Shown one piece after another: positions 1 through 64,000 of a stretch of DNA of 64,000 bases. A model generated the notes under the pieces. That model was given only the letters and a program-made list of their open reading frames with translations. It was not told where the DNA came from and ran no database searches. Numbering within the stretch: position 1 is the first letter of the stretch; each line of letters starts with the position of its first letter. A program made the translations under genes and the position numbers. This DNA is from a virus, in IMG/VR virus record IMGVR_UViG_3300044974_000943. The stretch is one strand, 5' to 3'.

Positions 1-2407
1 TGGCGTAGTTATTTCATCTCAACCTTCATTCAGAGAATTTGTTGGGGCTTACTTTAGCTTTGACTTTGCGACTATCGCAATTGACGAATTTTTTGATATC
101 ACTTCGTACAGTTATATATCTCCAAGTGGTTTAGGACTAAGCTTCACAGGTTCAGTTTTATCAGGTTATATACCTGAAGTTTTTGATGGTAGTTTTAGCA
201 TCAGCATCACTAACAGCAATAGTATGGTGTCTTATTTTAGTTTTTCACTAGAAACTGTAATAGCAGACCCCTTTATTCTTGACTTACCACAACAATCAAA
301 CATAGCGGTATCACTTTCCACGTTAAAAGATGTAGATGACATACCTTACGGAATTTACACCGATAATTTTGGCAACATAACTAAATGGGAAGACTCACGC
401 CGATTACCTGATAAGCCTCTGTACGTCACCAGCACAGCCGATTCGGTCAACCAAATAACTTACAACGGTACGACCTCTTCCTTCATCACCAATAGTTCTC
501 TCAATCCTCGTTCACTCTCAGGCACTTCAGTCAATTGCAAAACCTTCATTTGGGTATATAAGCAGAAACAAACTGGTGAACGCTTCATGGCTAACGGCTT
601 TCCAGATATATTTGCCAATGGTGTTCTTTGGACTACAGGAACCAGTGATGATGTGTTTGGAACTACAGCTATAACGCAGTTGAACACAAAAGTCAACAAA
701 GTTGGGGTCAATACTTTTAATTATCGCCAACCCATAGAATACGGCGCAATCATCGCGGCTACTAATGCAACTTCTTCAATAGGCTTTAGTGGATTCTCTT
801 CTCAACTGAAAGGGGAACTACTGTATTTCATTGGTTGGTCTGTTGCATTGAGCGAAGCTGAACTAACCACCGCTACACACTTACTAGCCAACAAGTTTTT
901 TGATTCTACTTTACTGTTGTTTAACACTTCAACTGAGTTTAGATATAGCTCTGACGTTATTGTTAACCTCAACAAAAAGGTCACTGAAATTGCTGGCAAC
1001 GCAGTCAGCTATGAAATACTGGTCAACCACTACTCGGCAACAATAACTGGCAACGACCTCACCTTTACTTGCCCGACCGACGATTTTATCAGTTTCGCCA
1101 TCCGAGCCTACACAGCTACCGAGTCTGTCACTTTCAGTTTTAACGTCAGCATCACTTTACTTACTAATCAGCTTTACATCAACTTGAAAGGACTGCTTAA
1201 TACCTTCAGTTCATTTTTCATCGTCACACCTGAAACCGTTACACTATCAAGCGGTAACATACTCCAACTAGATGAATACAGAACAAATGGTCAAGAGCTT
1301 TTAGGAGTGAACGCAGTAAACTATACTACCCCAACTCAACTTGATGGACTACCTGCGGCTCGATTCAACATAGATGGCTCTTCGCACCTCGACTTTGGTA
1401 CTCCTAGCAGTAGTAGTGGTTACTGTTTCATCATGGCTTACATCCGCAAAGCAGGGCAGACTGGTACAGCTTTCCTATTTGGTCAGGATAGCAACAACAT
1501 TTTCAATTCTGGGAACAATGGAGAATTACTGGCAAATGACTTCTACGGGGACGTTTGGGCGAACGGTGCAGAAAGAGAGCGTGATTATGTGCTACCTGAA
1601 GAATCGCTAAGCGTAGTCATTTTCAACTCGACTGACCTAGTTACCATCAATTCCATTGCTAAGGACAGGGTGTTCGAGGACAGGAGTGTAAAAGGCAGTG
1701 TAGCCATGTTTTGTATTGTGGACTACAAGATTAGTCCAACTTCTTTTTCTGCCATCGAGCGAAGCATTCGCGACTACTACCAGCCAGCTAAAATAGTTAC
1801 GTTACTGAACTTCGATAGCAGCATCGTTGACCAGAGTTATCGCGCCAAGACCTTGAGTAGCAACATTTCGGTACTTGACACTGTGACCAAGAAGTTCGGA
1901 GCCGCCAGCTTCCCTATCGCCAAGAACAGTGTGCCAGCTTATGTGCAAATACCAAATGACTCAGACTTCTCTTTTCTGTCGGGCGATTTTACAATTGCGG
2001 GTTGGCTGCTTACTGACCAAGCTACTGATGGTGAGGTGGTTAACATCTACACACAACAAGGAATTTCGCTATTCTTTTCTACCGACCGATTGTACTTAGG
2101 GCGCTCTCTAATACTTGGGCTTGCTCTCTTTTCTGTCGTTTTGCCACTATCCTCGACTGTGTTCAATCACATTGCCCTAACAAGACAAAATGGAACAATG
2201 AGGTTGTATGTTGGTGGAGTTCGAGTATATGAAGCTGCTGATGACTACGAGTACCGTGACTGGAATACACCTGCACAAATAGGACAAGCCACTGCAATAA
2301 CTACAAGCGGCTTGAACATCAATTTGGATTCTTTTGTGGTATATCGAAGAATTTCGCTTTACAACGGCGCAAGCTTCTCGCCGCCTAGTAGTGCTTATGC
2401 AGTTTAG
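1..2407 (+). CDS. Large tail-fibre/structural protein with Ig-like segments and C-terminal LamG/ConA-like lectin domain (5'-truncated by window)
   Basis: Frame is open from nt 2 through the ORF-track ATG at 224. C-terminal LamG signature GDFTIAGW...FNHIALTRQNGTMRLYVGG...LDSFVVYR. Confidence 0.7.
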   Translation, partial: GVVISSQPSFREFVGAYFSFDFATIAIDEFFDITSYSYISPSGLGLSFTGSVLSGYIPEVFDGSFSISITNSNSMVSYFSFSLETVIADPFILDLPQQSNIAVSLSTLKDVDDIPYGIYTDNFGNITKWEDSRRLPDKPLYVTSTADSVNQITYNGTTSSFITNSSLNPRSLSGTSVNCKTFIWVYKQKQTGERFMANGFPDIFANGVLWTTGTSDDVFGTTAITQLNTKVNKVGVNTFNYRQPIEYGAIIAATNATSSIGFSGFSSQLKGELLYFIGWSVALSEAELTTATHLLANKFFDSTLLLFNTSTEFRYSSDVIVNLNKKVTEIAGNAVSYEILVNHYSATITGNDLTFTCPTDDFISFAIRAYTATESVTFSFNVSITLLTNQLYINLKGLLNTFSSFFIVTPETVTLSSGNILQLDEYRTNGQELLGVNAVNYTTPTQLDGLPAARFNIDGSSHLDFGTPSSSSGYCFIMAYIRKAGQTGTAFLFGQDSNNIFNSGNNGELLANDFYGDVWANGAERERDYVLPEESLSVVIFNSTDLVTINSIAKDRVFEDRSVKGSVAMFCIVDYKISPTSFSAIERSIRDYYQPAKIVTLLNFDSSIVDQSYRAKTLSSNISVLDTVTKKFGAASFPIAKNSVPAYVQIPNDSDFSFLSGDFTIAGWLLTDQATDGEVVNIYTQQGISLFFSTDRLYLGRSLILGLALFSVVLPLSSTVFNHIALTRQNGTMRLYVGGVRVYEAADDYEYRDWNTPAQIGQATAITTSGLNINLDSFVVYRRISLYNGASFSPPSSAYAV

Positions 2408-2961
2408 TTAAGGTCTAGTACACCTGAAAATTGACTCAAATAATTGCTTGGGTCAAGTTCATCGAGTTCGCCCTTTCGCTTCATTTCCCGTTCGCGTAAG
2501 AACTTCTCACGTTTAGTTTGCAATTCCTTCATGTAATTGTCAGACTTTTCTAGTGTCTTGAGTTCGGCTGGTGTGGCTGTACCGTGATGTCTGCGAATTT
2601 CATACAAGAAGACATTGGAGTGCCTGAACTTCAAATATAGCTGCTGCTTGGTCTTGTCTTCGCTCCTGTAAGCTTTCTTTCGGAGCAGTACCAATTTACC
2701 TAACCCAAAAATGTCAATGGTCGAAGTTTCATCAGCACATAGTTGAGCCTTAGCCGCCTTGGTAATCTCGCGAAGTGTTTGGTAGACAAATGCTGGAGTT
2801 AGAAAATGTCCTGAATCTGGAAATCGCTCAAGTAAATTGGCATGAGCTTGAAAAACATAGGCAGGAATGTGCTTGCGCGTCTTCTTGGTGACATTAATGA
2901 GGTCTTTCTCTTTCTGCTTCCTTACGGTATCGACGTAAGGTTCTGGTGTAGGTTGTGACAT
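2404..2961 (-). CDS. HU/IHF-like DNA-binding protein
   Basis: IDIFGLGKLVLLRKKAYR...LYLKFRHS resembles the HU/IHF beta-arm signature (I-x-G-F-G...R...F); basic protein. Confidence 0.5.
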   Translation of the reverse strand: MSQPTPEPYVDTVRKQKEKDLINVTKKTRKHIPAYVFQAHANLLERFPDSGHFLTPAFVYQTLREITKAAKAQLCADETSTIDIFGLGKLVLLRKKAYRSEDKTKQQLYLKFRHSNVFLYEIRRHHGTATPAELKTLEKSDNYMKELQTKREKFLREREMKRKGELDELDPSNYLSQFSGVLDLN

Positions 2962-2962
2962 A

Positions 2963-2997
2963 GTGTTAAGATATACATATCAATTTCATCTTAGCAC
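2963..2997. promoter_or_regulatory. Face-to-face extended -10 promoters serving the divergent genes
   Basis: TGTTAAGAT (+, 2964-2972) and TGCTAAGAT (-, 2988-2996) form an imperfect inverted repeat in the 37-bp gap. Confidence 0.5.
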
Positions 2998-2998
2998 C

Positions 2999-4594
2999 AT
3001 GCGAAAACAGTCCAATAGCTTCAAAGAGTTCAAGACCCAAGAGTATTTCAAAGCACTAGCCGAATCAGTGTTGCAAGTTCGTAGAGCAATTAATAGCGAC
3101 TTTGCCAAGAACACCTTTGTGGATGAATTAGCTAAATGGATTGCCAAATCTAATGTAAGTATCTATGAAGTACCAGACAAGCTCTACGAACGTTTTGCAG
3201 AAAAGAATGTGAGTGATATCACTAACAAGTATTTTGCTAAGGTGCAGGTCGAGTTCGGTAAAGTTCTGACTACCAATTTTGAGTCGATGATTAAGTTGGC
3301 GCTTAGACATCAGATGTACGACTATTTGTACGAGTATGGCGATGATGATATTCGCAAGTACTTTGACACGCAGGTGATAACTGAAGATACCAAAGAGCTA
3401 TCAGCAGAGTTTGCAGCCAATGATGACTACGGGCAAAATATGCAAAATCGAGCCAGATACGCGCTTACCAAAAAAGCTGTTCAGAACTTATTAAACCAAC
3501 GAGCAGAGCAGACCAATATCAACGAAGTAGCCAAAATCCAAGAGCGCGTCAAGATAGCGGATGAAGTGTCGCGCAATGTCTATATGCTCAACAAAATAAG
3601 CGATAGCACAAACAGCGCCAAAGCTGCCATGATGAACTTCTTGTACGGTAGTAGTGATGAGAAACAGAACTTTATATCGAGTAACTACCTTGGTAAGCGT
3701 CGTAGAGTATTACAAGCATCTTACTCAGCCGAAAGCAATGCAAATATCCGTAAGGCAGTGGCAATATTTCTAGCTGCCAACCGAGAGTACATCACTAACA
3801 TCAAGTCCCAACGCAACAAGTACGAATACGACCTCAACCTTCTCAAAGTACGAATTAGGAACATTATCAACAAAGACACACAAGGCTTGCAAGGGGCATT
3901 TAAGCAGCAGTCACCCGATGTAATCGTGAAGACCGAGTTGGCAATTGCATACAACTTCGGTAAGGTAGCAGCATTTGGTGGTAAGGCAGACAGATACAAG
4001 CGCTTTAGATGGAATGTAGACCGAGAGTACGCATTGATTAGCCGATATAAAAGATTAGCAAGTGGAAGCAAAAGAACTGACCCAGTACCTTGTGAAGATT
4101 GTGAACTTCAAGATGGTCTTGAGTACTACTTGTTTGAGATAATTGAAAACCAAAGAAATAGCGGAGATGTTATTAATTATAAAGCTGGAAACCCTACCGT
4201 ATGGCGCAATTCAGCTAGACCTATTTTGCCCCTGCATCCGATGTGCCAATGTTTTTGGTCGCTCTCTGAAGATATTGATGAAGAAGATTTTGACCCCAAG
4301 AAACAGCCTCCGAATCGACCACCTCAAGGCGGCTTAGGTACACCAATTAAGATTGCTATCGCCGCTACTGCATTTGTCGCTGGACTCGCACTACTAGCAT
4401 CTAACAAATCACTAGGTAATGCGACTGCCAAAGCCATTTACTCAACATTCACAACGCCTCGATTACCTATACCAGATGCAGCCAACTTGCCTCGTATAGT
4501 AGAGTCAGGACTAGAAGCACTCAACTTTGTTGGGGCAGAAAAGAATATAGTAAATAAGGTAGCTAAAAGTGTCCAAATCATCAATCGCGTTTAA
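2999..4594 (+). CDS. MuF / SPP1 gp7-like head morphogenesis (minor head) protein with C-terminal hydrophobic extension
   Basis: IVKTELAIAYN...RFRW...CEDC...DG...PILPLHPMCQC matches the MuF RTE...C-x-x-C...P-x-HP-x-C-x-C pattern. ATG 2999 preferred over GTG 2963. Confidence 0.75.
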   Translation: MRKQSNSFKEFKTQEYFKALAESVLQVRRAINSDFAKNTFVDELAKWIAKSNVSIYEVPDKLYERFAEKNVSDITNKYFAKVQVEFGKVLTTNFESMIKLALRHQMYDYLYEYGDDDIRKYFDTQVITEDTKELSAEFAANDDYGQNMQNRARYALTKKAVQNLLNQRAEQTNINEVAKIQERVKIADEVSRNVYMLNKISDSTNSAKAAMMNFLYGSSDEKQNFISSNYLGKRRRVLQASYSAESNANIRKAVAIFLAANREYITNIKSQRNKYEYDLNLLKVRIRNIINKDTQGLQGAFKQQSPDVIVKTELAIAYNFGKVAAFGGKADRYKRFRWNVDREYALISRYKRLASGSKRTDPVPCEDCELQDGLEYYLFEIIENQRNSGDVINYKAGNPTVWRNSARPILPLHPMCQCFWSLSEDIDEEDFDPKKQPPNRPPQGGLGTPIKIAIAATAFVAGLALLASNKSLGNATAKAIYSTFTTPRLPIPDAANLPRIVESGLEALNFVGAEKNIVNKVAKSVQIINRV

Positions 4595-4702
4595 TGTAGC
4601 GCTCGTTCTATTCATAATTCTAGTCTTCCCTCCTACATCTGATAGAATTAACATATTGAGAGTTCTATATTCCTTTTTCGACATACTTTTACATTTACAC
4701 AG

Positions 4703-5338
4703 ATGACCACTAAACAACCACAACAAGCTGAATTTATGTTTGAGGGGCTTCAGGCTCTTCAACACGTAGACATTCCTTCCGCTTTTGATGCAGCAAAACA
4801 CGCAGGTTATAACCTTATTTATGGCTATAAACCTAGCTTTGGTGATTTGAGTGCGCTTCCTATAGCTATGAACGCCACTAACTTCCCTAAATGGGCAAAG
4901 ACAGCTAAAGATACCTTTCAAGCCAATGCAGGAGATAAATTGCCTCAACGTGTTGCCAAAGCAGCACTTGAAACTGGGGGTCAAGTATTACGCGACAGTG
5001 AAGGTTGGGGAAATCCTATTGCAGATGGAATGTCTGCAACTTATCGGAATGTCCGAGGAGTTTACGATAAGCAAAAGGAACTTGGTCGTAAGTTAACACC
5101 AAGAGAAATTATGAGTGAGTCTGGTAAAGCTGCGTTACAAACAGCCAAGGCTCAAATAGTAACTAGACCTAAGTTTTATTTTCATGATGCTCCTAAGATG
5201 GGTTTAGCTGCTATAAAAGAAGCTAAACCTAAAATTGGTGAGGCGTTATCTAAACTTCGTCAAGCTTTACCTAGTCGTAGAGGTGTACCACAATTAGCTT
5301 CTATGTCAACTTCGTTCAAACACTTTAAGAATTTTTAG
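4703..5338 (+). CDS. Putative internal head (cargo) protein
   Basis: Starts KQPQQAEF (same as the internal KPQQQAEF of 10839..12875) and ends FKHFKNF; lies in the head module. Confidence 0.5.
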   Translation: MTTKQPQQAEFMFEGLQALQHVDIPSAFDAAKHAGYNLIYGYKPSFGDLSALPIAMNATNFPKWAKTAKDTFQANAGDKLPQRVAKAALETGGQVLRDSEGWGNPIADGMSATYRNVRGVYDKQKELGRKLTPREIMSESGKAALQTAKAQIVTRPKFYFHDAPKMGLAAIKEAKPKIGEALSKLRQALPSRRGVPQLASMSTSFKHFKNF

Positions 5339-5570
5339 CTTTGTTTAAGTCAGAGTTCATAAAAAAATAAGTTATTGGCTTTTCATAATACGCACTGAAA
5401 GCGGCTAACTCAAATGCACTGATTGTTTTTACCCCACGTTCAATCTCACTAACAACATCTTGCCCAAAAGAAAAATCTGCGGCAACACTTGCCTGAGATT
5501 TGTTCTTGGCTTTACGAAGGCGGCGTAGCTTATCCCCGACTTGCTGGTTAAAGAGTGACTTGTCGTTCAT
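5325..5570 (-). CDS. XRE/Cro-CI family HTH transcriptional regulator
   Basis: VGDKLRRLRKAKNKSQASVA...QDVVSEIERG...YEKPITYFF is a classic HTH_3 pattern. Confidence 0.85.
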   Translation of the reverse strand: MNDKSLFNQQVGDKLRRLRKAKNKSQASVAADFSFGQDVVSEIERGVKTISAFELAAFSAYYEKPITYFFMNSDLNKAKNS

Positions 5571-5592
5571 GTTACGATAATACTTATATAGT

Positions 5593-5599
5593 TATGATA
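5593..5599. promoter_or_regulatory. Overlapping bidirectional -10 elements between XRE regulator and protease
   Basis: TATGAT (+, 5593-5598) overlaps TATCAT (-, 5594-5599) in a 44-bp divergent gap. Confidence 0.4.
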
Positions 5600-5614
5600 G
5601 CGCATTAGCTAACA

Positions 5615-6637
5615 ATGAAAAAAACCTCACCTAATATTGCTTATTTTAAAGCCCCAGCATCAAGAGCCAACTTTGAGTTGGGGCAGGTGTTGGTTTCTGG
5701 CACTCCTATTAAAGACGAGTACACGGCTCTTGTAGCCACTGAAGGCAAGTTTACTGATAGTACTGATGTTGAACATGATTTCAGTGTTGAACGTCTCAAT
5801 ACAATTGTCGAACATACTAACCGAGCTATCGATAGCGGCACAGTTGTACCTGTTTGTGCTGACCACAAAAAAGATATTCCAAATACCATTGGAAGCATTA
5901 ACGGAAGAGCATTCACAAAAGTAATTACGGAAGCAGATTTACCGAACCAAAATTCCAAGCATTTAGTAGGTAAGCTTGGAATGTTCTTATCTGGTGTTAA
6001 GGTTGCAGCAGCTAAAGGTATCGAAGCGTTGCGTAGTGGCGTTAAAAGTGTGAGCATGGGACTTAACCTTGACCCTAACGAACATCGCATCATGGAACTC
6101 AGCCTAGTGCCAATCCCCGCAATTCCCAACATGGGACTATTTCACAAGAAGGTAAGCAAAGCAATGACCGCTAACTTTTCAGGTATTCCTGATAGCGGAA
6201 ATGCGGTAACTTGGGACGAGCTTGATGCTAATGACCAAGCAATTGACGACCTTCAAGACGAATACAACGAAATTTGCCAGAAATTGTGGCTCTTGCTCAA
6301 AAATGCCTATGACAACGATGCGATTAATATCGACAGTCCTGAAGTCTTGTTACAGTTGATTTACTCTCAATTGAATGGCTTCAGTGTCAAGATTATCGAA
6401 CTACTCGGTTTGACCCAGTTGATGCAACAAATGAACCAGCAAGCACAGGCTGGCGTAATGACTCAGCAAGACCAAGCAGCACAAACTCAGTCTCAATTAC
6501 AAGGCGGTGCTGAGAGTGGTATGACGATTCCACAACTACAACAACAAACCACATACAAACGTGGTACTAACAAGCTGGCTCAGTTCAATTTATCGACGAC
6601 TGGTAAGAAGTATGTACGAGGCACAGCTAAATGCTAA
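5615..6637 (+). CDS. Prohead maturation serine protease (HK97/Mu-I-like, assemblin fold)
   Basis: ADH...IG...SVSMG...MELSLVPIPA matches the H...S...E-x-S-x-V-x-x-PA pattern of caudoviral prohead proteases; upstream of scaffold and capsid genes. Confidence 0.8.
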   Translation: MKKTSPNIAYFKAPASRANFELGQVLVSGTPIKDEYTALVATEGKFTDSTDVEHDFSVERLNTIVEHTNRAIDSGTVVPVCADHKKDIPNTIGSINGRAFTKVITEADLPNQNSKHLVGKLGMFLSGVKVAAAKGIEALRSGVKSVSMGLNLDPNEHRIMELSLVPIPAIPNMGLFHKKVSKAMTANFSGIPDSGNAVTWDELDANDQAIDDLQDEYNEICQKLWLLLKNAYDNDAINIDSPEVLLQLIYSQLNGFSVKIIELLGLTQLMQQMNQQAQAGVMTQQDQAAQTQSQLQGGAESGMTIPQLQQQTTYKRGTNKLAQFNLSTTGKKYVRGTAKC

Positions 6638-8025
6638 GTTTGAAAGCAGAGTTTGCACCCCAGCAGCAGTTCACAGGTCAAACTCGTAGCGGCAGAGTAA
6701 CTTGGGGAGATACTAGAACTCCTCGTAAAGCTGGTAGCGGTGGTCTACGCGGTAAGTCTCGTCAGGAGCAGCTAAGTGAAGAGGCTGTAATGAAAGTCAG
6801 GGCTAAAGTAGCTGGCGAACGCGAAAGACGGGCTTCTGAGCCTCCTAAAGCACCACCTCTTACAGATACCGAGCGTGGTACAGCTAAAGGGGCAGAAGTA
6901 ACTGCTAAAAAAGCTAAAGTTGCGGCAGATGAAAAAGATGCCTTATATGAAAAATATGGGGGAAAGCAGTCAGGCAACGCTGGTGGCGGATTTAATATCC
7001 CATTAGTTACACCTGCTGCCACTGCTGTTGGCAATACAATTCGAGATAAGGTTATTAACCCTGTCGCTAGAGGTCTTATTGATAGAGATATGACTCCAAG
7101 CGAAATCAGAGGTACTCTAGCCTTTGGAACGTTATTTCCAGCAGTAGTGGGCGGATTAGCTTATGGTCAATATAAAAACAAGAAGGCTGAGAAAGAAAAA
7201 CAAGCTCAGGCTCAAGCTCATCGCGACAAAGTTGCCGAAATAATTGCAAAAAGGAATCTACTATTGGAACAACGTCAAGCGCAAGCCCAACAACCTCAAA
7301 CTCAGGTGAGAGTGCCATACAACTTTTTTAGTGCTGCCCCTTTAGTTACACCAGCCAACTTCGCATTTCCTAAGATTGGTGTTCGTAACCCTTTCTTCAT
7401 TAAAAAAGAAAAAGCACTTCCACTTGCTGCAATCGGAGGTACATTAGTTGCTGGGTATGGTTTGCTATCTAAGCTCAACAAACAAAGAGCGCTTGATGCC
7501 TACAAGGTAAATAGCCTTAAAGATAAGAATGCTCAAGATTTTGCAGCTAATTATTTTGATAGTCCTCAATACCATGCAGACAACTTGATTCGCGAAGCTG
7601 CTAATATTACTGGTAATCCTTTGCTGCAAGGTATTACGGATAATCCTCTTGACAGGCTTACTCCAGCCCAGCAAGCTGAAGTGCAGAAAAGGAGAGGCAC
7701 TGCCCGATATTCTAGAGGCGCAGACAAGGTTGCAAACTTTTTTGACCCACTAATTACCCCAAGCTTAGCTATTGGAGGTACACTTTACGGTATCTACAAC
7801 AAGAAAAAAGCTGCCGACCAACAAGAAGAAGTATTTGAAGCTCAGAAATTAGCTGCTCTTGGCTCAATTAAAGATAGGTCGTTGCGTCAACAACTTTTGG
7901 CAAAAGCTCAAGGGCAGTTCATTGATGAAGATTCTAAAAATCGAATCATCGACTCAGCTTTGAATGGCGATGTTCGCTCTGTACTGCGAACAGGTTTGAA
8001 AAAAGTTAATTGGGATGCACTATAA
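6631..8025 (+). CDS. Putative multi-module internal head polyprotein with hydrophobic Gly/Ala helices
   Basis: Begins KAEF; internal PANF and VANF. Three hydrophobic segments (FPAVVGGLAYG, LAAIGGTLVAGYGLL, LAIGGTLYGIY), each followed by a basic/Q-rich helix. Confidence 0.55.
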   Translation: MLSLKAEFAPQQQFTGQTRSGRVTWGDTRTPRKAGSGGLRGKSRQEQLSEEAVMKVRAKVAGERERRASEPPKAPPLTDTERGTAKGAEVTAKKAKVAADEKDALYEKYGGKQSGNAGGGFNIPLVTPAATAVGNTIRDKVINPVARGLIDRDMTPSEIRGTLAFGTLFPAVVGGLAYGQYKNKKAEKEKQAQAQAHRDKVAEIIAKRNLLLEQRQAQAQQPQTQVRVPYNFFSAAPLVTPANFAFPKIGVRNPFFIKKEKALPLAAIGGTLVAGYGLLSKLNKQRALDAYKVNSLKDKNAQDFAANYFDSPQYHADNLIREAANITGNPLLQGITDNPLDRLTPAQQAEVQKRRGTARYSRGADKVANFFDPLITPSLAIGGTLYGIYNKKKAADQQEEVFEAQKLAALGSIKDRSLRQQLLAKAQGQFIDEDSKNRIIDSALNGDVRSVLRTGLKKVNWDAL

Positions 8026-8026
8026 C

Positions 8027-8752
8027 ATGAGACATTTTGTAAATTTCGGAATTATTAACAACATTAAGAACTCTACTGGCAAGCAACGTTTAGGTGCTGG
8101 TGCTGGCTTACTCGGATTGGCTGCTGCTGGTGGATATGCTGGCTATAGGGCGCTTAAGGGCGAACCTCTAGACTTTGGAGGTATTCAGGCTTCAGTTGTA
8201 ACTCCTCCTGAAGACTTTGATAAAGGGGGCTTTGATTTTAAAGATATCCCTCAAAACTTAAGAGGTGGTTCAGCTACTTCCCTTAAAGAGTGGACAGAAG
8301 ATAGATTTGGTAATCCAGTTTCTAGCTACCCTCAAGCTGAGGGCATGGGGGGTGGTACGGACATTTACCAAAATCTTCGTGGCACTGTTCAAAAGGTATA
8401 CAGAGATAGACCTAACACACCTAGAGACAATATCTATGATGCCATCCGCAATCCTGACTTAAGAGGGCAGCAATTTGCGGAGACGGGTGAAAGAATTAAA
8501 ACTGTGGCTGGTAATTTGGGTAGGGGTGTTCAGTCAGGTATTGGCAATACTTACAACTACCTCAAAGAAAATGCAAGACCTGATTTTCGAGAAAATTTTA
8601 GAGTTAAACCAGAGGAGTACTTAAGCGGCAAGTATAAATTAGATGATTTGTCAAGCAAAGACCTATTGAATATTTACAAACAAGTTCAAGGTAGGGAAGG
8701 CGCTGAAACAATTTTAGATAAGGCTATAGCCAGAAGAGGTTTAGGTCTGTAA
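8027..8752 (+). CDS. Putative internal head protein with MRHFVNF leader and glycine-zipper helix
   Basis: ATG 8027 follows the upstream stop (8025). MRHFVNF is followed by LGAGAGLLGLAAAGGYAGY. Confidence 0.55.
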   Translation: MRHFVNFGIINNIKNSTGKQRLGAGAGLLGLAAAGGYAGYRALKGEPLDFGGIQASVVTPPEDFDKGGFDFKDIPQNLRGGSATSLKEWTEDRFGNPVSSYPQAEGMGGGTDIYQNLRGTVQKVYRDRPNTPRDNIYDAIRNPDLRGQQFAETGERIKTVAGNLGRGVQSGIGNTYNYLKENARPDFRENFRVKPEEYLSGKYKLDDLSSKDLLNIYKQVQGREGAETILDKAIARRGLGL

Positions 8753-8753
8753 T

Positions 8754-9629
8754 ATGAGGCACTTTGCAAACTTTTATTTAAACTTACAAGCCCATGCAGA
8801 AAATGCTTTGCAAGGTTTAGTGGATAAGTATCCTAACTCTGAAGTGGGGTATGGGGCAACAGATTTCTTAGATAATTATGGGAGGCATAATTTTGTAGAA
8901 CATACAAATTTACCATCTAGAGAGGCTGTAAGTACGACTATACCTTATGACAAGCTAGACCTTCAAAACATTAAGGGATTTCCTTACAAGTGGGATGGAC
9001 TAAAACATCTTCAAGGCGCTCACACTCATCCTATGGTGTTATCGGCTAAAGCGGCGGGAGCAATTGGAGAAGATGCAGATATTTCCAATGTACCTAAATA
9101 CCCAAGTTTACAGGATTTCACTACTGATGCAACTAATAGGCAAAGAATACCAGCCCCTAACGGCTCAATCAATCCTTCTTTAGTTATTACCAAAGAGTAT
9201 GGAGAGCCTGTTACTTACAAATATACTGCTGGGGCTAATAGGCAAAATTTTTATTCCCGTCTCAATTCTATACAAGATTCGATTAGACTGGGCTTACTTG
9301 ATAGTGAGTTATACGATAAGCCAGACGAGAATGGTAATCGAGCTTTTGTAAAAGATATATCGAAACCGTTTCTCAGAAGGGCAGCTTTAGAAGAACAGAT
9401 GTCAAACTCTAAAGGATTCTTTCACGAACCTTATATAAACGTAGAAAGACAAGCCGCCAGCCCTATTCCAGTTCAATTGCCAAGTATGGGTACAAGTAGA
9501 CTTGGTGAGACTGTTGCTGCTGCTAATGCTATAGGGCTTGCTCATGGAGGTTACACTCTTAAAAAGGCTTATGACGAGCGTAGAAAGCAGAGACAAGCTG
9601 ATGATGTACAATTAACTAATAAGTATTAA
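8754..9629 (+). CDS. JAB/MPN-like metalloprotease domain protein with MRHFANF leader
   Basis: E(VGYG)...H-T-H-P...P-S-L-Q-D followed by the SLVIT strand fits the JAMM E-HxH-SxxD motif; C-terminal hydrophobic helix plus basic tail. Confidence 0.6.
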   Translation: MRHFANFYLNLQAHAENALQGLVDKYPNSEVGYGATDFLDNYGRHNFVEHTNLPSREAVSTTIPYDKLDLQNIKGFPYKWDGLKHLQGAHTHPMVLSAKAAGAIGEDADISNVPKYPSLQDFTTDATNRQRIPAPNGSINPSLVITKEYGEPVTYKYTAGANRQNFYSRLNSIQDSIRLGLLDSELYDKPDENGNRAFVKDISKPFLRRAALEEQMSNSKGFFHEPYINVERQAASPIPVQLPSMGTSRLGETVAAANAIGLAHGGYTLKKAYDERRKQRQADDVQLTNKY

Positions 9630-9636
9630 TAATTTT

Positions 9637-10839
9637 ATGGACTTAGATTTTCAAGATAGGCTATTAGCTGGCGCTGGTGTTGCAGGTGGTGCAGTACTTG
9701 GTAGTAGATTTATTGCTCCCTACGTCAGTAATAGATGGGGCAGAGAAGATTACTACAAAAGTCAGGCAAATGGACTTGGCTCTCAATCAGACCTAGAATA
9801 CAAGCACCAAGAGAGTCTACGAGACATTCTTCAAAGTGATTTATCAGAGCAAGAAAAAGCCCGAAAAATTAAAATCCTTCAGATGTATAGACAAAAAGAG
9901 TTAGGTCAAACTCTAGTGAATACAGAAAGGAGTGCAGAAAGAAATCAAAGATGGGGTAATGCTAAGGGCGCTGTTGCTGGAACTTTAGGGACTGCTGCTG
10001 TAGGTGGAGCTTTGGGGTTGGGCTACGGACTTAGTAACGATTTTGGTACTAGTAAGAAATGTTTTGCAAATTTTGATGCTTACCTACCTGAAGAAAAAGA
10101 AGAGCAACCTAAAAAGAGAAGCATAAGAAAAGCTGCTGCTATTGCAGTTGGTAGCGGGGCAGGGGTGGCTTTAGGGGCAGATGTTCTTAATAAATTTTCA
10201 AATACTGGAGAAGGGCAATATTATGCAAAAGAAGCAGCAGAAAACTTTGAAAATCTGAAAGGTTCCGTTGGTAAAGGGTTGATTAAAGCGGGAGAACATT
10301 TACAAGGTTATAATTTTCCAGAAGGACTTAGATATAGACCTTACAACTTGGATGATTGGGGTCATCATTCTTTTAGTAAAGCTGAAAAGACTGCAAAATT
10401 TACCCGCAAACACAACTCAACTTACGTGCAGTTCAAAAAAGCCTATAATCAAGCCGTAGCAAACTTTATTGACCCCTCAGCAATTGCAAGTGAAGGTATT
10501 GGCGATTATTTAGGTCTAGGTCTAGGCAGTCTCGCAGGTGCGGAAATCGGTCGTGCTGGCTCTGCTCAAATCAAAGCTAAAGCTCTTAGACGTAGTGCTG
10601 ACCCTAACGAACGCCACAATCAAATATTGGCTCAACAACTAGAAGCTGCACAACAAATACAAGACCCTGTACAACGCGCAAGAGCTATTGAGAAAGCACA
10701 ATCTCAAGCTGACTACGAATCTGCCAAACTGCAACGCTGGGCTGGTTTAAAAGGCGGTCTATTGCAAGCAGGGTATACTGGACTAGGTGCAACTACAGGA
10801 CTACTTGGTAATACAATTGCACATCACTGGGACAACTAA
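9637..10839 (+). CDS. Putative glycine-zipper internal head polyprotein
   Basis: Five GxxxG-rich segments; junction motifs KKCFANF, EKTAKF, AVANF. Confidence 0.55.
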   Translation: MDLDFQDRLLAGAGVAGGAVLGSRFIAPYVSNRWGREDYYKSQANGLGSQSDLEYKHQESLRDILQSDLSEQEKARKIKILQMYRQKELGQTLVNTERSAERNQRWGNAKGAVAGTLGTAAVGGALGLGYGLSNDFGTSKKCFANFDAYLPEEKEEQPKKRSIRKAAAIAVGSGAGVALGADVLNKFSNTGEGQYYAKEAAENFENLKGSVGKGLIKAGEHLQGYNFPEGLRYRPYNLDDWGHHSFSKAEKTAKFTRKHNSTYVQFKKAYNQAVANFIDPSAIASEGIGDYLGLGLGSLAGAEIGRAGSAQIKAKALRRSADPNERHNQILAQQLEAAQQIQDPVQRARAIEKAQSQADYESAKLQRWAGLKGGLLQAGYTGLGATTGLLGNTIAHHWDN

Positions 10840-12875
10840 TGAATAAAAAACCGCTATTACAAAAAGCCAACTTTGCTACAGCACCTTCACTTCTTTCTGC
10901 CGTACCTAACGCAGTAAAAATTGGCGCTGGTGTTGGTGGTGGACTGGGACTTTTGCAAGGCTCTGGAGTTTTGGAGTCAGATGCAGAAAAAAAAGCTACT
11001 AATGTTGGTAATCGATTAGGTAAGGTACTGACAAGCACAACTGTAGGTGCTGGACTAGGTGCTGGTGCAGGATACGCAGTTAATCGCTACAATTTATCTA
11101 AGGCTCCAGAAAGGGAGTTGCAACGTAGAGAAGCTGTCGTAGCTGAGCATGAAGCAGCTAACCCTAGAGGCATTCGTAAAGCTGTTAAAAGGGTTAATAA
11201 AGAAGTTGAAGCTGTAAAAAATAAAGTTCAAGAAGTTGTAGCTCCAAATCTTGACCAGAGAGAAGCTAGGATGGCTGAAGAACTTAAGCGTCAGTCTACC
11301 CAACCTGAACCAACTCCATTGATTGACCAAGCTATAAGTTGGGAAAGAAATATCGCAGCTAAAACTCAAGAAAAAGTTGGCGGATTGCTTGATAGACTTA
11401 AAGGCAAAGGTAATTCGACTCGGAGAGAGGCAGGTGGAGGTATCCCCCCAAATACAGTAAACGTAAATTCAACCACAGACCTAAGTAAAATGATTCGTAA
11501 ATCAGCAAACTTCCAAGACCCAGCTACAATTCAACGCCTAATCCAACACGGTAGCACCTACATCCCTCAAAACAATACTGGGGTTATCAGCCTCGAATCT
11601 ACCTTGCGCGGCAAGATACAGAAAAAGAAACTGCGTGACCCTAAAGTACCAGCAAGTATGGGTGTTAAGGAAATCAACTCGATGATTGAATCGGGCAAGC
11701 CAGTAGGCAAGTACTTCAATAAAGAAATTCGTAAGTCTGCCAGTTTTGAGATTTCTCCAGTTCAAATAGCTGCTGGTGTGGGTGGGTTGGCTGGGTTGGT
11801 AGGGGGAGGTTTACTAGGGAGAAAGTTGGCAGGTAAGCCTATTCCTCTTGATTCAGACCTAGAAACTAAGTACAATAACTTGTACCAACAAATTCTTACA
11901 AACCCTGAGAGAAAAGATTTACAAGAAGAGTACGACAGAATGACTTACGAACTTGCTGAGACACCAACTGCAAAAAGAAATGCAAAAAGAGCATTCTATC
12001 CAGTTGCAGGTATGATAGGAGGAAGACTTGCTGGGGCTGGACTAGGTGCTGTAGCTGGCGCAATGTACGAAAATAGTCAGTACAGTAATAAAATCCGTAA
12101 GTCTGCAAACTTCCTCAAGCCCCAGCAACAAGCTGAGTTCGGTATTGGCGACCAAATCAACAGCGCTTTGACATCGGCAGGTAAATTAATCACGCAACCC
12201 GTAGCTAAAGCAGTTCGTAAAGCTGCTACCAAAATTCCTGCTGGCGATAGATTTTTAGGTGGTATCCCTATTATTGGTTCCAGACTAGATGGTGGTGCTA
12301 AAGCTGCTGCTGCTGGTACTTACGATGCTTTACAAGGGGCTGCTAAAGTACTTGATTCCGATAAAGCGGCTAAACTTACTGCTATCGGTGTTGGTGGTAC
12401 TGCACTGGCTGGTGGTGGATTGCTTGCTGCTAAACTAGCACAAAAGAAACAAGAAAACGAAGCTCGTTATAGCAAAAGCATCCGTAAGTCTGCATCGTTT
12501 GGCATCATTCCTACTGGTTTAGTTAATGGCGCTCAAAAAGTTGCTAGAGGTGCTGCAAATCGTTTTGGCAATCTATCTCCTCAAATCAATGCCGCTAATG
12601 TCGGTACTGCTGTTGGTGCGGGTCTAGGCGCTCTTGAAGGTTCTGGTATCAATGAAACAGAAGAGCAACGAAGAAGCACAGGTTTGGTCGGTCGTGCAGG
12701 TAAAGTACTTGGTATGACTGGATTAGGTGCTGGTGTAGGTCGTGGAGTTGGTTCAGTTGCTGGCGCTGGTGTCAATCGTTATCAAGCTAACCAACGTTTA
12801 CAGAGTCGTCGCAAGGATAATCCAGACGCATTCAAGAATCCCAACACAGTTCCACGCTCTATAGAAATCGAATAG
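10839..12875 (+). CDS. Glycine-zipper polyprotein with four IRKSA[NS]F linkers
   Basis: N-terminal QKANF. IRKSANF/IRKSASF at 11493, 11727, 12093 and 12480. First and last modules are paralogous. Confidence 0.6.
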   Translation: MNKKPLLQKANFATAPSLLSAVPNAVKIGAGVGGGLGLLQGSGVLESDAEKKATNVGNRLGKVLTSTTVGAGLGAGAGYAVNRYNLSKAPERELQRREAVVAEHEAANPRGIRKAVKRVNKEVEAVKNKVQEVVAPNLDQREARMAEELKRQSTQPEPTPLIDQAISWERNIAAKTQEKVGGLLDRLKGKGNSTRREAGGGIPPNTVNVNSTTDLSKMIRKSANFQDPATIQRLIQHGSTYIPQNNTGVISLESTLRGKIQKKKLRDPKVPASMGVKEINSMIESGKPVGKYFNKEIRKSASFEISPVQIAAGVGGLAGLVGGGLLGRKLAGKPIPLDSDLETKYNNLYQQILTNPERKDLQEEYDRMTYELAETPTAKRNAKRAFYPVAGMIGGRLAGAGLGAVAGAMYENSQYSNKIRKSANFLKPQQQAEFGIGDQINSALTSAGKLITQPVAKAVRKAATKIPAGDRFLGGIPIIGSRLDGGAKAAAAGTYDALQGAAKVLDSDKAAKLTAIGVGGTALAGGGLLAAKLAQKKQENEARYSKSIRKSASFGIIPTGLVNGAQKVARGAANRFGNLSPQINAANVGTAVGAGLGALEGSGINETEEQRRSTGLVGRAGKVLGMTGLGAGVGRGVGSVAGAGVNRYQANQRLQSRRKDNPDAFKNPNTVPRSIEIE

Positions 12876-12908
12876 CAGTCATTACGTCAGTTACGGGAAA
12901 AAGCCATA

Positions 12909-12949
12909 AATAATGCCATGCTGAGAAATTAGTGTGGCATTATTGTTTT
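12909..12949 (+). terminator. Intrinsic terminator hairpin after the cargo block
   Basis: AATAATGCCATGCTGA-GAAA-TTAGTGTGGCATTATT followed by GTTTT. Confidence 0.65.
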
Positions 12950-12974
12950 AATCCTAAAAACGAAAATAATAAAA

Positions 12975-13844
12975 ATGGATGAAGAACAAGATTTAGGCGC
13001 TCAGGACGCTGGTATGGAAGGAGCGACCGAACTCAATCCTACCAATGCTTTTGGCGAATTACTTCTAGACTTAATTGAAGCCCAATATGAAGGCGACATT
13101 GATGCTGGTGTACAAGCTCTCGTTCAAGCTACTGGTTTGAGCGAAGAAGACGTAACTGGCTACATTAGCGGTGAAAATATCGTTGATGATGCTGACATTC
13201 TCGAAGCAATGATTGGAGCCTTCCCTGACGCTAACGACGAAGATATTCAAACTATTATCGAAGTTGCAAGCGGAGTTGAAGAAGCTGACCGTCAAGCTCT
13301 AGAAGCACAATACGAAAATGAAGGCGCTGAAGGAGGCGCAGAAGAACCTATGACTGAAGACGCTGCTAATTACGCTGCGGCATATAATCCCGCAATTCAA
13401 GCTAACTTTAATCGTGCAGTTGCCGATGAAATTCAACGAGTACGCGCAGAAAATGAAGCTCTCCATGCTAATTTTGCTCAGGCTCAGTTCCAAGCTAACC
13501 TTTCTCAAGCCTTAACTGACTTGAACGCTCGTATTAGTCAAGACGTTGTTGACGGTGTTATCACCCCTGCAATGAAGGAAGCTCTTATTGGTAATTTCTC
13601 TGACCCTCGCCAACGAGTAGCTCAATTTACTGGTATTGCTCAAACTAACGGTGCGCGTGACTTGCAAGAACAACTCAATATGTCGGAGTTTGCTTACTCT
13701 CTATTGCGTAATGTTGCAAATGTAACCCAGTTCACTGACTTCTCTGTTAGTGCTGAAGAAGTTGCAACTGCTAATTTCTCATCTAGCCTTGAAGAAGCTG
13801 CTAAGGGCGACTTGATTGCTATGGGTCTGGATTTCGGACTATAA
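12975..13844 (+). CDS. Capsid scaffolding protein
   Basis: Highly acidic and helical; lies between protease and decoration/MCP genes; multiple ANF/AQF motifs. Confidence 0.65.
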   Translation: MDEEQDLGAQDAGMEGATELNPTNAFGELLLDLIEAQYEGDIDAGVQALVQATGLSEEDVTGYISGENIVDDADILEAMIGAFPDANDEDIQTIIEVASGVEEADRQALEAQYENEGAEGGAEEPMTEDAANYAAAYNPAIQANFNRAVADEIQRVRAENEALHANFAQAQFQANLSQALTDLNARISQDVVDGVITPAMKEALIGNFSDPRQRVAQFTGIAQTNGARDLQEQLNMSEFAYSLLRNVANVTQFTDFSVSAEEVATANFSSSLEEAAKGDLIAMGLDFGL

Positions 13845-13859
13845 GGAGCAAAAAACACA

Positions 13860-14768
13860 ATGTATTTAACAACTGAAAAATATATCCGTAACGGTAAGGC
13901 AATCATTTTCAACGCCGCAGCTAAGAAAGTTGCAATTGATGGTGTTGAAATTAAGAGTGCCGATATTCAACTCAACTCTGAAGGGATTGCCGCAGTTCCC
14001 GAAGGTAGCTTTATTGCTACTACTGGCACTTCTGGCGAAAGAGTTGCCCGTTTTCTTCCTCGCACTCGCTTAAACGCTGCGACCGCTACTAACTCTCCCA
14101 CCGTCTCATTGAAGACTCCTTGTTCTCAATTCAAGGTTGGTGATGTACTGTACGCTAAGCATTGTTTTGCTCGAATCAAGTTTGTTGGCACTTTTGCTAC
14201 TAGTGATGTTATTACTGCCAAGATTGGTGGTGTAACTTACTCGGCAACTGTAGGCGCTACTCAGACTGGTGCTGGTGCTGCTGCTGATTTTGCAACTGCT
14301 AATGCTGCTGCACTATTGACTGCTGGTATTACTTTTGCTCAAGTCGGTTCTACTGCTGTAGCAACTATCTACGCAAATGATAGCTATGATGTGTACTTCA
14401 CTACTTCTGGTGCTGCTGGTCAAGTTGTTGTCGAAACTACTGAAGCTGGTTACTTAGGTGATAACCTCACTCCTCTAGGTACGATTCTTGCAATCGGTGC
14501 TGAAAATGCTACTACTGGTGTTCGCTCGGTGACTTTGGCTGCTAACGCTGCTCAAGCTCTGCCTATCAACTCTATTGTCGGTATTAACGTTGAAGAAGTT
14601 CTCGGTTTGTATCCTGACCCTGTAGACCTAACCAACGAGCCTGTGCGCCATTTTGCAGTTATCAGTGAAATTGCTGGTATCTATCAAAACAATCTGCCCT
14701 ACATTGACCGTCAATTGAAGCGTTTGTTTGGTTTGCACTTGCACATTAAACCATACTTCAACAAATAA
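13860..14768 (+). CDS. Head decoration protein (gpD/Dec-like) with inserted beta-rich domain
   Basis: Immediately upstream of MCP; VPEGSFIA near N-terminus and IYQNNLP near C-terminus are typical of decoration proteins. Confidence 0.55.
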   Translation: MYLTTEKYIRNGKAIIFNAAAKKVAIDGVEIKSADIQLNSEGIAAVPEGSFIATTGTSGERVARFLPRTRLNAATATNSPTVSLKTPCSQFKVGDVLYAKHCFARIKFVGTFATSDVITAKIGGVTYSATVGATQTGAGAAADFATANAAALLTAGITFAQVGSTAVATIYANDSYDVYFTTSGAAGQVVVETTEAGYLGDNLTPLGTILAIGAENATTGVRSVTLAANAAQALPINSIVGINVEEVLGLYPDPVDLTNEPVRHFAVISEIAGIYQNNLPYIDRQLKRLFGLHLHIKPYFNK

Positions 14769-14784
14769 CGGAGAAATATAAAAA

Positions 14785-16032
14785 ATGGCAATGTCCCCTA
14801 TTGAAAGCTTTTTAAAAGAAGCACGCGCTGCTAAGGCGGCGGACTTGGTTATCAACAATACCCTTCGTCAGACCAAAGAACGCAGCAAAGTTCTCAACAC
14901 TTATGTTCCCTTGATTGAAAAGACAGGTCGTGATTGGCTTGCTTATCTTGGGACAACCACAGACCCCATCGCATCGTTAGTTGCCACTGGTCAGGATTAT
15001 CCTGAAGCGAAAAAAGGCGACTTCTCTCGCATTCAAGCTCGTAACTTCAAAGCAGCGATTTCGTATCACTGGGATGAAGATACGCAGTGGCGTATGCAAG
15101 AAGTTAGCGAAATCGCTAAGTTACGCAACATCACCATTCAGAATATTCAAGTTTCTGAAGGTAAAGTGCAGTTAGGTCAAGACAACGAATTGGCTAAGGT
15201 CATTTTTGGTTCGGTAGCTTCTCTTGTTCGTGGTCACATCAATTTGATTGACTATCTTGCTTGGCAGACTCTACAAACTGGTAAAATGGCGTATACCGAC
15301 CGTCGTACAGGTCTGAACGTTTCGTTAAATTGGTTAAAAGCTCAGCCTGTTCGCAGAAATATGTTCCCTCAGCCCGTATATCAAACGGATTACAACGGAA
15401 CTGAAACTGTTGACTCTCTCAAGCGCGACTGGACTCAGCACGAAACTGCTGACCCTTTACAAGACCTTGTAGATATGCACTCTAACTACAAGTGGGTTAA
15501 CGGGTTCCCTGCTGACGAAATTGCAATTAGCGAACGTCTTCTTTTGAATATGGTTCGTTGTAAGTCGGTTAAGGAAGCTGTAGTTGCAGCTAATGTTATC
15601 GGTAACGTTATTACTGGTACTCCTTCTATTGACCAAGTTAATGAAGTTCTAACTCGCAGATTTTTACCTAAGTTCGTCTTAGTTGACGACTATGTAGAAC
15701 TAACAGACAATGAAGGCAAGTCAGTTCCTACTCGTGTACTTGATGAAGGTACTGTAGTATTCCTAAGTCGTCAAGGTCAGTTTAATCGTATTCTTGGCGG
15801 AACTCTTGAGAACGGAGGAAAAGCAGGTATCTACGTCAACACGTACACCAAAGCTGGCGACCCACCTCTTTCCATCACCAACACTGCAAGTATGCAGTTG
15901 GTTGCGGCTCCTACTATTGGTCGCACTGGAAGCGCACGTAAATTTGCTAAATTGGCTAACTTGGAAAGTTCAGTAAATCTTGCGGAATTTACCACTTTCA
16001 ACCCTGCTGACGGTTTAACTGTCATCTCCTAA
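14785..16032 (+). CDS. Major capsid protein (lambda gpE-like family, HK97 fold)
   Basis: 415 aa; LAWQTLQTGK, W-x(5)-ADPLQDL and GDPP...LVAAP motifs are typical of phage capsid E proteins; followed by a strong terminator. Confidence 0.85.
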   Translation: MAMSPIESFLKEARAAKAADLVINNTLRQTKERSKVLNTYVPLIEKTGRDWLAYLGTTTDPIASLVATGQDYPEAKKGDFSRIQARNFKAAISYHWDEDTQWRMQEVSEIAKLRNITIQNIQVSEGKVQLGQDNELAKVIFGSVASLVRGHINLIDYLAWQTLQTGKMAYTDRRTGLNVSLNWLKAQPVRRNMFPQPVYQTDYNGTETVDSLKRDWTQHETADPLQDLVDMHSNYKWVNGFPADEIAISERLLLNMVRCKSVKEAVVAANVIGNVITGTPSIDQVNEVLTRRFLPKFVLVDDYVELTDNEGKSVPTRVLDEGTVVFLSRQGQFNRILGGTLENGGKAGIYVNTYTKAGDPPLSITNTASMQLVAAPTIGRTGSARKFAKLANLESSVNLAEFTTFNPADGLTVIS

Positions 16033-16056
16033 TACTAATACTAATTAGTTAAAATT

Positions 16057-16098
16057 AAATCTCTCCTTAGACATATTGTTTAGGGAGAGATTTTTGTT
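16057..16098 (+). terminator. Intrinsic terminator after MCP
   Basis: AAATCTCTCCTTAGACA-TAT-TGTTTAGGGAGAGATTT followed by TTGTT. Confidence 0.8.
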
Positions 16099-16109
16099 AT
16101 TATAGTTAT

Positions 16110-16184
16110 GTGGGATAGTAATTGCAATACGAAAACAGCTTAAGGACTGCCTCCCACTTTTTTCTTTTATCCTTAATATCCTTA
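16110..16184 (+). promoter_or_regulatory. Structured 5' leader RNA of the GIY-YIG gene (possible pseudoknot)
   Basis: GTGGGA/TCCCAC stem enclosing two small hairpins; loop TTAAGGA is complementary to downstream TCCTTAA and TCCTTA. TGTTATTAT -10 element sits 7 nt upstream. Confidence 0.45.
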
Positions 16185-16194
16185 TTACAAAATT

Positions 16195-17439
16195 ATGGAC
16201 TTCCCTAAATCGGCTGGAATTTACAAAATCACGAATAAAATCAATGGAAAATATTACATTGGTTCAAGCAACAATCTCAATTACAGAAAAAGTACTCACT
16301 TATCAAGATTAAGAAGAGGTAAACACGGTAATAAGCAACTACAGGCTTCTTTCACTAAAAACGGAGAAGATAATTTCTTCTTTGAGATTGTAGAACTTTT
16401 GGAAAACGCTACAGTAAAAGAAATTAGACAATTAGAGCAAACTTATTTAGATGGCGTAGAGGACTGGTCTTTATGCTATAACGTATTGAAGATTACAAAT
16501 CCTGATTCTGAAATTATTCCTATATCGGAAAATACAAGAAAGAAGATGTCGGAAAACAATAAAGGAGAGAAAAATCCTAATTTTGGTAAGGCTGTTTCAG
16601 AAGAGACACGTTTAAAGTTATCAAAAGCTAGATTAGTTCGTGGGTCTGGTGTAACAAAATACGCGGATGATTGTTGGGGTGTAGTTATAAAGGTTGAGAT
16701 TGGAACGAATAAAAAAGTTTGTCTTGGTAAATATAGAACAGAAGAATTAGCAAGACAAGTACGAAAAGTTGCCGAAGAATTGTATATTGATGGTATCGCG
16801 GAAAAACAATCAGAATTAGATGAGTTGTTTACCCACAGAAGAGGAGTAGAAAAAGACGGTAAGTATATAGCTAACTCCAGAATCTATGGGTTAGGAGTAC
16901 GTTTGGTTGAAAGTGGAAGTTGGGCAGCAAGTATTTTTTACAATGGGAAAACTACAGAACTCGGTAGGTACGAAACTGAAGAGCAAGCGCGTCTAGTGAG
17001 AAGTCTTGCTGAGAAAGTATATTGGGATGGACAACATGAATTTAAGAAAGAATTAGAGGCTGCGCGTTCAAAAGCTAAAACTAAAACTAACCAAAAGCGT
17101 AAAGGCGTTGGAGTCAGTAGAAATGGGCATGGTACTTACACAGCCTGTATTACAGTCAACAATAAAACATTTTCTGTAGGTAACTTTGGTACAGAAGAGG
17201 AAGCAAGAGAGCATCGTATCAAAGCCGAAAAATATTATTATGATGGTGATGAATCTTTTGCAGAACTTTTTAACAAACCTAAAAAAGAGCGAGAATTACC
17301 TGTTGGAGTGTATCCTAAGTACAACAAGTTTTACTCTGTTATATCTGTAAACAACAAAACTAAGCGTGTCGGCAGTTTCAACACACCCGAAGAAGCACAT
17401 TTAGCTAGACTTGAAGCTTTACAATCTCTGCTATCATAA
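16195..17439 (+). CDS. Free-standing GIY-YIG homing endonuclease with NUMOD3 and repeated AP2-like DNA-binding domains
   Basis: AGIYKITNKINGKYYIGSS...R...E...YN; SENTRKKMS and SEETRLKLS; four repeats ending in (L/V)G-x-(Y/F)-x-T-x-E-x-A. Confidence 0.9.
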   Translation: MDFPKSAGIYKITNKINGKYYIGSSNNLNYRKSTHLSRLRRGKHGNKQLQASFTKNGEDNFFFEIVELLENATVKEIRQLEQTYLDGVEDWSLCYNVLKITNPDSEIIPISENTRKKMSENNKGEKNPNFGKAVSEETRLKLSKARLVRGSGVTKYADDCWGVVIKVEIGTNKKVCLGKYRTEELARQVRKVAEELYIDGIAEKQSELDELFTHRRGVEKDGKYIANSRIYGLGVRLVESGSWAASIFYNGKTTELGRYETEEQARLVRSLAEKVYWDGQHEFKKELEAARSKAKTKTNQKRKGVGVSRNGHGTYTACITVNNKTFSVGNFGTEEEAREHRIKAEKYYYDGDESFAELFNKPKKERELPVGVYPKYNKFYSVISVNNKTKRVGSFNTPEEAHLARLEALQSLLS

Positions 17440-17461
17440 ATACATCTACACTTATACAACT

Positions 17462-17989
17462 ATGATTCCCAAAACACCTCCAAAGCAATATCGTATTTTT
17501 CCCGCATATATAAATTATGAGGGATTTGTAGTCCCAGAGGGTATCTACAGTGAAACAGAAATTGACATTGTAGAAGCCAGAACTAAATCTACCGCAGTTC
17601 TGGTCAACGCTAGTGAGTTCCAAGCCGTTACTCCCACCAACCTCAATCCTGATATCTCCTTCATCCCTAGCAACGACCTGACCTTCGACAACACAACCAC
17701 AATCCACACAGTCAAAAAGCTGAAAATCAATTCCGCAGAACCTTCCGAAATTGAAGCCCTCAAGTTCGTCGGCAAAGTAGCAACCCAAAAAATCACCGAA
17801 GCTCGTAAAGATGCTAAAATTGAATCATACGCACAACTAGACCGCATCGCTCCACTCAAGGGCGGCAAGAAATGGGAAGACATTGCCGTTATCGACTTTG
17901 AACTGCCCGACCCTACTCATGGTCTAGTCTACGAAGGACTCAAGACATTCGGCTACACCGCAGAAACCACAAATGGAAAATCAGCTTAA
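17462..17989 (+). CDS. Helix-hairpin-helix (ComEA-like) domain protein
   Basis: INSAEPSEIEALKFVGKVATQKITEAR...IESYAQL matches HhH. ATG 17462 preferred over TTG 17411. Confidence 0.7.
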   Translation: MIPKTPPKQYRIFPAYINYEGFVVPEGIYSETEIDIVEARTKSTAVLVNASEFQAVTPTNLNPDISFIPSNDLTFDNTTTIHTVKKLKINSAEPSEIEALKFVGKVATQKITEARKDAKIESYAQLDRIAPLKGGKKWEDIAVIDFELPDPTHGLVYEGLKTFGYTAETTNGKSA

Positions 17990-18500
17990 AGCGCCAAACC
18001 TACCCAAGATGAAACAAGGGGCAATGAAGCCACTCTTCGGAGAGCGATTGCCCCAAGCTCGTCTGGGCGCGACCAACAAGAAAAGTGGCGGTTTTACAGC
18101 ACCAGTTGTAAAGCGCCGCAAAGGTGTAATCTCAGCAGGTATGGGCAAGAACATGACATTTGCATTTATGGATACCGACCTAGCTTCTTTTAGTTCAGAC
18201 AAGCCTTCACTTCTTTTTTCTGCCTCGGAGCGTAGCGGAGTTGCCGAGTTCCTAAACTTAACTGGTCGTCAACGTTACTACTCCATCGACGACATTCCCG
18301 ACGATGAACTAGCCGAAATGACTGACCAACAAATCAACGAAGCTATCCATCGACAGCAAGAAGTCGAAGCTAAGAATAAAATTCGTGAGAGTGCCAACGC
18401 CAGAGCCAACTATCGAGCCAAACTTGATACATTCCGCGAAGGTAAGTCTGCTATTCGTCAAGGCTATCTCCCCTATGTCGGAAAACTACTCTACGGCTAA
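17973..18500 (+). CDS. Hypothetical protein, possible cargo-type (LASF, VAEF motifs)
   Basis: ORF in operon position; basic N-half and helical C-half separated by A-x-F motifs. Confidence 0.45.
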   Translation: MENQLKAPNLPKMKQGAMKPLFGERLPQARLGATNKKSGGFTAPVVKRRKGVISAGMGKNMTFAFMDTDLASFSSDKPSLLFSASERSGVAEFLNLTGRQRYYSIDDIPDDELAEMTDQQINEAIHRQQEVEAKNKIRESANARANYRAKLDTFREGKSAIRQGYLPYVGKLLYG

Positions 18501-18508
18501 ACGCAGTT

Positions 18509-19210
18509 ATGAAATACGCAAACATCTCCTCATTAACAAAAAAGCTAAAAGGTCGCCTCGAAGTTGTGCCTTTCGAGACATCTGGCATCACTGGTATCGC
18601 TACCCAAGAGATTGACGTAGACACCGTTGAGATGCTTGTAGACGAAGTTGAGTTAGGTGACATCGACACATATCTACAAATGATTTATGTGTTCCCTCTT
18701 AAGCTTACCGAGACATCTACAGTCAACTACTTGAAAATGATTGCTGAAGATATTGCAATTGCCAAAATCATTGACTTCAAATTTCCTCGTCAGACCGACG
18801 GTGAAGCTAACAATGATGGATTTAGCCAAATAACACTGCAACGTGGCTTAGATAGGCTGCAATCGCTATTTGCGGGTACTGGTATCTTCGTAGCTGGTGC
18901 AAACGCAGCACTTCAAGCTATTCAAAATGACCCTAACGCTCAGCAACAACAAAACAAAAACATCGTACTGGCTGGTGAAGAACTCAAAGCCTTCATTGGT
19001 TATGACTTCAACAATGACGGCACAAGCGACACAGACATTTTTAAAAAGAATCTCAACATCGAGCCAAGTTTCTACTGCGCTGATGACTTCAATGATGTTG
19101 TTGGTACTAACGATAGTGACTTTATCCTAGATGGAGTGCAGACTCGACGCGCTCGGTACATTCCTCCTTCTGGTAATTATCGCAATCAAGATACAATCAG
19201 TTTTTGGTAG
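18509..19210 (+). CDS. Putative head-tail adaptor (Mu gp36-like)
   Basis: MKYANISSL start and IDTYLQMIYVFPL...LKMIAEDIA resemble gp36/gp6 adaptors; position after capsid genes. Confidence 0.55.
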   Translation: MKYANISSLTKKLKGRLEVVPFETSGITGIATQEIDVDTVEMLVDEVELGDIDTYLQMIYVFPLKLTETSTVNYLKMIAEDIAIAKIIDFKFPRQTDGEANNDGFSQITLQRGLDRLQSLFAGTGIFVAGANAALQAIQNDPNAQQQQNKNIVLAGEELKAFIGYDFNNDGTSDTDIFKKNLNIEPSFYCADDFNDVVGTNDSDFILDGVQTRRARYIPPSGNYRNQDTISFW

Positions 19211-19219
19211 AGCGAATCC

Positions 19220-19702
19220 ATGTTCATAGACCGTCCCACTTACCCAATCGATTTTAAGTTTCCTGACGTAGACCTTCAGACAATTGCGGCGTACATTAGA
19301 AATGAGGTTAATATTACGTTCAGTACGCCTTTAGGCGGCAAATCAGCTATTTCCAGCTACACAGTAGACAACACCAACAAACTGCCTCTAGGGACGAATA
19401 TCTACCCACTGCTGAAGATATTTCGTAATGAGGAGTCCTCACTATTTCCAATCGGTGCAGGTGATGTAGTAAGTCTTACGATTGCTTACGTCTTAGCCTA
19501 TAGTGCCAAAGACACAGCTTCAGGGCTAACTTTCCACGTAGCCAAAGAAATCAAGCGCATTCTTCAAAATAGCGAGGTTGACGACAACATTCCCTTCACT
19601 ATAGATAAGGAACAAGGCATCACTATCAAATATGAGTCAGCCACAACCACTGACCTCATTTATGATTACGCCAAGATAAATTGTGCTGTATTTGCATATT
19701 AG
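19220..19702 (+). CDS. Putative neck/tail terminator protein
   Basis: 160 aa; YPLLKI strand; synteny only. Confidence 0.4.
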   Translation: MFIDRPTYPIDFKFPDVDLQTIAAYIRNEVNITFSTPLGGKSAISSYTVDNTNKLPLGTNIYPLLKIFRNEESSLFPIGAGDVVSLTIAYVLAYSAKDTASGLTFHVAKEIKRILQNSEVDDNIPFTIDKEQGITIKYESATTTDLIYDYAKINCAVFAY

Positions 19703-19708
19703 TAGACC

Positions 19709-19717
19709 TGATATAAT
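19709..19717 (+). promoter_or_regulatory. Extended -10 promoter
   Basis: TGATATAAT in the intergenic gap before 19754. Confidence 0.55.
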
Positions 19718-19753
19718 TAAACTAAATCTTAACGTTAAGAACACACAAAACAA

Positions 19754-20605
19754 ATGTCAAACATTCAAATTGCTTTAGGAGTAGCTAATCCTACAGTACT
19801 TACAACCCTCGACCTCAGCACAAACCCAATCAAAACAATTGGTGACTCTGAGTACGTTCCTGTAACTATCGCTGTTGCACAAGCTGACATCACCGCATCT
19901 GTCATTCCTATCGCTACCGAATCCAAACTAAAAGCTGAAGTTGCTGGTGCATTCGATAAAGTTCGTGTTGGTGACTTCATTACCGCAGTTGCGACTGGTT
20001 CCTTGACTGCAAAAAGCAACGTAGCAGTCAATAACGTGTACCTTGCTTCTGGCTTGAAAGAAATCACTTACGATGAAAACTACAACAGCACAAACCTCGG
20101 TGTGAAGTCGGGCGATGCAATCACTGTAGCTAGCGCAGGTACTGGTATTCCCGCAAACACTATCGTCACCAAAATCGACTACGCAGCCCGTAAAATCTAC
20201 ATTGACAAAGCCCTTACCGAAAGTAAAGTTGCAAGCGTCTCTGTAACCCCCAAGATTCGCGTCACAGCAGTCCGTAAATCCACTGCCGTAGCTAACCCTA
20301 ACGAAATCGACTTTGACAGCACAGTAGCGACCACAGGCGTAGCTGGCAACGTCACCATAAAGGGTGGAGCAGTTGATGGTGTGTTAACAGTTCTTCGCCT
20401 AACTCCTGTTGACAATACAGTAAATGCCAAAGCCACTCTCAGTATTTCTTCTGCAACTCTTGACGGTTCTCAGGTTGTCGGTAGCACTGAAGGTTTTAAT
20501 GGTCTGGACTACTCAGCACTGACTTACAGCAACATCGGTCAGTATCAAATTGACCTCAACAACTACCGCACCAAAGCTGGTGTAGCTGCTCCTACTGGCG
20601 CATAA
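19754..20605 (+). CDS. Virion structural protein, possibly major tail/tube-associated
   Basis: T/V/A-rich beta protein with high-expression codon style and its own promoter; upstream of the chaperones and tape measure. Confidence 0.4.
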   Translation: MSNIQIALGVANPTVLTTLDLSTNPIKTIGDSEYVPVTIAVAQADITASVIPIATESKLKAEVAGAFDKVRVGDFITAVATGSLTAKSNVAVNNVYLASGLKEITYDENYNSTNLGVKSGDAITVASAGTGIPANTIVTKIDYAARKIYIDKALTESKVASVSVTPKIRVTAVRKSTAVANPNEIDFDSTVATTGVAGNVTIKGGAVDGVLTVLRLTPVDNTVNAKATLSISSATLDGSQVVGSTEGFNGLDYSALTYSNIGQYQIDLNNYRTKAGVAAPTGA

Positions 20606-20611
20606 ACTTAA

Positions 20612-21040
20612 ATGAGTATCGAATGTGAAGGTACTAAATATTTCGCTATCTCGAACCTCTTTGTCAGAAGTTTGGATAGCGATTTTTTTACGTTCCCTGC
20701 GCCCTACCATATTGTTGTTGACTCAGACAAAGCAACAATAGAAATATGCTATGCTAGTTACCACGAAAGTCCACTTATATTGGATTACATATTTGACTTG
20801 TTTTTCTATGTGATGGCTTTTGATGGTAGGATATGCTCTTTCTTTCTTCGGTCTATACATCAGAAAGAAGACCCACGCAACGAATCTTACGGCTACAAGG
20901 CACTTTACGCTTTTCAACCAAAGCTGTCGGTGCAAAACAAATCAACTCTTAACGAAAAAACACAATTAGGACAATTTTATGGCAAGCTCCTCGACATCAA
21001 ACAAACCATCCTACCAAACCCTAGAGGTCGTTCTAGATAG
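20612..21040 (+). CDS. Hypothetical protein
   Basis: ORF in operon position. Confidence 0.5.
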   Translation: MSIECEGTKYFAISNLFVRSLDSDFFTFPAPYHIVVDSDKATIEICYASYHESPLILDYIFDLFFYVMAFDGRICSFFLRSIHQKEDPRNESYGYKALYAFQPKLSVQNKSTLNEKTQLGQFYGKLLDIKQTILPNPRGRSR

Positions 21041-21500
21041 CGGCGAAAAAGTTCGCGTAAGACGTACTCCGCAAAGCAACCTAAAGCGTTTGATTGAACT
21101 TCAAGGTGAGTTAGTAGGCAAGTATCTTGAAGTAAACGGAGCCATTTCCGAGTTATTTGTTCAAGATGACATCGTTGCACTTATCAAAGAGTATTTAGGT
21201 CTGTTACCGATTCAAGGCAAGGAAGAATCCTACTTAGACTACGAAGACCTTAAAGAAAACTGGGAGCAACTCGTTCGCTTAGTATTCAACGGCTCCATTG
21301 ACGAAAAGACCCGCAAAGTTGAAGGTACTACAGAACCAGAGGTCAGCAAGCTACATTTTTTGCCCTTCGAGCTACAACTTCAGAACCATTACCATCAGTG
21401 GAAACTGAATCAGGGCAAACTTCTTCTAGAACGGGAGAAGGAAATCGAAAGTCTAGTCGAAACCTACAAACCAAAACCAACCGAAGACTTACCGAACTAA
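20979..21500 (+). CDS. Tail assembly chaperone (gpG-like)
   Basis: Acidic helical protein two ORFs upstream of tape measure, overlapped by a -1 frame ORF. Confidence 0.55.
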   Translation: MASSSTSNKPSYQTLEVVLDSGEKVRVRRTPQSNLKRLIELQGELVGKYLEVNGAISELFVQDDIVALIKEYLGLLPIQGKEESYLDYEDLKENWEQLVRLVFNGSIDEKTRKVEGTTEPEVSKLHFLPFELQLQNHYHQWKLNQGKLLLEREKEIESLVETYKPKPTEDLPN

Positions 21501-21808
21501 ATTTCCCGCAGTTCAAAGACCCTGTAGAATTTGAAGTCAGTGATGTAATTCTTGACTGTCTTCTTTCTGCATATCCAGAGAACGCTCTGGAGCTATGGCG
21601 CACTCTTGACTATTGGGAGATTCGGACACTTTTAGCCCTCAAACGCGAAGCTTCGTATTCTCCTGATATCAAGCTGCAAGAAATAAAAAACCAGAAGTTC
21701 AACGAGTTGTTGGACAATTTAGGCAATAAGCAAATACCTTGGGAAAATCTAGACAAGCGAACCCTGAGAGGCATCAAGAAATACAGCTTCGACTTCTTCA
21801 ATAATTAG
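21398..21808 (+). CDS. Tail assembly chaperone extension (gpT-like), probably made by -1 frameshift
   Basis: -1 frame relative to 20979..21500, no convincing own start, directly before tape measure. Confidence 0.5.
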   Translation: METESGQTSSRTGEGNRKSSRNLQTKTNRRLTELNFPQFKDPVEFEVSDVILDCLLSAYPENALELWRTLDYWEIRTLLALKREASYSPDIKLQEIKNQKFNELLDNLGNKQIPWENLDKRTLRGIKKYSFDFFNN

Positions 21809-21811
21809 CGA

Positions 21812-21820
21812 TGATACAAT
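21812..21820 (+). promoter_or_regulatory. Extended -10 promoter for tape measure
   Basis: TGATACAAT in the intergenic gap. Confidence 0.5.
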
Positions 21821-21863
21821 GATTGGAGGCAACTACGTTAGTGGAAAAGAAGTGTAAGGCAAC

Positions 21864-24800
21864 ATGGCAGCACCCTCAATAGATACATCCCCATCTCAGT
21901 CAGCAATTAAAGATGCGCTCAATAAAGGCACTCTAAACATTGGTGAGGATATTCGAGGTACGCTCGGCAACGTAGCTGAACTTGATAAAAGTCTCACTAA
22001 ATTGTCGGGTACTTGGGCATCTAATATTAGTCAGACGGCTAAATTAGGTGCTTCTCTTGGTGCGCTCGGTTCTATTGCTATAAATGCCACGTTTGCTGTA
22101 GCCAACATTAGCAGTGCATTCAACAAGATTCAAGGCGCAAAAAGCATTGTAGATGGCGCTTATACTTCTGTCAAGAACTTAGTCGGTATCAGTAAGAGTC
22201 TAGATTTCAGCGAAGCAATTCTTGGCACAAAAGAGTTTGGTGCGAACATCAAGATTCTTGAAAAGACTACTGACGGTGTATTCAATCGCATCGGTACTGC
22301 CAGTCAAATCATCTTCGACAACAGTTCATATCAAAAGTGGTCTATCGGCGCGGTTGCTGCGTATAGCAAAGTTGAGAGTGCTGCATTTCGTCTTGCCACA
22401 ATAACAACCACTAGCGAGGAATCTGCTCTCAGTGCGGTTGGCGCTCGTATCAAGGCGTTGCGCGAACTTCAGCGCGAGACAAATTTTGCTACAAACTCTA
22501 CACAAACCCTCAATGCCCAATATGACGTTGCTTCTGCGGGTTTTGCCTCCAAACTAGCTCGAAAAAGTGTTGGTAGCGCGTCTATCAACCTATCTGAAGT
22601 TGGTTTTGCTGATATTGAAGGAACCAATCAAGGGATTGTCAAGATTCTTTCTGCCAATAAGAACTTAGGGGATAGCTTCAGAGATGCCGATAAACGGGCT
22701 TCACAACTGTTTGCGACTACTAAGGTAGGTATTCTCACCCTCAATCAGTTAAACAGCGAAGCGGCTGAATTAGCGTCAACTGGTGTAGGTGCTGGTGTTG
22801 CATTTGAGGAAATGGCTACGGCTTTGGCTCTTGTCACTACACAAGGTCTATCTGCTGGCGAAGGTTCCACTGCGATTCGTTCGCTTGTTTCTGAGATTGT
22901 TAATAATAGCTCAAAGGCGCAGGAAGCTTTAGGTATTCTCAGAGATGAAGCTGGTAAGCCAATTCAATTTGGTTTTGGGGCGCTCAAGCAAGATGGTCTG
23001 ATTAGCATCATCGAGCGTTTGGGTAAAGCAACTGGCGGAAGTCGCGATGCTCTTAATAGAATCTTCAGTTCGAGCGAAGCAGTCAAAGCGGCTAACGCAT
23101 TATTACAGTCGGGTGGTGAGAATCGTAAAAGCTTCCGACAAACTATTGATGAAGCAGGTAGCAGTACTGGTCAGGACAAGCTGAAGCAGAGCGCTAAGGA
23201 GCGTGGCGAGACACTTGAGGGTACATTCAGGTCTTCGTTCAACAAATCACAAGCTGCGGTCGAAGATTTTGGCTCTGGTGTAGGTGAATCTGTTAAAAAG
23301 AATCTGCAAGATACAAATACTTTGCTAGGGGTTCTTGCAACTAAGAGTAGTAGCAGTTTTGGCTCATTTGCAGGTCAGCTTGACGGAATTGCCAATAAGT
23401 TTCAAGCTGTCTCTGGATTCATCGGTAGCGTATTCAGTGTGGTCGCTCCACTTGCATTTTTCTCTTTTCTGTTCAAGAATCTTGGTCGCTTAGGTCAAAC
23501 AATCAAGCAAGCCCTCAAACTTGACGATGGCGATATAAAGTACGAAACTCTCGCACAAAAAATAGAAGCTGCAATTGTGAGAATTGCCAAAGCAGTTGTC
23601 TCCAAGGTCAAGGGTATTGTCCAACAAGTCAATGAAGAGATTTCCAATGTAGGTAAAGAAGTTACTAAAGGTGGGGCAAAAGCGTTAGTAGACCCTGTAA
23701 TACCCGTTTCAAAAATAGCACCTGAACCGAAAGGATTTTTTGGAGGCGTTAAGGAAGGCTTCGATAAAACTACAGGAAGTATCGGTAGACTTTACAATGC
23801 TACTGCACCTATTCGAGGCGTAATTGGAGGTGCTGCAAGAGAATTGGCTAGTTTTGCCGCATCTACTGCACTTGTCGGTGGTGCTTTTACAGTAGTTGCT
23901 ACGCTCAGTCAGGGGCTTGTCACTTCTTTAAATGCCATAACTAATGCTTCTAGTATTCCAGAAGTAAAAGAACTTGCTGAGAACCTAAAAGAATTAAAAG
24001 CACCTGAACTCGACTCTTTTGTTAAGAGTTTGACAGATAGTGGAGTACAGATTCAAGGAATGAGTAAAGATACTCAGCAACTTGTAGAGTACTTGGACAA
24101 CTTGAAACAAGCTTACAACTTTGTATCTGGTGCATCTACACAAAATAATTTAACTCAAGAAAAAGTTCAACTTGGCATACAAAAAACTACATCTTTAATC
24201 AGCCTAGACCAACAAGATATTAAAAACAAGAAATTTATCGGTAAAACTTTAGAAGAAAAAGGTGTACAACAAAAACTGGAACTGGGAATCATTCTTAATG
24301 AAGAAGATTTACAAATCGTAAAAGACAAGTACCAAAAACAGAGAGACTTGATTCAAAGCAGAGTTGCCAATATTGATATTGCGATAAAGTCTGAAAAAGA
24401 TAAGGGTCAGTATGGGTCTAGGGATGTCTTAGTAGGATTAGAAGCCCAAAGAGAAAGTCTGGTAGCGGAAGGTAAAGTACTAGACGATAACACCAAATCA
24501 CAAGAAAAGCGTGTAATACTAGAAAACCAACTAAGAAGACTCCAAAGTTTTGATAGTAAGATTCCTCTAGCTATCACTACTGGTCAGGCATTCGCAACCT
24601 CTACAAAAGCACAATTCAATCAACTTAAAGAATCTTTAAACAAGGTTTTCACAGTAGATAAAATTGACATATCTAAAATTGATATTAGGGATTACGAGAA
24701 ACTTTTACCTCAACTACAAGGCGCACTTAGCAACATCACCATACAGGCAAGTATAGACCCTAGTGGTGCTGTAGAAGCTTTAAAGAAAATCACAGAAGAT

Positions 24801-27683
24801 GCTGATATAGCTAAGTTTGCAGCAGCAGACCCAACTGCCCAAAAAGCTGTAGACGAAACATTCAAAGCTGTAGCAGAAAAAGCTATTGGATATAACAATG
24901 CAGTAACTAACTCCTACTCAAAGCTCTTTTCTGTACTTTCTGGTATTGGTGCAATTGGTGGTGAGGCTATTGGTCAGGCTACTTCGCGTAACCTAGAGGC
25001 AATACGAAAAAATATTGCCACATTAAAGAACGGACTTGACAAGCCTAACATTGATGCAAAAGATTACGCTGAAACACTTAGCAAGATTGCAGATTTAAGT
25101 GCAGAAGCCTTCAATGTAAAAAATGCTGGACAAATAACTGAAGAGCTTGGCAAGCGTAAACAATTACTCACTTTCAACCAGAGTCTTTTGGAAGTGCAGA
25201 AAAATATCTTATCCAATTTTGCCCAAGAAAGTAAGTTCGGCTCATTGTCCGTCTCGTTGGCGCAAGCAAAGCTAGCTGCGGCAGAAAAGGAATTGTCTGT
25301 TAAGCAAGAGTCTCTGGCTATATCGGCGCGAGAAGAAGAGATAACTAAAAGCAATATCCTAAAAGCGGCTCAGGCTGAAGTTGGAAACAGAGCGCAATTA
25401 TTGCAATCGGTACTCAAAGCAGGTAATATATCTGAAAAAGATGCTCAATCCAAATTCGGTGTTGGGCAAAAAATAGACCTGTTTAGTAAAGAGGATGTAG
25501 ATAAAAGAGTAGCTGAACAAAACAAAAAAATAGCAGCTAGCCAAAAAGACCTAGATACGAGTAAAAATTTAGGAAGCAAGAACCTTTTTGCCATCACACC
25601 TGAGCAAGCGGCTGAGTTGCGGAGTAAGTTGGTTCAGGAAGAGTTACAAAAGATAAGTAATACCCCTAATTATGGTGGGGCGTTTGCTTCTTCTAGTCAA
25701 GTTAATGAACAAGCCAACTCGATTGTTGATTTAAAATTTAACTCTCTTGTTAAAAATCTTGTAAATGGTAATGTCGCATTCAGTACTGGCTCTGAAGCTG
25801 GGCGAGATTTAGTTCAAGCAAGTATAAAACAGACTCAAGAAAATGAAAAAGCCAACTCGATTGTTGATTTAAAATTTAACTCTCTTGTTAAAAATGTCAA
25901 TGGTCAAAATCTTGTAAATGGTAATGTCGCATTCAGTACTGGCTCTGAAGCTGGGCGAGATTTAGTTCAAGCAAGTATAAAACAGACTCAAGAAAATGAA
26001 AAAGCTCTAGTTGAGTCTATCAAAAAACTTACAGAGTCTAGGGACGGTATCACAGGAAGCTCTAGTCAACTAAAAGAGCGCGTTGGTAACATTGACATCG
26101 AAAGTGCCAAGAAAGTTGTCCAGCAAGCCGAACAAGACCTCAAGTTCACAGTTGTCGCTAATCGCCTCAAACAAGAGATTGGCGCGTTAGCCGAGACTAT
26201 TGCACGTAATGAAGCTGCCATTGATGCATCGTTCGCACCTCAACAACGACTTGCAGATATCTCAAAAGGGGTAGGCGACGCATTCAATTCTCTGGGTTCG
26301 ACTGCCTCATCCCTCTTTTCTGCCTCTTCGCTAGGTGCGGTCTTCAGTAATATCGGTTCCAAATTTGGTGACAAGCTCAATCAAATTCTGATAGATGCCA
26401 ACAAGGACATTTCCAAGTCAGCAGCTAAGGTAAATACTCTCAGAGCTACCAGAGACAGAGTTGCAGCAGCAGAGCTAGATGCCTTAAAACAAGGGCGCTC
26501 AGACCCAGATTTGAACAAAGCCGAGAAAGACCTTAGTAAACAGCTTAAGTCTGCTCAGATTGAATATGACCGTGATGTTCAGTATGTAAAGCAACGCACT
26601 ATTCTCGAAGGTGTCAATGCTTCACTTGAACGATTCAATGCCATCGCAAGAGAAGGTTCTGACAAGCTTGAGAAGGTCGCAACACTAGCTAATGCTCGAT
26701 TAGACCTACAAGGACGTAGGGAGGCTTCCACAGTCCAAAGCAATCAAGCTACGCGAGGTTTCAGTTCATCAGTTCTTGGTTTGTTCGGTCAAAATAACCC
26801 TGCGGCTCAAGCGCTAATTGGTCGTAACGAAATTCTTGCAACTATCGAGAAAACACAAGCTGATAAGAATGAAGCTGGTCGTGCTGGTGAGAAAGAACTT
26901 AACACACTTCAAGTTCAGGAGCAACAACTAAAAACTGAAGAGACTATGTTGGTCAATGCGTTGACTCAGACTAAGTTGTTATCGGTACTGGTTTCTAAAC
27001 TTGACCCAAGTAGCGGTATTCAAGTTGGCGACATTAGTGGTGTAAATCAGTTCATTGGTGACATCCCTAAAAACATCGCTGATGCTCAGAAACAGACTCT
27101 TGGCTCCTTAGCTCTGAATAGGGAGACGCAAAGTTTTGTAAGACAAGATACGTTCAGCAAAATCAACAACATTGGCTTAAATGGTCAGAGTCAAATTCTC
27201 GATATTGCCCAACGAAACCCTAGTGGTGGCTTGGTATCTATTGACCTTGTTAGTAAAGCACTAAGTACTGGCTTTGCTACTCAACAGCCTATCCAAAATA
27301 TCACTAACCGTACACCCTTTGGGGCAGACTTCGAGGCAACTCAAAGACAACTGCAAACTATTGGCGGCAGCACTAGAGATTCTGTTCAACAGCAAGCACA
27401 GCAACTTCAAGACCAGATAAACAAAGAGACTCGCAAGATTACTAATGATTTTCGTGACGCTTCGCCTAACAAGCCCCAGACCACTAGCTCAATTTCTGGT
27501 CAACAGAGCCTCAACTTGACAATCAACAACCAAGTCACGATTGACGGTGTGAAAACTACACTAACTGGAGACGCTGCTGGTAGATTTGGCGATATCTCGA
27601 AACAATTCAATGATATAGCTGTGAAAGCATTTACCAAGTTCGGTAGAGACTTTAATGATTTGACCAAGAGTTATGTCACTTAA
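21864..27683 (+). CDS. Tail tape measure protein
   Basis: 1939 aa, helical and A/S/K/L-rich, with a TP901-type core (YDVASAG...GVAFEEMATALALVTTQGLSAGEGSTAIRSLV). Confidence 0.9.
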   Translation: MAAPSIDTSPSQSAIKDALNKGTLNIGEDIRGTLGNVAELDKSLTKLSGTWASNISQTAKLGASLGALGSIAINATFAVANISSAFNKIQGAKSIVDGAYTSVKNLVGISKSLDFSEAILGTKEFGANIKILEKTTDGVFNRIGTASQIIFDNSSYQKWSIGAVAAYSKVESAAFRLATITTTSEESALSAVGARIKALRELQRETNFATNSTQTLNAQYDVASAGFASKLARKSVGSASINLSEVGFADIEGTNQGIVKILSANKNLGDSFRDADKRASQLFATTKVGILTLNQLNSEAAELASTGVGAGVAFEEMATALALVTTQGLSAGEGSTAIRSLVSEIVNNSSKAQEALGILRDEAGKPIQFGFGALKQDGLISIIERLGKATGGSRDALNRIFSSSEAVKAANALLQSGGENRKSFRQTIDEAGSSTGQDKLKQSAKERGETLEGTFRSSFNKSQAAVEDFGSGVGESVKKNLQDTNTLLGVLATKSSSSFGSFAGQLDGIANKFQAVSGFIGSVFSVVAPLAFFSFLFKNLGRLGQTIKQALKLDDGDIKYETLAQKIEAAIVRIAKAVVSKVKGIVQQVNEEISNVGKEVTKGGAKALVDPVIPVSKIAPEPKGFFGGVKEGFDKTTGSIGRLYNATAPIRGVIGGAARELASFAASTALVGGAFTVVATLSQGLVTSLNAITNASSIPEVKELAENLKELKAPELDSFVKSLTDSGVQIQGMSKDTQQLVEYLDNLKQAYNFVSGASTQNNLTQEKVQLGIQKTTSLISLDQQDIKNKKFIGKTLEEKGVQQKLELGIILNEEDLQIVKDKYQKQRDLIQSRVANIDIAIKSEKDKGQYGSRDVLVGLEAQRESLVAEGKVLDDNTKSQEKRVILENQLRRLQSFDSKIPLAITTGQAFATSTKAQFNQLKESLNKVFTVDKIDISKIDIRDYEKLLPQLQGALSNITIQASIDPSGAVEALKKITEDADIAKFAAADPTAQKAVDETFKAVAEKAIGYNNAVTNSYSKLFSVLSGIGAIGGEAIGQATSRNLEAIRKNIATLKNGLDKPNIDAKDYAETLSKIADLSAEAFNVKNAGQITEELGKRKQLLTFNQSLLEVQKNILSNFAQESKFGSLSVSLAQAKLAAAEKELSVKQESLAISAREEEITKSNILKAAQAEVGNRAQLLQSVLKAGNISEKDAQSKFGVGQKIDLFSKEDVDKRVAEQNKKIAASQKDLDTSKNLGSKNLFAITPEQAAELRSKLVQEELQKISNTPNYGGAFASSSQVNEQANSIVDLKFNSLVKNLVNGNVAFSTGSEAGRDLVQASIKQTQENEKANSIVDLKFNSLVKNVNGQNLVNGNVAFSTGSEAGRDLVQASIKQTQENEKALVESIKKLTESRDGITGSSSQLKERVGNIDIESAKKVVQQAEQDLKFTVVANRLKQEIGALAETIARNEAAIDASFAPQQRLADISKGVGDAFNSLGSTASSLFSASSLGAVFSNIGSKFGDKLNQILIDANKDISKSAAKVNTLRATRDRVAAAELDALKQGRSDPDLNKAEKDLSKQLKSAQIEYDRDVQYVKQRTILEGVNASLERFNAIAREGSDKLEKVATLANARLDLQGRREASTVQSNQATRGFSSSVLGLFGQNNPAAQALIGRNEILATIEKTQADKNEAGRAGEKELNTLQVQEQQLKTEETMLVNALTQTKLLSVLVSKLDPSSGIQVGDISGVNQFIGDIPKNIADAQKQTLGSLALNRETQSFVRQDTFSKINNIGLNGQSQILDIAQRNPSGGLVSIDLVSKALSTGFATQQPIQNITNRTPFGADFEATQRQLQTIGGSTRDSVQQQAQQLQDQINKETRKITNDFRDASPNKPQTTSSISGQQSLNLTINNQVTIDGVKTTLTGDAAGRFGDISKQFNDIAVKAFTKFGRDFNDLTKSYVT
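25711..26005 (+). repeat. In-frame tandem duplication in tape measure (period 138 bp)
   Basis: Two copies of ANSIVDLKFNSLVKN...QTQENEK, identical except for a 15-bp insertion (GTCAATGGTCAAAAT) in copy 2. Confidence 0.95.
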
Positions 27684-27726
27684 TCCAGAGTGATATACTT
27701 AGAGAAAATAGTGAAGAAAAACAACT

Positions 27727-28134
27727 ATGGCATTAAACGTCCAACAAACCAAGCTCTACGGCATCCCAGTGCCGTCGGACAAAATTACGGCTGGGGAACT
27801 GGCAATCGATAGTACCATCGCCAACTTAGGTGACTTCTCTATCGGCGCATCGGTAGTTGCTGTTACTTGGACTTTTGATTTTGGAGGTATCTCCCTTACC
27901 AAAGTGCAAGAAATCAAAGCTGATGCAAACGCCAACTCTGAAGCTATGTTGCTGAACCAAGTCAACTTGACAGCAGGTACTGGTCTTGTCGGTGGTCAAA
28001 CTTACCGTGAGTACACCCTATATCCTTTCTCCTTTGAAGAAAAAGGTGGTATTCGAGTTGGGGCAAGTGATGAATCTCTCAAGAGCTTCCCTGTTACTTT
28101 CGTTACCAACGAATATCGCTCTAAGATTGGGTAA
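27727..28134 (+). CDS. Putative distal tail/baseplate protein
   Basis: Directly after tape measure; TGATATACT promoter at 27691-27699. Confidence 0.4.
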   Translation: MALNVQQTKLYGIPVPSDKITAGELAIDSTIANLGDFSIGASVVAVTWTFDFGGISLTKVQEIKADANANSEAMLLNQVNLTAGTGLVGGQTYREYTLYPFSFEEKGGIRVGASDESLKSFPVTFVTNEYRSKIG

Positions 28135-28139
28135 TCCTA

Positions 28140-28508
28140 GTGGGTCTTAGTTATTCCCAAGAGAAGCTTTTTGGCTTTCCGTTAAAATCGGGAGCAGTTT
28201 CTTTTGGGAAAATTAATGCTCAGAACGCGAATGCTTTCTTTCTGCTCAACAACTCTTCCTTGTTGGCTGGCTCTGTTACTTATGAAACAGTAACAATAAA
28301 TTTTGAAGGAATTAAAGTAGCTGGTATTCCCTTTCAAAAACCTTCTTTACAACAATTTGGTTCTCAATCATTCCCATTTAGGGGACAGAATTGGGTAGTT
28401 ATAGCTGTAGACTATAGTGGCATATACACGGTAGGCTCCGAACAATGCTATCGTAATTACACTCTTACAGGAGTCGAGTTAAATAGTCCAGAATTTGCGA
28501 TAAGTTAG
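28140..28508 (+). CDS. Putative tail-tip protein
   Basis: Operon position; N-terminus (LSYSQEKLFGFPL) resembles that of the preceding gene (LNVQQTKLYGIPV). Confidence 0.4.
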   Translation: MGLSYSQEKLFGFPLKSGAVSFGKINAQNANAFFLLNNSSLLAGSVTYETVTINFEGIKVAGIPFQKPSLQQFGSQSFPFRGQNWVVIAVDYSGIYTVGSEQCYRNYTLTGVELNSPEFAIS

Positions 28509-29168
28509 ATGTGGAAACTACTTAAAGATACGCCCAAACGATTGCCAACTTGGGTTGGAGGTGCAGCCGTGTCGCCATATACAAGCGAATCTACTAATAC
28601 TGTAAATCTTGACACATATACAGCACAAGCCTCTTATCTGACTGTAATCAAGCTAGACCAGAAATTCAAGTTACCTTTTCTTGTCGGTTTCAACTTTGTA
28701 GCCCTTGGTGCTGATGGATACAATAACTCAGGCTCTCGCTTTGCCACACCTGACCTCAATGCTTGCTACTACTTGACAACTGGCGATTACCCCACTTCCA
28801 AGACGGCTACGCTCGATTTCCATTTCACTGACCTCAACAGCCACACAGATTTAGACTGGACTGTATACTTCCCGAACGCAATTATTTTTAAAGACCGAGA
28901 CACGACCGCATATAAAGTTTTGGACATCAAAGGCTTTTCAATCACTGACCGCACGACCATCAGAGTACGTCTTGATTTTGACATACTCTCGCCATTTCTA
29001 GGCTTCGCTTCGCTTGTGCAGAAAAAGAAGTTGCTCAGGTTGGTAGGGGCGGCGGCTGATACTGAGAGCGTCAGTTACTACGGGCAAGTTTACCGATACG
29101 ACAAGTTCCTGAAGTTTGGCAAAAATAGTTTCTTCACTTCGCAGGGGGATATATTATTGTGTCCTTAG
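28509..29168 (+). CDS. Hypothetical tail-region protein
   Basis: Tightly coupled ORF. Confidence 0.5.
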   Translation: MWKLLKDTPKRLPTWVGGAAVSPYTSESTNTVNLDTYTAQASYLTVIKLDQKFKLPFLVGFNFVALGADGYNNSGSRFATPDLNACYYLTTGDYPTSKTATLDFHFTDLNSHTDLDWTVYFPNAIIFKDRDTTAYKVLDIKGFSITDRTTIRVRLDFDILSPFLGFASLVQKKKLLRLVGAAADTESVSYYGQVYRYDKFLKFGKNSFFTSQGDILLCP

Positions 29169-31843
29169 TCTCAAATCTATCCAATAGCGCCGAAAATCCT
29201 CTCAGAGCCGTTGTAGGTACTTACACGCTAAATCAGGAGCTTGACCAACCTCCCTCTCTTTCTGCCGTCATTTACGTGGCAACTCTGAATGAAATACCAG
29301 CATTGGGAAGTGACTTAACCTTTGGTAACTATAATTTCTATCTAACCAACTACAGCTACAAAGAATCACCCCAAGTTCAAAAAATTGGGAATGCGTCGGT
29401 TCGGTACGAGGTTTCGCTTAGCTATTCTCATGTCAGTAAGCTTTTTACAGAAAAGGGAATTAACACAGCTAAATTTGTCTTGGCTTATGGGCGTTCGGCG
29501 CAAATTATCGGAGAACAGTTTTATCGATTTAGTCTAGCTTCGCTTTTATCTCAGGTCGCATTGTTTACTGGCATCAACTGCCCAATCACAGGGCTTAGTG
29601 GTTTTGTCAACCTTCCATATAGACCAGCTAACACCGATTTCTTCAGCTTGCGCTCTTTTCTCGACGAACGCGCTATCCTTGACGGCAAAGTAGCTATTTA
29701 CTCACAATCTGGCATCGATTACGTTGCACTTGGTTCTGGACGCTCAATTACGGCTACGCCTCTTACTGAAATTACTTTGACGGACAACGAGACACCTTGC
29801 TACAAGAACACGCTTCTCAATTGGAATGGTGGTACTAACTACGGACTTCAAAATACTTACGTCCAAGTGACCGATGATGAGTATGTACTTTATGAAGGTG
29901 ACAGCAATCCCCACTTACCTCCAGTAGAAGTAGGTGATGGCAGCCTCGTTCCTCGCGACCTTAGTGTGTTTGTTGATAACGGTGGTTTAAGTAAGCAATT
30001 TAAGATTACGCTTTACAAATACGGGCAACCGCAGTCGGAAATTAGTGGCACTTATGGTTTCAGCCACTCAGCGCTAGAGCTAGTTACTGACCCGATGGCT
30101 CCAATCAATATTGACACTTCAATTCTTAACAGGATGCAAAGTAATCCTGCACTTCAACAAAATGCTCTGAAAGGTTTGTTAGGCAATCTTGCCAATCAAG
30201 CTATGGGTATGGTGGGGCAAAATATCTTTGCAAGACCTATCGTGTGGCGCGTAACAAGTATCAAGCAGACTGATTTTGTATATCAGCCTCTAGAACTTGA
30301 CATTAAGCCTCAAGTATTGGATAGGTCGGGCAATTACGTCAAAATTGAAGTGCCAGAGCAGTACCAGAACCTCCTTAAGTCTAATTCGCAAGTATTGGTA
30401 GCTGAACAGACTGAAGGATGGACAATTAAGCGTTTTGCCAATGAAGATGCGGCAAACTGGACTCAAGGTAGTATTCAGGCATACATCAACCTTACTTTTC
30501 TGCTTCAAATTGGGAATCAGATTGCAAATGACCCAATAAGTCTTCAGTATTATTATCTTTCTGTCTACAAAGCAAAATGCAAACTTGAAAGCTTCCTATA
30601 CCGCAAAATCCCTATCACTGAGCGCGTAGACTATTTTATCGAGCCGTTTAGCAAATATTACAAAGATGGCGACAAAGTTGATTGGAACGTTGAGTATATT
30701 CCCAAAGCTCAACTACCTAACTCGCCCAGCACTCAAGACCCCGTAGCAGTACTTTTCCCTAGTCCTGACTGGGTTCCTAACTTGATGATAGTTAGTAAGT
30801 CGAGATACTCGATTTCTGCGGCTGTTAGTGGCAACCCTGAGTATAATGACCAAGCAGCTTCGCTCTGGGGCAAGAACCCTATCTATTTGACCACTGGGGA
30901 AGAAGTTTACGAACATACTCGCTACATGATTCGTCCTAGCAAAACAACAAAGCAAAACATTGATAGAATTTATGAAACATTCAATGACCTAAATGGTTTG
31001 TTAGGTTCTATCAACCAAAATGATTTATATAGCGGCACTTACTATCGTCCATTTAGTTACATGAATGTGCCTGATGATGCGGTAATAGGACAAGGTGTAC
31101 CGCCAAGTATTGATGTCAACAAGGTGATTCCAACACAGCAGAAAAAAGATGGTTCAGCAGTACCATCCTATTCAACCGCAGCTAATGATGCCAGTTTCAA
31201 AGACGACTCCTACTCAATCTACGGAACAATCCGCACAGTTGCCGATGCCAGCTTCAAGAGCAACATACAGAGTTCAAGCTTCAGTACAGCTTTGGGGCGA
31301 CCTCCTAGCGCTACAGTACGCAAACCAGTTAATCAACTCAACCCAACACAGGATAAGAATGGACTCAAAGACTCGCTGACTTATCTGACCTCAAATGTAC
31401 GTGACCGCAACATATTGAGCGATGTGACAATTACTGGGGCGCAGAACTTACAAGAAGCAATCAAGGGCGCAACATTCAAGCTGCATAAAGATGTGTTCGA
31501 CGGTGCAAGCTTGAGTACGTCATTTACGTGGACACAGAACGCAATAAAGCCAAATAGCGTGTTTCAATACTTTGGGCAAAAGTGGGCTGCTAAGTCGAGT
31601 ACGTTCACTACGCAGATAATCAACGGAGGTGCGCTTAATCAGCCAGTCAGCGTCACATTTGGTGAAGTGATACCAGTTGCACTTACAGTGGTCAGCACGA
31701 CCGCTACGGCGCTAAATACTATCAAGGGTGGACTGGTTACTACAGTGAATGTGACTGGGCTTCCCAATAATATCGGAAATAGTTTAGACAATGTTCCTTT
31801 AAATTTCGGAAGATGGGTTCAAAGCGGAGGCTCTGGACTTTAG
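29159..31843 (+). CDS. Putative baseplate hub/tail-tip protein
   Basis: 894 aa, downstream of tape measure, beta-rich termini; synteny-based call. Confidence 0.45.
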   Translation: MSLVSNLSNSAENPLRAVVGTYTLNQELDQPPSLSAVIYVATLNEIPALGSDLTFGNYNFYLTNYSYKESPQVQKIGNASVRYEVSLSYSHVSKLFTEKGINTAKFVLAYGRSAQIIGEQFYRFSLASLLSQVALFTGINCPITGLSGFVNLPYRPANTDFFSLRSFLDERAILDGKVAIYSQSGIDYVALGSGRSITATPLTEITLTDNETPCYKNTLLNWNGGTNYGLQNTYVQVTDDEYVLYEGDSNPHLPPVEVGDGSLVPRDLSVFVDNGGLSKQFKITLYKYGQPQSEISGTYGFSHSALELVTDPMAPINIDTSILNRMQSNPALQQNALKGLLGNLANQAMGMVGQNIFARPIVWRVTSIKQTDFVYQPLELDIKPQVLDRSGNYVKIEVPEQYQNLLKSNSQVLVAEQTEGWTIKRFANEDAANWTQGSIQAYINLTFLLQIGNQIANDPISLQYYYLSVYKAKCKLESFLYRKIPITERVDYFIEPFSKYYKDGDKVDWNVEYIPKAQLPNSPSTQDPVAVLFPSPDWVPNLMIVSKSRYSISAAVSGNPEYNDQAASLWGKNPIYLTTGEEVYEHTRYMIRPSKTTKQNIDRIYETFNDLNGLLGSINQNDLYSGTYYRPFSYMNVPDDAVIGQGVPPSIDVNKVIPTQQKKDGSAVPSYSTAANDASFKDDSYSIYGTIRTVADASFKSNIQSSSFSTALGRPPSATVRKPVNQLNPTQDKNGLKDSLTYLTSNVRDRNILSDVTITGAQNLQEAIKGATFKLHKDVFDGASLSTSFTWTQNAIKPNSVFQYFGQKWAAKSSTFTTQIINGGALNQPVSVTFGEVIPVALTVVSTTATALNTIKGGLVTTVNVTGLPNNIGNSLDNVPLNFGRWVQSGGSGL

Positions 31844-32128
31844 GTAGTCTTGATACCATTCTTCTACACTCGGTTTTAAACCTTTTCGCATATAAGCTTG
31901 ATTTGTATACCAAAGCCCATCTTTGATGCTGTACCAGTGATGGTAGTTGCCAAAGCTTGCAATAACGTGTTCATCGAAGTCATCGAGGTTTTCAAACACT
32001 GCAATCCAGATTATATTTCCACCGTTGAGGTAGCGATGCCAAACTTGCACATGATTAACTTGAAAACGCTCGTAAGCGCCACAGTCTTCGAGAGTGCATT
32101 CTGATAATGGAGGTGTGATTCTAGTCAT
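31799..32128 (-). CDS. Hypothetical protein
   Basis: Last gene of a tightly packed minus-strand operon. Confidence 0.55.
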   Translation of the reverse strand: MTRITPPLSECTLEDCGAYERFQVNHVQVWHRYLNGGNIIWIAVFENLDDFDEHVIASFGNYHHWYSIKDGLWYTNQAYMRKGLKPSVEEWYQDYLKSRASALNPSSEI

Positions 32129-32129
32129 G

Positions 32130-32297
32130 TTAGTTTTCCCAAGGTCTTTTCATAGTTGCGAAATCCCCTTTTATGGGGCGGTCAATGTAATTGCGTAGAC
32201 TGTTTAAAACTTTTTTGTGATATTCGATTGGGTCAGGCGCTGAAGCGGCAATCAGCGCCATTAATTTATCGTAGTTAGGTGTTGAGTTGTGTGTCAT
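32130..32297 (-). CDS. Small hypothetical protein (55 aa, not in ORF track)
   Basis: MTHNSTPNYDKLMALIAASAPDPIEY...PWEN; ATGA overlap with the upstream stop; fills the gap exactly. Confidence 0.55.
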   Translation of the reverse strand: MTHNSTPNYDKLMALIAASAPDPIEYHKKVLNSLRNYIDRPIKGDFATMKRPWEN

Positions 32298-32773
32298 GGT
32301 TTTTTAAAATATTTAACTCGGTTGGAAGGGTAAGTCTTCAGTGTGTAACCGTTACCTAAAAGTAGCTCTGCAATTTCTTCTTTTGACCAGTTTAAGCTGG
32401 GTATTGCTTTCTTGACATCTGCCGTAGTGAATAATCTGTTGAAACTATAGGCAACATTTAAAATACCTTGAGTCTCTATTTCGGCTGGTACAAAATCAAT
32501 TGGGGTAGGGAAAACTTCTTCTTGGTAAGTAAGCAATTCTTGCAATACATGAACATTATAGACAAACCACTCACCAGAGACTCTAGAGCCAGCCAACCTT
32601 TGATGCAATAATTTCTCATCTTCAATACCACCTTTGAAAGTAAAAAGTAAGTCCAGTCGGTCAGTAGTCCCACATTGCAAAGTTGCCAAACGTTTTAATG
32701 GGTCAGTTGCATATCCAATCTTGACCTCGTTTTTATTAGGGCAGTGAATAGCATAAATGAATGTCTGTGCCAT
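32294..32773 (-). CDS. T5orf172/MUG113-type GIY-YIG domain protein
   Basis: FIYAI...VKIGYATDPLKRLATLQ...EKLLH...GEWF. Confidence 0.85.
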   Translation of the reverse strand: MAQTFIYAIHCPNKNEVKIGYATDPLKRLATLQCGTTDRLDLLFTFKGGIEDEKLLHQRLAGSRVSGEWFVYNVHVLQELLTYQEEVFPTPIDFVPAEIETQGILNVAYSFNRLFTTADVKKAIPSLNWSKEEIAELLLGNGYTLKTYPSNRVKYFKKP

Positions 32774-32774
32774 G

Positions 32775-33467
32775 TTATTTAATTTTCTCAAAAAATATAA
32801 CTCTAGAAGCATCGGTCTTTTGCTCGTAGCCTAAATCTTGCATTACATCCTTAATAACTTTGGGAGTAATTTCTGGACAGTCTTCACAAGCAGCTTTCAA
32901 GTTCTTAAAATAGATTCTTGTACGCTTTTTAGTTTTAGTGTTGGCTAAAGTCTCTTCACAGTAATCTTCTAGGAAATCTCGAATAGCGAAGTTCTGTTTT
33001 TTCTTGATTGCAAAGTAACGCTTGATACCACTGAGAAGTACAGAAAAAGGAATGTGATTAGTCCCAAAGTATTCCTCAAGACTCAGAGATAAAAATGCAA
33101 TTTCTTCAGAGTCAGCTTCTAGGGGCAATTCTTTAAAAGTGATGGACTTTTTTTCAAAATCGTAGTCAAAGTTAACAAGTAGGTGGGGCGCAGTAGTAAA
33201 AAATCTAGCTAGCTTAGTCTCAGAGATTTTCTTGTCGGTAGATAACTCTACCAAGAGCTTTTGTGTTTCTTTTTGCTGTTTGTTAACTTCATCGAGGGTG
33301 TTTTGAAGTCCTTGAAGCATATCTACAGTCTGAGCGTGTTGTTTTGCAAGTAACAAGGCACTGATTTTGTAATTGTCTGGGGTAAACAACTCTGCAATCT
33401 CATAAGGCTCTAGCGGTCGTTCTGCTAGCTTTAATTTTAGTAAGTCTTCGGGGTTTGCTGATTTCAT
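32775..33467 (-). CDS. Coiled-coil protein with possible C-terminal winged-helix DNA-binding domain
   Basis: FLEDYCEE...IKDVMQDLGYEQK...RVIFF resembles wHTH C-termini of phage primase-helicases. TGCTATTAT promoter at 33490-33498 (-). Confidence 0.4.
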   Translation of the reverse strand: MKSANPEDLLKLKLAERPLEPYEIAELFTPDNYKISALLLAKQHAQTVDMLQGLQNTLDEVNKQQKETQKLLVELSTDKKISETKLARFFTTAPHLLVNFDYDFEKKSITFKELPLEADSEEIAFLSLSLEEYFGTNHIPFSVLLSGIKRYFAIKKKQNFAIRDFLEDYCEETLANTKTKKRTRIYFKNLKAACEDCPEITPKVIKDVMQDLGYEQKTDASRVIFFEKIK

Positions 33468-33746
33468 GTACTTTAATAGTCTTTTTATTATAATAGCACA
33501 CTATTTTTGCATCACTTTTGCTAGGTTATCTATGCAGACTATTTGCAGGGTTTCTCGGCTTGTAATTATTACTTACCGTTTTACTGCTAGGTTATTTTAG
33601 TGATTTGCTAAAAATATTTGCAGACTATTAGAGGCTTGAAACAACGTAGTCTCGTAGAAAGTAATAGCAAAAGTACCCTTCCTAATACTTCTAATCCTCC
33701 TCCTAGAACAATCTCCTCTTCACAGCCCTTCGGCGACTGAGAATAC

Positions 33747-33777
33747 AAGAAACCCCCAGTCATTACAACCAGAGGTT
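33747..33777 (-). terminator. Intrinsic terminator for minus-strand genes
   Basis: Minus-strand hairpin AACCTCTGGTT-GTAAT-GACTGGGGGTT (several G-U pairs) followed by TCTT. Confidence 0.45.
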
Positions 33778-33806
33778 ACACATCGAGCATACAAACTAGC
33801 GATTAA

Positions 33807-34328
33807 CTACACTGCAAACTCTTCTTCAGTAATAGTCTCCTCATCATCTTCACCTTCTTCATCTTCGTACTCGACATCCTCACCATAAAGTGACTCGTAC
33901 AAGTCCTCAACGTACAATTCGACAAGCTCCTCATCATATTCAGCATCAGGGGGTGTAAACTCGATGCCATAAGTATATGTAGCACCTTCTTCAGAGACAA
34001 CAGTACGAGAGACTGTAATCGACGTATCGGACGACGTAACTTCAGCATTTTCGTATTCTTCACGTAATGCTTCGGCTGCTTCAACAAATTTAGAGATTGG
34101 GTAGGTCATATTGGTTGTTTTGGGTAATGTTGTGGGAAATTCAGCAGGTGCAATCTTAAAAGTTTCAGCTTTCACATAATCGTAAATAGCTTCGCCAGTC
34201 AAACCTAGTTCGAGAGCTTCTTTTCCGAATCTTTCAATATCGGAGTTCAAAGAGTAGTCAGCAAAGAACTGAGAGCCACTATCGGAAGTGACTTTCAGCA
34301 TTAGACCAGAGTTGTAAGGTAATGGCAT
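33807..34328 (-). CDS. Highly acidic hypothetical protein
   Basis: C-terminal third is dominated by E/D. Confidence 0.6.
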   Translation of the reverse strand: MPLPYNSGLMLKVTSDSGSQFFADYSLNSDIERFGKEALELGLTGEAIYDYVKAETFKIAPAEFPTTLPKTTNMTYPISKFVEAAEALREEYENAEVTSSDTSITVSRTVVSEEGATYTYGIEFTPPDAEYDEELVELYVEDLYESLYGEDVEYEDEEGEDDEETITEEEFAV

Positions 34329-34353
34329 AACTTATTGATGTATGTTTAGGTTG

Positions 34354-34770
34354 TTAGATTCCGAGAAATTTACCGTAGTGATGCTCAACAAGCAAGCACA
34401 AGTATTCTAAGAGATTGTCGAGCGTGTCTTTAGAGTCTTTTTTCAGTAACTCTTTAAACCCGACTGAACACCAGATTGGGTTATCAGCAATATCTGTCTT
34501 GTGAGCCAGACCTTTTATAGTCAGAATTTCTTCTGCTGTAACGTGAAACCACTCGTTGAAGTAAGGAAACAGTGCTGCAATTTCCTCTGGTGTACCAAAA
34601 ATCTTCTGATAAAAGACAATTTCAGCTTTGTTGGGTTCAGTACGAGGTTGGGCATGGAACTCCATCAATTGTGGACGGTCGAGCCTTACAATGACAGATT
34701 TGTTAGCTTCACTAATCTCTACGTGGAGGTAATATGGTCTAGTTGTTTTGTGTGGCATATATAGTGGCAT
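34354..34770 (-). CDS. Hypothetical protein
   Basis: Likely start at ATG 34770 or 34758, downstream of a TGTTATTAT element. Confidence 0.55.
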   Translation of the reverse strand: MPLYMPHKTTRPYYLHVEISEANKSVIVRLDRPQLMEFHAQPRTEPNKAEIVFYQKIFGTPEEIAALFPYFNEWFHVTAEEILTIKGLAHKTDIADNPIWCSVGFKELLKKDSKDTLDNLLEYLCLLVEHHYGKFLGI

Positions 34771-34851
34771 AATAGTTGCATATACATAATAACACAACTC
34801 GCTGTCGCTCGTTTGGCAGAAAAGAAATCTGAGACAAGGTATAATAATGAG

Positions 34852-35022
34852 ATGACTCAAGACATCAACTACACCGAGGCGCTAGCCGCTATCAAGCAAG
34901 GGCTGCAAAACGTGGTTCCGCGAGTCGTCCAAGAAGGAAATCGGGTAAAACTCACACAAGGTAGTGAGACGTTCACTTTCAATATAGCTACGCCTGTAAC
35001 AAACACAACGGTTATGAAATAA
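34852..35022 (+). CDS. Small hypothetical protein, possibly leaderless
   Basis: TATAAT at 34840-34845 places the transcription start on the ATG at 34852. Confidence 0.5.
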   Translation: MTQDINYTEALAAIKQGLQNVVPRVVQEGNRVKLTQGSETFTFNIATPVTNTTVMK

Positions 35023-35026
35023 AACT

Positions 35027-35572
35027 ATGCAACACTTCGCAGACTTTGGGTACGTTAGACAAGCTAATAAACAACTGAAGCGATTGTACGATTTACAAGG
35101 CACAAAGATAGCGATACCTGATAAATCGAGACTAAACCCTGCCACTTTAGAAACAGGATTAGGAAATATCTCTGGCAATCTAACAAAAGATTTTGATAAA
35201 GGTCTTATAAATACAATCCCAAAAAATACCTTAAACCAAGTTAATCTGCAATTAGAAGAAAAATTAAGTAGGAAAAGAGCTATTAGACAATCAGGATTAG
35301 ATAAACAAGACCCTTTAAGTAGACCTATTAGACATAGCTACAACGAATACGATGCACCAGCCGTACTCCCTAAAACTGGTTGGTCTGATATTCGTAAAAC
35401 TGATGACCGAGCAGCTAGTCCTACGGGATATCTTGGATTCCGTACCGACCCTTACAAGGGATATGGAGGTATGATGGAAGAGCCTATACCTAAACCAGAC
35501 TTATATCCTGATGGTATGCCTCAGACTGTTAAAAAATACGCCAGCAGACTGAGCAGAAAAGAGGTTAATTAA
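35027..35572 (+). CDS. Putative internal head protein with MQHFADF leader
   Basis: N-terminus matches the MRHFANF leaders at 8027 and 8754. Confidence 0.5.
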   Translation: MQHFADFGYVRQANKQLKRLYDLQGTKIAIPDKSRLNPATLETGLGNISGNLTKDFDKGLINTIPKNTLNQVNLQLEEKLSRKRAIRQSGLDKQDPLSRPIRHSYNEYDAPAVLPKTGWSDIRKTDDRAASPTGYLGFRTDPYKGYGGMMEEPIPKPDLYPDGMPQTVKKYASRLSRKEVN

Positions 35573-37182
35573 TGAAGACAACCTACGCAGCGTCAAAAAC
35601 CCTACCTGTACCAACCATCACTACTACATCTGGTGGGAGCATCTCAGCAAACACGTACTACTTTTTTTTAGTTAGGCGAAATCGCGCTGGGTATACTAAC
35701 CCGTCACCCGTAAAATCTCTCGCAGTGAGCGCAAGCGGTAGTGTAACAATCGACGCAAGCAACTTTAACACACTCAGCTACGAAGACATTCATGAAACCC
35801 TCATCTCTGTATCAACTACAAACTCATACACCTCTTCTCGAATCATCTACCGCTTTAATCACTTTGCCGCAGACTACATAACCCCAATCACTCCAGCTAA
35901 CGTAGTAATCACGGCTAACGCCACTTTAAACAGTCCGACGAGCTATTCTAACCCCGCAGACATCAGCGCCCTCACAGGTCTATTAACTGGCTTTAGGGTA
36001 CTTCTCAACGGGTCGGGTTTTGTGTACGAATTTATTAGCGGTTCAGTATCTCCCGTAGACAATATTACCGTGTTAGCGCACAATAGCGGTCGCTGGTTCA
36101 AAACTAGAGAAGCAAGCCTATACGAAACCACTGCGTTAGCCGAAATTGACGTAATTAGCGCTGACCAAGACACATTACTTGTTGCCCCACTCGAAAACAT
36201 CAATTCCATTCCAGTCCCTATCAAATACTGGATTGTGAACGACACTGGCGGTACTTTGACGGGTTTACGTCTCAATCTAAGCGAATACACCTCTGACCCA
36301 GCTATACGGCTCGTCTTTGGTGTCAAGATTATTGGATACTTAAACCTCACCTCTTTCGCCTTGGATACAACTGGTATCGACAACCTTGGAGTGGTGCAAG
36401 AGTACCCCACGCTTGATATTGCGTTCAACAAGGGCATCCCCGATGGTTCGGCTGTAGTCCTAGAAGTGTCGCCTACGTCTCAACTTCTAGATGGTATTTC
36501 GGCTAAGACCTTCATCAGTATCTACCCCAAGCTGGTCAATTACGCGCTTCTACAAGACCTTCTTTTCTGGGACGCGCCAGTGGACAACATTGCGGCGCTC
36601 AAGAGCTTGAACTCAGTTCAATATAAATCTGGTCAAGTGCGTTTGGTTGAATCGGTCAATAGACCTTACAAGTACGATGCTGCATCCACTGCGTCCGACA
36701 ACGGTGACACAGTTCTGATTCCTAATACCAATCCTGCAACTGGGAGGTGGGTCGTTTTTAATCCTGCACTGCCCGACGGAAGCGTTGGACTGGCAAAGCT
36801 ATCTAACGAAGTGATAACGGCTCTTGGCGACCAAATAAAGACCAACACCGTGATAATATCCTCACCGACAAACTACACAATTGACCTTGATGCTGATTAC
36901 GACTACTTAATATTAAAAACTCCAGTTGCAGATATAAGCAACACCATCACTAACATTAACTTTACCGCTACACTTGCTAATAATCAAACTAAAGCACTCA
37001 TTGTTGAATTGGTACAGAATACAGGTGCGGTAGCTTTTGACAACAGCATACTATTTCCTAGTGGGACAACTCCAGTTTTGTCGGGAAATGGCAAATCTGA
37101 CATCATACTTTTTTCAGCCCGTAAGGATAGTGTTGGAGTGGTAAAGAAGCGTGGTAAGATTGCTACTACTGATGCAGGGTAG
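35572..37182 (+). CDS. Tail fibre/tailspike adaptor protein
   Basis: Two copies of a tailspike N-terminal-type module (I-x-AL...Y-x-Y/F...DN-x-x-VL...GRW). Confidence 0.6.
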   Translation: MKTTYAASKTLPVPTITTTSGGSISANTYYFFLVRRNRAGYTNPSPVKSLAVSASGSVTIDASNFNTLSYEDIHETLISVSTTNSYTSSRIIYRFNHFAADYITPITPANVVITANATLNSPTSYSNPADISALTGLLTGFRVLLNGSGFVYEFISGSVSPVDNITVLAHNSGRWFKTREASLYETTALAEIDVISADQDTLLVAPLENINSIPVPIKYWIVNDTGGTLTGLRLNLSEYTSDPAIRLVFGVKIIGYLNLTSFALDTTGIDNLGVVQEYPTLDIAFNKGIPDGSAVVLEVSPTSQLLDGISAKTFISIYPKLVNYALLQDLLFWDAPVDNIAALKSLNSVQYKSGQVRLVESVNRPYKYDAASTASDNGDTVLIPNTNPATGRWVVFNPALPDGSVGLAKLSNEVITALGDQIKTNTVIISSPTNYTIDLDADYDYLILKTPVADISNTITNINFTATLANNQTKALIVELVQNTGAVAFDNSILFPSGTTPVLSGNGKSDIILFSARKDSVGVVKKRGKIATTDAG

Positions 37183-37237
37183 CTCACTGGCGTTCGTAGA
37201 CAGAAAGAAATGAGCGTAAGCGAATAAAAGGAAGGTA

Positions 37238-40200
37238 ATGGAAGGAAAGACTCTAGCAAAATACCTAGCAAGCGCTGATGCCACGAACTCTGTGGTCGAG
37301 GACGTATATTTCAATGACGTTATCTTGCTCATTTCAGGAAGCGCAAGCGATAACAGTCGAGGTCTACCATTTAGCCGCGATTATTCACGTTTTCAGCGCC
37401 ATGTCAAAAATTTCACTGGAACAAGCATCGATTCCGCAATAAATTACCCAACCACAGGAATACCGACTCTTGCAGGTGTCAGTTCATGTCTACGCATCCC
37501 AAACGCAATAAATCGTATCAGTAGGGCTGCGGAACTTAATCTAGGGCAAGGTGAATCGTTAGTCAAGCCAAGCTACTGTGATGTGCAACTAAGTGGATAT
37601 TCTGAGGGGTTTAGTTTAGGTACGGATAATTTCACTATTGACTTGTCTTTTTATGTAGACACAATTTACCCAGTTCAAACTGTTTTTGGTATGGGGGCTT
37701 GTATACAAATCAATGCAGGTGATTACAGGCAAACACCAAGTATTTCAAGCTCCAACAACAGTACGAACGGCTACGGACTATTTTTACTGAACACAGACCT
37801 TTATTTCTACTCTAAAGGTGCGACCTTCAAAATAAACACCTCACCAATAGCCGTCAATCAGTTTTACACAGTCGCAATTGTCAGGGAAGCTAATCAACTA
37901 AAAACTTACATCAATTTCACACAAACAAACAGCTACACTTTTTCCTACAACTTAACTTTCAATGCTGCTGACAACGCTGACACTGCGCTAACAAGGCTTT
38001 CTTTGGGAGCGCCACTTCTTGCTGACTCACTGATTGGCTTTATCTCAACCAATATGATTGATGCAAGTTTTAGTGGCGGCATCTCCAACTTCAGAATCAC
38101 CAAAACTGTCTCAAGATACTCCTCTTCTTTCTACAATTACACCCTACCACTGCCAAAAAACGCTGTAGCCAATAGGATTGATGCTAGTTACGCAGCTACG
38201 CTCTTCAATTTCCCTCTACAGTTTGATGCCTATAACTATGCACCAAATTTCAAGCGACTTAGTAATGCAGAGCTACGCAAAAAAGTACCAAACTTCAATA
38301 GCGGCTTCTTAGAACTTGAAGGCAACACCACTTACACCTCTGAGCAGATTACGACCAATTTATCTACTTCCCGATGGACTATGGAGCTTTATCTTGGTCT
38401 TTTTGAGAATAATGCTGGTCTTTTGCAGAACAAAACTTTAGAAGAATGGCTAAGTCTCAATATTTCAGATACAGATGGTGTTGAGAAGGTTAATCTGCTG
38501 TCGCTCACCTCTAATAACAAACTAGTTGCCAGCATTGACTTTAGCTTTTACTCTGACTTACAATATATTCACAGAAGGCTTGGGGCATATCTCAGCTTTA
38601 GTTGCAGCGAAGATGGCATTAATTGGAAGACTTTTAGCTCTGAAACTGGCAACTTAGTAACTCGATGGGGCGGTACTTTGACCGATTACGTTTTACCTAG
38701 CACAGACATTCTTTTCTACAACAATGGCTCCATCAACTCCAATATCACTACCAGCACAGTAAAAATTGCATCGGTTTTTGGCGAACCTAACACTCATTTA
38801 GCTGTTTCAAGGGAAGACGGCTTTTTGTACTTCTATATCAACGGAGTTAATGTAAAAACGGTTGCCTACGCTGGCACTCTGTATCAAGAGACAAACAAAC
38901 TCGAACTTAAATTTGGCAGTCTGTATCAGCCTTGGGTATCATCTAGTGGAGGGGCTACAAGAACTTTAGGTGTTAAGGGTTTGCGCGTCACCAATGCCAA
39001 CCGCTTTGTAAGTTCGACCGTCCCTAACGACTATTTCTATAATCACTGCCTACAACCTCTACCTTTGACAACTAACGTGCTAACTCACCCCAAAGCACGA
39101 ATTTTGGCTATTGTTACTGTCGTCACTACCCCATCTATTAGCACCAGCACTTGTCAGTGGTATGTTTACCTTGCACAAGCAGTTGATAACTTGGTTCTTG
39201 CGGATTTTAGCCTTTCTCAGATAGAAGGTGTAGCTGGCGCGGCACTGACTACCATTGTCAAAAATAACGAGCTTGAGTACGTTGTTACAGCCACAACTGG
39301 AACTGGTAATGGCAAACTAGGCTTAAATTTTGTAGATAGGAGAACGGTCAGATATAAAGGCATCTCAACACTTATATCGAATTACACAGGTGAGTTAAGC
39401 TTTGAAGGTCAATCGTATGTCATCAACAAAAATGCGCCTGTACCCACCATAACAAGCGGTTCAAGCCCTTACATTAACGAAGCTTTCAGTTGCACAATTA
39501 CTTGGGATGCAGCTATCACTACGTTCGACATTAGCAAAATAGGTGTTTCAAATGGCGTTTTGTCCAACCTAAATTTGATTGACGAGTTGAAGCAGACTTA
39601 CCAATTCAACATAACTCCCGAAAAACAAGGTGTGGTGTATGTTCAGGCGCTAGAAGGTGCTGGTATAACGGACTCTAACATTAGCTCATCAAAAAGTAAC
39701 TTGCTTGCACGGATTTATGCTGAATCTTTCCCAATTTTGCAACTACCTTTTCAGTTATCAACCACAATCAATGATGTTTCACCAAACCAATATCAACTAG
39801 CTGAAATAGTCACCAACAACACGTTATTTTCTTCTACGGTATTTCCTATAGGTACAGATAGTTCTTTGGCGGTAGTGCCTCAATTAGAGCAGTCTGGATT
39901 GACTTATGATAATTTTGAAGCCATTGGTCAAAGTTCATCGTTAGTGCTTACTGGGGATTGGACTATTGAATTTCACTATCGCGGCAACACTTTTAGCCCT
40001 CAGAATACAGCTCATCTCTTTTCTGTCGAGAAGTCTGGTTTTGGTTTTGCAGTTCTAGCGGTTAATGGCAACATAGTCATGGCTCGAAGCATCGACTTAC
40101 CTACTAGCTTGTTCTCTGGGGTTACTTTAGCTGAGACAGACGTATTTTCAGGTAACAATCCAGTTTATCCAGCATACGAGAATGGAGCATACACCTTACA

Positions 40201-42172
40201 GCAGAAATTCCCTCATTTTGCAATTACGAAAAAGGGCAATGTCTATCGGTTTTATCGTAATGGGGTGCGGATTGGGCTTGTGCAGTCAGGTAATGTTATC
40301 AACATCTCTAGTGGCGACCTAAAAATTGGCTACTACAAAAATCGCGTCACTCAAGCACCGTACTTTTTGTCGAACTTACGCCTCACAGTTGGAAAAGCTC
40401 TCTACACAGCTTACCAACACGATGTACCTCTAATCCCATACCCACTTGTTACAAATATCCTCGATGTAACAGAATTGCTCGACTACATTTCATTGGTATC
40501 GGACAACTACGTGTCAAATAAGGCTGTCAATGGCAATACACTGTCGCTGACCTTCAATAGCATCATCGCGCTTACTAATTTGCCTGTAGTGACGATTTTA
40601 GGGCAATCTGCTGACGTTGTGAATACTCAGTACAACACTTATGTTGCAACGCTATTATTGGAAAACGAAGTAACTGACCAGAAAGTGTACTTCAACATAG
40701 CAATTCACAATGAGCCAAGCTTACCAAACAAGGATTTCAGCGCAACTACCAACAATACAGCCGTTTTTGTAGAGAATAGTCCTTTCACTATTGTTTTTGC
40801 CACTACTCAGCCTAACGATAACAGCTACAAGCTATATGCGACAGTTACTCTCAACAAAGATGCTCCAGCCTTCAGTTTGGCGGCTCTGACACTGACTAAT
40901 TGTATTGTGGGTGGTCTTCTCAAGGCAAGTAACAACAATAGCTACTCGTTTGAAATTCAGGCGCTCACAAGTGGTACTTTTTCAGTCTCAGTGGCGGCAA
41001 ATACGGTCGCATCGGCAATTGGCACTTTGAATCAAGCATCGAACACACTTACTAGGATTGCTGTGGTTCCCGCCTACTTACCCGACCCGTACTACAACCA
41101 AACATTGCTGCTGCTTCAACCCACTGGAACGAATATCGTTGACGAGAGCCAGTATGAGGTCACACTTGCAGTAAATAATGTCGATGTAGTCGGAGATGAG
41201 TATCCTACTGGCTTGTTAAAGTCTATGCGGTTTAATGGTCAGGGTTCGAGCATTGTGGCAACGCTTCAGCAGCCTCTGAGCGCCAACCAAGACTATTGCA
41301 TCGAGTTCTACATCTATTTGTCCTCATTGACCACATTCTCTCTTTCTGCCCCTATTGCAAGCCCTGCGTCCGATGTAACACCGACTTCATTCAATATTAG
41401 TTGGAGTGATATTGTTGGAGCTACTGATTATGTTGTTGATATATCAAATACGAGTGATTTTTCAAGGAAAGTAGATGGATTTGACAATAAATTGGTTGGC
41501 GATGTTAATAGCGTTTCGGTTACTAGTGATTCAGCGATTGAATCTCCAGAAGTGGCAGAAAATAGAGTTAAGGGAGCTAATGGGTTTGTTGCGGAGTGGT
41601 CAAAAATGGCTAATGCTCTTGGATATAAAGTCTACACCTCATTGTCAAGTACTTTTAACACAAGTATTCAAGCTGTTTCGGGACTATTCACTCGTAGTAA
41701 CAATTTGGTGATTGGAAGTGCAGTAGATGCAGTTGAGTATGCACCAGAGCCTATAGTAGGTGATGTGACCTCTTTATCAGGTTCATATTCGTCGAACAGT
41801 ATCTTGCAAGGCATTCTCTCATCGGGAAATACCTCGCCAAAAATATTCGCATTCAATGACGAGGCGACACTTCGCATCTACAAGAGCAACCCAAATTACA
41901 CTCAACCTGCTATAGCTGAAGATTTAGAGGTGCGGAAGTGGTTTCACGTTGCTCTAACTAATTCTGCTAGTACAAAATCCACTAAGCTGTATATTGATGG
42001 TGAGCTTCGCGACAAAACTAAGAATAGTGATATGAGTTGGGATGCAGATTTACATATAGGAGCAGCTATTACGAATTTCTCAGGTTACATTCAATCATTT
42101 AGAATAACCTACGGCACTACTAGATATAATTCAGATTTTACTCCGCCAAATTTACCATTAGCAAAAAATTAA
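37238..42172 (+). CDS. Large multi-domain tail/RBP protein (several LamG, Ig-like and FN3 domains)
   Basis: Repeated FTI/WTIEF...H-x-A...YING...SN-x-R-x-T LamG units; Ig-like PVPTITS...FSCTITW; FN3 ASDVTPTSFNISW...YVVDIS. Confidence 0.75.
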   Translation: MEGKTLAKYLASADATNSVVEDVYFNDVILLISGSASDNSRGLPFSRDYSRFQRHVKNFTGTSIDSAINYPTTGIPTLAGVSSCLRIPNAINRISRAAELNLGQGESLVKPSYCDVQLSGYSEGFSLGTDNFTIDLSFYVDTIYPVQTVFGMGACIQINAGDYRQTPSISSSNNSTNGYGLFLLNTDLYFYSKGATFKINTSPIAVNQFYTVAIVREANQLKTYINFTQTNSYTFSYNLTFNAADNADTALTRLSLGAPLLADSLIGFISTNMIDASFSGGISNFRITKTVSRYSSSFYNYTLPLPKNAVANRIDASYAATLFNFPLQFDAYNYAPNFKRLSNAELRKKVPNFNSGFLELEGNTTYTSEQITTNLSTSRWTMELYLGLFENNAGLLQNKTLEEWLSLNISDTDGVEKVNLLSLTSNNKLVASIDFSFYSDLQYIHRRLGAYLSFSCSEDGINWKTFSSETGNLVTRWGGTLTDYVLPSTDILFYNNGSINSNITTSTVKIASVFGEPNTHLAVSREDGFLYFYINGVNVKTVAYAGTLYQETNKLELKFGSLYQPWVSSSGGATRTLGVKGLRVTNANRFVSSTVPNDYFYNHCLQPLPLTTNVLTHPKARILAIVTVVTTPSISTSTCQWYVYLAQAVDNLVLADFSLSQIEGVAGAALTTIVKNNELEYVVTATTGTGNGKLGLNFVDRRTVRYKGISTLISNYTGELSFEGQSYVINKNAPVPTITSGSSPYINEAFSCTITWDAAITTFDISKIGVSNGVLSNLNLIDELKQTYQFNITPEKQGVVYVQALEGAGITDSNISSSKSNLLARIYAESFPILQLPFQLSTTINDVSPNQYQLAEIVTNNTLFSSTVFPIGTDSSLAVVPQLEQSGLTYDNFEAIGQSSSLVLTGDWTIEFHYRGNTFSPQNTAHLFSVEKSGFGFAVLAVNGNIVMARSIDLPTSLFSGVTLAETDVFSGNNPVYPAYENGAYTLQQKFPHFAITKKGNVYRFYRNGVRIGLVQSGNVINISSGDLKIGYYKNRVTQAPYFLSNLRLTVGKALYTAYQHDVPLIPYPLVTNILDVTELLDYISLVSDNYVSNKAVNGNTLSLTFNSIIALTNLPVVTILGQSADVVNTQYNTYVATLLLENEVTDQKVYFNIAIHNEPSLPNKDFSATTNNTAVFVENSPFTIVFATTQPNDNSYKLYATVTLNKDAPAFSLAALTLTNCIVGGLLKASNNNSYSFEIQALTSGTFSVSVAANTVASAIGTLNQASNTLTRIAVVPAYLPDPYYNQTLLLLQPTGTNIVDESQYEVTLAVNNVDVVGDEYPTGLLKSMRFNGQGSSIVATLQQPLSANQDYCIEFYIYLSSLTTFSLSAPIASPASDVTPTSFNISWSDIVGATDYVVDISNTSDFSRKVDGFDNKLVGDVNSVSVTSDSAIESPEVAENRVKGANGFVAEWSKMANALGYKVYTSLSSTFNTSIQAVSGLFTRSNNLVIGSAVDAVEYAPEPIVGDVTSLSGSYSSNSILQGILSSGNTSPKIFAFNDEATLRIYKSNPNYTQPAIAEDLEVRKWFHVALTNSASTKSTKLYIDGELRDKTKNSDMSWDADLHIGAAITNFSGYIQSFRITYGTTRYNSDFTPPNLPLAKN

Positions 42173-42177
42173 CTGAG

Positions 42178-44112
42178 ATGGGAAGATTTATCAAACGTGA
42201 TTCTACAGGAAAAATTTATCTTCGCGAAAATCAGACGAATGAATGGTTACTAATTTCCAATCAATCTGTCGTAGAAACGAGAACGCAAAAACGAACCCAA
42301 CAAAGAAAATCGACAGAATCACTTTTTAAATTAGTCACGGTCAGACGGCTCGACCAACTTTCCATCGATACCGTCACATCTCGGTTGCGTATAGCTCAAG
42401 CCAACTTAGAGCGAAGCGCTGTGCTAGCCCAATTCCCTCTGCCAGCGCCAGTTAAGTTCCCAGAGACAGAAGAAGACCTCATCAACTACTTCTCAGTTTT
42501 CGTCGATGAAGACCTGTACGGCGTTAACGAACCAATCTTCACTTTTTTCTGTGATAGCTACCAGACCCAGATAAAAGCGTTTGTTACAGCCAACTCTAAA
42601 AACCGAGAAGGCTGGAGCGTACATCTTGCCTATGTTAAATCTGTTGTTACTAGGCAATATGGCTTAAAAGATGTGGACTGGCGTTTGGTTACTATCGACA
42701 ATGCAGACATATCACCAGCTAATGATGGAATAGTTGTTACAGAAAAGACAGTATATGAGCTTAACCTTGATGATACTGGAGTTCCTAGCTGTTTCAAGGA
42801 GAATTTCTCTCTGGAGTCGCTTAAGTACTTGGGGGGAGGTATTTGGGGCGCTTTAGCCATCGACTCAGACGACAAAATTCCTGTATACGGGTTTGCGCCA
42901 AGAGATGATAGCAGATATAAGCAAATCAGTAATGGTAAGTCCAGATTAGGCGTTACGGTTGTTTCCTACAGTGTTACACCAACATATTCATTTACTTGGT
43001 GCAGAGGGCAGTCAGTACTTAGGAAACGCAGTAGAAATGCCTCCGTGCAATTTGACCAACAAGCTTTTGACGAAACTTCGGTACTTGTGCAGAAAAGAAA
43101 CTCGAACTATGCCCTTGATTTGTGTTTGCGTCCTGAAATGTCAGCTAATTACCTGACTCAAAAAACAATCACTGAAACCTGCAACTCCCAAGCCACTTAC
43201 GTCGGAAATACCAACTATCGGCTTGCATCTAAGCGAAAAGACCCTGACTACGGGACTGATGAAGCTAGATTCAGTTTACACAAATATAAGCAAGAATCAA
43301 ATGTGTTGCGACCTAATCCTTTTGGAGTACTAGCGGCTTCTAAGGAAGGTGTAAATATGCTGCGACTTGATATGGGTATGGCAGAAGGAAAAATTGAGCA
43401 ACCTTATGACATTAAGTACGCGCAAGGTGAAAGGGGTGTCAGCTATTCATGGGGATATCAGTATTGGTGGACTTATGGCAAAATTTTAGATGTTTACCCA
43501 ACAGTTAAAAATCAGTTCACGTATTTTGGCGATAGATTAAGCTCCACTGGAGGTACTTTTAAATCTGCACTATTTGTTGATGGCGCAAATCCTTATGGCG
43601 CACTTATAAAAACCGATATACCTAATAGAGCTATGACTACTTGGGGTACGCCTATTAACCCTGAGAGTGGCTTTTGGGCTGTTAGGCAAGGTATTTTTGA
43701 GTTTGTGTTGAAATACTCGATGCCGCCACTATTTTCGCACGATGGCTGTTACTACTATCAAGTCAATCCTCGCAGAGTTGTCAGTAATTCGTCCTCTGGC
43801 GATAGATATTACGATAGCTCAGTTACAATACCTCAGTCGGGTTTTGCGGCTGTGTCGGGCTTCTATCCGCCAAATGCACTTAATAGCCAGAATGCTTACA
43901 TAAACGTCTACAATCAGATATTAGGGAGCTTTGGTGCTGGAGGAATTAGTACTTACAATATTGGGTACAGACCTATTGCTGCAAATGACTCGGAATCGCT
44001 TCTGGTGTTTGCGCCAAACCCTGAACAGCAAGCAGAGCTAGGGGAACAGCCGTCGCTCTTCCCAAGCGGCTTTGTGGGTGATGTAAGGGAGAACATTGAA
44101 ATTAAGGATTAA
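42178..44112 (+). CDS. Hypothetical virion-associated protein
   Basis: 644-aa ORF coupled to the upstream structural gene. Confidence 0.5.
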   Translation: MGRFIKRDSTGKIYLRENQTNEWLLISNQSVVETRTQKRTQQRKSTESLFKLVTVRRLDQLSIDTVTSRLRIAQANLERSAVLAQFPLPAPVKFPETEEDLINYFSVFVDEDLYGVNEPIFTFFCDSYQTQIKAFVTANSKNREGWSVHLAYVKSVVTRQYGLKDVDWRLVTIDNADISPANDGIVVTEKTVYELNLDDTGVPSCFKENFSLESLKYLGGGIWGALAIDSDDKIPVYGFAPRDDSRYKQISNGKSRLGVTVVSYSVTPTYSFTWCRGQSVLRKRSRNASVQFDQQAFDETSVLVQKRNSNYALDLCLRPEMSANYLTQKTITETCNSQATYVGNTNYRLASKRKDPDYGTDEARFSLHKYKQESNVLRPNPFGVLAASKEGVNMLRLDMGMAEGKIEQPYDIKYAQGERGVSYSWGYQYWWTYGKILDVYPTVKNQFTYFGDRLSSTGGTFKSALFVDGANPYGALIKTDIPNRAMTTWGTPINPESGFWAVRQGIFEFVLKYSMPPLFSHDGCYYYQVNPRRVVSNSSSGDRYYDSSVTIPQSGFAAVSGFYPPNALNSQNAYINVYNQILGSFGAGGISTYNIGYRPIAANDSESLLVFAPNPEQQAELGEQPSLFPSGFVGDVRENIEIKD

Positions 44113-44183
44113 GCCCAAAGTCAGATTCGGACTGACGACCTTTGGTTTACAAAACCACTGCTCTCCCACTGAGCTAATAACCC
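44112..44183 (-). pseudogene. Chimeric tRNA-Thr(UGU)-like gene with unpaired acceptor stem
   Basis: D, anticodon (TGT) and T arms fold, but 5' GGGTTAT cannot pair with 3' TTTGGGC; T-loop is TCCGAAT. Confidence 0.7.
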
Positions 44184-44186
44184 AGA

Positions 44187-44259
44187 CTCCTCCACTTGGA
44201 CTCGAACCAAGGACATTCGCGTTAACAGCGCGACGCTCTACCAACTGAGCTATAGAGGA
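44187..44259 (-). tRNA. trnN: tRNA-Asn(GUU)
   Basis: Canonical cloverleaf: TCCTCTA/TGGAGGA acceptor, TCGCG-CTGTTAA-CGCGA anticodon arm, TTCGAGT T-loop; no encoded CCA. Confidence 0.95.
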
Positions 44260-44262
44260 TTA

Positions 44263-44336
44263 AGCGAAACGAGAGACTTGAACTCTTAACCTTTCCCTTG
44301 GAAGGGGCTGGCTCTACCAAATTGAGCTAGTTCCGC
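44263..44336 (-). tRNA. trnG: tRNA-Gly(UCC) with mismatched anticodon stem
   Basis: GCGGAAC/GTTTCGC acceptor; loop CTTCCAA; anticodon stem AGCCC/GGGAA has two mismatches; one T-stem mismatch. Confidence 0.8.
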
Positions 44337-44340
44337 GTAT

Positions 44341-44417
44341 TGGAGGCAGAGTTCAGATTCGCACTGAATGATGTCCAACTTATGAGGATGGCAAGCCGCT
44401 ATTGCTTCATCTCTGCA
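44341..44417 (-). tRNA. Atypical tRNA with CAU anticodon (Met/Ile2-type), encoded CCA
   Basis: GCAGAG/CTCTGC acceptor with a 1-72 mismatch; CCATC-CTCATAA-GTTGG; T-loop TGCGAAT; 3' TCCA. Confidence 0.6.
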
Positions 44418-44423
44418 ATTTTT

Positions 44424-44432
44424 AATATAACA
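44424..44432 (-). promoter_or_regulatory. Extended -10 promoter for the tRNA cluster
   Basis: TGTTATATT ends 7 nt before the 5' end of the first tRNA. Confidence 0.5.
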
Positions 44433-44520
44433 CAAACTAAACTTATGTATATCTATCTTAAGAGGTATTATCTCCAAGGTACAAATTTGATAAGTTGCCA
44501 AACAGCCAAAATCCAAGTAA

Positions 44521-44715
44521 TCATTTCTTTTGTCCTTCTTTCCAACGTTTTTCTAGTTTAGCAGCCACACAAGCTGGAAGCACTAAAGTTTCAGTTGTAG
44601 GAGTGTCTCTAAGCATATTTGCAGTGTCTAACAGGTCTTGCCAAGGATTGATAGACTCTGGCGGCAAAGTCCAAGATGATTTATTTTTCATCTCTTTATC
44701 TAACCATAAAAACAA
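44521..44715 (-). CDS. Small hypothetical protein
   Basis: Continues the minus-strand operon; start may be ATG 44691. Confidence 0.45.
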   Translation of the reverse strand: MFLWLDKEMKNKSSWTLPPESINPWQDLLDTANMLRDTPTTETLVLPACVAAKLEKRWKEGQKK

Positions 44716-45446
44716 GAAACATTATATGTAACCAAAGAGGTATCTTGTTGTTCAGGTCGAAAATTGCGGTCTTCGCTGTAAGTTTGCAAATATTGCACAT
44801 CACTGCCAAAAATTGAGTAAATGTCAGCAGTGAAAATGGATTGTCGTTCAGGAAGTTGCTGCCAGTCAGAATCGGTAGCTGTAGGGTAGGCTTTAGTGGC
44901 TTTAAGGCATCTCCAGTAATAGTTGGAGTATTTGACGAGACTACCTCTTGGAAACGCCTCTAGGACGCTAGAAGTGGCTTTACCGATGTCTATAGCTTGC
45001 TCTGCTGGTCTTTGAATTGTGTTGGTGATGAACTTTTTATCGATAATTAAGGAATATCGAGGGTCGAGCTTAGGTATTAGGAACTCTCTGTAATAGATTG
45101 TATTCAGAATAAGCCCTTTATTACCTAATGTGGGATGTACCTGTTCTTTGCGACCGTATTCTCGCCTATTGATTTTGTCTTTATAGACTATTGGGGTTAG
45201 TGAGCCTGTTAGTTTTTTTTCAGTTCCTGTGGCGCTGATAAGGTTGATGCTGGGTCGATAATTAGTCGATGCTCCTTGGATATTGGTCAAGATATACAAA
45301 GGAAAAAATTTATCATACGTGCCGTTAAGTTTCTGGTGAAGCGAATTGTCCTCTGCGGCAAAGATTGTCTCAAAAGGTATGCCTACACTGTTTCTTGGAG
45401 ATAAGAACTCAAAACCATCAATTTTCGGGAATGTGAAGTCTGGCAT
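44700..45446 (-). CDS. Protein with CBM5/12-like carbohydrate-binding module
   Basis: FPRGSLVKYSNYYWRCLKAT...P...DWQQL matches the ChtBD3/CBM5-12 pattern. Confidence 0.55.
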   Translation of the reverse strand: MPDFTFPKIDGFEFLSPRNSVGIPFETIFAAEDNSLHQKLNGTYDKFFPLYILTNIQGASTNYRPSINLISATGTEKKLTGSLTPIVYKDKINRREYGRKEQVHPTLGNKGLILNTIYYREFLIPKLDPRYSLIIDKKFITNTIQRPAEQAIDIGKATSSVLEAFPRGSLVKYSNYYWRCLKATKAYPTATDSDWQQLPERQSIFTADIYSIFGSDVQYLQTYSEDRNFRPEQQDTSLVTYNVSCFYG

Positions 45447-45598
45447 TATTTTACTGCTGTATCAGGTAAGGAGTCAATCCAGTCCTCAAAAACAGATGTC
45501 ATTTTTTTCTCACGCGAATCAGCGTAATTTTTTAGCTTATCCATGCGTTTTTCAGATATGACCGCATTAAATCTTTTACTTTTATCGATATTGCTCAT
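45446..45598 (-). CDS. Small ribbon-helix-helix regulator (50 aa, not in ORF track)
   Basis: MSNIDKSKRFNAVISEKRMDKLKNYADSREKKMTSVFEDWIDSLPDTAVK; TAATG coupling to the next gene. Confidence 0.7.
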   Translation of the reverse strand: MSNIDKSKRFNAVISEKRMDKLKNYADSREKKMTSVFEDWIDSLPDTAVK

Positions 45599-45637
45599 TG
45601 TTTATGTTTTTTATATGTTATACTGTATTTATTATAC

Positions 45638-46483
45638 ATGAAAGGACGAGTATACGCAATGGTTGAGACTTGGATTTTATATCAAACTACGAACGTTTGC
45701 AATGGCAAAATTTATGTTGGGGTACATAAATTAGCTAACACTAAAAGGTCTAAGAATTATCTTGGAAGTGGTTATGCTTTGAAACCAGCTATCGAAAAAT
45801 ACGGCATAGAAAATTTTACCAGAGTAACTTTAGCAGAATTCAATTGCCCCGAAAATGCCTACGATGCTGAAGCTAAGGTAGTTACAGCAGATTTTATTCT
45901 ACGTGAAGATACCTACAATATTAGATTGGGTGGTAAAGGGTGTTGGGGTTTGAAACATTCAGAGGAAACTAAAAAGAAGATGTCTGTTACCAAGAAAGGT
46001 ACGGTTGTGAATCCTGAAACTAGGATGAAACTCAGTACTGCACTAAAAGGTAAACCCAAAACGGAAGAAACTAAAAGAAAGATGAGCGCTAGTCAAAAAG
46101 GTAAAAAAATTAGCGAAGAACATAGAGCCAGTATTAAAATTTCCCATAACACACCTGAAGCTAAAGCTAATATGAGTGCTGCTCAAAAGGGCAAAAAACT
46201 GAGTGAAGAGCATAAATTAAAAATCAGTGTGGCTAAAAGTGGGGTAAATAACCATAATTTTGGCAAACCTTGTCCTGACGCAATTAAAGCGAAAATTAGT
46301 GCAGCTTGTAGTGTACCTGTAATAGTATGTGGAGAATACTATAAATCTATTGACAAAGCTTCAAAAACTAAAGAAGTTACCTATAAGACAGTATTCTACA
46401 GAGTTAAATCTGACAATCCGAAATGGTCAGAATGGCGCTTAGCTACCGATGCAGAAAAATTGTCTCATCTGAGTGAGTTATAA
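45638..46483 (+). CDS. Free-standing Seg-like GIY-YIG homing endonuclease with NUMOD3 repeats
   Basis: ILYQTTNVCNGKIYVGVH...YLGSG...YGIENF...E...YN; multiple SEETKKKMS-type repeats. TGTTATACT promoter at 45616-45624. Confidence 0.9.
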   Translation: MKGRVYAMVETWILYQTTNVCNGKIYVGVHKLANTKRSKNYLGSGYALKPAIEKYGIENFTRVTLAEFNCPENAYDAEAKVVTADFILREDTYNIRLGGKGCWGLKHSEETKKKMSVTKKGTVVNPETRMKLSTALKGKPKTEETKRKMSASQKGKKISEEHRASIKISHNTPEAKANMSAAQKGKKLSEEHKLKISVAKSGVNNHNFGKPCPDAIKAKISAACSVPVIVCGEYYKSIDKASKTKEVTYKTVFYRVKSDNPKWSEWRLATDAEKLSHLSEL

Positions 46484-46486
46484 TGA

Positions 46487-48046
46487 ATGCAATCAATAAA
46501 ACTTTTTATTATCCCTATGCCGATGTTCGAGGAAGCAACCCAGTTAAGCCTATTAGAAGACCTAGACGATTCTTTGTTGTTTGCTGGGACTCCTACGCCT
46601 ATGGCAGCACTTCAACAAGGGATGTACTCAGTAGAAATTCAGTCGTTAACGGCAGATGCACAAGCCGAAATAAATCATCCAAACGAAACTGAGCGCCCCA
46701 GCATAAAACAGTTAAGTGAGCTAGGTAATCGCGACCCCGTAGCCAAACAGTGCTTAAGTTTCAAAGCGTTAAGATGTACAAGCTCATTTGGCGAATACTC
46801 CCACAGCAAGCGCGAGATAGAAGAATTTGTAAACTCAAATTTAAGAACATTACCAAAAAGCTTTAAAAAAATTATATTTCAGATTTTTACCTCAGCTATT
46901 CTCTATGGGATAGGTCTTGCTGAGTTCACTAAATCGTCTAAAATAAGGGGGTATCGTGGTCAATGGCGTATAGGTAATATTCACGTTTTAAATCCTGAGC
47001 AAATCATATCTTTCGGAAAATCCTCTAAAAGTTCTGGGAAAATTGAGTGGGTACTTTACGATAATGGAAATGGGAAGCAAGTAAAAATTCCATATCAGAA
47101 GCTCTTGCATATCACAAACACAAGCGGGGCAGCCTTTGATAAGACCGCGATTTGGGGTGTAGGCGACGGTGCAGCCGCAAATTCGTACTACAAATTAAAA
47201 AAAGTAGTACTCACACACCTAGCACTCCGCATCAAAAACGATAGCGAAGGTCTACTCTGGGCAAAAACACCCAACAACGGTACGACCACAATGGTTGACA
47301 CCCAAGGTAACGTTAAAAAAGACAACAAGGGCAAGCCACTCCAACTAACAAAACAAGCTGCTCTTTCGCACCAACTAAAAGACATTCAAAAGCGAGGATT
47401 CATCGTCACCGATAACGACGTAGAACTCAGCCGCATCCAAATACAAAACACCAGCGAAAATCACTTCAAAGCGTTAGAATACATCGATAGAGGCATTCAA
47501 TCCAGTTTTGCCATACCTTCAGGCATCTTTGACGTTAATAGCGGCTCAGGAACGACAAATCTAGGTAATAACGGCTTTGGTCAAAATTTCAAGATGACCT
47601 TTGACTCAACCATCTTCGCACTAACTACCACACTCAAGCACGAAATTATCCACAAAATGATTCGTGGCTTATTACACGACAACTTCCCTTCAAGTTGGTT
47701 CAGCGAAGATTGGGGCGAGTTTGTATTCGATGTCGAAGAAGACCAAGCAACAGTTAATGGTCGTCTCAGCACTATTACTTCACTTATTGCATCTGGCATC
47801 ATTCCTGCCGATGACGTTGAGGTACTTAGCCTTATCCGTAAGAACCTTGGATTACCTTCACTCGATGAAGACGAAAAAGCCAAGAAACAAGAAGATGCAC
47901 TTAAAGCTGAGATACAAAAAGAATTACAAAAACAAAGTGAAGTATTGGCTCTACAGGCTCAAATCCAGCAAATGCAGATGCCTCCTGCCCCACCAGAAGG
48001 ACAACCTGAGCAATATCCTCTTCAAGAGGGAGCGCCGCAAGCATAG
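46487..48046 (+). CDS. Portal protein (Mu gp29/DUF935-like)
   Basis: About 510 aa; RDPVAKQCL, AILYGIGLAE, FKALEYIDRGI...IP and IRKNLGLP motifs are typical of this portal class. Confidence 0.75.
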   Translation: MQSIKLFIIPMPMFEEATQLSLLEDLDDSLLFAGTPTPMAALQQGMYSVEIQSLTADAQAEINHPNETERPSIKQLSELGNRDPVAKQCLSFKALRCTSSFGEYSHSKREIEEFVNSNLRTLPKSFKKIIFQIFTSAILYGIGLAEFTKSSKIRGYRGQWRIGNIHVLNPEQIISFGKSSKSSGKIEWVLYDNGNGKQVKIPYQKLLHITNTSGAAFDKTAIWGVGDGAAANSYYKLKKVVLTHLALRIKNDSEGLLWAKTPNNGTTTMVDTQGNVKKDNKGKPLQLTKQAALSHQLKDIQKRGFIVTDNDVELSRIQIQNTSENHFKALEYIDRGIQSSFAIPSGIFDVNSGSGTTNLGNNGFGQNFKMTFDSTIFALTTTLKHEIIHKMIRGLLHDNFPSSWFSEDWGEFVFDVEEDQATVNGRLSTITSLIASGIIPADDVEVLSLIRKNLGLPSLDEDEKAKKQEDALKAEIQKELQKQSEVLALQAQIQQMQMPPAPPEGQPEQYPLQEGAPQA

Positions 48047-48067
48047 TAGTTATGTTATACTAAAAAA

Positions 48068-48293
48068 GTCCTAGAGGGATTCGTAGGCATTACGAAATTA
48101 CTGATTTCTAGAGTCGGTGGTTGAACCTGTCAAAAACCGTAGGCATCACGGGACTCTTAACTGAGGCGCAAAAGTTAAGAGTCAAAACTGCCTGATATCT
48201 ACAGGCTCTGAAAGGCTACTAACAGTCCTCAAACTTCGGAGCGAAACAGCAGACTAAGCCTCTCACTGAAGCTGAAACTAGTCTGCGCCCTCT
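48068..48293 (+). ncRNA. Candidate structured ncRNA (~225 nt)
   Basis: Own promoter TGTTATACT (48053-48061); five hairpins, A-rich joiners, and terminal stem AGAGGG/CCCTCT; no ORF in the track. Confidence 0.7.
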
Positions 48294-48467
48294 TTATTCT
48301 TTTTCATCTGACGAAGTTGCCGCTTGCTCCTTCTTTTTTCTGACGTATTTTTTAGTTTCTTTTTCTACAACAGGACTAATCAAATTTTGTAGCCCTGTTT
48401 GATAAATATTTGCAAAGTTAGCGCCCGACGAATGAGCCTTAGCGAAATGAGTGAAGTGTTTCATCAT
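48294..48467 (-). CDS. Small protein with MKHFTHF...GANF leader (putative head cargo)
   Basis: Real start is ATG 48467 or 48464, just after the upstream stop at 48472. Confidence 0.55.
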   Translation of the reverse strand: MMKHFTHFAKAHSSGANFANIYQTGLQNLISPVVEKETKKYVRKKKEQAATSSDEKE

Positions 48468-48471
48468 ATTT

Positions 48472-51171
48472 TTATGGGGTAGTATCGATTGTTGTGGTTC
48501 CAGAGTAAGCGCTGATTTTGGTGCTATTGAAAGCATACAACCTAGCATAATATACAGTCGTTCCACTCAATCCGAAGATTAAGAATTTGTTATCAGCAGA
48601 CCTAGTAACACTAAGCTCTTCGAGAATTGTGAAAGTACTTGCACGACTAATCTCCAACTTATAATCGGTAGCATTACTTACTTGAGCGAACGTAATCTCA
48701 ACTTGACTTTCATCAAGTATATTGACATTAGTAATACTTGGCGCTGAAGATATAGCTAACGCTGTATATAGCTCTGCTGGTGTATTGATGGTAAGTGTAG
48801 TTGATGGCGAAGCTGTGCGATTAGTACCGTTATACCCATAAGCACGTAAATAATATGTGCGATTAGGTTTGAGTAAAAGCTCGATATTATTGGAACTGCT
48901 CTCAAAATAGGTATTGTCGAGTGTGAATGCACTATCTCGCGCCAAATTGACTAGATACTTAGAATAGCCAGTTAACACTACGTTTGCTCGGTCAAAATCA
49001 GCACTTCCACTAAGAGTTACTGTAGGAACCGTAAGAGATGCAGTACTAGGTTCTTCTGTATCACTAAACAAATTAGTTTTGAATAGGTATGGAGTAGAAA
49101 CATTTGAATTGGAGTCATATACAATTACCTGATATTGTGTGTCAGCAGAAAGAGATTCAAATGTGTAGCTATTAACGTCACCAACATTTTTTGGGAACGT
49201 GAAGCCACTTACAGGCACATAGTTGCCAGTATCTAGCACTTTTAGTTGGACACTGTATGAAGTAGCTCCAGCACTGCGCTTCCAGATGGCAGAAAAGGAA
49301 GTTTTGCCAACGATGCCCTTGTAGACCGCCAAAGCTGATGTACTGACCACATTGGAGTAAATGCCGCCGTTAAAGTTGCCGCGAATATAGTAATTGTTGT
49401 TGGAATCGAGCAAATTCTCTATATTGAAGCTGCCATTGTTTGCTACGCTTCTTGGATACCCTCTAAGCAAGAACTTGAAGTCAGAATCAGTGCTAACTTC
49501 AAGATTGTTGAGATTGTATGTCCAAGTTAGGAGGTTTTTGGCTAGTTGCAGTATAGGTGCAGCCGCTTTGGTCGAAAATGTCTGTATTGCAGTTGTTTTT
49601 GTGTCGCCAGATGCTGTTTTTCCAGTGATTGTGTAGCTGTAGTTTCTACTTGGCTCTAAGAATAGGTCAATTGTATGTGTGTTGGTGTTGCCGAGGCTCT
49701 TGTTGCGGTAGAAGTTGACCCCTAAGTAAGCATTTGACTCTGTTTTCCATACTGACAGCAAATAATTGGTGTAGCTGCCATTCAAAGTCCACCCAATAAC
49801 TGCCGAAGTATCGGTAATGCTAGTTGTAGTGATTCCAGTGATGCTTGTAAGGGCTGCTGAAGTTGTTGTAGTAACTGCATTGGAGTAATCTGAGGACTGA
49901 CTAGAATTGAGCGCCCTAATACGTGAATAATAGATTGTTGCAGGGCTAATGCCTTCATCCAACAACAAAGACCCGACATTCCCTACGATAGTAGAATAAG
50001 CAACCGAAGCAAATACGGATGAAGTACTTAACTCAAACAAATATCGAGTTGCATAACTGCGTAGAACCCATTGAAATAAGATACTACGAGAAGTGATTGT
50101 TGTCGGTGTGAGCAGTTGAGGGGGATTGAGAGAAGTATTAAGTGAAAGAGTAGTTACAACTTGTGTAGCGGAATATGCAGTCGTTTGCCATACAGAAATT
50201 GCCCGTACTCGCACATAGTAAACAGTTGCCGTAGTTAGTCCCGTAAAGCTGACCGACGTATTCTTGGTTGCAATAGTTTGCAAGATGCTGCTGAAATCTG
50301 ATGTAGCTGAAATTTGGACGCTATAGCTATCCGCCAAAGCCACTGCGTTCCAAGATACAGAAAAAGAAGTGAGGTAAATATCACTGATGTTGCTAATACT
50401 AGGAGTTGTGAGGTTCTGAAATTGTTCGTCATAAGTCTCTACGTCTCGAAGCGTCGTAAAAATAACCACATTGCTGCTAGATGAAGTTGTCGTGCCATCT
50501 GAAGCCCTTACACGATAGTAATATTGGTTTTCAGCCGTAAGTGACCCTACATCGCGAAAACCGACATCCCCAGCGTTGACGTTGTTTAGTATTAAAGAAG
50601 TAAACGCAGTGTCGGTTGCCAAATCTACAAAATAGGTGGTCGCGCCAGTTACTTTGCCCCAGTTAAGCTTTGCAGATATAGCCGTCAGGCTGGTTGTTCC
50701 TAGAGCATCAGGGATAGGAAAATTTGTCGTTGTTGAGAGTGAAGCTGAAGTCCACGCCGATAAACCAGTTTCATTTGAGAAGCGTAAGCGGTAGTAGTAT
50801 AGAGTTGAAGCCGCTAAGCCGCCAATAGTAAGTGCAAGAGTTTCTTTTTCTGTCGCAACTACGTTAGTGTCGAGTAAGAATGTCAAATTAGAATAAAGTG
50901 GTGCGCTAAAATCAGCGTTTACCGATACGTCAAGTTTTAGCTCTTTTATGTACTCGTTAGGTGCAGTTTTTTGTAGTTCTACTCTAATAGAGTTACTATC
51001 TTTTTTTGTCGCTACTATTATGGGTTGAGATGGTGATGGAGGAGTAACGCCGATGTTACTTGATGATGCAGGAGTAGTTACTGAGACTATATTTGAGTAG
51101 GCAGATTCACCATCAAGATTGACAGCTTTGGTGCGGTAGTAATATGTGGTAGATGGTTTGATTACAGTCAT
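48472..51171 (-). CDS. Fibronectin type III repeat protein (virion surface/fibre)
   Basis: Many W...A-x-x-Y...L-x-x-x-T-x-YY-x-RVRA-x-N...YS FN3 units. Confidence 0.85.
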   Translation of the reverse strand: MTVIKPSTTYYYRTKAVNLDGESAYSNIVSVTTPASSSNIGVTPPSPSQPIIVATKKDSNSIRVELQKTAPNEYIKELKLDVSVNADFSAPLYSNLTFLLDTNVVATEKETLALTIGGLAASTLYYYRLRFSNETGLSAWTSASLSTTTNFPIPDALGTTSLTAISAKLNWGKVTGATTYFVDLATDTAFTSLILNNVNAGDVGFRDVGSLTAENQYYYRVRASDGTTTSSSSNVVIFTTLRDVETYDEQFQNLTTPSISNISDIYLTSFSVSWNAVALADSYSVQISATSDFSSILQTIATKNTSVSFTGLTTATVYYVRVRAISVWQTTAYSATQVVTTLSLNTSLNPPQLLTPTTITSRSILFQWVLRSYATRYLFELSTSSVFASVAYSTIVGNVGSLLLDEGISPATIYYSRIRALNSSQSSDYSNAVTTTTSAALTSITGITTTSITDTSAVIGWTLNGSYTNYLLSVWKTESNAYLGVNFYRNKSLGNTNTHTIDLFLEPSRNYSYTITGKTASGDTKTTAIQTFSTKAAAPILQLAKNLLTWTYNLNNLEVSTDSDFKFLLRGYPRSVANNGSFNIENLLDSNNNYYIRGNFNGGIYSNVVSTSALAVYKGIVGKTSFSAIWKRSAGATSYSVQLKVLDTGNYVPVSGFTFPKNVGDVNSYTFESLSADTQYQVIVYDSNSNVSTPYLFKTNLFSDTEEPSTASLTVPTVTLSGSADFDRANVVLTGYSKYLVNLARDSAFTLDNTYFESSSNNIELLLKPNRTYYLRAYGYNGTNRTASPSTTLTINTPAELYTALAISSAPSITNVNILDESQVEITFAQVSNATDYKLEISRASTFTILEELSVTRSADNKFLIFGLSGTTVYYARLYAFNSTKISAYSGTTTIDTTP

Positions 51172-51920
51172 TATCTTAAATAAGTATCTGTTTCAGGGTT
51201 GAAATTAGTAGTGTACCTAGCTACACCTTTTGTCACTCTAGCTCCCTTCATATAACCCTGAAACAGGCTAGAGAAACCAGCCCCACTAATTACGCTGCCA
51301 AGAGTGAATTTAGGATTAGCAATATTGTTTAGCTCCACTGTTCCGCTAGTTCCCTCAATTCCATTTACCCAAATACGAGCTGTTGTGCCGACTTTGGTTG
51401 CGGCGACATGATACCAAGTATTCAAGGCGATTGTCGTTGAGAAAAATGCACCATTTAAAGTTACCCAATTTCTAAATCTAAATTCATTAGCGCTGGCACA
51501 CAAGAATATACCAGCATCACCCCATGAAAAGCCTTGAGCATTGCCCATAATGGCTGTTGTTACACCTATACTTGTAAAGCGCACCCATACCTCGAAAGTG
51601 AGGTCGCCAGAGCCAAATGTAAGTCCACTATCCGTGAGAGTTTCTAAGTAATTAGTGCCGCCAGTTGCAGGAAAGAACAGGGAACTTGTCCCATATTTGA
51701 TTTGGTCGGTTGAAGTTACTACATTACCAATTCTTGTAATAAACCTACTTCTACTGCTACTATCTGTAATTACAGTCCCATTATTAACTCCCTCACCTTG
51801 CAATAGTAATTCTACTAAATTAAAGTAAGGTTCTGGAAATTTATAAGAGGGCAAATCAAAACCAAATAATCCAGAACTTAGTCCTAATCCTCTAGGAAAT
51901 CCATGAGTACCAAAATTCAC
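51171..51920 (-). CDS. LamG/ConA-like domain protein
   Basis: FGSGDLTFEVW...WYHVAATKVGTTARIWVNG...RVTKGVARYTTNF. Confidence 0.8.
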   Translation of the reverse strand: MNFGTHGFPRGLGLSSGLFGFDLPSYKFPEPYFNLVELLLQGEGVNNGTVITDSSSRSRFITRIGNVVTSTDQIKYGTSSLFFPATGGTNYLETLTDSGLTFGSGDLTFEVWVRFTSIGVTTAIMGNAQGFSWGDAGIFLCASANEFRFRNWVTLNGAFFSTTIALNTWYHVAATKVGTTARIWVNGIEGTSGTVELNNIANPKFTLGSVISGAGFSSLFQGYMKGARVTKGVARYTTNFNPETDTYLR

Positions 51921-52300
51921 TAAAAATCCCCTCCTTCAGCAATTATTCTAAAACTTTCTGCATTATTAGTGGATACTCTAATACTTTTACTATTTGACAG
52001 AATAAAAGAAAGGCTACCTAATTGTGAATAAAATGATTCTACTGTGGCACTAGGAGTTATAGCATTTACACTAACCTCTAACCATAAATCAGTATTTGTA
52101 CCATCAAATAAATAAAATCTAATCATTCCAGCCGTAGTTGTTCCAGTAGCACAAATAGTAATTCGCTCTACCCTGCTACCATTAGCTCCAGCAGTAAATA
52201 AGTTGACAATAGTGCCAGTACCATCCCGATTAGTATTAGCCGCAGATATTGTTGCTCTTTCTGTCCTTGGTATTGCTGTATATGCTGGTGATGTTGCCAT
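51920..52300 (-). CDS. Small fibre-associated structural protein
   Basis: ANTNRDGTGTIVNLFTAGANGSRV...GGDF; coupled to the LamG gene. Confidence 0.55.
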   Translation of the reverse strand: MATSPAYTAIPRTERATISAANTNRDGTGTIVNLFTAGANGSRVERITICATGTTTAGMIRFYLFDGTNTDLWLEVSVNAITPSATVESFYSQLGSLSFILSNSKSIRVSTNNAESFRIIAEGGDF

Positions 52301-52306
52301 TTGTGT

Positions 52307-53164
52307 TTAAATTAGGTTAAAAAATTCGTAAAGTCCTGCTTTGTTACCTTCTATTGTAACAGTCACATCGCTTCCAGTATTTGAGGCTACTACACCATTA
52401 CCCACAAAATTAAGACTTGTCGCCGCAGAAGTCAATGTTATACCCTCATCTCTAATTTCTACGTTAGTGCCAGAACTTCCAGCAGTAGAATTAATAGTCA
52501 AAGTACCTGCGGTGTCATTGTAGTTTAAAGAAATATTTGTACCAGCAACTAAAGTATTAGCTATCTCATCTTGAATTGATTCAGTGCCATTAGCAGCACT
52601 TGTCACTCTTCCTTTAGCATCCACAGTGATATTTGCATTCGTATAACTTCCTGCGGTTACACCAGAATTAGTAAGTGTTAGAGTAATGCTTGTTGCCCCA
52701 CTTCCAGTTGCATCCCCAGACACAGTAATATTTTGATTTGCTGAAAGTTTACTTGCTAGGTCGCTCGTTAAATTTGTTATTTTTGCTTGGCTAAGACTAC
52801 TAACCTGCGTATCGCCAATACTCGCGCCGACCACAGAAAAAGTAAGTGTATTAGCAGTGTCATTATAACTAGCACTAATTGTCGAGCTATTTTGTATAAG
52901 CGAAGCAACTCGGTCATCTACTGCTTCGCTAAAATTAAGTACATCAGTCGCAGCTACGTCAGCTTTGAGCTTGAACCATCGTCCTGTACCCGAAGCTGGC
53001 AATAATATCGACACATCATCAGCAGTAGCCGTAGAGGCGGAATTATAGCTAAACCACGCATTGACAGACCTACACAGTCGCGCATAGCCATTTGTAAGCA
53101 AAGCAGTCGGGAGTGACTTGATTGCTGAAATATCGCTGATGGAATATCCAATTTTTACTGTCAT
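52307..53164 (-). CDS. Tail fibre protein with tailspike-type N-terminal module
   Basis: ISAIKSL...DDVSILLP...GRWF N-module; GVTAGSYTNANITVDAKGRVTSA fibre motif. Confidence 0.7.
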   Translation of the reverse strand: MTVKIGYSISDISAIKSLPTALLTNGYARLCRSVNAWFSYNSASTATADDVSILLPASGTGRWFKLKADVAATDVLNFSEAVDDRVASLIQNSSTISASYNDTANTLTFSVVGASIGDTQVSSLSQAKITNLTSDLASKLSANQNITVSGDATGSGATSITLTLTNSGVTAGSYTNANITVDAKGRVTSAANGTESIQDEIANTLVAGTNISLNYNDTAGTLTINSTAGSSGTNVEIRDEGITLTSAATSLNFVGNGVVASNTGSDVTVTIEGNKAGLYEFFNLI

Positions 53165-53213
53165 ATTTTAATAGTATACAATAGAAGTAGAAAATTAATA
53201 AATTGGTAAGCGG

Positions 53214-54356
53214 ATGTCGCTCACAGATAAATTAACGGCAGAGAAAGCTGGGCTAGAGTCGTATTTAGATTCTGAGCGTGGGGCTAAGCTTGAGCAAAGT
53301 CAAATAGATAGGCTAGATACGTTAAATAGTCTGCTAGGTATAGGTTCTGGTGGCGTTGCTGATACAACTGCAACAGGTACAATTACCACTCAAAATCTAG
53401 TTCCCACTGGTGCTGCAACGGCTGGCTCCACTGTATCTATAGACCTTGATAGCAAAGGTACAGTTACGATTCAAGTAACTGGAACTTATACAGGCGCTCT
53501 ATCAGCACAAATCACCACCGATGGGACTAATTGGGTTACTCCTACGAATGCCGTATTTAAAAATATGGTCACAGGTACGAATAGTGCTACTATTCCAAGC
53601 GCGTCTGTGGGGATTTGGCAGATTGAAGTTATAGGACACGCAAAATTTAGATTGAGCGCTCTTGCAGCCGTCACAGGTACAGCTACAGTAGCTTTAAGAG
53701 CGGCGGCAAATACTTCACAAGTAAGCGTTGCGGGTGTATCTACAGCAGCGAATCAAACAACTGGAAATGCTTCTCTTACTTCTATAGATAGTAAGACACC
53801 AGCCCTAGGACAAGCCTTAGCCGCTAGTTCAGTACCTGTAGTCCTCCCTGCTGCACAACTATCAGCACTTACCCCTTTTACCCCAAAAGTAAAAGAACTA
53901 ACATCAGCCCTAATCACTCGCACCTCTGGTCTTGCACAATACTCAATAGGGGATAGTTATGGTGGTAGAGGTGTATTTGCTAATGTAGGGGCTGTTGGAG
54001 AATCATTATTTATAAATGATTTTCAAGTGATTATTGATATCACCGCTATCCCTACAAATATGGCGCTTTCAGTACGTTTTTTTACAACTGAAGCTGATAC
54101 CCAAGTAACGGGCGCATCAGTATCTGATAATTCACTGCTCACAGCTACACTCCCTAATACTGCTACTCCTGCTGATGGGTATCCACTGATTATTACTGTG
54201 ATTGGAGATAAGGTGTTTGCGGTTGCCAAAAACATCAAATTTATCACTCCTCTAGAAGCTACTAGCCTATGGTTTTACTTGCGCTGTAATGCAGCTTTTA
54301 CCCCTGCTGCCAACTCTGAAACAATGACAGCAAAAGCTAGTTGTGAGGTGTACTGA
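53214..54356 (+). CDS. Fibre-like structural protein
   Basis: T/A/S-rich beta protein; TAANQTTGNASLTSIDSKTPALGQA linker. Confidence 0.55.
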   Translation: MSLTDKLTAEKAGLESYLDSERGAKLEQSQIDRLDTLNSLLGIGSGGVADTTATGTITTQNLVPTGAATAGSTVSIDLDSKGTVTIQVTGTYTGALSAQITTDGTNWVTPTNAVFKNMVTGTNSATIPSASVGIWQIEVIGHAKFRLSALAAVTGTATVALRAAANTSQVSVAGVSTAANQTTGNASLTSIDSKTPALGQALAASSVPVVLPAAQLSALTPFTPKVKELTSALITRTSGLAQYSIGDSYGGRGVFANVGAVGESLFINDFQVIIDITAIPTNMALSVRFFTTEADTQVTGASVSDNSLLTATLPNTATPADGYPLIITVIGDKVFAVAKNIKFITPLEATSLWFYLRCNAAFTPAANSETMTAKASCEVY

Positions 54357-55648
54357 TGTTTGCTAAAAGATTATTGAGGGATAGTGAGCAACAAACAACA
54401 AAATGGGCTGTAAAACAAGCTGCTTATAGGCGTATTGATTTTTTAATGATTGGTGATAGCAATCAACTTTTAGGTGGACACGGATGGGATGAGGGTTTTC
54501 AAGATGCGCTCTCAAATCAATTTGGGTTGTACGCAACAGGATGGATAAGCGCGAACAACAACAATGGGAACGGTACTGGACAGGGCTATTTTTATAGCTC
54601 TTTGAATGGCGGCAACAATAACATCAATGGACAAACAACAGGTGCGCCTAGCTTTTTTGCAGATAGTTGGGCTTTGCCTATGGGTACTCAGCAGTATGCG
54701 TACATCCCCCCCTCTGGAGTAAACGCATTTAGGGGTAGTAATGGCATCGTCTTGGACAAAACTGGTACATGGGATATCAATGGCGCATTTAAGGGGCATT
54801 ACTGCTTTGGGTTGTTTGCTACAAATGGTGGGGCTATTAATGGCGCTCAATTTAGGAGTGAGGAGTCGCCATTTTATAATTTAGGCGCTATTGCGAGTTT
54901 TTCTTGTGTAGGAGCTTCTGATTCATTAGCTTATGGGGTAATTGATATTCCGTCAGGACGAACGACTAGCACTATGAATCGAAATACATCTTGCAGATGG
55001 TGGCTACCAAGTCAAGCTACTTCTACTGGCGCTGTTTTTGCTTTGTATAATCGCATTGAAATTAATAATAGGATAAGGGGCTGTAGTGTCCATACTATGC
55101 ATGGGGTAGGGGGGCAATCTTTAAGAGGTATGGCTGCGGGATTCCAGTCAACCCCAGATGCTACTATCATTACTTGCTTTAAAGAAGCAAGAAGATTGCA
55201 AGAAGCTCAAGGTTTAGTTCCTATTGTTGTAATCTGGGTCAGTAGTGGTTTGAACGACCGCAATGAGGTGCTTGCAAGTGTAGGTAGTAAAGCTATTAGT
55301 GATGGGAGCAGCGCTTCAGCTTTTGCGGACAACTTGGATGCTTTAGTAACTCGATTTGAGGCAGTTTGGCTTTCTCAAGGGTGGGCTATTGAGCAATTAT
55401 TTTGGTTAGTCGTCCCATCTCATCCAGTGAGTACTCCTGATGATTCTAAATTAATAAACTACAGGAATGCATCCAAGGATTATGTTTCAAACAATCCTCG
55501 GATGAGCGTGGTAGATATTACAGAATTGACAAACGCCTCGGAGATGACATCTCAAAATTGGTATCTGTCTGGCACAGATAAAAGCCATTTATCTCTTGCT
55601 GGCTACTATAATTTGGCTGGGCGGATTGTTAGTTCTCTTTTAAATTAA
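54356..55648 (+). CDS. SGNH/GDSL hydrolase (possible polysaccharide deacetylase RBP)
   Basis: IGDSN, GVGG, GLND and DKSHLS blocks. Confidence 0.85.
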   Translation: MFAKRLLRDSEQQTTKWAVKQAAYRRIDFLMIGDSNQLLGGHGWDEGFQDALSNQFGLYATGWISANNNNGNGTGQGYFYSSLNGGNNNINGQTTGAPSFFADSWALPMGTQQYAYIPPSGVNAFRGSNGIVLDKTGTWDINGAFKGHYCFGLFATNGGAINGAQFRSEESPFYNLGAIASFSCVGASDSLAYGVIDIPSGRTTSTMNRNTSCRWWLPSQATSTGAVFALYNRIEINNRIRGCSVHTMHGVGGQSLRGMAAGFQSTPDATIITCFKEARRLQEAQGLVPIVVIWVSSGLNDRNEVLASVGSKAISDGSSASAFADNLDALVTRFEAVWLSQGWAIEQLFWLVVPSHPVSTPDDSKLINYRNASKDYVSNNPRMSVVDITELTNASEMTSQNWYLSGTDKSHLSLAGYYNLAGRIVSSLLN

Positions 55649-55671
55649 ATAGTATGGAAATAACAACATAA

Positions 55672-56112
55672 ATGAACAAACGACAGTGGATTCTTTCTCA
55701 ATCTGAAGCCCTAAACATCACAAATCCCAATGATTTGTGGAGTTATCTGTTAGCAACTGAAGTGGAAGTTGTTAACACAGTACCTAGGCTTGACGTGCCA
55801 AAACTAATTGATATTAGAGAGGCTTTCACACTTATCCCTGACAATGAAAAGCTCCCTATTAGCGAGAGCTTAACCTACAGGCAAGGCTTGATTCCTGCCC
55901 TTCAAAATGGAGATATTGGATTTATTCAGGATAACATCACCACCCTTGTTGTTGGTGGTATGATGTCGCCTCAAACTGCTCAAGCTTTAGGTGCATTAAT
56001 GGCACAAACTGAACCTGACCCTAACTGGCAACCAACAGTAAAAGTGCCTATGTACGTGGCTGCTGGTTTTGATTCTTTGAGTCTACAGGATACAATAGAT
56101 ACATTACTTTAG
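55672..56112 (+). CDS. Hypothetical protein (possible fibre chaperone)
   Basis: Follows the SGNH gene. Confidence 0.5.
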   Translation: MNKRQWILSQSEALNITNPNDLWSYLLATEVEVVNTVPRLDVPKLIDIREAFTLIPDNEKLPISESLTYRQGLIPALQNGDIGFIQDNITTLVVGGMMSPQTAQALGALMAQTEPDPNWQPTVKVPMYVAAGFDSLSLQDTIDTLL

Positions 56113-56130
56113 CAATTTACTGCCTAAAAC

Positions 56131-56886
56131 ATGAGAATTTCAGCATACGCAAGAGCAACTAAATATAAAAATGCAAATTTTGCACCTTTTGATTGGGCAG
56201 GATTAGCTGGCAAAGCATTATCTACTTCTGGTGGTGCGGCTAAAATTGGTGCTGGCATCGGTGCAGGTGTTGGTGCTATTAATTATCTTGGCAGTGATGA
56301 CAAATCAATTGGCAATCTTGCTGGTCAAGTGGCTGGAGGTGCAGCATTAGGTGGAGCTGCTGGTTATGGTGGTGCAAGCCTAAGAAATGCTTGGCAAGCA
56401 CGTAAAGCTGGTCAAGTTGGTAATCAGGCTCTTTTACCTGCTACTACAAATGCTTCAGCTACAAATGTAACCCAGACACCGATTAACAATCAGCCATTTA
56501 CTCCAAACGCGCCTAAACCACAAGCTCAGTTACCTGCGGCTCAGCCAGTTCAAAGACCACAACCTACTCAGAACGGTGTAATAACAACACCTCCCCCTGC
56601 AAGTCAACAAACTATTGATACTACAGCTATCACTGTCCCTAACGCTAGTGGACAAACTCAATCTGGCAATTCTCAACCATACCCTTTAGCTAATCGCACT
56701 ACTCAAGGTGTTGGGCAAGAACAAATTGGGACTCTTTCACAAAAACGTAGAAAGGTGCAGTTAAGAAATGCTCCAGCAGGAACATATCAAACTAATGGTT
56801 TACCTCCTACTGTAAGTAATAATAATAAAGCTGAATCTCCTTTCGCTAATTTCAAAGTGCGCCGTTACAACGGATTCATATACTAA
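56131..56886 (+). CDS. Glycine-zipper protein bracketed by ANF motifs (putative head cargo)
   Basis: KNANF at the N-terminus and PFANF near the C-terminus; AKIGAGIGAGVG matches VKIGAGVGGGLG of 10839..12875. Confidence 0.6.
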   Translation: MRISAYARATKYKNANFAPFDWAGLAGKALSTSGGAAKIGAGIGAGVGAINYLGSDDKSIGNLAGQVAGGAALGGAAGYGGASLRNAWQARKAGQVGNQALLPATTNASATNVTQTPINNQPFTPNAPKPQAQLPAAQPVQRPQPTQNGVITTPPPASQQTIDTTAITVPNASGQTQSGNSQPYPLANRTTQGVGQEQIGTLSQKRRKVQLRNAPAGTYQTNGLPPTVSNNNKAESPFANFKVRRYNGFIY

Positions 56887-56889
56887 AAA

Positions 56890-57795
56890 TTAACCAAGAT
56901 TATTCCAAAGATTTTCAGATAAATTGTTCCACTGGGAATCTTCTAAATTATCCCAAACATAAGTTGCAAGCACAATTAAATTACTATCGAAACCTAAAGC
57001 GCTATTTGTCTCTAGGTTTTTTATTTTTAGGGGCAGATTGTACACGATTCGGGGTGCAGAAAGAAGTGAGGTCGCCAATTCTAGTTCACTCTCAGTTGTC
57101 AGCAGCAGCTTGTCAAATTTTAGCTCTGATTGCGGAATATAGTCCGATACTCGTCGTCCAAGCTCCAAAAGATGCACATTATCGATAGCTGGCACAAAAA
57201 GCAAGAAATTAAGCAGCTCACCGCCAAATCCTTCGCCTAAAACAAATGACGACAAGTTTGGTAACATATATCCAGCATCAAGTTTGGTGTTTTGTTGAAA
57301 ATCAGCTAAATTTATCGATGTATTTGTCACTCCAGTAACAACATCATGCGAAAGTAGGCAGACTTGAGTAGTTTCGAGGTCGCCAAGAGTCAATTCTCGG
57401 TCAGAAACGTTGAGTCGTGAGTAATTCTGTGCAAAATTCGTAGTAGTGTAGTCAATTTCGAGCAGTTTGGGTAGATTTGGGTTGGTTTTGCCAACTTTTA
57501 GTAATGAATTAGCTGAATTTTTAGATACGACAAGTAAAGAGTAGCCAGAAGCGCCAGAAATGATGTCTGAGACGCGAGGAGATAATTTCTGGGTAGAAGT
57601 AAACGTTATCCCTTCAACACCTCGTTGCGGAAAGTTTAGTGCGCCTGTAGAGATAAAGTCGTAATCTGTGTTGCCAATTAAATTTAGCTGAGTGAAAGTT
57701 GACCCACTCACGCTACTATATGCAACATTAGTGAAGTCAAGATAACTGCGGCATGGAAGTGCGTTGTCTGCGATATAATCGAGCGATAGTGTCAT
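56890..57795 (-). CDS. Hypothetical structural protein, LamG-like
   Basis: Beta-rich; FGGELLNFLLF resembles the terminal strand of LamG-like domains. Confidence 0.4.
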   Translation of the reverse strand: MTLSLDYIADNALPCRSYLDFTNVAYSSVSGSTFTQLNLIGNTDYDFISTGALNFPQRGVEGITFTSTQKLSPRVSDIISGASGYSLLVVSKNSANSLLKVGKTNPNLPKLLEIDYTTTNFAQNYSRLNVSDRELTLGDLETTQVCLLSHDVVTGVTNTSINLADFQQNTKLDAGYMLPNLSSFVLGEGFGGELLNFLLFVPAIDNVHLLELGRRVSDYIPQSELKFDKLLLTTESELELATSLLSAPRIVYNLPLKIKNLETNSALGFDSNLIVLATYVWDNLEDSQWNNLSENLWNNLG

Positions 57796-57829
57796 GTGTT
57801 AGGCTTGTTATTATTTATATTTTACTATT

Positions 57830-58315
57830 ATGACCATTTTGCTTTCTTGTGACATAGGATACCGCAATCTCGGATTTTCTGTAATAGAGGCAGAAAAAGA
57901 AAATCTGAAGTTATTGTATGCTGAAAATTTTGTCACAACTGGCAAAACTATCTCTGAGAATCTTAGTGAAATAGCGACACATTTCAAGCAACTAGTTAAA
58001 CAATATAAACCAAACACTTACATTTTTGAAGACCCTGTAATGAAAGGCGCGACTGGGGCAAAGTTGAATCAAGTAATTGGGGTACTTAGGTATTTGTCGT
58101 ATAAATATGAATTAGCTGAGTTTTGTTATAAGCCTACCGAAGTAAAAAAAGCAGTTACATCGGGGGGTGGAGCAGATAAGCAGCAGGTGATTGATGCAGT
58201 TGAAAAAGTATTTCCAGAACGTAAGTTCCCTTTAAGAGACAACCACTGCGCGGATAGTACGGCAGTGGCGCTTTGTCACATTTACAAAACTAAAATTCAG
58301 ATTGCGGATTCATAA
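57830..58315 (+). CDS. ruvC: Holliday junction resolvase RuvC
   Basis: LLSCDIG...G-F-S-V, IFED, YKPTEVKKAVT...ADKQQV and DNHCADSTAVALCH. Confidence 0.9.
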   Translation: MTILLSCDIGYRNLGFSVIEAEKENLKLLYAENFVTTGKTISENLSEIATHFKQLVKQYKPNTYIFEDPVMKGATGAKLNQVIGVLRYLSYKYELAEFCYKPTEVKKAVTSGGGADKQQVIDAVEKVFPERKFPLRDNHCADSTAVALCHIYKTKIQIADS

Positions 58316-58565
58316 GTTTGTAGAGTAATCTACCAACATTCATATCAACGCTACTTTGCATCTTTTTGCGGTCTGGTTTTGTGGAAAACTCTTCAGGAGT
58401 ATAAGTTATTTGCAAGTTGTAGGTCTTGCCATCAGTAGTACGCACTTTACGAGTAAGGCGTATAGCTTCAGGCGATTTTACAATTTCACAAGAAACATCT
58501 TTCCGTTCACCAACAACTCCTAAACAACTTTTTAAATACATGTCAAGAATTACTGAATTTTTCAT
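58290..58565 (-). CDS. Hypothetical basic protein
   Basis: Shares a segment with 33807..34328. Confidence 0.55.
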   Translation of the reverse strand: MKNSVILDMYLKSCLGVVGERKDVSCEIVKSPEAIRLTRKVRTTDGKTYNLQITYTPEEFSTKPDRKKMQSSVDMNVGRLLYKLMNPQSEF

Positions 58566-58568
58566 AAT

Positions 58569-59390
58569 CTAAGCCATAACCTTATTTAAAGCAACTTGCA
58601 AAATAGGAAAATGAATCTCAGAATACACAGACACATTATATTTTTTCTTGCCAGCGACAATGCAATGGCGTTTTTCAGGGTCATCTTTAACCAAAGAGCG
58701 ATATGTTTCAGCAACAATGCTTGCAAGTCGTCTGAATAGTGGTCGAGGAAGAGTCAAACCATCTTTTTTGTAATATAACCAAGCTTCAAGAGACATCTTG
58801 CCATCTGTAAATAAACCATCATGGGCGCTGGGCAGCATACCAGAATTGTCTTCCAATAAATTTAACAACTCATCTGTGCCAGTCATGTATGTTGAAGTCT
58901 TTTCACGAATTGCGGTGTATCGTTTTGAAACTTCTTTAAGACCGCGAACTTCAGAGAGAATTTCTTGCACAGTAGCAAGCAACCTAGAATCGTTTCTATC
59001 TTCAATACTGTTAGTTGCCTCTTTAATCCACTGGTGCAGACCTTTTTGTGCAAATTTTCTATATGCAAATAGCGCCTGAGAATCTTGTTTCTCAAAAGCA
59101 TAGTAAAAAATAAGAGCTTCGCAAGTTTTAGCAGGAACAATCTTAGCACCATTTACTCCAGCAAGCACGGTGCTAAAAGCCTTACCAGCAAAGGGTTCTA
59201 AGGTTTTTGGTAGGGGTTTTGCACGGTCTTCATCTGACTTGTCAATATTAGACAAAATTCTTGTACGCAGACTAGCTTCAGTCTTACCAATAAACCGAGC
59301 TAATGCACTGATGGACATTCCTGATTCTTGCCCGTCGGCACTTACATATAACTCAATATCTTCGACAATGACAGGACTTACTGTTTCCAT
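58569..59390 (-). CDS. Antirepressor-like DNA-binding protein
   Basis: ESGMSISALARFIG HTH-like N-terminus plus central coiled coil. Start at ATG 59390; TGCTATAGT promoter at 59422-59430. Confidence 0.5.
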   Translation of the reverse strand: METVSPVIVEDIELYVSADGQESGMSISALARFIGKTEASLRTRILSNIDKSDEDRAKPLPKTLEPFAGKAFSTVLAGVNGAKIVPAKTCEALIFYYAFEKQDSQALFAYRKFAQKGLHQWIKEATNSIEDRNDSRLLATVQEILSEVRGLKEVSKRYTAIREKTSTYMTGTDELLNLLEDNSGMLPSAHDGLFTDGKMSLEAWLYYKKDGLTLPRPLFRRLASIVAETYRSLVKDDPEKRHCIVAGKKKYNVSVYSEIHFPILQVALNKVMA

Positions 59391-59530
59391 ATTAATTAGT
59401 AGGTAATTTTTACTTGTACCCACTATAGCACATAAAAATACTAATCCCACACCTAATAAAATATTTTTACTAATAGATGACTTTGTATTTTACGGTATGA
59501 TATCTACATATAGATGAGTAAATATAAAAA

Positions 59531-59884
59531 ATGGCTGATTCTTTCCAGAAAATAATCTTAAGTGGAAGCACAAATGGAATTGGTATTCCTATCAACGCCA
59601 CTACATCAGGTTCGGCTAACACGATTCATACGAGTCATCCGACAAATTTGCACGAATGTTGGGTCGCATTTTGCAATAATAGTGCGAATGATGTGCTTGT
59701 AACTCTTGCAATTGGCGGAACTGGCTCTACTAATTTAATTCCTCTTACAATTCCTGCTGGCAGAGGTCTTGTGCCTGTGATAAATGGCTTAGTTTATACA
59801 GGTTCGGTAGTTATAAAAGCTTGGGCTGCAACTACTGGAGCTATTGTTGCGTATGGATTTGTTAATGAGATTGTAACTATCTAA
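59531..59884 (+). CDS. Small structural protein
   Basis: LSGSTNGIGI...TIHT...GFVN; coupled (TAATG) to a large lectin-like gene. Confidence 0.55.
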   Translation: MADSFQKIILSGSTNGIGIPINATTSGSANTIHTSHPTNLHECWVAFCNNSANDVLVTLAIGGTGSTNLIPLTIPAGRGLVPVINGLVYTGSVVIKAWAATTGAIVAYGFVNEIVTI

Positions 59885-62800
59885 TGTTTCCTAGACATAC
59901 CTTTTCTCCTGAACCACTTCAACTTACCGAAACAGAGCAGAACTATCTACCTACTCCTCTGGACGTATACGATAGCAGCACGATTTCGTATACCACTTCG
60001 TCAACAAGCTATTCATCCGTTACAAACAAATACGATTTTTCCTTTTTTGGGCAATTTTATCCCTCTGGAGTTATAAATCAAACTTTATTCACTGTAGCGG
60101 ATGAATTTACTTTTACAATCATCTCTGATGTGCTAGTAATTAAGCGTCAGATAGCTTCGGCAGTGTTTGAGACTATAAGTACTGGGCTAACCTTTACTAC
60201 GCTTACATGGTCACTGCTGCGCGTTGTCAGAAAAGGAAATGTGCTGAGTATCAAGATAAATGAGTTGGCGGCTACTCTCGTCTTCAACTACAAGATTCAG
60301 TCTGGCACTTTTAAAATAGGCAACTTCACTGGTGATGTTAAAAATATTGGCTACAAGAATGTGGCAATTCCTTGGCTTTTATCAATAAGTGCAGAGGTTT
60401 TCGATAGCGCCTTGGTTGACTATGAGCCGAGCGACAATCAAATCTGCTATCTAAAATATGCTGACGAAATTGGCAACTTTACAAAATTGACTGACACGAC
60501 CACAAATGACTATAAAACACAAACGAAGCTAATAACGCCCAATTCCCTTATCATACAAAGCGCCCGACTTCTCACATCAAGTTTTACAGTCGAGCTACGA
60601 TTTCTTTCTGCCAACATCGGTGCAAATGTAGAGCTACTAAGCTACTGGGACTCGCCCAACCTTAGTTTTTTTGTAAGGAAACTGGACAACCTATTCAAAT
60701 TTGGAAGACTCAACTCAAATACCATCAATCTACAAGACATTGGCACTTTTGACCCCTCAGAGCCTGTTCAAGTGCTTCGGCTAGAGTTTAGCCAGTATGC
60801 AGTTAAAGTGTGGCTCAACGGCGTACTAAAGCTTACTACAACGTTACAAATCAAACTACCGAGCTACAAGTTCTGGTTCAATTCAAGCAAATATCAAGCA
60901 CCTACAGGAAACTTCAGCCTAATTTCTTTTTCTGTCTGGGAGAGCGTGACCAACCTCGACCAATATTTTCCTCAAGTCGCTACGCTCCTGCCTCAAGCCA
61001 AGGTCGAGCAATTTTACCCAATTAAGTTCAGGAACAAAACGTCTTCAAATTTTCAGGGGATTTTTTCTAGGCGAATTTTTTCCGTTGCTGGCGCAACTTC
61101 TGTCGCTCCTAATTCAACCACCACATACACAATTACCCAAACTGGCTCGTACTCAGATTCCACAACCTACTTCGTAAGCTTACTAATCCCCAATAATTCT
61201 GACTGGCAAACAAATGAAGCGACTCTAAATGTTAGTACTGTATCTGTAGCGCCCAATTCACTGACAGCAACTTTCCAGTTAGTTTTAAGTAATTTTGCAG
61301 TACGACCAGCCCGAACACCAATTACCATAAGAATTTCAAACAGCACTTACTATCAAGATTATGAAGTGAGTCTTAATGAGTCACGTACTTTCGGCATCAC
61401 AAACATATCTGGATATCTTGACGGCTACTTTGCTAAATCAAGCGTAACTAGCGGCACAATACCTAATCTCACATCAACAGCTAATGCAACAACTAGTTCG
61501 ACACTGGAAACTTCGCTTTTATATGGCAAGACATACAACATCGCAAGCTCAGGGCAGAAAATAAATCTTGCTTCGCAGGTGGTCGGTGTTCGTACCTTGT
61601 TTTTTGTGTATCGAGAGTTGGCGGCTAAATCATATCGCAAATATGTTGGCTCAAGTTCAGGCTACACCTTCAATGGCGGCTCAGGCACTCAGTTGGTAGG
61701 CGCACTTCAGTTTAATGAAGGTGATTTTGTAAAAGTATCCACGCAGTCGGGTCGCTTTAGTAAAGTGGCAATTTCTGAGGATGAAAGTAATCTTGTTTAC
61801 ATTGACGATTTGGCGAACACAGTCAAAGTAGTGCGACGAATTTCTGGTATTTGGGCGTTCGGGTCTGCGGTAACTTTGCCACTGACTTCAGGTGACGCTG
61901 CTGCTTTAGCTAACGCCTCGCTTCAAATAAATAGCACTGGCGACTTGATTTGTATTGGTGTTAAAAATAGCAACTTAGGAGAAGGGCGCGTACTTCATTT
62001 CACTCGGACTGGCGTAGCTACTTGGACATCTACACTCAACTTAGGTCAAACTAGTCCTGTACCTTATATAGATGGCTTCGGTCTGGCGGCACTTGTAAAG
62101 GATGACAATACGGCACTTTTGGCTTCAGTTCAAGGCAGTAATAACATTTACAAGTTCACTTCTACTGCTGGAATCTACAATACGACCCCTAGTAACGTCT
62201 TCAACTTTTTCGGGAAAAAAATTCTGGGCAATTCTTCTTTGTCGCGATGGGCGGCGCAAGACAACTCAGGAAATGTTCGGGTTTTCGACTCAGACACGCT
62301 CACGCAAACAATTACAGGCGCTACGCTTGATTTTGCGCTAAAGGGCGATTACTTGGCGACCGCTAACTTTGCTAACGAGGTAAAAATTTGGAAATACGAA
62401 ACTGGCGCTTGGACAGTCATCAAAACCATCACAAGCGCGACCACTAATTTCGGATACTCGTTGTCATTTAATGCCAACTATGACTTGCTAGTGGGAAGCC
62501 CGAACGAATCAACTTCTTTTCTGTACTTTTTTTCTGATAACTGGACTACACCGAAAAGCTTCATAAGCACTGGACTATATGGGTACGCTAACGCTCTAGC
62601 GGCTTATAGTGTCCTGATAAGCAACTACACAGACCAGTTAGAATTTTATAGTAGTGATGGAGCCAGCATTTCCCAGATAATTACAGATGTACGGCAAAAA
62701 AAAGCGTCAACACCGCTAGACTCTAATCTAGACAGCACTGACGCTCAGGTATTGGTATTTAGTTCAAGTAGCGCGTTGACAGTCGATTCGATTGCAAGTG

Positions 62801-62925
62801 ACGTGAATGGACTTTTCTTGGGCTGTCTACTTTACAACAGACAGCTTACTACGGCTGAGATTCAGTCAATTGAGACAAACATCTACGAGTATCTTGGACT
62901 GGCTGAGAGGTCGCTTTACTCGTAA
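59884..62925 (+). CDS. Large structural protein with LamG-like and beta-propeller (FG-GAP-like) domains
   Basis: FGYSLSF...LLVGSP and FGLAAL repeats; LamG-type end LLYNRQLTTAEIQSIE. Confidence 0.6.
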   Translation: MFPRHTFSPEPLQLTETEQNYLPTPLDVYDSSTISYTTSSTSYSSVTNKYDFSFFGQFYPSGVINQTLFTVADEFTFTIISDVLVIKRQIASAVFETISTGLTFTTLTWSLLRVVRKGNVLSIKINELAATLVFNYKIQSGTFKIGNFTGDVKNIGYKNVAIPWLLSISAEVFDSALVDYEPSDNQICYLKYADEIGNFTKLTDTTTNDYKTQTKLITPNSLIIQSARLLTSSFTVELRFLSANIGANVELLSYWDSPNLSFFVRKLDNLFKFGRLNSNTINLQDIGTFDPSEPVQVLRLEFSQYAVKVWLNGVLKLTTTLQIKLPSYKFWFNSSKYQAPTGNFSLISFSVWESVTNLDQYFPQVATLLPQAKVEQFYPIKFRNKTSSNFQGIFSRRIFSVAGATSVAPNSTTTYTITQTGSYSDSTTYFVSLLIPNNSDWQTNEATLNVSTVSVAPNSLTATFQLVLSNFAVRPARTPITIRISNSTYYQDYEVSLNESRTFGITNISGYLDGYFAKSSVTSGTIPNLTSTANATTSSTLETSLLYGKTYNIASSGQKINLASQVVGVRTLFFVYRELAAKSYRKYVGSSSGYTFNGGSGTQLVGALQFNEGDFVKVSTQSGRFSKVAISEDESNLVYIDDLANTVKVVRRISGIWAFGSAVTLPLTSGDAAALANASLQINSTGDLICIGVKNSNLGEGRVLHFTRTGVATWTSTLNLGQTSPVPYIDGFGLAALVKDDNTALLASVQGSNNIYKFTSTAGIYNTTPSNVFNFFGKKILGNSSLSRWAAQDNSGNVRVFDSDTLTQTITGATLDFALKGDYLATANFANEVKIWKYETGAWTVIKTITSATTNFGYSLSFNANYDLLVGSPNESTSFLYFFSDNWTTPKSFISTGLYGYANALAAYSVLISNYTDQLEFYSSDGASISQIITDVRQKKASTPLDSNLDSTDAQVLVFSSSSALTVDSIASDVNGLFLGCLLYNRQLTTAEIQSIETNIYEYLGLAERSLYS

Positions 62926-63374
62926 TCCTTGAAAATACCTTCTACAAGCTCTTCAAACTTAGCTTCGTCGAAATCTTGCTTACTTTCAAAATAAGTCTCT
63001 AAGGTGCGGTTAACTTCTTCGATAAAAGAGGGATGCCACTTGTCACTCAGTCTGGTGTCAGCATCAACAGAAAAAGAAATTCTCTTGACCTGTACGCCCT
63101 TACCGAAAGCTTTCTCGAAGTGCAAGTCGTGAAGTCCATCTTTTGTGGTTGGGAATGATACTAAATAAAGTTGCTTGTATGGGTTAGGGTTTTCACCTGT
63201 CTTCAAGTAGTTGCAAACTTTTCTAACATAATCTTCCTCGTTAGGTAGATAGATAAATCCGATTCGGTCATTGGCACGAAGCTCGATGTAGTCGTATTCA
63301 CTGACTTTAAGGCGGATTGGAAAGTCTTGTTGTGAGATGATTGCTTCGATTTCAGATTGTGTTGTAATTGTCAT
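62916..63374 (-). CDS. Hypothetical protein
   Basis: Likely start at ATG 63374, after the upstream stop at 63379. Confidence 0.55.
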   Translation of the reverse strand: MTITTQSEIEAIISQQDFPIRLKVSEYDYIELRANDRIGFIYLPNEEDYVRKVCNYLKTGENPNPYKQLYLVSFPTTKDGLHDLHFEKAFGKGVQVKRISFSVDADTRLSDKWHPSFIEEVNRTLETYFESKQDFDEAKFEELVEGIFKDYE

Positions 63375-63378
63375 GTTT

Positions 63379-63666
63379 TTATCCGTAACTATTAGGGTCA
63401 AGGTCTTCAGCAGTAATTTCTCTGCATCCGATGTAGCAGATGCGAATGTCATCTTTACTTATCACAGTCTCACCCATGACATCAAGTTTTGAGTCTCTCA
63501 GTACATCAGCGACGAAAAGTATTCTACCCATGTTGATTGCATCTTGCTCGGTTTCATCTGGTTCATCGAGCAGAACTGTGTAGATATTGTTGTACGTGTC
63601 CTCGCTATTTCTAATTTCAGCGTAGACTGCAACAACGTAAATTCTGTTTTTAGGTTCCATAGTCAT
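63379..63666 (-). CDS. Hypothetical acidic protein
   Basis: ATGA-coupled operon. Confidence 0.55.
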   Translation of the reverse strand: MTMEPKNRIYVVAVYAEIRNSEDTYNNIYTVLLDEPDETEQDAINMGRILFVADVLRDSKLDVMGETVISKDDIRICYIGCREITAEDLDPNSYG

Positions 63667-63989
63667 TTACTGTACCAAAACGTTGCATTAATTTGCCACC
63701 AAATAAATCTGGCAGTGAAATAACAAAAACTCTCGTTATTACTTAACTTCTTACCGTTGATAGTGAATCGAGGCTGAACTTTGAACTGAAATAAAGGAAT
63801 AAAAATTACTCCTCCTAGCTTCCAAGGTTTTTCCCAGACTACGCTACGCTCAACTCCATCACGGAATTTATGTTTTCCGCGAATAAAGTTTACTGGGAAT
63901 ACTGTAACTAATCGATGCTTAATGCGGGGGTCACGTTTATTCATAACATTTTTCCAACTCAGATATTGCTGCGGAACTACCATCATCAA
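63663..63989 (-). CDS. Hypothetical protein
   Basis: ORF at the window edge; start uncertain. Confidence 0.5.
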   Translation of the reverse strand: MMMVVPQQYLSWKNVMNKRDPRIKHRLVTVFPVNFIRGKHKFRDGVERSVVWEKPWKLGGVIFIPLFQFKVQPRFTINGKKLSNNESFCYFTARFIWWQINATFWYSK

Positions 63990-64000
63990 AAATAATAGTT

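Follow-up and report, generated by a model that had tools for sequence, protein, structure and literature searches.

In herpesviruses, assemblin (pUL26 type) joins protease and scaffold in one chain and has its R and M sites at V/L-x-A|S. In phages and conjugative elements, the polyvalent proteins that Iyer et al. are said to have described in 2017 reportedly carry many unrelated domains in a single virion-delivered polypeptide. In phage T4, the gp21 protease cuts at the motif I/L-x-E (PMC12991175), while SPN3US, through gp245, displays A-x-E processing, self-cleavage and abundant internal head proteins (PMC10052503). Cutting after Phe is known from phage 80alpha, where the host protease Prp cuts F|A in capsid and scaffold proteins (PMC5744158). 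The locus presented here probably encodes a phage prohead serine protease that cuts after Phe and releases basic glycine-zipper proteins that are retained in the head. Enrichment, conservation, module architecture and fold were computed here, and virion presence of homologues is taken from a published paper; cleavage, the enzyme responsible for it, the retention of each module and their function are inferred.

The window, meaning the whole 64,000-nucleotide stretch of DNA that was analysed, comes from a Pam2/PA-SR01-type Pseudanabaena siphophage, and the locus is its head-assembly module. The capsid protein is 95% identical to its Pam2 and PA-SR01 counterparts and has PHROG 29, 'major head protein', as its sole match; a Pfam search with it matched no family. 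Downstream of the scaffold gene lie:

13860..14768, plus strand: head protein of 302 aa, family unassigned, between the scaffold and capsid genes; ANF absent
14785..16032, plus strand: major capsid protein, 415 aa (phrog_29, E 1.3e-19); ANF absent

Synteny is kept in relatives with 45% identical proteases, in which the cargo leaders end in x-F with a Gly-rich segment right after. The system resembles that of T4 (gp21 with core proteins and with IPI-III/Alt, which bear a capsid-targeting leader) in its protease fold, in the predicted use of scaffold and protease themselves as substrates, in the sharing by unrelated proteins of a short leader ending at a protease site, and in products that would stay in the head here as well. 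It appears to work like T4, yet outside the T4 specificity class, because Phe at P1 and Ala at P3 are conserved, whereas T4 has Glu at P1 (I/L-x-E). It further differs in its multi-module cargo chains with internal sites, in contrast to one leader per protein in T4, and in belonging to a siphophage with a Mu-type portal; T4 processing is known from experiment, that of the present phage is predicted. SPN3US gp245 and phiKZ gp175 share with the predicted scheme a small P3 (Ala), a free P2, a fixed P1, a cut C-terminal to the motif, several sites per polypeptide, protease self-cleavage and abundant internal head proteins; in the ejection and inner-body proteins that they process, P1 is acidic (A-x-E; S/A/G-x-E) and not aromatic, and their genomes measure 240-280 kb against about 140 kb here (146 kb in one complete relative). 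In SPN3US, moreover, multiply cut N-terminal propeptides are removed, whereas conserved, shuffled modules lie between the sites here. If this reading is true, Phe at P1 would, as far as a limited literature search shows, be a new cutting specificity for a phage prohead protease and polyprotein loading of a phage head would be unusual, within a processing scheme that by analogy looks like a variant of T4, phiKZ and SPN3US and not a new kind.

The protease gene opens the module. Its product begins with a leader, which is followed by the catalytic domain (residues ~28-185), then by a helical domain resembling a scaffold (~200-296) and finally by a basic tail:

5615..6637, plus strand: prohead serine protease, 340 aa (phrog_976, AF2 model, structure matches, invariant residues)
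5639-5647, plus strand: A-Y-F near the protease N-terminus
5666..5674, plus strand: ANF, residues 18-20, predicted N-terminal self-cleavage site, in a stretch with pLDDT<50 (residues 9-32)
6170..6178, plus strand: ANF, residues 186-188, between the catalytic and scaffold-like domains, in a linker with pLDDT<50 (residues 178-203)
6578..6586, plus strand: AQF, residues 322-324, 16 residues before the C-terminus, disordered in the model

At the sequence level the match is weak (phrog_976 'head maturation protease', E 2.7e-4), Pfam returned no family for any of 26 members of the protease family, and the PA-SR01 authors reported an HHpred match to the Mu-like prophage I protein. The AF2 model has pLDDT 72-96 over residues 31-170, and with VIA-align the only PDB chains reaching a Z of at least 8 to it are the varicella-zoster virus (VZV) protease (Z 9.0, rmsd 3.3, 117 aligned) and T4 gp21 (PDB 5jbl; Z 8.7, rmsd 3.2, 116 aligned), while Foldseek against BFVD retrieved capsid maturation proteases at E 9e-9. 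The catalytic domain is thus modelled with the assemblin/T4 gp21 fold. None of D83, H84 and S147, the last being the Ser in the predicted motif, changes across 26 homologues. H84 followed by S147, the candidate catalytic pair, keeps the order and approximate spacing of the assemblin/HK97 gp4/T4 gp21 family. The three sites of the protease lie in low-confidence linkers between folded parts and are kept at 28-60% identity, those flanking the protease domain, like those in the scaffold, persisting in relatives only 40-50% identical. F20 hardly varies among homologues 28-82% identical to the protease. Many relatives, though not all, have A-[NS]-F or a similar triplet at the position of residues 186-188, and most of the 26 aligned homologues have [A/L/I/V]-x-[F/Y] at that of the AQF. 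By cutting at these three sites the protease would free itself. This arrangement of protease domain, site, helical scaffold-like part and site near the C-terminus recalls herpesvirus assemblin, which is also the best structural match (VZV), and the ANF at 186-188 is the positional analogue of the R site; the herpesvirus enzyme differs in having Ala and not Phe at P1, in acting without cargo polyproteins, and in that the present virus infects bacteria. That the phage's own assemblin-fold protease carries the motif at its domain borders argues against a host or other non-capsid protease cutting after Phe, which we hold to be very improbable. Such an enzyme would have its precedent in Prp of 80alpha, which cuts after Phe and acts on short N-terminal leaders of capsid-associated and even tail proteins (PMC5744158), and leaders encoded in the tail region here would be more accessible to an enzyme in the cytoplasm. 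However, Prp is a cysteine protease of the host that recognises another, longer motif and has no polyprotein substrates, no Prp-family gene (PF04327) was found in two complete related phage genomes, and the list of phyla with Prp is without Cyanobacteria (PMC9405229).

The other end of the module is occupied by the scaffold-like protein:

12975..13844, plus strand: scaffold-like protein, 289 aa, with five sites (sequence, homologue alignment)
13401-13409, plus strand: ANF
13467-13475, plus strand: ANF
13482-13490, plus strand: AQF
13620-13628, plus strand: AQF
13770-13778, plus strand: ANF

The scaffold would be cut at all five. Its sites cluster in the variable middle of the protein, and two of them are invariant at 42% identity; residues A264, A266, F268, S269 and F218 are unchanged in six scaffolds down to that level. 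The last ANF stands 21 residues from the C-terminus, and a cut there would detach the scaffold from the shell, as at the herpesvirus M site; in herpesviruses too a separate scaffold bears a site some 20-25 residues from its C-terminus.

The preliminary description of this DNA had suggested comparing the motif's counts between head-module and tail ORFs and looking at linker conservation in related contigs; the motif proved to be enriched and its sites conserved, and the ORFs and motifs lie where it had placed them. The seven head-module ORFs (5615-13844), 2707 aa in all, contain A-[NSQK]-F 19 times and ANF 13 times, where per-protein shuffles predict 0.57 (equalled in 0/3000); A-x-F is found 22 times against 9.8 (1/3000 shuffles). 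The other 44 ORFs (17,108 aa) hold 3 ANF vs 4.1 expected and 71 A-x-F vs 63, so that 27% of head-module Phe residues fall inside A-x-F against 9% elsewhere (Fisher p = 1e-5). In the 146-kb relative, the head module contains 11 ANF against 0.39 expected (0/2000 shuffles) and the remainder 6 against 7.9, four of those six being end-of-protein tags. At orthologous sites, in alignments not selected for the motif in which 54% and 27% of columns are invariant as background, Ala at P3 and Phe at P1 are invariant while P2 varies among N, E, S and D. A set of 90 distinct sites chosen for A-x-F has N at P2 in 43, E in 20, S in 10 and other residues in the rest; P1 is Phe and rarely Tyr in all sites, and P3 is also Val or Ser at some. 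In distant relatives P3 is often other than Ala and a clear site is absent from some cargo ORFs. The reading that the protease cuts after Phe is supported because this P3-x-P1 register matches that of proteases with the same fold (A-x-E in SPN3US, I/L-x-E in T4); judged from sequence, the A-x-F tags are most likely its cut sites, and it would recognise a small P3, usually Ala, and an aromatic P1, usually Phe, with cleavage following the Phe. The linkers use three Ala codons, both codons of Asn, Phe, Ile and Lys, and AGT or TCG for Ser; since their codons differ at synonymous positions, the linker is no recent DNA repeat. The aromatic residue said to open the linkers turned out to be a tendency and not a rule, with F or Y at P11 or P12 in only about 35-38% of distinct sites.

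Between the protease and scaffold genes lie five translationally coupled cargo ORFs:

6631..8025, plus strand: cargo ORF 1, 464 aa, leader and modules B (236 aa), E (126 aa) and F (94 aa); sites AEF 6646-6654, ANF 7354-7362, ANF 7732-7740
8015..8752, plus strand: cargo ORF 2, 245 aa, leader and 234-aa module with a Gly/Ala-rich segment; leader end V-N-F 8039-8047
8754..9629, plus strand: cargo ORF 3, 291 aa, 7-residue leader and 284-aa module (family J); leader end ANF 8766-8774
9637..10839, plus strand: cargo ORF 4, 400 aa, modules G (146 aa) and p (109 aa), 22-residue spacer and module H (123 aa); sites ANF 10066-10074, AKF 10393-10401, VQF 10426-10434, ANF 10459-10467
10839..12875, plus strand: cargo ORF 5, 678 aa, leader, modules A (213 aa), C (78 aa) and q (122 aa), 9-residue spacer, modules D (120 aa) and A (124 aa); sites ANF 10866-10874, ANF 11505-11513, ASF 11739-11747, ANF 12105-12113, AEF 12132-12140, ASF 12492-12500

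The true start of the second is probably the second Met, at 8027. The sites given in the preliminary description are all present, but that list was incomplete, the AEF of the 678-aa ORF and the V-Q-F of ORF 9637 being further members. Paired sites 9-11 residues apart occur in the cargo region, as in cargo ORF 5, where AEF follows ANF by nine residues. Cleavage at the predicted sites would yield some 12 modules, 78-284 aa long, from the five ORFs, together with short peptides from leaders and spacers. The majority of modules are basic, and in nearly all there are one or two moderately hydrophobic helices that are rich in Gly/Ala and of the glycine-zipper type; in the core of module A, Gly accounts for 8 of 12 invariant residues. 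The likeness to glycine-zipper families is one of composition and GxxxG spacing only: Pfam PF13488, PF13441 and PF05433 gave best scores below their cut-offs (15.7/25, 11.7/28.9 and 10.1/24.2 bits, respectively), and cargo ORF 3 found no Pfam match at E<=1. As a guess, the most plausible one, the modules would leave the head together with the ejected DNA and act on membranes or form channels.

That these ORFs are built of modules bounded by A-x-F, as had been proposed, agrees with the module families obtained by cutting at the motif. The number and length of ORFs between protease and scaffold vary among 11 close relatives, but the ORFs are built of the same modules, whose borders fall exactly at A-x-F. 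In the close set of 10 genomes whose proteases are at least 90% identical, the cargo region comprises 2-5 ORFs of 149-696 aa, and every cargo ORF resolves into shared families when cut at A-x-F. Module C, of 78-79 aa, is present in 10/10 genomes, always preceded by A-x-F and in two unrelated upstream contexts. Modules are inserted whole and bring their site along, as does q in the window, s in Pam2 and t in the relative L007, which also carries family J. The internal linker of one phage can be the ORF start in another: the PA-SR01 ORFs B-C-A and A-I (403 and ~190 aa) match the last six of the seven modules of a 696-aa ORF in L008, and in L003 and L009 the spacer of ORF 4 plus module H form a separate ORF starting M-A-K-F. 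By these alignments, the A-x-F-bounded modules behave as evolutionary units, and their individual conservation and shuffling as units suggest that each has its own function. Fast domain shuffling and many unrelated domains per polypeptide are shared with polyvalent proteins, which differ in being very large, with mostly enzymatic anti-defence domains, whereas the modules here are small, Gly-rich and helical and are separated by a motif matching that of the head protease.

The presence of cargo proteins in particles, another claim made earlier, held in part. In the mass spectrometry table of Pam2 virions, which records presence or absence only, for whole virions with head and tail unseparated, gp15 and gp17, homologues of ORF 6631 and ORF 10839 and hence of two of the five cargo ORFs, were detected together with gp19 (homologue of the 302-aa head protein) and gp20, but gp16, the homologue of ORF 9637, was not, nor were the protease gp14 and scaffold gp18 (PMC9382816, Table S2). 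It is conceivable, though distinctly unlikely, that the phage protease cuts the sites and that the five ORFs are core or scaffold parts, chopped and expelled in maturation in the manner of T4 gp22, gp67 and gp68. The position of the genes between protease and scaffold, the low-complexity, helical products (a low-confidence prediction), the absence of gp16 from the virion set and the long SPN3US propeptides that are cut at many sites and then removed (PMC10052503) would fit with this. However, gp15 and gp17 are found in purified virions and scaffold and protease are not, the modules are individually conserved and shuffled as units, and an essential core is unlikely to vary so much where scaffold and capsid proteins are ~90% identical among the close phages compared. 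With retention of released modules as the preferred reading, at least part of them would stay in the finished virion as internal head proteins, and the linker or leader would probably also help to bring them into the prohead.

The motif is also found at protein ends outside the cargo ORFs. Leaders of 7-17 residues ending in [A/V]-x-F begin ORFs 4703, 6631, 8015, 8754, 10839, 35027 and 56131, so that a leader ending at a predicted protease site is common to unrelated proteins of the window. The same type of tag starts paralogous virion proteins among the tail genes (ORF 35027 in the window; gp39, 41, 42 and 44 in Pam2), and it stands at the extreme C-terminus of ORF 4703-5338 and Pam2 gp46, with nothing there to cut off. 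Because of these tail-region starts and very C-terminal tags, A-x-F may serve, in part or entirely, for docking. A rather doubtful reading is that A-x-F, together with either its basic linker or the H-F-x-N-F leader, serves as a tag for docking or packaging that binds scaffold, shell interior or protease and is uncut or cut at few places, intact multi-module proteins then residing in the head. It would account for C-terminal tags where cutting is pointless and for the sharing of one leader by four paralogous virion proteins whose genes lie in the tail region, and a tag for each module would also explain module shuffling; yet it leaves unexplained why the motif, in disordered linkers, brackets the catalytic domain and why the scaffold has a site 21 residues before its end and a cluster in its variable middle, as well as the paired sites and the fixation of P3 and P1 only, in the register of same-fold proteases. 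Cleavage after Phe remains the preferred reading, and one outlying protein is a probable further substrate:

56131..56886, plus strand: Gly-rich protein, 251 aa, with ANF at residues 15-17 and 239-241 (motif, Pam2 homologue)

Its 70% identical Pam2 homologue, gp57, was detected in the virions (PMC9382816, Table S2).

The strongest evidence that the prohead serine protease of this phage probably cuts after the Phe of A-x-F (P3 Ala, P2 free, P1 Phe), releasing proteins retained in the head, is provided by the comparative anatomy of the head module, as read from sequence. The capsid protein of the phage (14785-16032) is 95% identical to its counterparts in the Pseudanabaena phages Pam2 (143 kb) and PA-SR01 (137 kb), both long-tailed siphophages with heads of ~90-100 nm, and its genes are ordered as follows.

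Head genes and their surroundings in the window
Upstream of the protease, + strand: a 543-aa protein, then a 211-aa protein
5615-6637, + strand: protease
6631-12875, + strand: five tightly coupled ORFs (cargo ORFs)
12975-13844, + strand: scaffold-like protein
After the scaffold-like protein, + strand: a 302-aa protein, then the capsid protein
After the capsid protein, + strand: a homing endonuclease gene followed by the tail genes, one of which encodes a 1939-aa tape measure
46487-48046, distant from the head module: portal of the Mu type (Pfam Portal_Mu above cut-off)

The close relatives compared were nine IMG/VR contigs together with Pam2 and PA-SR01, in which the proteases are at least 90% identical and the scaffold and capsid genes near-identical. 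Their protease-scaffold interval holds two to five ORFs of 149-696 aa, and cutting every protein at A-x-F yields pieces that group into shared families, labelled A to N. Module C, of 78-79 aa in all ten genomes, always has A-x-F before and after it, and two unrelated sequences can occur upstream of its preceding site. Whole modules are gained or lost with their own site, as is the case for one of 122 aa in the window, one of 80 aa in Pam2 and one of 107 aa in the contig L007. ORF boundaries also shift: the PA-SR01 ORFs composed of modules B-C-A (403 aa) and A-I (~190 aa) are equivalent to modules two to seven of a single seven-module, 696-aa ORF of the contig L008, and the internal spacer of window ORF 9637-10839 is the start of a separate ORF, beginning M-A-K-F, in L003 and L009. 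Some modules found inside ORFs elsewhere instead open ORFs in PA-SR01 and L008, behind a 7-residue leader ending in ANF, the commonest form of the motif. By a blunt measure, since the linkers themselves align, 32% of BLAST segment ends lie close to sites vs 20% by chance, exceeding all 1000 random draws. The swapping, fusion and splitting of modules exactly at the motif in otherwise ~90% identical phages suggests a rapid turnover of injected content, which is probably driven by host pressure.

At the level of single residues, the linkers proposed as processing signals in the preliminary description proved to be conserved in related contigs. When orthologous chains are aligned, no shared site departs from Ala at P3 and Phe at P1, the sole exception being one leader that carries Ser at P3 in four phages, while P2 changes (N/E, N/S, E/N, N/D) and P4-P6 drift; background invariant columns in these alignments amount to only 54% and 27%. 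The consensus of 90 distinct sites reads F/Y (P12/P11), S/N (P10), K (P9), I/L (P7), R (P6), K (P5), S (P4), A (P3), N/E/S (P2) and F (P1), followed by A/G/F/Q and often then by D/I/L and P. Three contigs with ~45% identical proteases keep the synteny and have cargo ORFs that are mostly single modules, many of them opening with a leader whose end, A-x-F or S/V/H/L-x-F, immediately precedes a Gly-rich segment; these ORFs otherwise contain little Phe. Since these leaders vary at P3 but keep F, the signal has the aromatic P1 as its conserved core, with P3 Ala typical of the Pam2 clade. The capsid protein of the window and its homologues in L012-L014, relatives with proteases only ~45% identical, share E-x-[F/W] within residues 6-9 as a conserved feature, together with [A/E/S]-[E/D]-F ~3-14 residues before the C-terminus; these may be candidate sites of further trimming.

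All the motifs listed in the preliminary description were located in head-module ORFs, and the expected enrichment of A-x-F over the rest of the window was borne out for ANF. When each protein is shuffled separately, 0.57 copies are expected in the seven head ORFs (2707 aa) and 13 are observed, a number reached in 0/3000 shuffles; the other 44 ORFs of the window (17,108 aa) contain 3 vs 4.1 expected. Two of these three flank one 251-aa Gly/Ala-rich protein encoded far from the head module (56131-56886), lying near its two ends at residues 15-17 and 239-241, and this product is probably a further substrate or cargo. The same pattern is found in a complete 146-kb relative, with 11 ANF vs 0.39 expected in the head module and 6 vs 7.9 in the remaining 39,965 aa, four of these six being tags at protein ends; the 6 observed led us to reject a depletion of ANF outside the head module. 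The repeated linker (consensus end IRKSANF) uses different synonymous codons at each copy, which indicates that it is maintained as a peptide. A recent DNA duplication as its origin was rejected on the same codon differences.

Residues 31-170 of the protease are modelled with confidence. Among 48,161 PDB representatives compared with VIA-align, only two chains reached Z 8, the VZV protease (Z 9.0) and T4 gp21 (Z 8.7), and VIA-align was needed for a clear match, as Foldseek of the whole model against the PDB returned herpesvirus proteases at no better than E ~1e-2. Against predicted viral structures, the model matched capsid maturation proteases (E 9e-9); neither the capsid protein nor the protease profile gave a match when searched against PDB sequences. 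A database search yielded 74 homologues of the protease, 26 of which were aligned, down to 28% identity, and D83, H84 and S147 are invariant in all 26, S147 being the Ser that had been predicted as catalytic. The three sites of the protease itself fall in the three stretches of low model confidence, between leader and catalytic domain, between catalytic and helical domains, and between helical domain and tail; Phe is nearly invariant across the family at the first, the middle site is present in many relatives, not all, and the last is kept as [A/L/I/V]-x-[F/Y]. Two scaffold sites keep both A and F in homologues as little as 42% identical; one of the two is 21 residues from the C-terminus and has N, E or Q at P2. 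In herpesviruses, pUL26 consists of protease, site, scaffold-like part and near-end site, and the scaffold site is close to the C-terminus, the same protease-site-scaffold layout as in the protease and scaffold of this phage. The P3-x-P1 register of its sites is likewise common to SPN3US (A-x-E; PMC10052503) and T4 (I/L-x-E; PMC12991175), where the proteases have the same fold. A complex prediction of protease residues 28-182 with a 40-residue linker segment of the 678-aa cargo ORF, run without controls, scored 0.00 and is evidence neither way.

The preliminary description had placed the cargo proteins inside the particles and would have been refuted by their absence from these, an objection answered by virion data on Pam2 homologues. 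Table S2 of Du et al. 2022 (PMC9382816) records which proteins mass spectrometry detected in purified Pam2: the homologues of ORF 6631 (gp15), ORF 10839 (gp17) and 56131-56886 (gp57), as well as gp19, the capsid gp20 and the portal gp50; the protease gp14, the scaffold gp18 and gp16 (homologue of ORF 9637) were not found. These detections are as expected if protease and scaffold exit while some or all of the cargo is retained. Since no peptides are listed, the table is silent on cutting; a limited literature search returned no structural or proteomic work on Pam2 beyond it, and virion protein data for PA-SR01 consist of a four-band gel only. The cargo ORFs might instead encode an assembly core that is expelled, with which the gene position and the absence of gp16 from virions agree; the detection of gp15 and gp17, and the free shuffling of modules between otherwise near-identical phages, make this improbable.

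A second tag, M-[Q/R/K]-H-F-x-[N/H/D]-F, opens ORF 35027-35572, which lies among the tail genes of the window, and four paralogous Pam2 proteins (gp39, 41, 42 and 44), also encoded among tail genes and all detected in virions. A similar tag stands at the very C-terminus of Pam2 gp46 and of window ORF 4703-5338, the Pam2 proteins concerned lying in L015 207-4426 and 9377-9772. Terminal tags suggest a docking role besides, or in place of, cleavage. That A-x-F is a docking tag left uncut would account for tags at extreme C-termini and for one leader common to four paralogous virion proteins encoded among tail genes, but leaves unexplained the sites around the protease domain, those of the scaffold and the paired sites 9-11 residues apart, and we consider it improbable; docking and cutting may well both be true. 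Cutting by a host protease, as carried out by Prp at F|A in 80alpha (PMC5744158), is unlikely, given that two complete relatives have no Prp gene and that Prp is described from other phyla with a different motif (PMC9405229).

With cleavage by the phage protease as the favored reading, the Ala-x-Phe linker might tentatively be regarded as a plug-and-play cargo code, through which a module would first bind inside the prohead, perhaps at the substrate groove of the packaged protease, the linker then being cut at that place. If the linker both docks and is cut, any sequence between two linkers would therefore be loaded and released automatically. Such a code would account for the fast module exchange between near-identical phages, and would imply that membrane-active glycine-zipper mini-proteins delivered from capsids form a widespread class that has gone unrecognised, with each phage lineage using the motif of its own protease.

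Regarding the modules themselves, nearly every one contains Gly/Ala-rich, moderately hydrophobic stretches of ~19 residues (Kyte-Doolittle 1.0-1.65), one or two per module, and net charge is positive in most. Family A, the commonest, shows 12 invariant positions (8 Gly and one each of E, T, R and K) within a core of 65 residues, in the first half of which the Gly are spaced four residues apart. Its scores against Pfam glycine-zipper families are sub-threshold, and its AF2 model, from a 13-row alignment, is all-helical with a pLDDT of 51.5, too uncertain for a fold search. The five cargo ORFs and the scaffold matched no Pfam or PHROG family; in Pfam, whole ORFs and ten single modules gave nothing above cut-off, the only matches being sub-threshold ones to glycine zippers. 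For ORF 8754-9629, Pfam gave no match with its module 8775-9626 (E<=1) or the whole ORF (E<=0.01), and the ESM Atlas returned only unnamed viral clusters with scores <0.9, leaving a JAB/MPN isopeptidase assignment for this ORF unsupported. As a guess from composition, the modules might conceivably be membrane-active after ejection.

To our knowledge, the prohead proteases whose specificity is established cleave after Glu in T4, phiKZ and SPN3US and after Ala in herpesviruses. The finding is one of predicted T4/phiKZ-style processing of internal head proteins, new in its P1 residue and in its polyprotein-like, rapidly shuffling coding, and a limited literature search returned no Phe-specific prohead protease and no processing described in this phage group. 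If true, a phage-encoded enzyme of the assemblin fold that cuts after Phe would widen the known range of specificities, beads-on-a-string coding would be an uncommon means of filling a tailed-phage head, and the linker would be a candidate for tagging foreign proteins to be loaded into capsids. Pam2 and PA-SR01 are both cultured with their hosts, and the predicted sites are explicit.

Several features of the surrounding genes are also worth recording. The 543-aa protein 5' of the protease (2963-4594), syntenic across the family, contains a Cys-rich stretch as well as a hydrophobic segment at the C-terminus, matches no family and could be a MuF-like minor head protein; its Pam2 homologue, gp10, is absent from the virion detections. 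Its 907-aa homologue in the distant relative L014 (6559-9282) carries intein-splicing domains, as does an ORF running off the start of L013 (1-46) with a weak Terminase_6C match (precomputed Pfam hits in both cases). Homing endonuclease genes (GIY-YIG / HNH / NUMOD3) lie directly 3' of the capsid gene (16195-17439) and directly 5' of the portal gene (45638-46483), the former varying between 190 and 414 aa, or being absent, across close relatives. In PA-SR01, an opposite-strand DEAD/DEAH helicase gene (L002 8258-10054) forms an insertion that separates the cargo ORFs from the scaffold gene, at a place where L008 (4162-6575) and L011 (14119-16895) have a similar-sized gap.

Follow-up and report, generated by a model that had tools for sequence, protein, structure and literature searches.

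A recurrent seven-residue N-terminal tag in a Pam2-like cyanobacterial siphophage: a probable head-protease propeptide with a possible packaging address

The short peptide M-x-H-F-x-x-F recurs as an N-terminal sequence far beyond chance in the proteins of a freshwater cyanobacterial virus, a Pseudanabaena siphophage of the Pam2/PA-SR01 type that is represented here by a window of 64,000 nucleotides (the whole stretch of DNA that was analysed). Our preferred reading, to which we give a probability of about 0.6, is that this heptad is a propeptide cut after its Phe by the head protease of the phage, and that it overlaps a separable H-F-x-x-F address. The heptad, M-[R/Q/K]-H-F-[A/V]-N-F, would be the shortest N-terminal form of the propeptide, carried by strongly basic virion cargo. 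The prohead protease that the phage itself encodes (ORF 5615) would recognise its last three residues, [A/S]-[N/D/E]-F, and would also divide the modules of polyprotein-like internal proteins at this triplet. The upstream hydrophobic-x-H-F part that overlaps the site would most likely dock the cargo to the assembling core, possibly in the substrate groove of the protease, and the docked cargo would be co-assembled into the procapsid and then freed inside it by cleavage. Taken separately, we regard cleavage after Phe as quite likely, and the odds on an address function of the H-F part as even. The features discussed below are collected in Table 1.

Written as a nucleotide pattern (ATG-NNN-CAY-TTY-N6-TTY, for M-x-H-F-x-x-F), the tag occurs four times in the window against 0.16 expected, and none of 100 shuffles reached four. 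All four matches are ORF starts (8027, 8754, 35027 and, on the minus strand, 48464), and a fifth copy forms the C-terminus of ORF 4703. A search for [RQK]HF..F in the six-frame translation returned eight matches: four behind a start Met, one that makes up the final seven residues of a real ORF, and three in non-coding frames. The shorter form A[NDE]F falls inside the first 20 residues of 8 of the 60 window genes, where about 0.7-1.9 would be expected. All the protein ends that had been quoted in a sequence-only reading of this DNA were found, both the H-F forms (MRHFVNF at 8027, MRHFANF at 8754, MQHFADF at 35027 and MKHFTHF...GANF at 48464) and the others (...QQAEF and FKHFKNF in 4703, MLSLKAEF at 6631, ...QKANF at 10839, ...KNANF at 56131 and ...SNSFKEF in the MuF-like gene). 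The MuF-like protein holds up less well as an example: its N-terminus is present as quoted, but it is a weak tag member: distant MuF homologues do not retain it, and gp10 is missing from the proteins detected in Pam2 virions. We dropped it, the motif being absent from the MuF-like genes of two IMG/VR contigs (L041 and L042) that were used for the gene context of distant protease homologues.

Table 1. Tagged ORFs and related head genes of the window, with positions of tags and A/S-N/D/E-F sites
Feature	Coordinates	Strand	Tag, leader or sites	Basis or remark
MuF-like protein	2996..4594	+	start M(M)RKQSNSFKEF, P3 = Lys	doubtful tag member
ORF, 211 aa	4703..5338	+	N-terminal leader ending QQAEF (4715-4735); C-terminal FKHFKNF (5315-5335)	
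Prohead protease (predicted), domain = residues 36-178, helical C-terminal domain	5615..6637	+		phrog_976, AF2, VIA
Basic internal-protein candidate, 464 aa	6631..8025	+	leader MLSLKAEF; internal ANF 7342-7362, 7720-7740	
ORF, 241 aa, Gly/Ala-rich hydrophobic segment after tag	8027..8752	+	MRHFVNF (8027-8047)	pI 9.3
ORF, 291 aa, putative JAB/MPN-like metallopeptidase body	8754..9629	+	MRHFANF (8754-8774)	VIA
Gly/Ala-rich protein, 400 aa	9637..10839	+	start MDLDF, no clear N-terminal tag; internal ANF 10054-10074, 10447-10467	
Polyprotein-like basic protein, 678 aa	10839..12875	+	leader ending QKANF (10854-10874)	
Acidic scaffold-like protein, 289 aa	12975..13844	+	four internal A/S-N/E-F sites	
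Major capsid protein	14785..16032	+	N-terminus M..SPIESF then LKE	phrog_29, E 1e-19
ORF, 181 aa	35027..35572	+	MQHFADF (35027-35047) then GYVRQANKQLKRL	pI 9.6; homologue of Pam2 gp44, gp41
Mu-type portal protein	46487..48046	+		PF06074, E 2.7e-9; homologue Pam2 gp50 found in virions
Small ORF, 56 aa	48294..48464	-	two-part leader MKHFTHF (48444-48464) + GANF (48414-48434) before conserved NIYQTGL	
Basic Gly/Ala-rich protein, 251 aa	56131..56886	+	17-residue leader ending KNANF (56161-56181); second ANF 56833-56853	

The tag was also said to sit on otherwise unrelated proteins, and this is borne out: with the tags stripped, its carriers fall into at least 12 families that are unrelated by BLAST. 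These clusters speak against an origin of the tag by shared ancestry (paralogy) or as a DNA-level signal, such as a regulatory or recombination element over the start codon, and so do the copies that lie inside proteins and at C-termini. Codons vary synonymously between the copies, and selection therefore acts at the level of the peptide. The genes at 8027 and 8754 adjoin their upstream genes, which leaves no room for a promoter. Some tagged genes are indeed paralogous (35027/gp41/gp44 and gp42/gp187), and several have about 20 further residues in common after the tag, but as an account of the tag we find ancestry or a DNA signal exceedingly improbable. Single-linkage clustering placed 26 proteins in one cluster, which turned out on inspection to reflect shared Gly/Ala-rich modules and mosaic segments rather than a common fold.

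Genome-wide counts in relatives (Pam2, PA-SR01 and two complete IMG/VR genomes were used for these) gave 4, 10 and 11 tag copies per genome, against 0 for a reversed control pattern. Across the IMG/VR collection, which was scanned for the MQHFANF form, real ORFs with this start are confined to the Pam2/PA-SR01-like clade. In the families of ORFs 8027 and 8754 the tag stays invariant to an identity of about 43%, while its neighbouring residues differ or are interrupted by insertions. Members of the former that are only 42-43% identical still share M1, H3, F4 and F7, with N6 nearly invariant; in the latter, where the tag is invariant down to 43%, an insertion hot spot lies directly after F7. Both ends of ORF 4703 are conserved in PA-SR01 and six IMG/VR relatives. 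The ORF that starts at 48464 is a homologue of the annotated Pam2 gp52, and its orthologues begin with MKHFAEF, MKHFVCF..TSNF or MKHFVYF..TANF ahead of the same mature start; at the start of the major capsid protein, relatives have MAYIENF, or IESW, ahead of the same LK. The similarity of ORF 35027 to Pam2 gp42 is confined to the first 26 residues. In distant syntenic relatives (protease 44-50% identical, GC 27% and 36%), leaders ending in (A/S)NF are kept before Gly-rich modules. ORF 8027 has an in-frame ATG 12 nt upstream (8015), and its homologues start at MRHF.

To judge from its AF2 model, the body of ORF 8754 looks like a JAB/MPN-type metallopeptidase. All 15 top VIA matches are JAB/MPN proteins at Z scores of only 5.2-7.1 (RadC, Z 7.1), and E30, H90, H92, S118 and D121 are invariant in the family, with a His-to-Ser spacing that exceeds that of the canonical E...HxH...SxxD motif. 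Residues 1-7 of the model have a pLDDT below 50, and the fold starts at about residue 10. Most tagged proteins had no Pfam match, and the cargo proteins had weak matches or none in PHROGs; for ORF 56131, the weak match was to a phrog annotated as an internal virion protein. Our literature search on the motif and on cyanophage propeptides found nothing relevant.

The core of the motif is [A/S]-[N/D/E]-F, to which the H-F part is a lineage-specific addition. This triplet is also found internally, at module junctions with the consensus K-x-I-R-K-S-A-N-F, and several copies lie in the scaffold-like protein. Each of the two disordered segments of the protease has one as well: ANF sites in the N-terminus (5654-5674) and in the linker (6158-6178) flank the folded domain. 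Above all, the core triplet is therefore a probable protease site. The leaders of orthologues are 7, 14 or 17 residues long, and in every one of them [A/S][N/D/E]F is the last triplet, immediately followed by the same mature sequence. Of the 10 copies whose heptad has a residue other than N/D/E at position 6, 8 have a canonical site no more than about 10 residues further on, against 3 of 49 otherwise, although these counts overstate independence (about 5 versus 20 families) because many copies are orthologues. N-terminally tagged stand-alone genes also match internal sites of fused genes, as seen for the SNF2 helicase of PA-SR01 (..MEHFANF) and Pam2 gp189 (..MQHFADF). ORF 10839 has several internal sites (IRKSANF at 11493-11513 and 12093-12113, QQQAEF at 12120-12140 and IRKSASF at 12480-12500), and the module after its N-terminal leader is repeated behind internal sites as well as behind the tags of stand-alone genes in relatives.

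The proposed enzyme, ORF 5615, is on its structural model a prohead protease with the fold of T4 gp21 and herpes assemblin. Its gene is part of the head module, with the MuF-like gene on one side and the scaffold and capsid genes on the other; the gene for the Mu-type portal protein is far from this module. The protease family matched phrog_976 in 39 of its 61 members, while Pfam returned no match for the protease or its 60 homologues. VIA on the AF2 model retrieved the VZV protease (Z 10.4, rmsd 2.5, 110 aligned) and T4 gp21 (5JBL; Z 9.3, rmsd 3.5, 116 aligned), and the top 35 Foldseek rows were all assemblins, with a probability of up to 0.99 and E values of only 5e-3 or weaker. Residues H84, S147 and S163 are invariant in the 61 homologues, and the model places the scaffold-like helical C-terminal domain at residues 200-280. 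We know of no characterised prohead protease with Phe at P1.

Cleavage after Phe could also be the work of a host protease or a Prp-like protease that is unlinked to the phage enzyme. The capsid and scaffold leaders of staphylococcal 80-alpha mimic L27, and the host cysteine protease Prp cuts them after ..Q-[F/H]-F. The sequence Q-H-F-A bears a superficial likeness to the target of Prp, and the two share Phe at P1, but the register differs, with Asn at P2 here and neither Phe nor His at that position. Moreover, Peptidase_Prp (PF04327) was found in none of four phages (Pam2, PA-SR01 and the two complete IMG/VR relatives), while control genomes were positive, and on these grounds the idea of a Prp/L27 mimic was rejected. 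The motif instead follows the phage protease family over contigs of 27-41% GC and flanks the protease domain itself, and we judge a host or Prp-like enzyme highly improbable.

Internal sites have K-S where the tags have H-F, so that H-F is possibly just extended subsite recognition. The tag could then be a cleavage site and nothing else, with [A/S]-[N/D/E]-F as the protease logo, H-F as a subsite extension, and entry into the procapsid governed by charge or by Gly-rich modules. Internal sites and longer leaders that lack H-F agree with this, and the tagged proteins are all basic (pI 9.2-11.3 versus a proteome median of 6.0), many of them with common Gly/Ala-rich modules. However, it is hard to explain why a propeptide of seven residues should be idle before cleavage. 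H3 and F4 are invariant although dispensable at internal sites, and proteins with a separate canonical site further on still begin with the heptad. The tag also predicts presence in virions even among basic proteins (see below). In addition, the C-terminal copies end exactly at Phe and are not possible substrates; as they cannot be cut there, and Pam2 gp46, which carries such a copy, is virion-associated, they argue for a binding role. We consider a pure cleavage site unlikely, and prefer a propeptide that overlaps an address.

For association with the virion we used the proteome of the relative Pam2 (PMC9382816, Table S2), a single mass spectrometry study that we read as presence or absence per protein; in the PA-SR01 paper, SDS-PAGE bands were assigned by size, without mass spectrometry. 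The sequence-only reading had held that the tag addresses proteins to the head, and that their absence from virions, or an equal frequency of the tag among non-virion genes, would count against it. This check comes out in favour of the reading: in Pam2 tagged proteins are strongly enriched in the virion proteome, and few non-virion genes carry the tag. Seven of the nine strictly tagged proteins were found in virions, versus 20 of 182 others (p 1.6e-5), and with strict and loose tags combined the figures are 12/17 and 15/174 (p 2e-8). The same holds for proteins whose pI is at least 9 (12 of 13 tagged and 3 of 22 untagged in virions) and for genes 71-191, outside the structural block (5 of 6 tagged, 1 of 115 untagged). 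Homologues of ORFs 6631 (gp15), 10839 (gp17), 35027 (gp44 and gp41) and 56131 (gp57) were all found in Pam2 virions, whereas ORFs 4703, 8027 and 8754 lack a counterpart in Pam2. The strictly tagged gp37 and gp52, the protease, and gp16 (homologue of ORF 9637) were not detected there. Neither was gp18 (pI 4.1), the homologue of the scaffold-like ORF 12975, as one would expect of a degraded scaffold.

These results suggest that the tagged basic proteins are probably internal head or ejection proteins. A location in the head interior is reasonably likely, mass spectrometry being a measure of virion association only. For the same reason, the tag might be a docking peptide, possibly uncleaved, for a part of the virion outside the head interior, such as the tail, baseplate or fibre, and several tagged genes (ORF 35027 and Pam2 gp37-46) have tail-fibre genes between them. 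Against this, the motif occurs throughout the protease-to-scaffold module, including the protease and scaffold-like proteins, and an SNF2 helicase and a JAB-like enzyme are among the cargo. The tagged proteins have a high pI, fibre-like domains were not detected in them, and the equivalence of fused and split genes speaks for cleavage. We regard docking outside the head as very unlikely.

The propeptide-and-address reading can be extended to a two-part portable loading code, which we put forward tentatively and at somewhat less than even odds. A terminal hydrophobic-x-H-F-x-x-F address would dock any protein tagged at its N- or C-terminus, wherever it is encoded, to the head core (perhaps to the protease groove), and an [A/S]-[N/D/E]-F site, overlapping the address or lying behind it, would let a gp21-fold protease with a changed preference for Phe at P1 free it inside. 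With the SNF2 helicase, the JAB-like peptidase and a kinase-like protein among it, the cargo would then be a set of injected takeover or counter-defence enzymes. If the reading is true, the tag would be the shortest natural capsid-loading label known to us, with an address that overlaps its release site within seven residues, and, coming from a Mu-like cyanobacterial siphophage, the first of its kind beyond the T4-like and jumbo myophages. The tag would make the injected proteome of this clade readable from sequence, at about 10-17 cargo proteins per genome, many of them encoded outside the structural modules, and would flag the three enzymes just named as candidates for takeover or counter-defence. 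The prohead protease would have a previously undescribed P1-Phe specificity, and the heptad could serve as a compact tag for putting foreign proteins into cyanophage particles.

Several known systems resemble the one proposed here. By description, the cargo-loading peptides of encapsulins are similar, as a short N- or C-terminal peptide loads unrelated cargo into an HK97-fold shell, but these peptides bind the shell protein, remain uncleaved and have no sequence similarity to the tag. Staphylococcal 80-alpha also has a short N-terminal leader on head proteins that is removed after Phe; there, only the capsid and scaffold proteins carry it, its register is different, and the Prp gene on which it depends was not found in the four phages considered here. 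In the jumbo phages phiKZ (gp175) and SPN3US (gp245), a gp21-type protease processes many head and ejection proteins as well as the scaffold and itself, at a three-residue logo whose P3 is a small residue (PMC10052503). The cuts fall after A/S/G-X-E, a few proteins have more than one site, and N-terminal propeptides can be short. The cleavage logo of SPN3US gp245 is A-X-E (PMC10052503), and its format of a small P3, any P2 and a fixed P1 is shared with our motif. The differences are that P1 is Phe rather than Glu, that leaders go down to 7 residues compared with 20-254, that there is a conserved H-F extension, and that the sites are here predicted from sequence.

The capsid-targeting sequence (CTS) of T4 (MKTYQEFIAE), which is found on internal proteins IPI-III and removed by gp21, had been compared with the tag in the sequence-only reading. 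T4 is cut three residues past the address (I-A-E, with Glu at P1), whereas the presumed cut here is at the Phe of the address, with seven residues in total. The motif is also internal and C-terminal here, in a Mu-like cyanobacterial siphophage, and targeting experiments exist for T4 only. The pattern match covers positions 1, 2, 4 and 7 only, seven residues being too short for a test of homology. The likeness itself stands: the predicted protease has the T4 gp21/assemblin fold, and the targeting determinants of the T4 CTS, residues 4 and 7 (PMC9026906), correspond to the two invariant Phe of the tag, position 4 being aromatic and position 7 Phe in both. In both systems, short N-terminal leaders also stand on unrelated, highly basic virion proteins, and the set of cargo varies among related phages.

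The sequence-only reading had collected N-termini sharing a short tag and proposed that it is a portable packaging address. All of the quoted N-termini were found in the window, and the DNA pattern of the strict tag, M-x-H-F-x-x-F, occurs four times against 0.16 expected, a count reached in none of 100 shuffles, which confirms the observation as a whole. In a six-frame translation there are eight copies of [RQK]HF..F, of which four follow a start Met opening an ORF, three lie in non-coding frames, and one makes up the C-terminal seven residues of ORF 4703-5338 (ORFs are named by their window start). Because codon choice differs among the four copies of the tag, it is the peptide that is conserved. 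Although an alternative ATG lies at 8015, the homologues of ORF 8027 start at MRHF. The minus-strand example, an ORF of 56 aa, has an annotated counterpart, gp52, in the Pseudanabaena siphophage Pam2.

Pam2 (ON014754.1, 142.9 kb) and its relative PA-SR01 (MT234670.1) are ~83% identical to the window at the DNA level in the head module, and Pam2 has homologues of most window ORFs in the same order. Mass spectrometry of purified Pam2 particles identified 27 of 191 ORFs (PMC9382816 Table S2). Tags were scored in a reconstructed Pam2 proteome without sight of this list, in the strict form and in a loose form that asks only for [A/S][N/D/E]F in the first 20 residues. Proteins with the strict tag were detected in 7/9 cases vs 20/182 without it (one-sided Fisher p 1.6e-5), and with strict or loose tags in 12/17 vs 15/174 (p 2e-8). 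Tagged proteins are basic (pI 9.2-11.3 vs a proteome median of 6.0), but the association holds after controls for pI (12/13 tagged vs 3/22 untagged at pI >= 9), size (12/15 vs 14/108 at >= 120 aa) and genome region (5/6 vs 1/115 in genes 71-191, which lie beyond the structural block). The detected but untagged proteins are the expected structural ones (capsid, portal, tape measure, etc.); one of them, gp46, has a C-terminal copy of the motif (..FQHFANF). Homologues of window ORFs 6631, 10839, 35027 and 56131 were detected in Pam2 virions, while no Pam2 homologue was found for ORFs 8027, 8754 and 4703. Two outcomes had been named beforehand as refuting the idea, tagged proteins absent from virions or a tag equally common elsewhere; because the virion proteome of Pam2, a presence/absence table from one relative, is enriched in tagged proteins, the outcome favours it. 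We infer that these proteins lie in the head interior, but they may be located elsewhere on the virion, since several tagged genes sit among tail-fibre genes. The MuF protein, also offered as an example, is probably outside the tag system.

The tag is strongly conserved. M1, H3, F4, N6 and F7 never vary in ORF 8754 homologues with identities as low as 43%, and insertions of up to 22 residues occur immediately C-terminal to F7; in those of ORF 8027, M1, H3, F4 and F7 are invariant and N6 is almost so. AF2 models ORF 8754 with a fold that begins at about residue 10, and at the N-terminal end pLDDT drops below 50 only in residues 1-7. The body resembles a JAB/MPN+ metallopeptidase, with invariant E30, H90-x-H92 and S118-x-x-D121, and the 15 best structural matches are all JAB/MPN proteins (RadC, BRCC36, JAMM1, Rpn11, Cap3), at Z scores of just 5.2-7.1. 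Such a putative deconjugating enzyme, if carried in by the particle, would be a candidate for a role in counter-defence. Separately, the final ~30 residues of this protein (..GGYTLKKAYDERRKQ.QADDVQLTNKY) are near-invariant family-wide, to 43% identity, and far more conserved than the body.

The tag pattern occurs 11 times in PA-SR01 and 4 and 10 times in two complete IMG/VR relatives, nearly always opening ORFs of 43-471 aa, against 0 in the reversed control. A scan of all of IMG/VR for the exact coding pattern of MQHFANF gave 20 hits: 13 are real ORFs, every one in Pam2-like contigs, and the remaining 7 are in unrelated contigs, in ORFs of just 8-52 codons. The strict tag is therefore restricted to the Pam2-like clade.

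The motif has a conserved core, the triplet [A/S]-[N/D/E]-F. Of the 17 'ANF' triplets in the window, 16 fall within head-module or tagged proteins, and four or five core sites are present in the acidic scaffold-like protein. Internal copies in the variable-block proteins have the consensus K-x-I-R-K-S-A-N-F. The Gly/Ala-rich module C-terminal to the ORF 10839 leader (the tag-bearing N-terminal stretch) reappears after that protein's internal sites, and in relatives it also comes directly behind the N-terminal tags of stand-alone genes. A 470-aa SNF2-type helicase stands alone with N-terminal MKHFADF in two relatives, while in PA-SR01 it is fused behind an internal ..MEHFANF. Similarly, the virion-detected gp189, casein-kinase-like by the HHpred analysis of the Pam2 authors (PMC9382816), retains with its homologues an internal M-[Q/R]-H-F-A-[D/N]-F between an N-terminal domain and a ~125-aa Gly-rich C-terminal module, and may be a cargo of two parts that a single cut would set free. 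Given these internal copies, the N-terminal Met corresponds to an Ile or Met of the internal sites, and the full motif reads [M/I]-[R/Q/K]-[H/K]-[F/S]-A-[N/D/E]-F.

Coordinates of features in the window and in relatives (L002, PA-SR01; L006, Pam2; other L-numbers, further relatives)
Feature	Coordinates	Strand	Remarks
MuF-like gene	2996-4594	+	head module
Protease gene	5615-6637	+	head module
Variable block of basic proteins	6631-12875	+
Tagged JAB/MPN+-like ORF	8754-9629	+
Its conserved C-terminus	9540-9629	+
ORF 10839 internal sites	11493-11513, 12093-12113, 12480-12500	+
Acidic scaffold-like gene	12975-13844	+
Major capsid gene	14785-16032	+	phrog_29
Capsid N-terminus	14785-14811	+	variable; compared with L007, L042
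GIY-YIG homing-endonuclease-type genes	16195-17439, 45638-46483	+	one, immediately 3' of the capsid gene, has NUMOD3 and AP2 domains
GIY-YIG homing-endonuclease-type gene	32294-32812	-
tRNA-Asn(GTT), tRNA-Gly(TCC)	44187-44336	-	four tRNAs at the corresponding Pam2 place
Mu-type portal	46487-48046	+	PF06074; far from other head genes
Minus-strand tagged ORF	48294-48464	-
Three inserted ORFs (380, 430, 146 aa)	53214-56112	+	directly upstream of tagged ORF 56131; no Pam2 homologue; no Pfam match
SNF2-type helicase with tag	L002:12254-14050, L012:4314-5729, L015:14273-15685	-	Helicase_C, SNF2-rel_dom; L002, fused to upstream Gly-rich domain; L012 and L015, metagenomic relatives
Pam2 gp189	L006:31802-32770		homologues in L018, L033, L051, L063

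A protease that could cut at this triplet is encoded in the same head module. It has 161 distant homologues and no Pfam family match; 39 of 61 aligned members matched phrog_976 (annotated head maturation protease), and the PA-SR01 homologue was described by its authors as a Mu-like prophage I protein using HHpred. AF2 models residues 36-178 as a confident domain, with disorder at 1-31 and 180-200 and a helical domain at the C-terminus. The confident domain aligned with the varicella-zoster virus protease (Z 10.4) and T4 gp21 (Z 9.3); herpesvirus assemblins fill the top 35 Foldseek rows, at weak E-values, and H84 and S147 are invariant. The two modelled disordered segments are exactly where the protease's two ANF sites lie (residues 18-20 and 186-188), as would be expected for self-processing, and ANF is also close to both ends in homologues at 44-61% identity. 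Two syntenic contigs with distant protease homologues (27% and 36% GC) have 14-27-residue leaders ending in (A/S)NF, followed by Gly-rich modules, without H-F. The core triplet therefore tracks the protease family, and H-F is a later, lineage-specific addition.

Leader length varies among orthologues, while the ending does not. IRLSDKN is preceded by MQHFANF or MQHFTHF-ATTT-ANF, GYVKQANK by MQHFANF or MQHFTHF..EADF, and NIYQTGL by MKHFAEF, MKHFVCF..TSNF or, in the window, MKHFTHF..GANF, which places the probable boundary between leader and body after Phe. Position 6 is N/D/E in 49 of 59 non-redundant strict tags, and just 3 of these 49 have a further canonical site in residues 8-25; it is H, Y, C or K in the other 10, and in 8 of these such a site follows (Fisher p 3e-6), although the two classes represent only about 20 and 5 independent families, respectively. 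We read the tag as two overlapping elements: a release site, which would require N/D/E at P2 (the second residue before the presumed cut), and an H-F-x-x-F element, which would be maintained at the very end of the protein in its own right. The packaging-address interpretation is thus partly supported and sharpened into that of a putative protease-site propeptide, presumably cleaved, with an overlapping element that may act as the address. As a side observation, the capsid N-terminus varies (M..SPIESF, MAYIENF, MFIESW), in every case with an aromatic residue before a conserved LK(E/G), which may be an additional protease site or a structural feature; the gene 3' of the capsid gene also differs among relatives.

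We found no published description of this tag. With no Prp gene in the four relatives searched, a Prp/L27-mimic mechanism is unlikely. The capsid targeting sequence (CTS) of T4 (MKTYQEFIAE) is a ~10-residue leader on basic internal proteins, is removed by a single gp21 cut, and is sufficient to load foreign proteins; residues 4 and 7 are its main targeting determinants, while processing depends on residues 8 and 10 (PMC9026906). In the tag described here, positions 4 and 7 are likewise occupied by the two invariant Phe residues, the tagged proteins are also basic, and the window protease has a predicted gp21 fold. Three points set it apart from the T4 system: the cut would fall where the address itself ends, there are internal and C-terminal copies of the motif as well, and it is carried by a Mu-like siphophage. 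The triplet shares its format with the A-X-E logo of SPN3US gp245 (PMC10052503), but P1 here is Phe.

Follow-up and report, generated by a model that had tools for sequence, protein, structure and literature searches.

AbiF is an HEPN RNase of the Abi_2 family and the toxin in a type III toxin-antitoxin and abortive-infection system. The structure of PbAbiF (PDB 8VZ6) has been solved with the protein bound to its ncRNA, and consists of a dimer with one antitoxin RNA per subunit (PMC12737573). The abiF motif, known from AbiFr of the Prevotellaceae AbiF and from RCd22, is a hairpin with an outer stem, a bulged A, a 3-bp inner helix and an apical loop, and RCd22, which contains two such motifs, acts in trans, binding AbiF directly and so neutralizing it (bioRxiv 10.1101/2025.04.15.648962). 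In the literature searched, the only phage means of overcoming AbiF that is mentioned is the cos-site hairpin of the lactococcal phage sk1, which is said to inhibit AbiF without resembling the AbiF ncRNA (PMC13064643), and no publication was found there to claim that phages carry decoys of the AbiF antitoxin. The stretch of viral DNA analyzed here (64,000 nucleotides from the IMG/VR record IMGVR_UViG_3300044974_000943; hereafter the window) contains two hairpins, U1 and U2, with the same succession of outer stem, bulged A, inner helix and apical loop, arranged in tandem as are the motifs of RCd22 of Clostridioides difficile phi027. The inner helix is AGC/GCU in the abiF motif and AGG/CCU in a cyanobacterial subtype, and a CAAA-type 3′ bulge is common to both. 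Unlike the abiF motif, the units of the window lack an abiF gene, score below the gathering threshold and have a divergent apical loop, and they are predicted to lie in a longer RNA, preceded by two unrelated modules, M1 and M2, and behind a phage promoter.

Phages have been described to escape ToxIN by means of RNA antitoxin mimics (Blower 2012, as cited in PMC13064643). A precedent is pseudo-ToxI of Pectobacterium phage phiTE, a phage RNA that, like the one described here, resembles a host type III antitoxin while the toxin is not carried. The two cases differ in the toxin, which is ToxN, an endoRNase of another fold, for phiTE and the HEPN protein AbiF for the window, and in the RNAs, which are 36-nt pseudoknot repeats and hairpins, respectively; also, the escape of phiTE is cited as shown experimentally, whereas for the RNA of the window it is a prediction from sequence. 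RNA anti-CRISPRs (Racrs), solitary repeat units found in phages, are small RNAs that pose as the RNA bound by a host defense protein. The RNA of the window would likewise be a phage small RNA posing as such a partner, but whereas Racrs resemble CRISPR repeats and are directed at Cas complexes, it resembles a toxin-antitoxin antitoxin. For cyanophages, an abiF sRNA has been annotated in S-CREM1, with its ‘exact regulatory role unconfirmed’ (PMC9964418; PMC12197685), and the passages of these two accounts that deal with it make no link to host AbiF loci and offer no decoy reading. As described there, S-CREM1 is a T4-like Synechococcus phage with a single canonical motif (51.6 bits); the window shares with it the presence of an abiF-motif RNA in a cyanophage genome, but holds a divergent two-unit array with extra modules that can be tied to host AbiF hairpins.

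The portal-proximal slot and the predicted RNA

The region from 48047 to 48293 is a gap between two convergent genes and contains no ORF of at least 40 aa. Its left flank is the plus-strand portal gene (46487–48046), a 519-aa ORF that matches the Pfam families Portal_Mu (2.7e-9) and Phage_portal (5.7e-7), and its right flank a small conserved minus-strand ORF (48294–48566, stop codon at 48294–48296), which has the annotated homologs QIW88494.1 and Pam2_52 and for which a Pfam search returned no family; both genes lie outside the RNA. Beyond the small ORF, an 899-aa fibronectin-repeat protein is encoded. The flanking genes are 82–84% identical at the DNA level to those of the Pseudanabaena phages PA-SR01 and Pam2, and the window is therefore part of a Pseudanabaena-type cyanophage of about 140 kb, for which these two relatives suggest a Pseudanabaena-type host.

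The portal protein is 77–85% identical to the portals of 12 IMG/VR contigs, and in the portal-anchored IMG/VR loci the slot between the portal stop codon and the small ORF is hypervariable. The slot is empty in contig L242, holds a T5orf172 nuclease-like gene in Pam2, and is occupied in PA-SR01 and the contigs L244 and L251 by a 273-aa minus-strand gene between duplicated terminator repeats. In ten contigs it contains the RNA element, of which five versions exist, and the adjacency to the portal gene that the initial annotation had pointed out for the window is found in all carriers. All versions start with TRTGYTATAYT and finish with one or two hairpins of 38–41 nt built to a single design, in which the first strand of a 7-bp stem is followed by A, AGS, the apical loop, SCU and SAAACU before the stem returns. 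Two units are present in the window-type version, which is found in the window, in L003 and in contig 3300042525_001281 (loci L004 and L243), and the relatives differ in having one or two units, with or without the M modules. Despite a portal identity of 77–85%, the element is absent from the complete genomes PA-SR01, Pam2 and G078 and from contig L242; a covariance model of the units (R1, see below) finds no unit in these three complete genomes and exactly two, at the portal slot, in the complete genome G002. A metagenome scan with the portal C-terminus yielded two loci only, both with a PA-SR01-type insert, and a blastn search (distant mode) with the element against 50,697 phage records gave no match. 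On this comparison, the element is accessory, modular and dispensable.

The plus strand of the gap is predicted to fold with −78.8 kcal/mol (z −3.77), a value reached by none of 200 shuffles, while the fold of the minus strand is weaker (z −2.05). As judged from the comparison with the relatives, the element is a chain of four modules, M1, M2, U1 and U2, behind a conserved extended −10 promoter, from which a non-coding plus-strand RNA of about 225–235 nt would be made. The initial annotation had described a structured, promoter-bearing ncRNA on the plus strand that is not a tRNA, tmRNA, RNase P RNA or known ribozyme, and this description holds, with Rfam returning nothing at gathering thresholds. 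The predicted promoter, TATGTTATACT (TG-n-TATACT; 48051–48061, plus strand), is a conserved motif with no −35 element, and a sigma-70 scan found no −35-bearing promoter at the element. The −10 element within it, TGTTATACT at 48053–48061, had been recognized before; its motif is kept in every relative with an insert in the slot, where it directly follows the portal stop codon, and is missing in the insert-less L242. TRTGYTATAYT has three sites in the window where 0.45 would be expected; besides the one at the element, there is one before a tRNA cluster (44424–44434, minus strand) and one before a GIY-YIG homing-endonuclease gene (45614–45624, plus strand). The transcript would start near 48067–48069 and may end in the U-rich tract after U2, CCCUCUUUAUUCUUUUUC (48287–48305, plus strand), which overlaps the end of the small minus-strand ORF. 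A simple terminator scan detected no canonical terminator on the plus strand; the abiF-like hairpins of the host family also have a U run, 6–8 nt downstream.

The features of the element were sorted by comparing the window with nine related IMG/VR contigs. All sequence features listed in the initial annotation were found where it had placed them, but they differ in how far they extend beyond the window. The closing helix AGAGGG (48073–48078)/CCCTCT (48288–48293) is present but confined to the window-type variant, and its 3′ arm falls in the flank, whose CGCCCT core is kept in every slot variant. Similarly, the hairpin GCCTG/CAGGC (48190–48206) forms in the window but is broken in L003 and L248, and both helices were rejected as conserved features. 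The loop–loop complementarities that had been proposed exist in the window's copy but show no co-variation. The helices that lie in the modules are treated below; covariation among homologs near related portals, which had been suggested as a check, was found in the form of compensatory changes in the units, one of which, U1 (GCUCUGA...UCGGAGC, 48205–48242), had been overlooked.

Two abiF-like hairpins and their host counterparts

U1 (48205–48242, plus strand) and U2 (48249–48286, plus strand) are abiF-like hairpins of 38 nt each. U1, of the G type, has the stem GCUCUGA/UCGGAGC and the loop A-AGG-CUACUAACAGU-CCU-CAAACU, whereas U2, of the C type, has the stem GCAGACU/AGUCUGC and the loop A-AGC-CUCUCACUGAA-GCU-GAAACU, the two thus differing in the inner helix (AGG/CCU versus AGC/GCU) and in the first bulge base (C versus G). 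The arms GCAGACTA/TAGTCTGC at 48249–48286 had been noted as a pairing before, and the stem of U2 that they contain covaries. In a permissive Rfam scan, the abiF model RF03085 aligns with U2 end to end (48249–48287), at 18.6 bits and, over the 601 nt searched, an E-value of 1.5; neither unit reaches the gathering score of 37 bits, and U1 gives no match. HOTAIR_3 and CrcZ, the only other Rfam matches in the gap at E ≤ 10, were dismissed as spurious. The orthologous hairpin in three relatives matches RF03085 with 21 bits (E 0.004–0.017 per phage record). The hairpin plan of RF03085, with an outer stem of 6–7 bp, a 1-nt A bulge, a 3-bp inner helix, an apical loop of about 11 nt and a 6-nt 3′ bulge, fits both units. 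U2 agrees with the near-invariant loop bases AAGCCUCUCA, GA, GCU and AAA of the model and has all 18 conserved loop nucleotides (AAGCCUCUCA-NN-GA-N-GCU-N-AAA), while U1 retains AAG.CU...CU.AAAC, with the inner pair flipped and compensated as in the AbiF-linked hairpins of the host family.

A scan was made with the pattern of the 18 loop positions at which U2 agrees with the RF03085 consensus, chosen after the match had been seen; it matches over 118 viral contigs and over 119 species genomes, the latter being mostly Bacteroidales among the matches listed. Nearly all of the matches listed have complementary flanking stems and favor the consensus bases at the free positions, so that the pattern captures a genuine family and U2 falls within its natural variation. 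The exact loop variant AAGCCTCTCANNGAAGCTGAAA has no match in 185,579 species genomes, and exact-loop scans of IMG/VR add only two single orphan hairpins, L430 and L432.

Two covariance models were used to compare the units with the hairpins of the host family, R1 being built from phage units only and R3 from host hairpins only. R1 scores U1 with 51.7 bits and U2 with 47 bits, and in a filter-free scan of the whole window it finds exactly these two, with nothing above 12.4 bits elsewhere. As a non-circular check, R3 was run on both strands of the 64 kb and ranks U2 first (17.0 bits, E about 0.014) and U1 second (16.6 bits, E about 0.018). Among seven distinct phage units, collected with a script that admitted only candidates with at least six of seven stem pairs, 100% of the cells are paired and eight of ten pairs show compensatory changes, a result matched by none of 500 shuffles; when host units are included (16 distinct units), every stem cell still pairs, again with compensatory change at eight of ten pairs. 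For instance, the U1 loop is common to the stems GCUCUGA/UCGGAGC, GCUCCGA/UCGGAGC (L246) and ACCCUGC/GCGGGGU (L248), the variants of the U2 stem, GCACACC/GGUGUGC (L245) and GCAGACC/GGUCUGC (L250), each have a matching partner strand, and the inner helix alternates between AGC/GCU and AGG/CCU. The U.G pairs, together with R1 scores of 47–52 bits on the plus strand versus 11 on the minus strand, fix the RNA strand of the units as plus.

The counterparts of the units are found in the host family, in which Pseudanabaena genomes were reached via a HIP1 pattern scan. R1 matches 30 of the 71 Pseudanabaenaceae species genomes at E ≤ 1, and the strong matches (30–46 bits) are hairpins of the form ACCCGCC-AAGGCUAUGCGAAAGUAUCCUCAAACUG(U)-GCGGGU, each with a TTGACA-type promoter before it and a U run after it. 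For most of these strong hairpins, an ORF of about 298 aa begins about 20 nt downstream; ORFs of 298 and 299 aa match Pfam Abi_2 with 3.9e-58 and 1.5e-59, and a truncated copy of 196 aa with 6.8e-44. The encoded AbiF aligns over its full length with PbAbiF (E 4e-58), including the R-N-x-x-x-H HEPN motif. A strong Abi_2 gene is present in only 10 of the 71 genomes, and in nine of these the hairpin is found at that gene; the loci belong to metagenome-assembled genomes of Pseudanabaena sp. The host hairpins fall in the same two classes as U1 and U2 with respect to the inner helix and the first bulge base. The ends of the U1 loop, AAGGCUA...CCUCAAACU, are identical to those of AbiF-linked host hairpins, and one phage unit (the first of L250) has the full host apical loop, its inner pair alone being flipped. 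Among the host hairpins, L378 comes closest to U2; it scores 44.6 bits, above the Rfam gathering score, and shares AAGCCUCU...GCUGAAACU with U2. This hairpin is an orphan in a genome without an Abi_2 match, and a second host orphan, L379, has a degraded gene start. The apical 7–11 nt of U1 and U2 differ from those of every host hairpin found, so that binding of the two units to a real AbiF is not assured.

Taken together, U1 and U2 are very probably homologous to the abiF kind of RNA (RF03085), whose Rfam model misses the cyanobacterial subtype. The RNA was initially called a novel phage ncRNA, which has to be qualified, in that its two 3′ hairpins belong, as divergent members, to the abiF kind of antitoxin RNA and the RNA is thus not wholly novel.

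The 5′ modules M1 and M2

More than half of the RNA is made up of M1 and M2. M1 (48079–48135, plus strand) begins with CGUAGGCAUUACG, continues with a hairpin of 9–11 bp, AAUUACUGA/UCGGUGGUU, with a GAACC bulge, and ends with UGUC, which is able to pair with GGCA. M2 (48136–48196, plus strand) has the same arrangement, with CCGUAGGCAUCACGG, an 11-bp stem, GACUCUUAACU/AGUUAAGAGUC, an AAAAC bulge and a terminal UGCC that pairs with GGCA. Both modules hence contain a CGUAGGCAUYACG motif, a long hairpin, a 3′ bulge of the RAAC type and a UGYC that can pair with the GGCA of the motif. The twin hairpins at 48080–48096 and 48137–48151 and the 11-bp stem at 48152–48183, all three reported initially as separate features, belong to these paralogous modules, the twin hairpins by their motif and the stem as part of a structure with compensatory changes. 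Nine inner pairs are kept between M1 and M2 despite differing sequence, through four compensatory and three U.G changes, and in a joint model 17 of 17 pairs form in all four sequences, five of them changing on both sides, with the three U.G pairs pointing to the plus strand. On this evidence, which is moderate because it derives from one paralog comparison and because the structure was derived from the same sequences, M1 and M2 are real, paralogous structures.

For these modules, no convincing counterpart was found in host genomes or in other viral contigs. The covariance model R2, which was applied to the 5′ modules, scores M1 of the window with 60.8 bits and its M2 with 81.8 bits, and the M2 of L248 reaches 81.4 bits. 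M2 is conserved in L003, L243 and L248, and in L248 it keeps a 9-bp stem with a different 21-nt loop. Among 94 loci, comprising 88 viral contigs with abiF-like hairpins (L005–L095), four close relatives and two cyanophage-like contigs, the sole match of R2 is the M2 of L248 itself, and there is none in L430, L432, L245, L246 or L250. No credible match was obtained in the 71 genomes of the host family, in which the best hit (22 bits) lies inside a coding sequence, and a DNA search of the same genomes with the 5′ domain gave chance-level matches only. In 151 cyanobacterial genomes, R2 has a single match, an isolated 31.5-bit hairpin between convergent genes. When the 5′ domain was aligned locally with the sequences upstream of a second Abi_2 subfamily, no significant similarity emerged. 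No further copy of the twin-loop motif CGTAGGCATYACG turned up, either in the rest of the window or in 424 loci. M1 and M2 could serve as a scaffold, as processing signals or as decoys for another partner.

A candidate antitoxin decoy and its alternatives

No toxin gene accompanies the units. No abiF (Abi_2) gene, and indeed no plus-strand gene, directly follows U1 and U2, which makes them candidates for orphans or decoys rather than regular members of the abiF motif. An HMM built from 57 AbiF proteins, taken from downstream of abiF motifs, detects no AbiF-like ORF in the 64-kb window (best E 0.24), and Pfam Abi_2 is absent from five related phage records, one of which is 100% complete. With no toxin in the window or these records and no element in the genomes of several relatives, the element can therefore be described as an accessory, toxin-less antitoxin look-alike. 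Two properties of the pseudo-ToxI kind of RNA are thus found here, homology to the host antitoxin RNA, as detected with R1 and R3, and absence of the cognate toxin from the window and the five related records. Since no toxin gene was found in the window or in the related records, the phage probably makes the RNA to disarm the AbiF defense of its host. Hence, by analogy with pseudo-ToxI of phiTE, we hypothesize, with moderate confidence, that the element is a toxin-less antitoxin decoy against host AbiF. A protein sponge had been among the initial suggestions, which was right in direction, but it had been pinned on the twin GGCAU loops, while the identifiable partner belongs to U1 and U2.

According to this hypothesis, U1 and U2 would be toxin-less copies of the cis-encoded RNA antitoxin (abiF motif/AbiFr) found upstream of Pseudanabaena-family AbiF. 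In the uninfected cell, the AbiF dimer would be kept inactive by its own RNA, and upon infection the cell would be starved of this RNA and the RNase freed. Look-alike hairpins produced from the phage promoter could then keep AbiF occupied, allowing the phage to escape abortive infection, and AbiF itself may cut the phage transcript into single units, as has been reported for AbiFr. The differences between U1 and U2 mirror the two classes of host hairpins, so the array may cover two AbiF specificities. We infer from these comparisons that the RNA would be transcribed and would bind and neutralize AbiF.

The decoy hypothesis can be extended to the 5′ modules. It has been considered that all four modules are decoys of one multi-specific sponge, with U1 and U2 directed at two AbiF specificity classes, M1 and M2 imitating the RNA partner of another HEPN-type or RNA-restrained defense, and the portal-proximal slot representing an RNA-only counter-defense island that would swap modules between phages. 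The M1/M2 hairpin type was found neither in the host genomes nor in the RNA catalogue searched, although it has a RAAAC 3′ bulge as in the units, and we regard such a sponge as unlikely.

The hairpins might, alternatively, be left over from a captured AbiF cassette, used for instance for superinfection exclusion as in C. difficile phi027, that has lost its toxin and is decaying. Complete AbiF systems, in which the RNA lies upstream, are indeed found in prophages (bioRxiv 10.1101/2025.04.15.648962), and orphan hairpins also occur in host genomes, as in L379 and L378. However, no Abi_2 remnant is present in the slot of any of the ten element-bearing contigs, the promoter is conserved, and the number and type of units are reshuffled rather than eroded. 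Moreover, with 100% of the cells paired, the stems change only via compensatory substitutions, which indicates selection on the RNA fold and makes decay an improbable account of the units.

The position of the gap between convergent genes would also suit a boundary element that provides terminators or RNA-stabilizing ends for the portal operon on the plus strand and the tail-fibre-like operon on the minus strand. Two terminator-like minus-strand hairpins with T runs (48206–48190 and 48151–48137) can be drawn, and PA-SR01-type relatives have a classical bidirectional terminator in the slot. These calls do not exceed chance (2 versus 0.7 ± 0.8 in shuffles), in L003 one of the two hairpins is disrupted and in L248 the other lacks its T run, and the abiF-like units, with loops of 24 nt, make poor terminators, no plus-strand terminator being found in the scan. 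As it would also leave the loop identity to host AbiF hairpins and the dedicated promoter unexplained, a boundary function is highly doubtful.

We attach a similarly low probability to a decoy for a different RNA-guided or RNA-restrained defense, such as a Cas13-like or other HEPN effector, for instance a repeat mimic of the Racr type; M1 and M2 might be the active parts of this decoy. This would suit the proposal that Cas13 descends from AbiF and its RNA (PMC12737573), the RAAAC-like 3′ bulge in which the inner helix of all four modules ends before the closing stem, and the lack of an AbiF-type loop in M1 and M2. Yet the modules have no counterpart in the 71 family genomes and one match in the 151 cyanobacterial genomes, and the units match hairpins sited specifically at Abi_2 genes. 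Finally, a packaging or structural RNA of the phi29 pRNA type, as suggested initially, or another portal-linked, phage-intrinsic riboregulator is extremely improbable and was rejected, as the adjacent portal gene in all carriers and the complementary loops in the window's copy are outweighed by the lack of any pRNA or other relevant Rfam match at E ≤ 10, by module sets that vary between carriers, by loop complementarities that are not co-conserved, and by the absence of the element from complete genomes of relatives with 77–85% identical portals, so that it cannot be essential for packaging.

For the antitoxin decoy that we favor, the locus provides a useful test case: a putative host-side partner has been identified in the Pseudanabaena AbiF with its own hairpin, close relatives that carry a single unit, two units or no element at all offer natural variants, U1 and U2 mirror the two classes of host hairpins, and two further covarying modules are located on what is predicted to be the same transcript. 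AbiF is a widespread abortive-infection RNase and a proposed ancestor of Cas13, and a natural toxin-less copy of its antitoxin in a phage is a concrete counter-defense candidate, which, if the decoy reading is true, would stand beside pseudo-ToxI and the RNA anti-CRISPRs as their counterpart for AbiF.

Cargo of the portal-proximal slot

The portal-proximal slot, which lies between the portal stop codon and a small minus-strand ORF and holds the RNA element in the window, is an insertion hot spot. In the relatives PA-SR01 (locus L001, 2930-4070), L244 (4040-5160) and L251 (2040-2684), the slot carries a minus-strand gene of 273 aa for which no Pfam family was found, and in Pam2 it holds a T5orf172/MUG113 nuclease-like gene (locus L002, 2780-3388). 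Two copies of a repeat of ~70 nt, which includes a bidirectional terminator, bracket the 273-aa gene in PA-SR01, the one of these three relatives that was checked for the repeat.

A further gene of the window, at 45638-46483 (+), is homing-endonuclease-like and of the GIY-YIG/NUMOD3 type (Pfam NUMOD3, 6e-18). It is preceded by the promoter motif TATGTTATACT (45614-45624, +), the same motif as that of the RNA element. Its neighbours are a 248-aa minus-strand gene on one side and the portal gene on the other. Since the minus-strand gene is directly followed by the portal gene in PA-SR01 and Pam2, with nothing between them, the GIY-YIG/NUMOD3 gene looks like an insertion.

Two minus-strand terminator-like hairpins with T runs were called by the terminator scan inside the RNA element (48206-48190 and 48151-48137), a number not above chance, and neither is kept in the relatives L003 or L248. 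Elsewhere in the window, a partial third tRNA (44120-44176, -; 41.5 bits, model positions 8-63) adjoining tRNA-Asn and tRNA-Gly is predicted by Rfam; it was not called by ARAGORN.

Single hairpins in host genomes and other contigs

Orphan hairpins of the abiF antitoxin RNA kind occur in two host-family genomes, G051 (L378, 1501-1538, -; 44.6 bits, above the Rfam gathering score) and G026 (L379, 1501-1541), and neither genome has an Abi_2 match. The L378 hairpin is followed by a DUF29 gene, whereas the sequence after the L379 hairpin resembles the beginning of an abiF gene that has decayed. Two other IMG/VR contigs each contain one hairpin whose loop is identical to the host type (AAGGCUAUGCGAAAGUAUCCUCAAA): L430 (2017-2057, +), with a covarying stem, and L432 (2343-2383, -), with a host-like stem. 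Because no ORF of Abi_2 size lies downstream of either, these may be additional toxin-less copies, on contigs that appear phage-like. The M-module model, built on the paralogous 5' modules of the RNA element, gave a single phylum-wide match (31.5 bits), an 11-bp hairpin, GAUCCCCGACU/AGUCGGGGAUC followed by UAAACUGC, in cyanobacterial genome G161 (L443, 1501-1558, reverse); convergent genes flank this hairpin, which may be a terminator or a repeat element.

A second Abi_2 subfamily

Four host-genome loci (L416, L417, L418 and L377) encode a second Abi_2 subfamily of shorter ORFs (226-227 aa; Pfam E ~1e-6) that start with MPRELSDTDL. These ORFs have their own conserved sequence, CUUAAGACAUUGGG-UGUCUGGGGUC, ~60-120 nt upstream, present in two tandem copies in L416, and a complementary ACCCCAGAGCC is located distally from it. 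The conserved upstream sequence is a candidate antitoxin RNA of a separate type that has not been described before.
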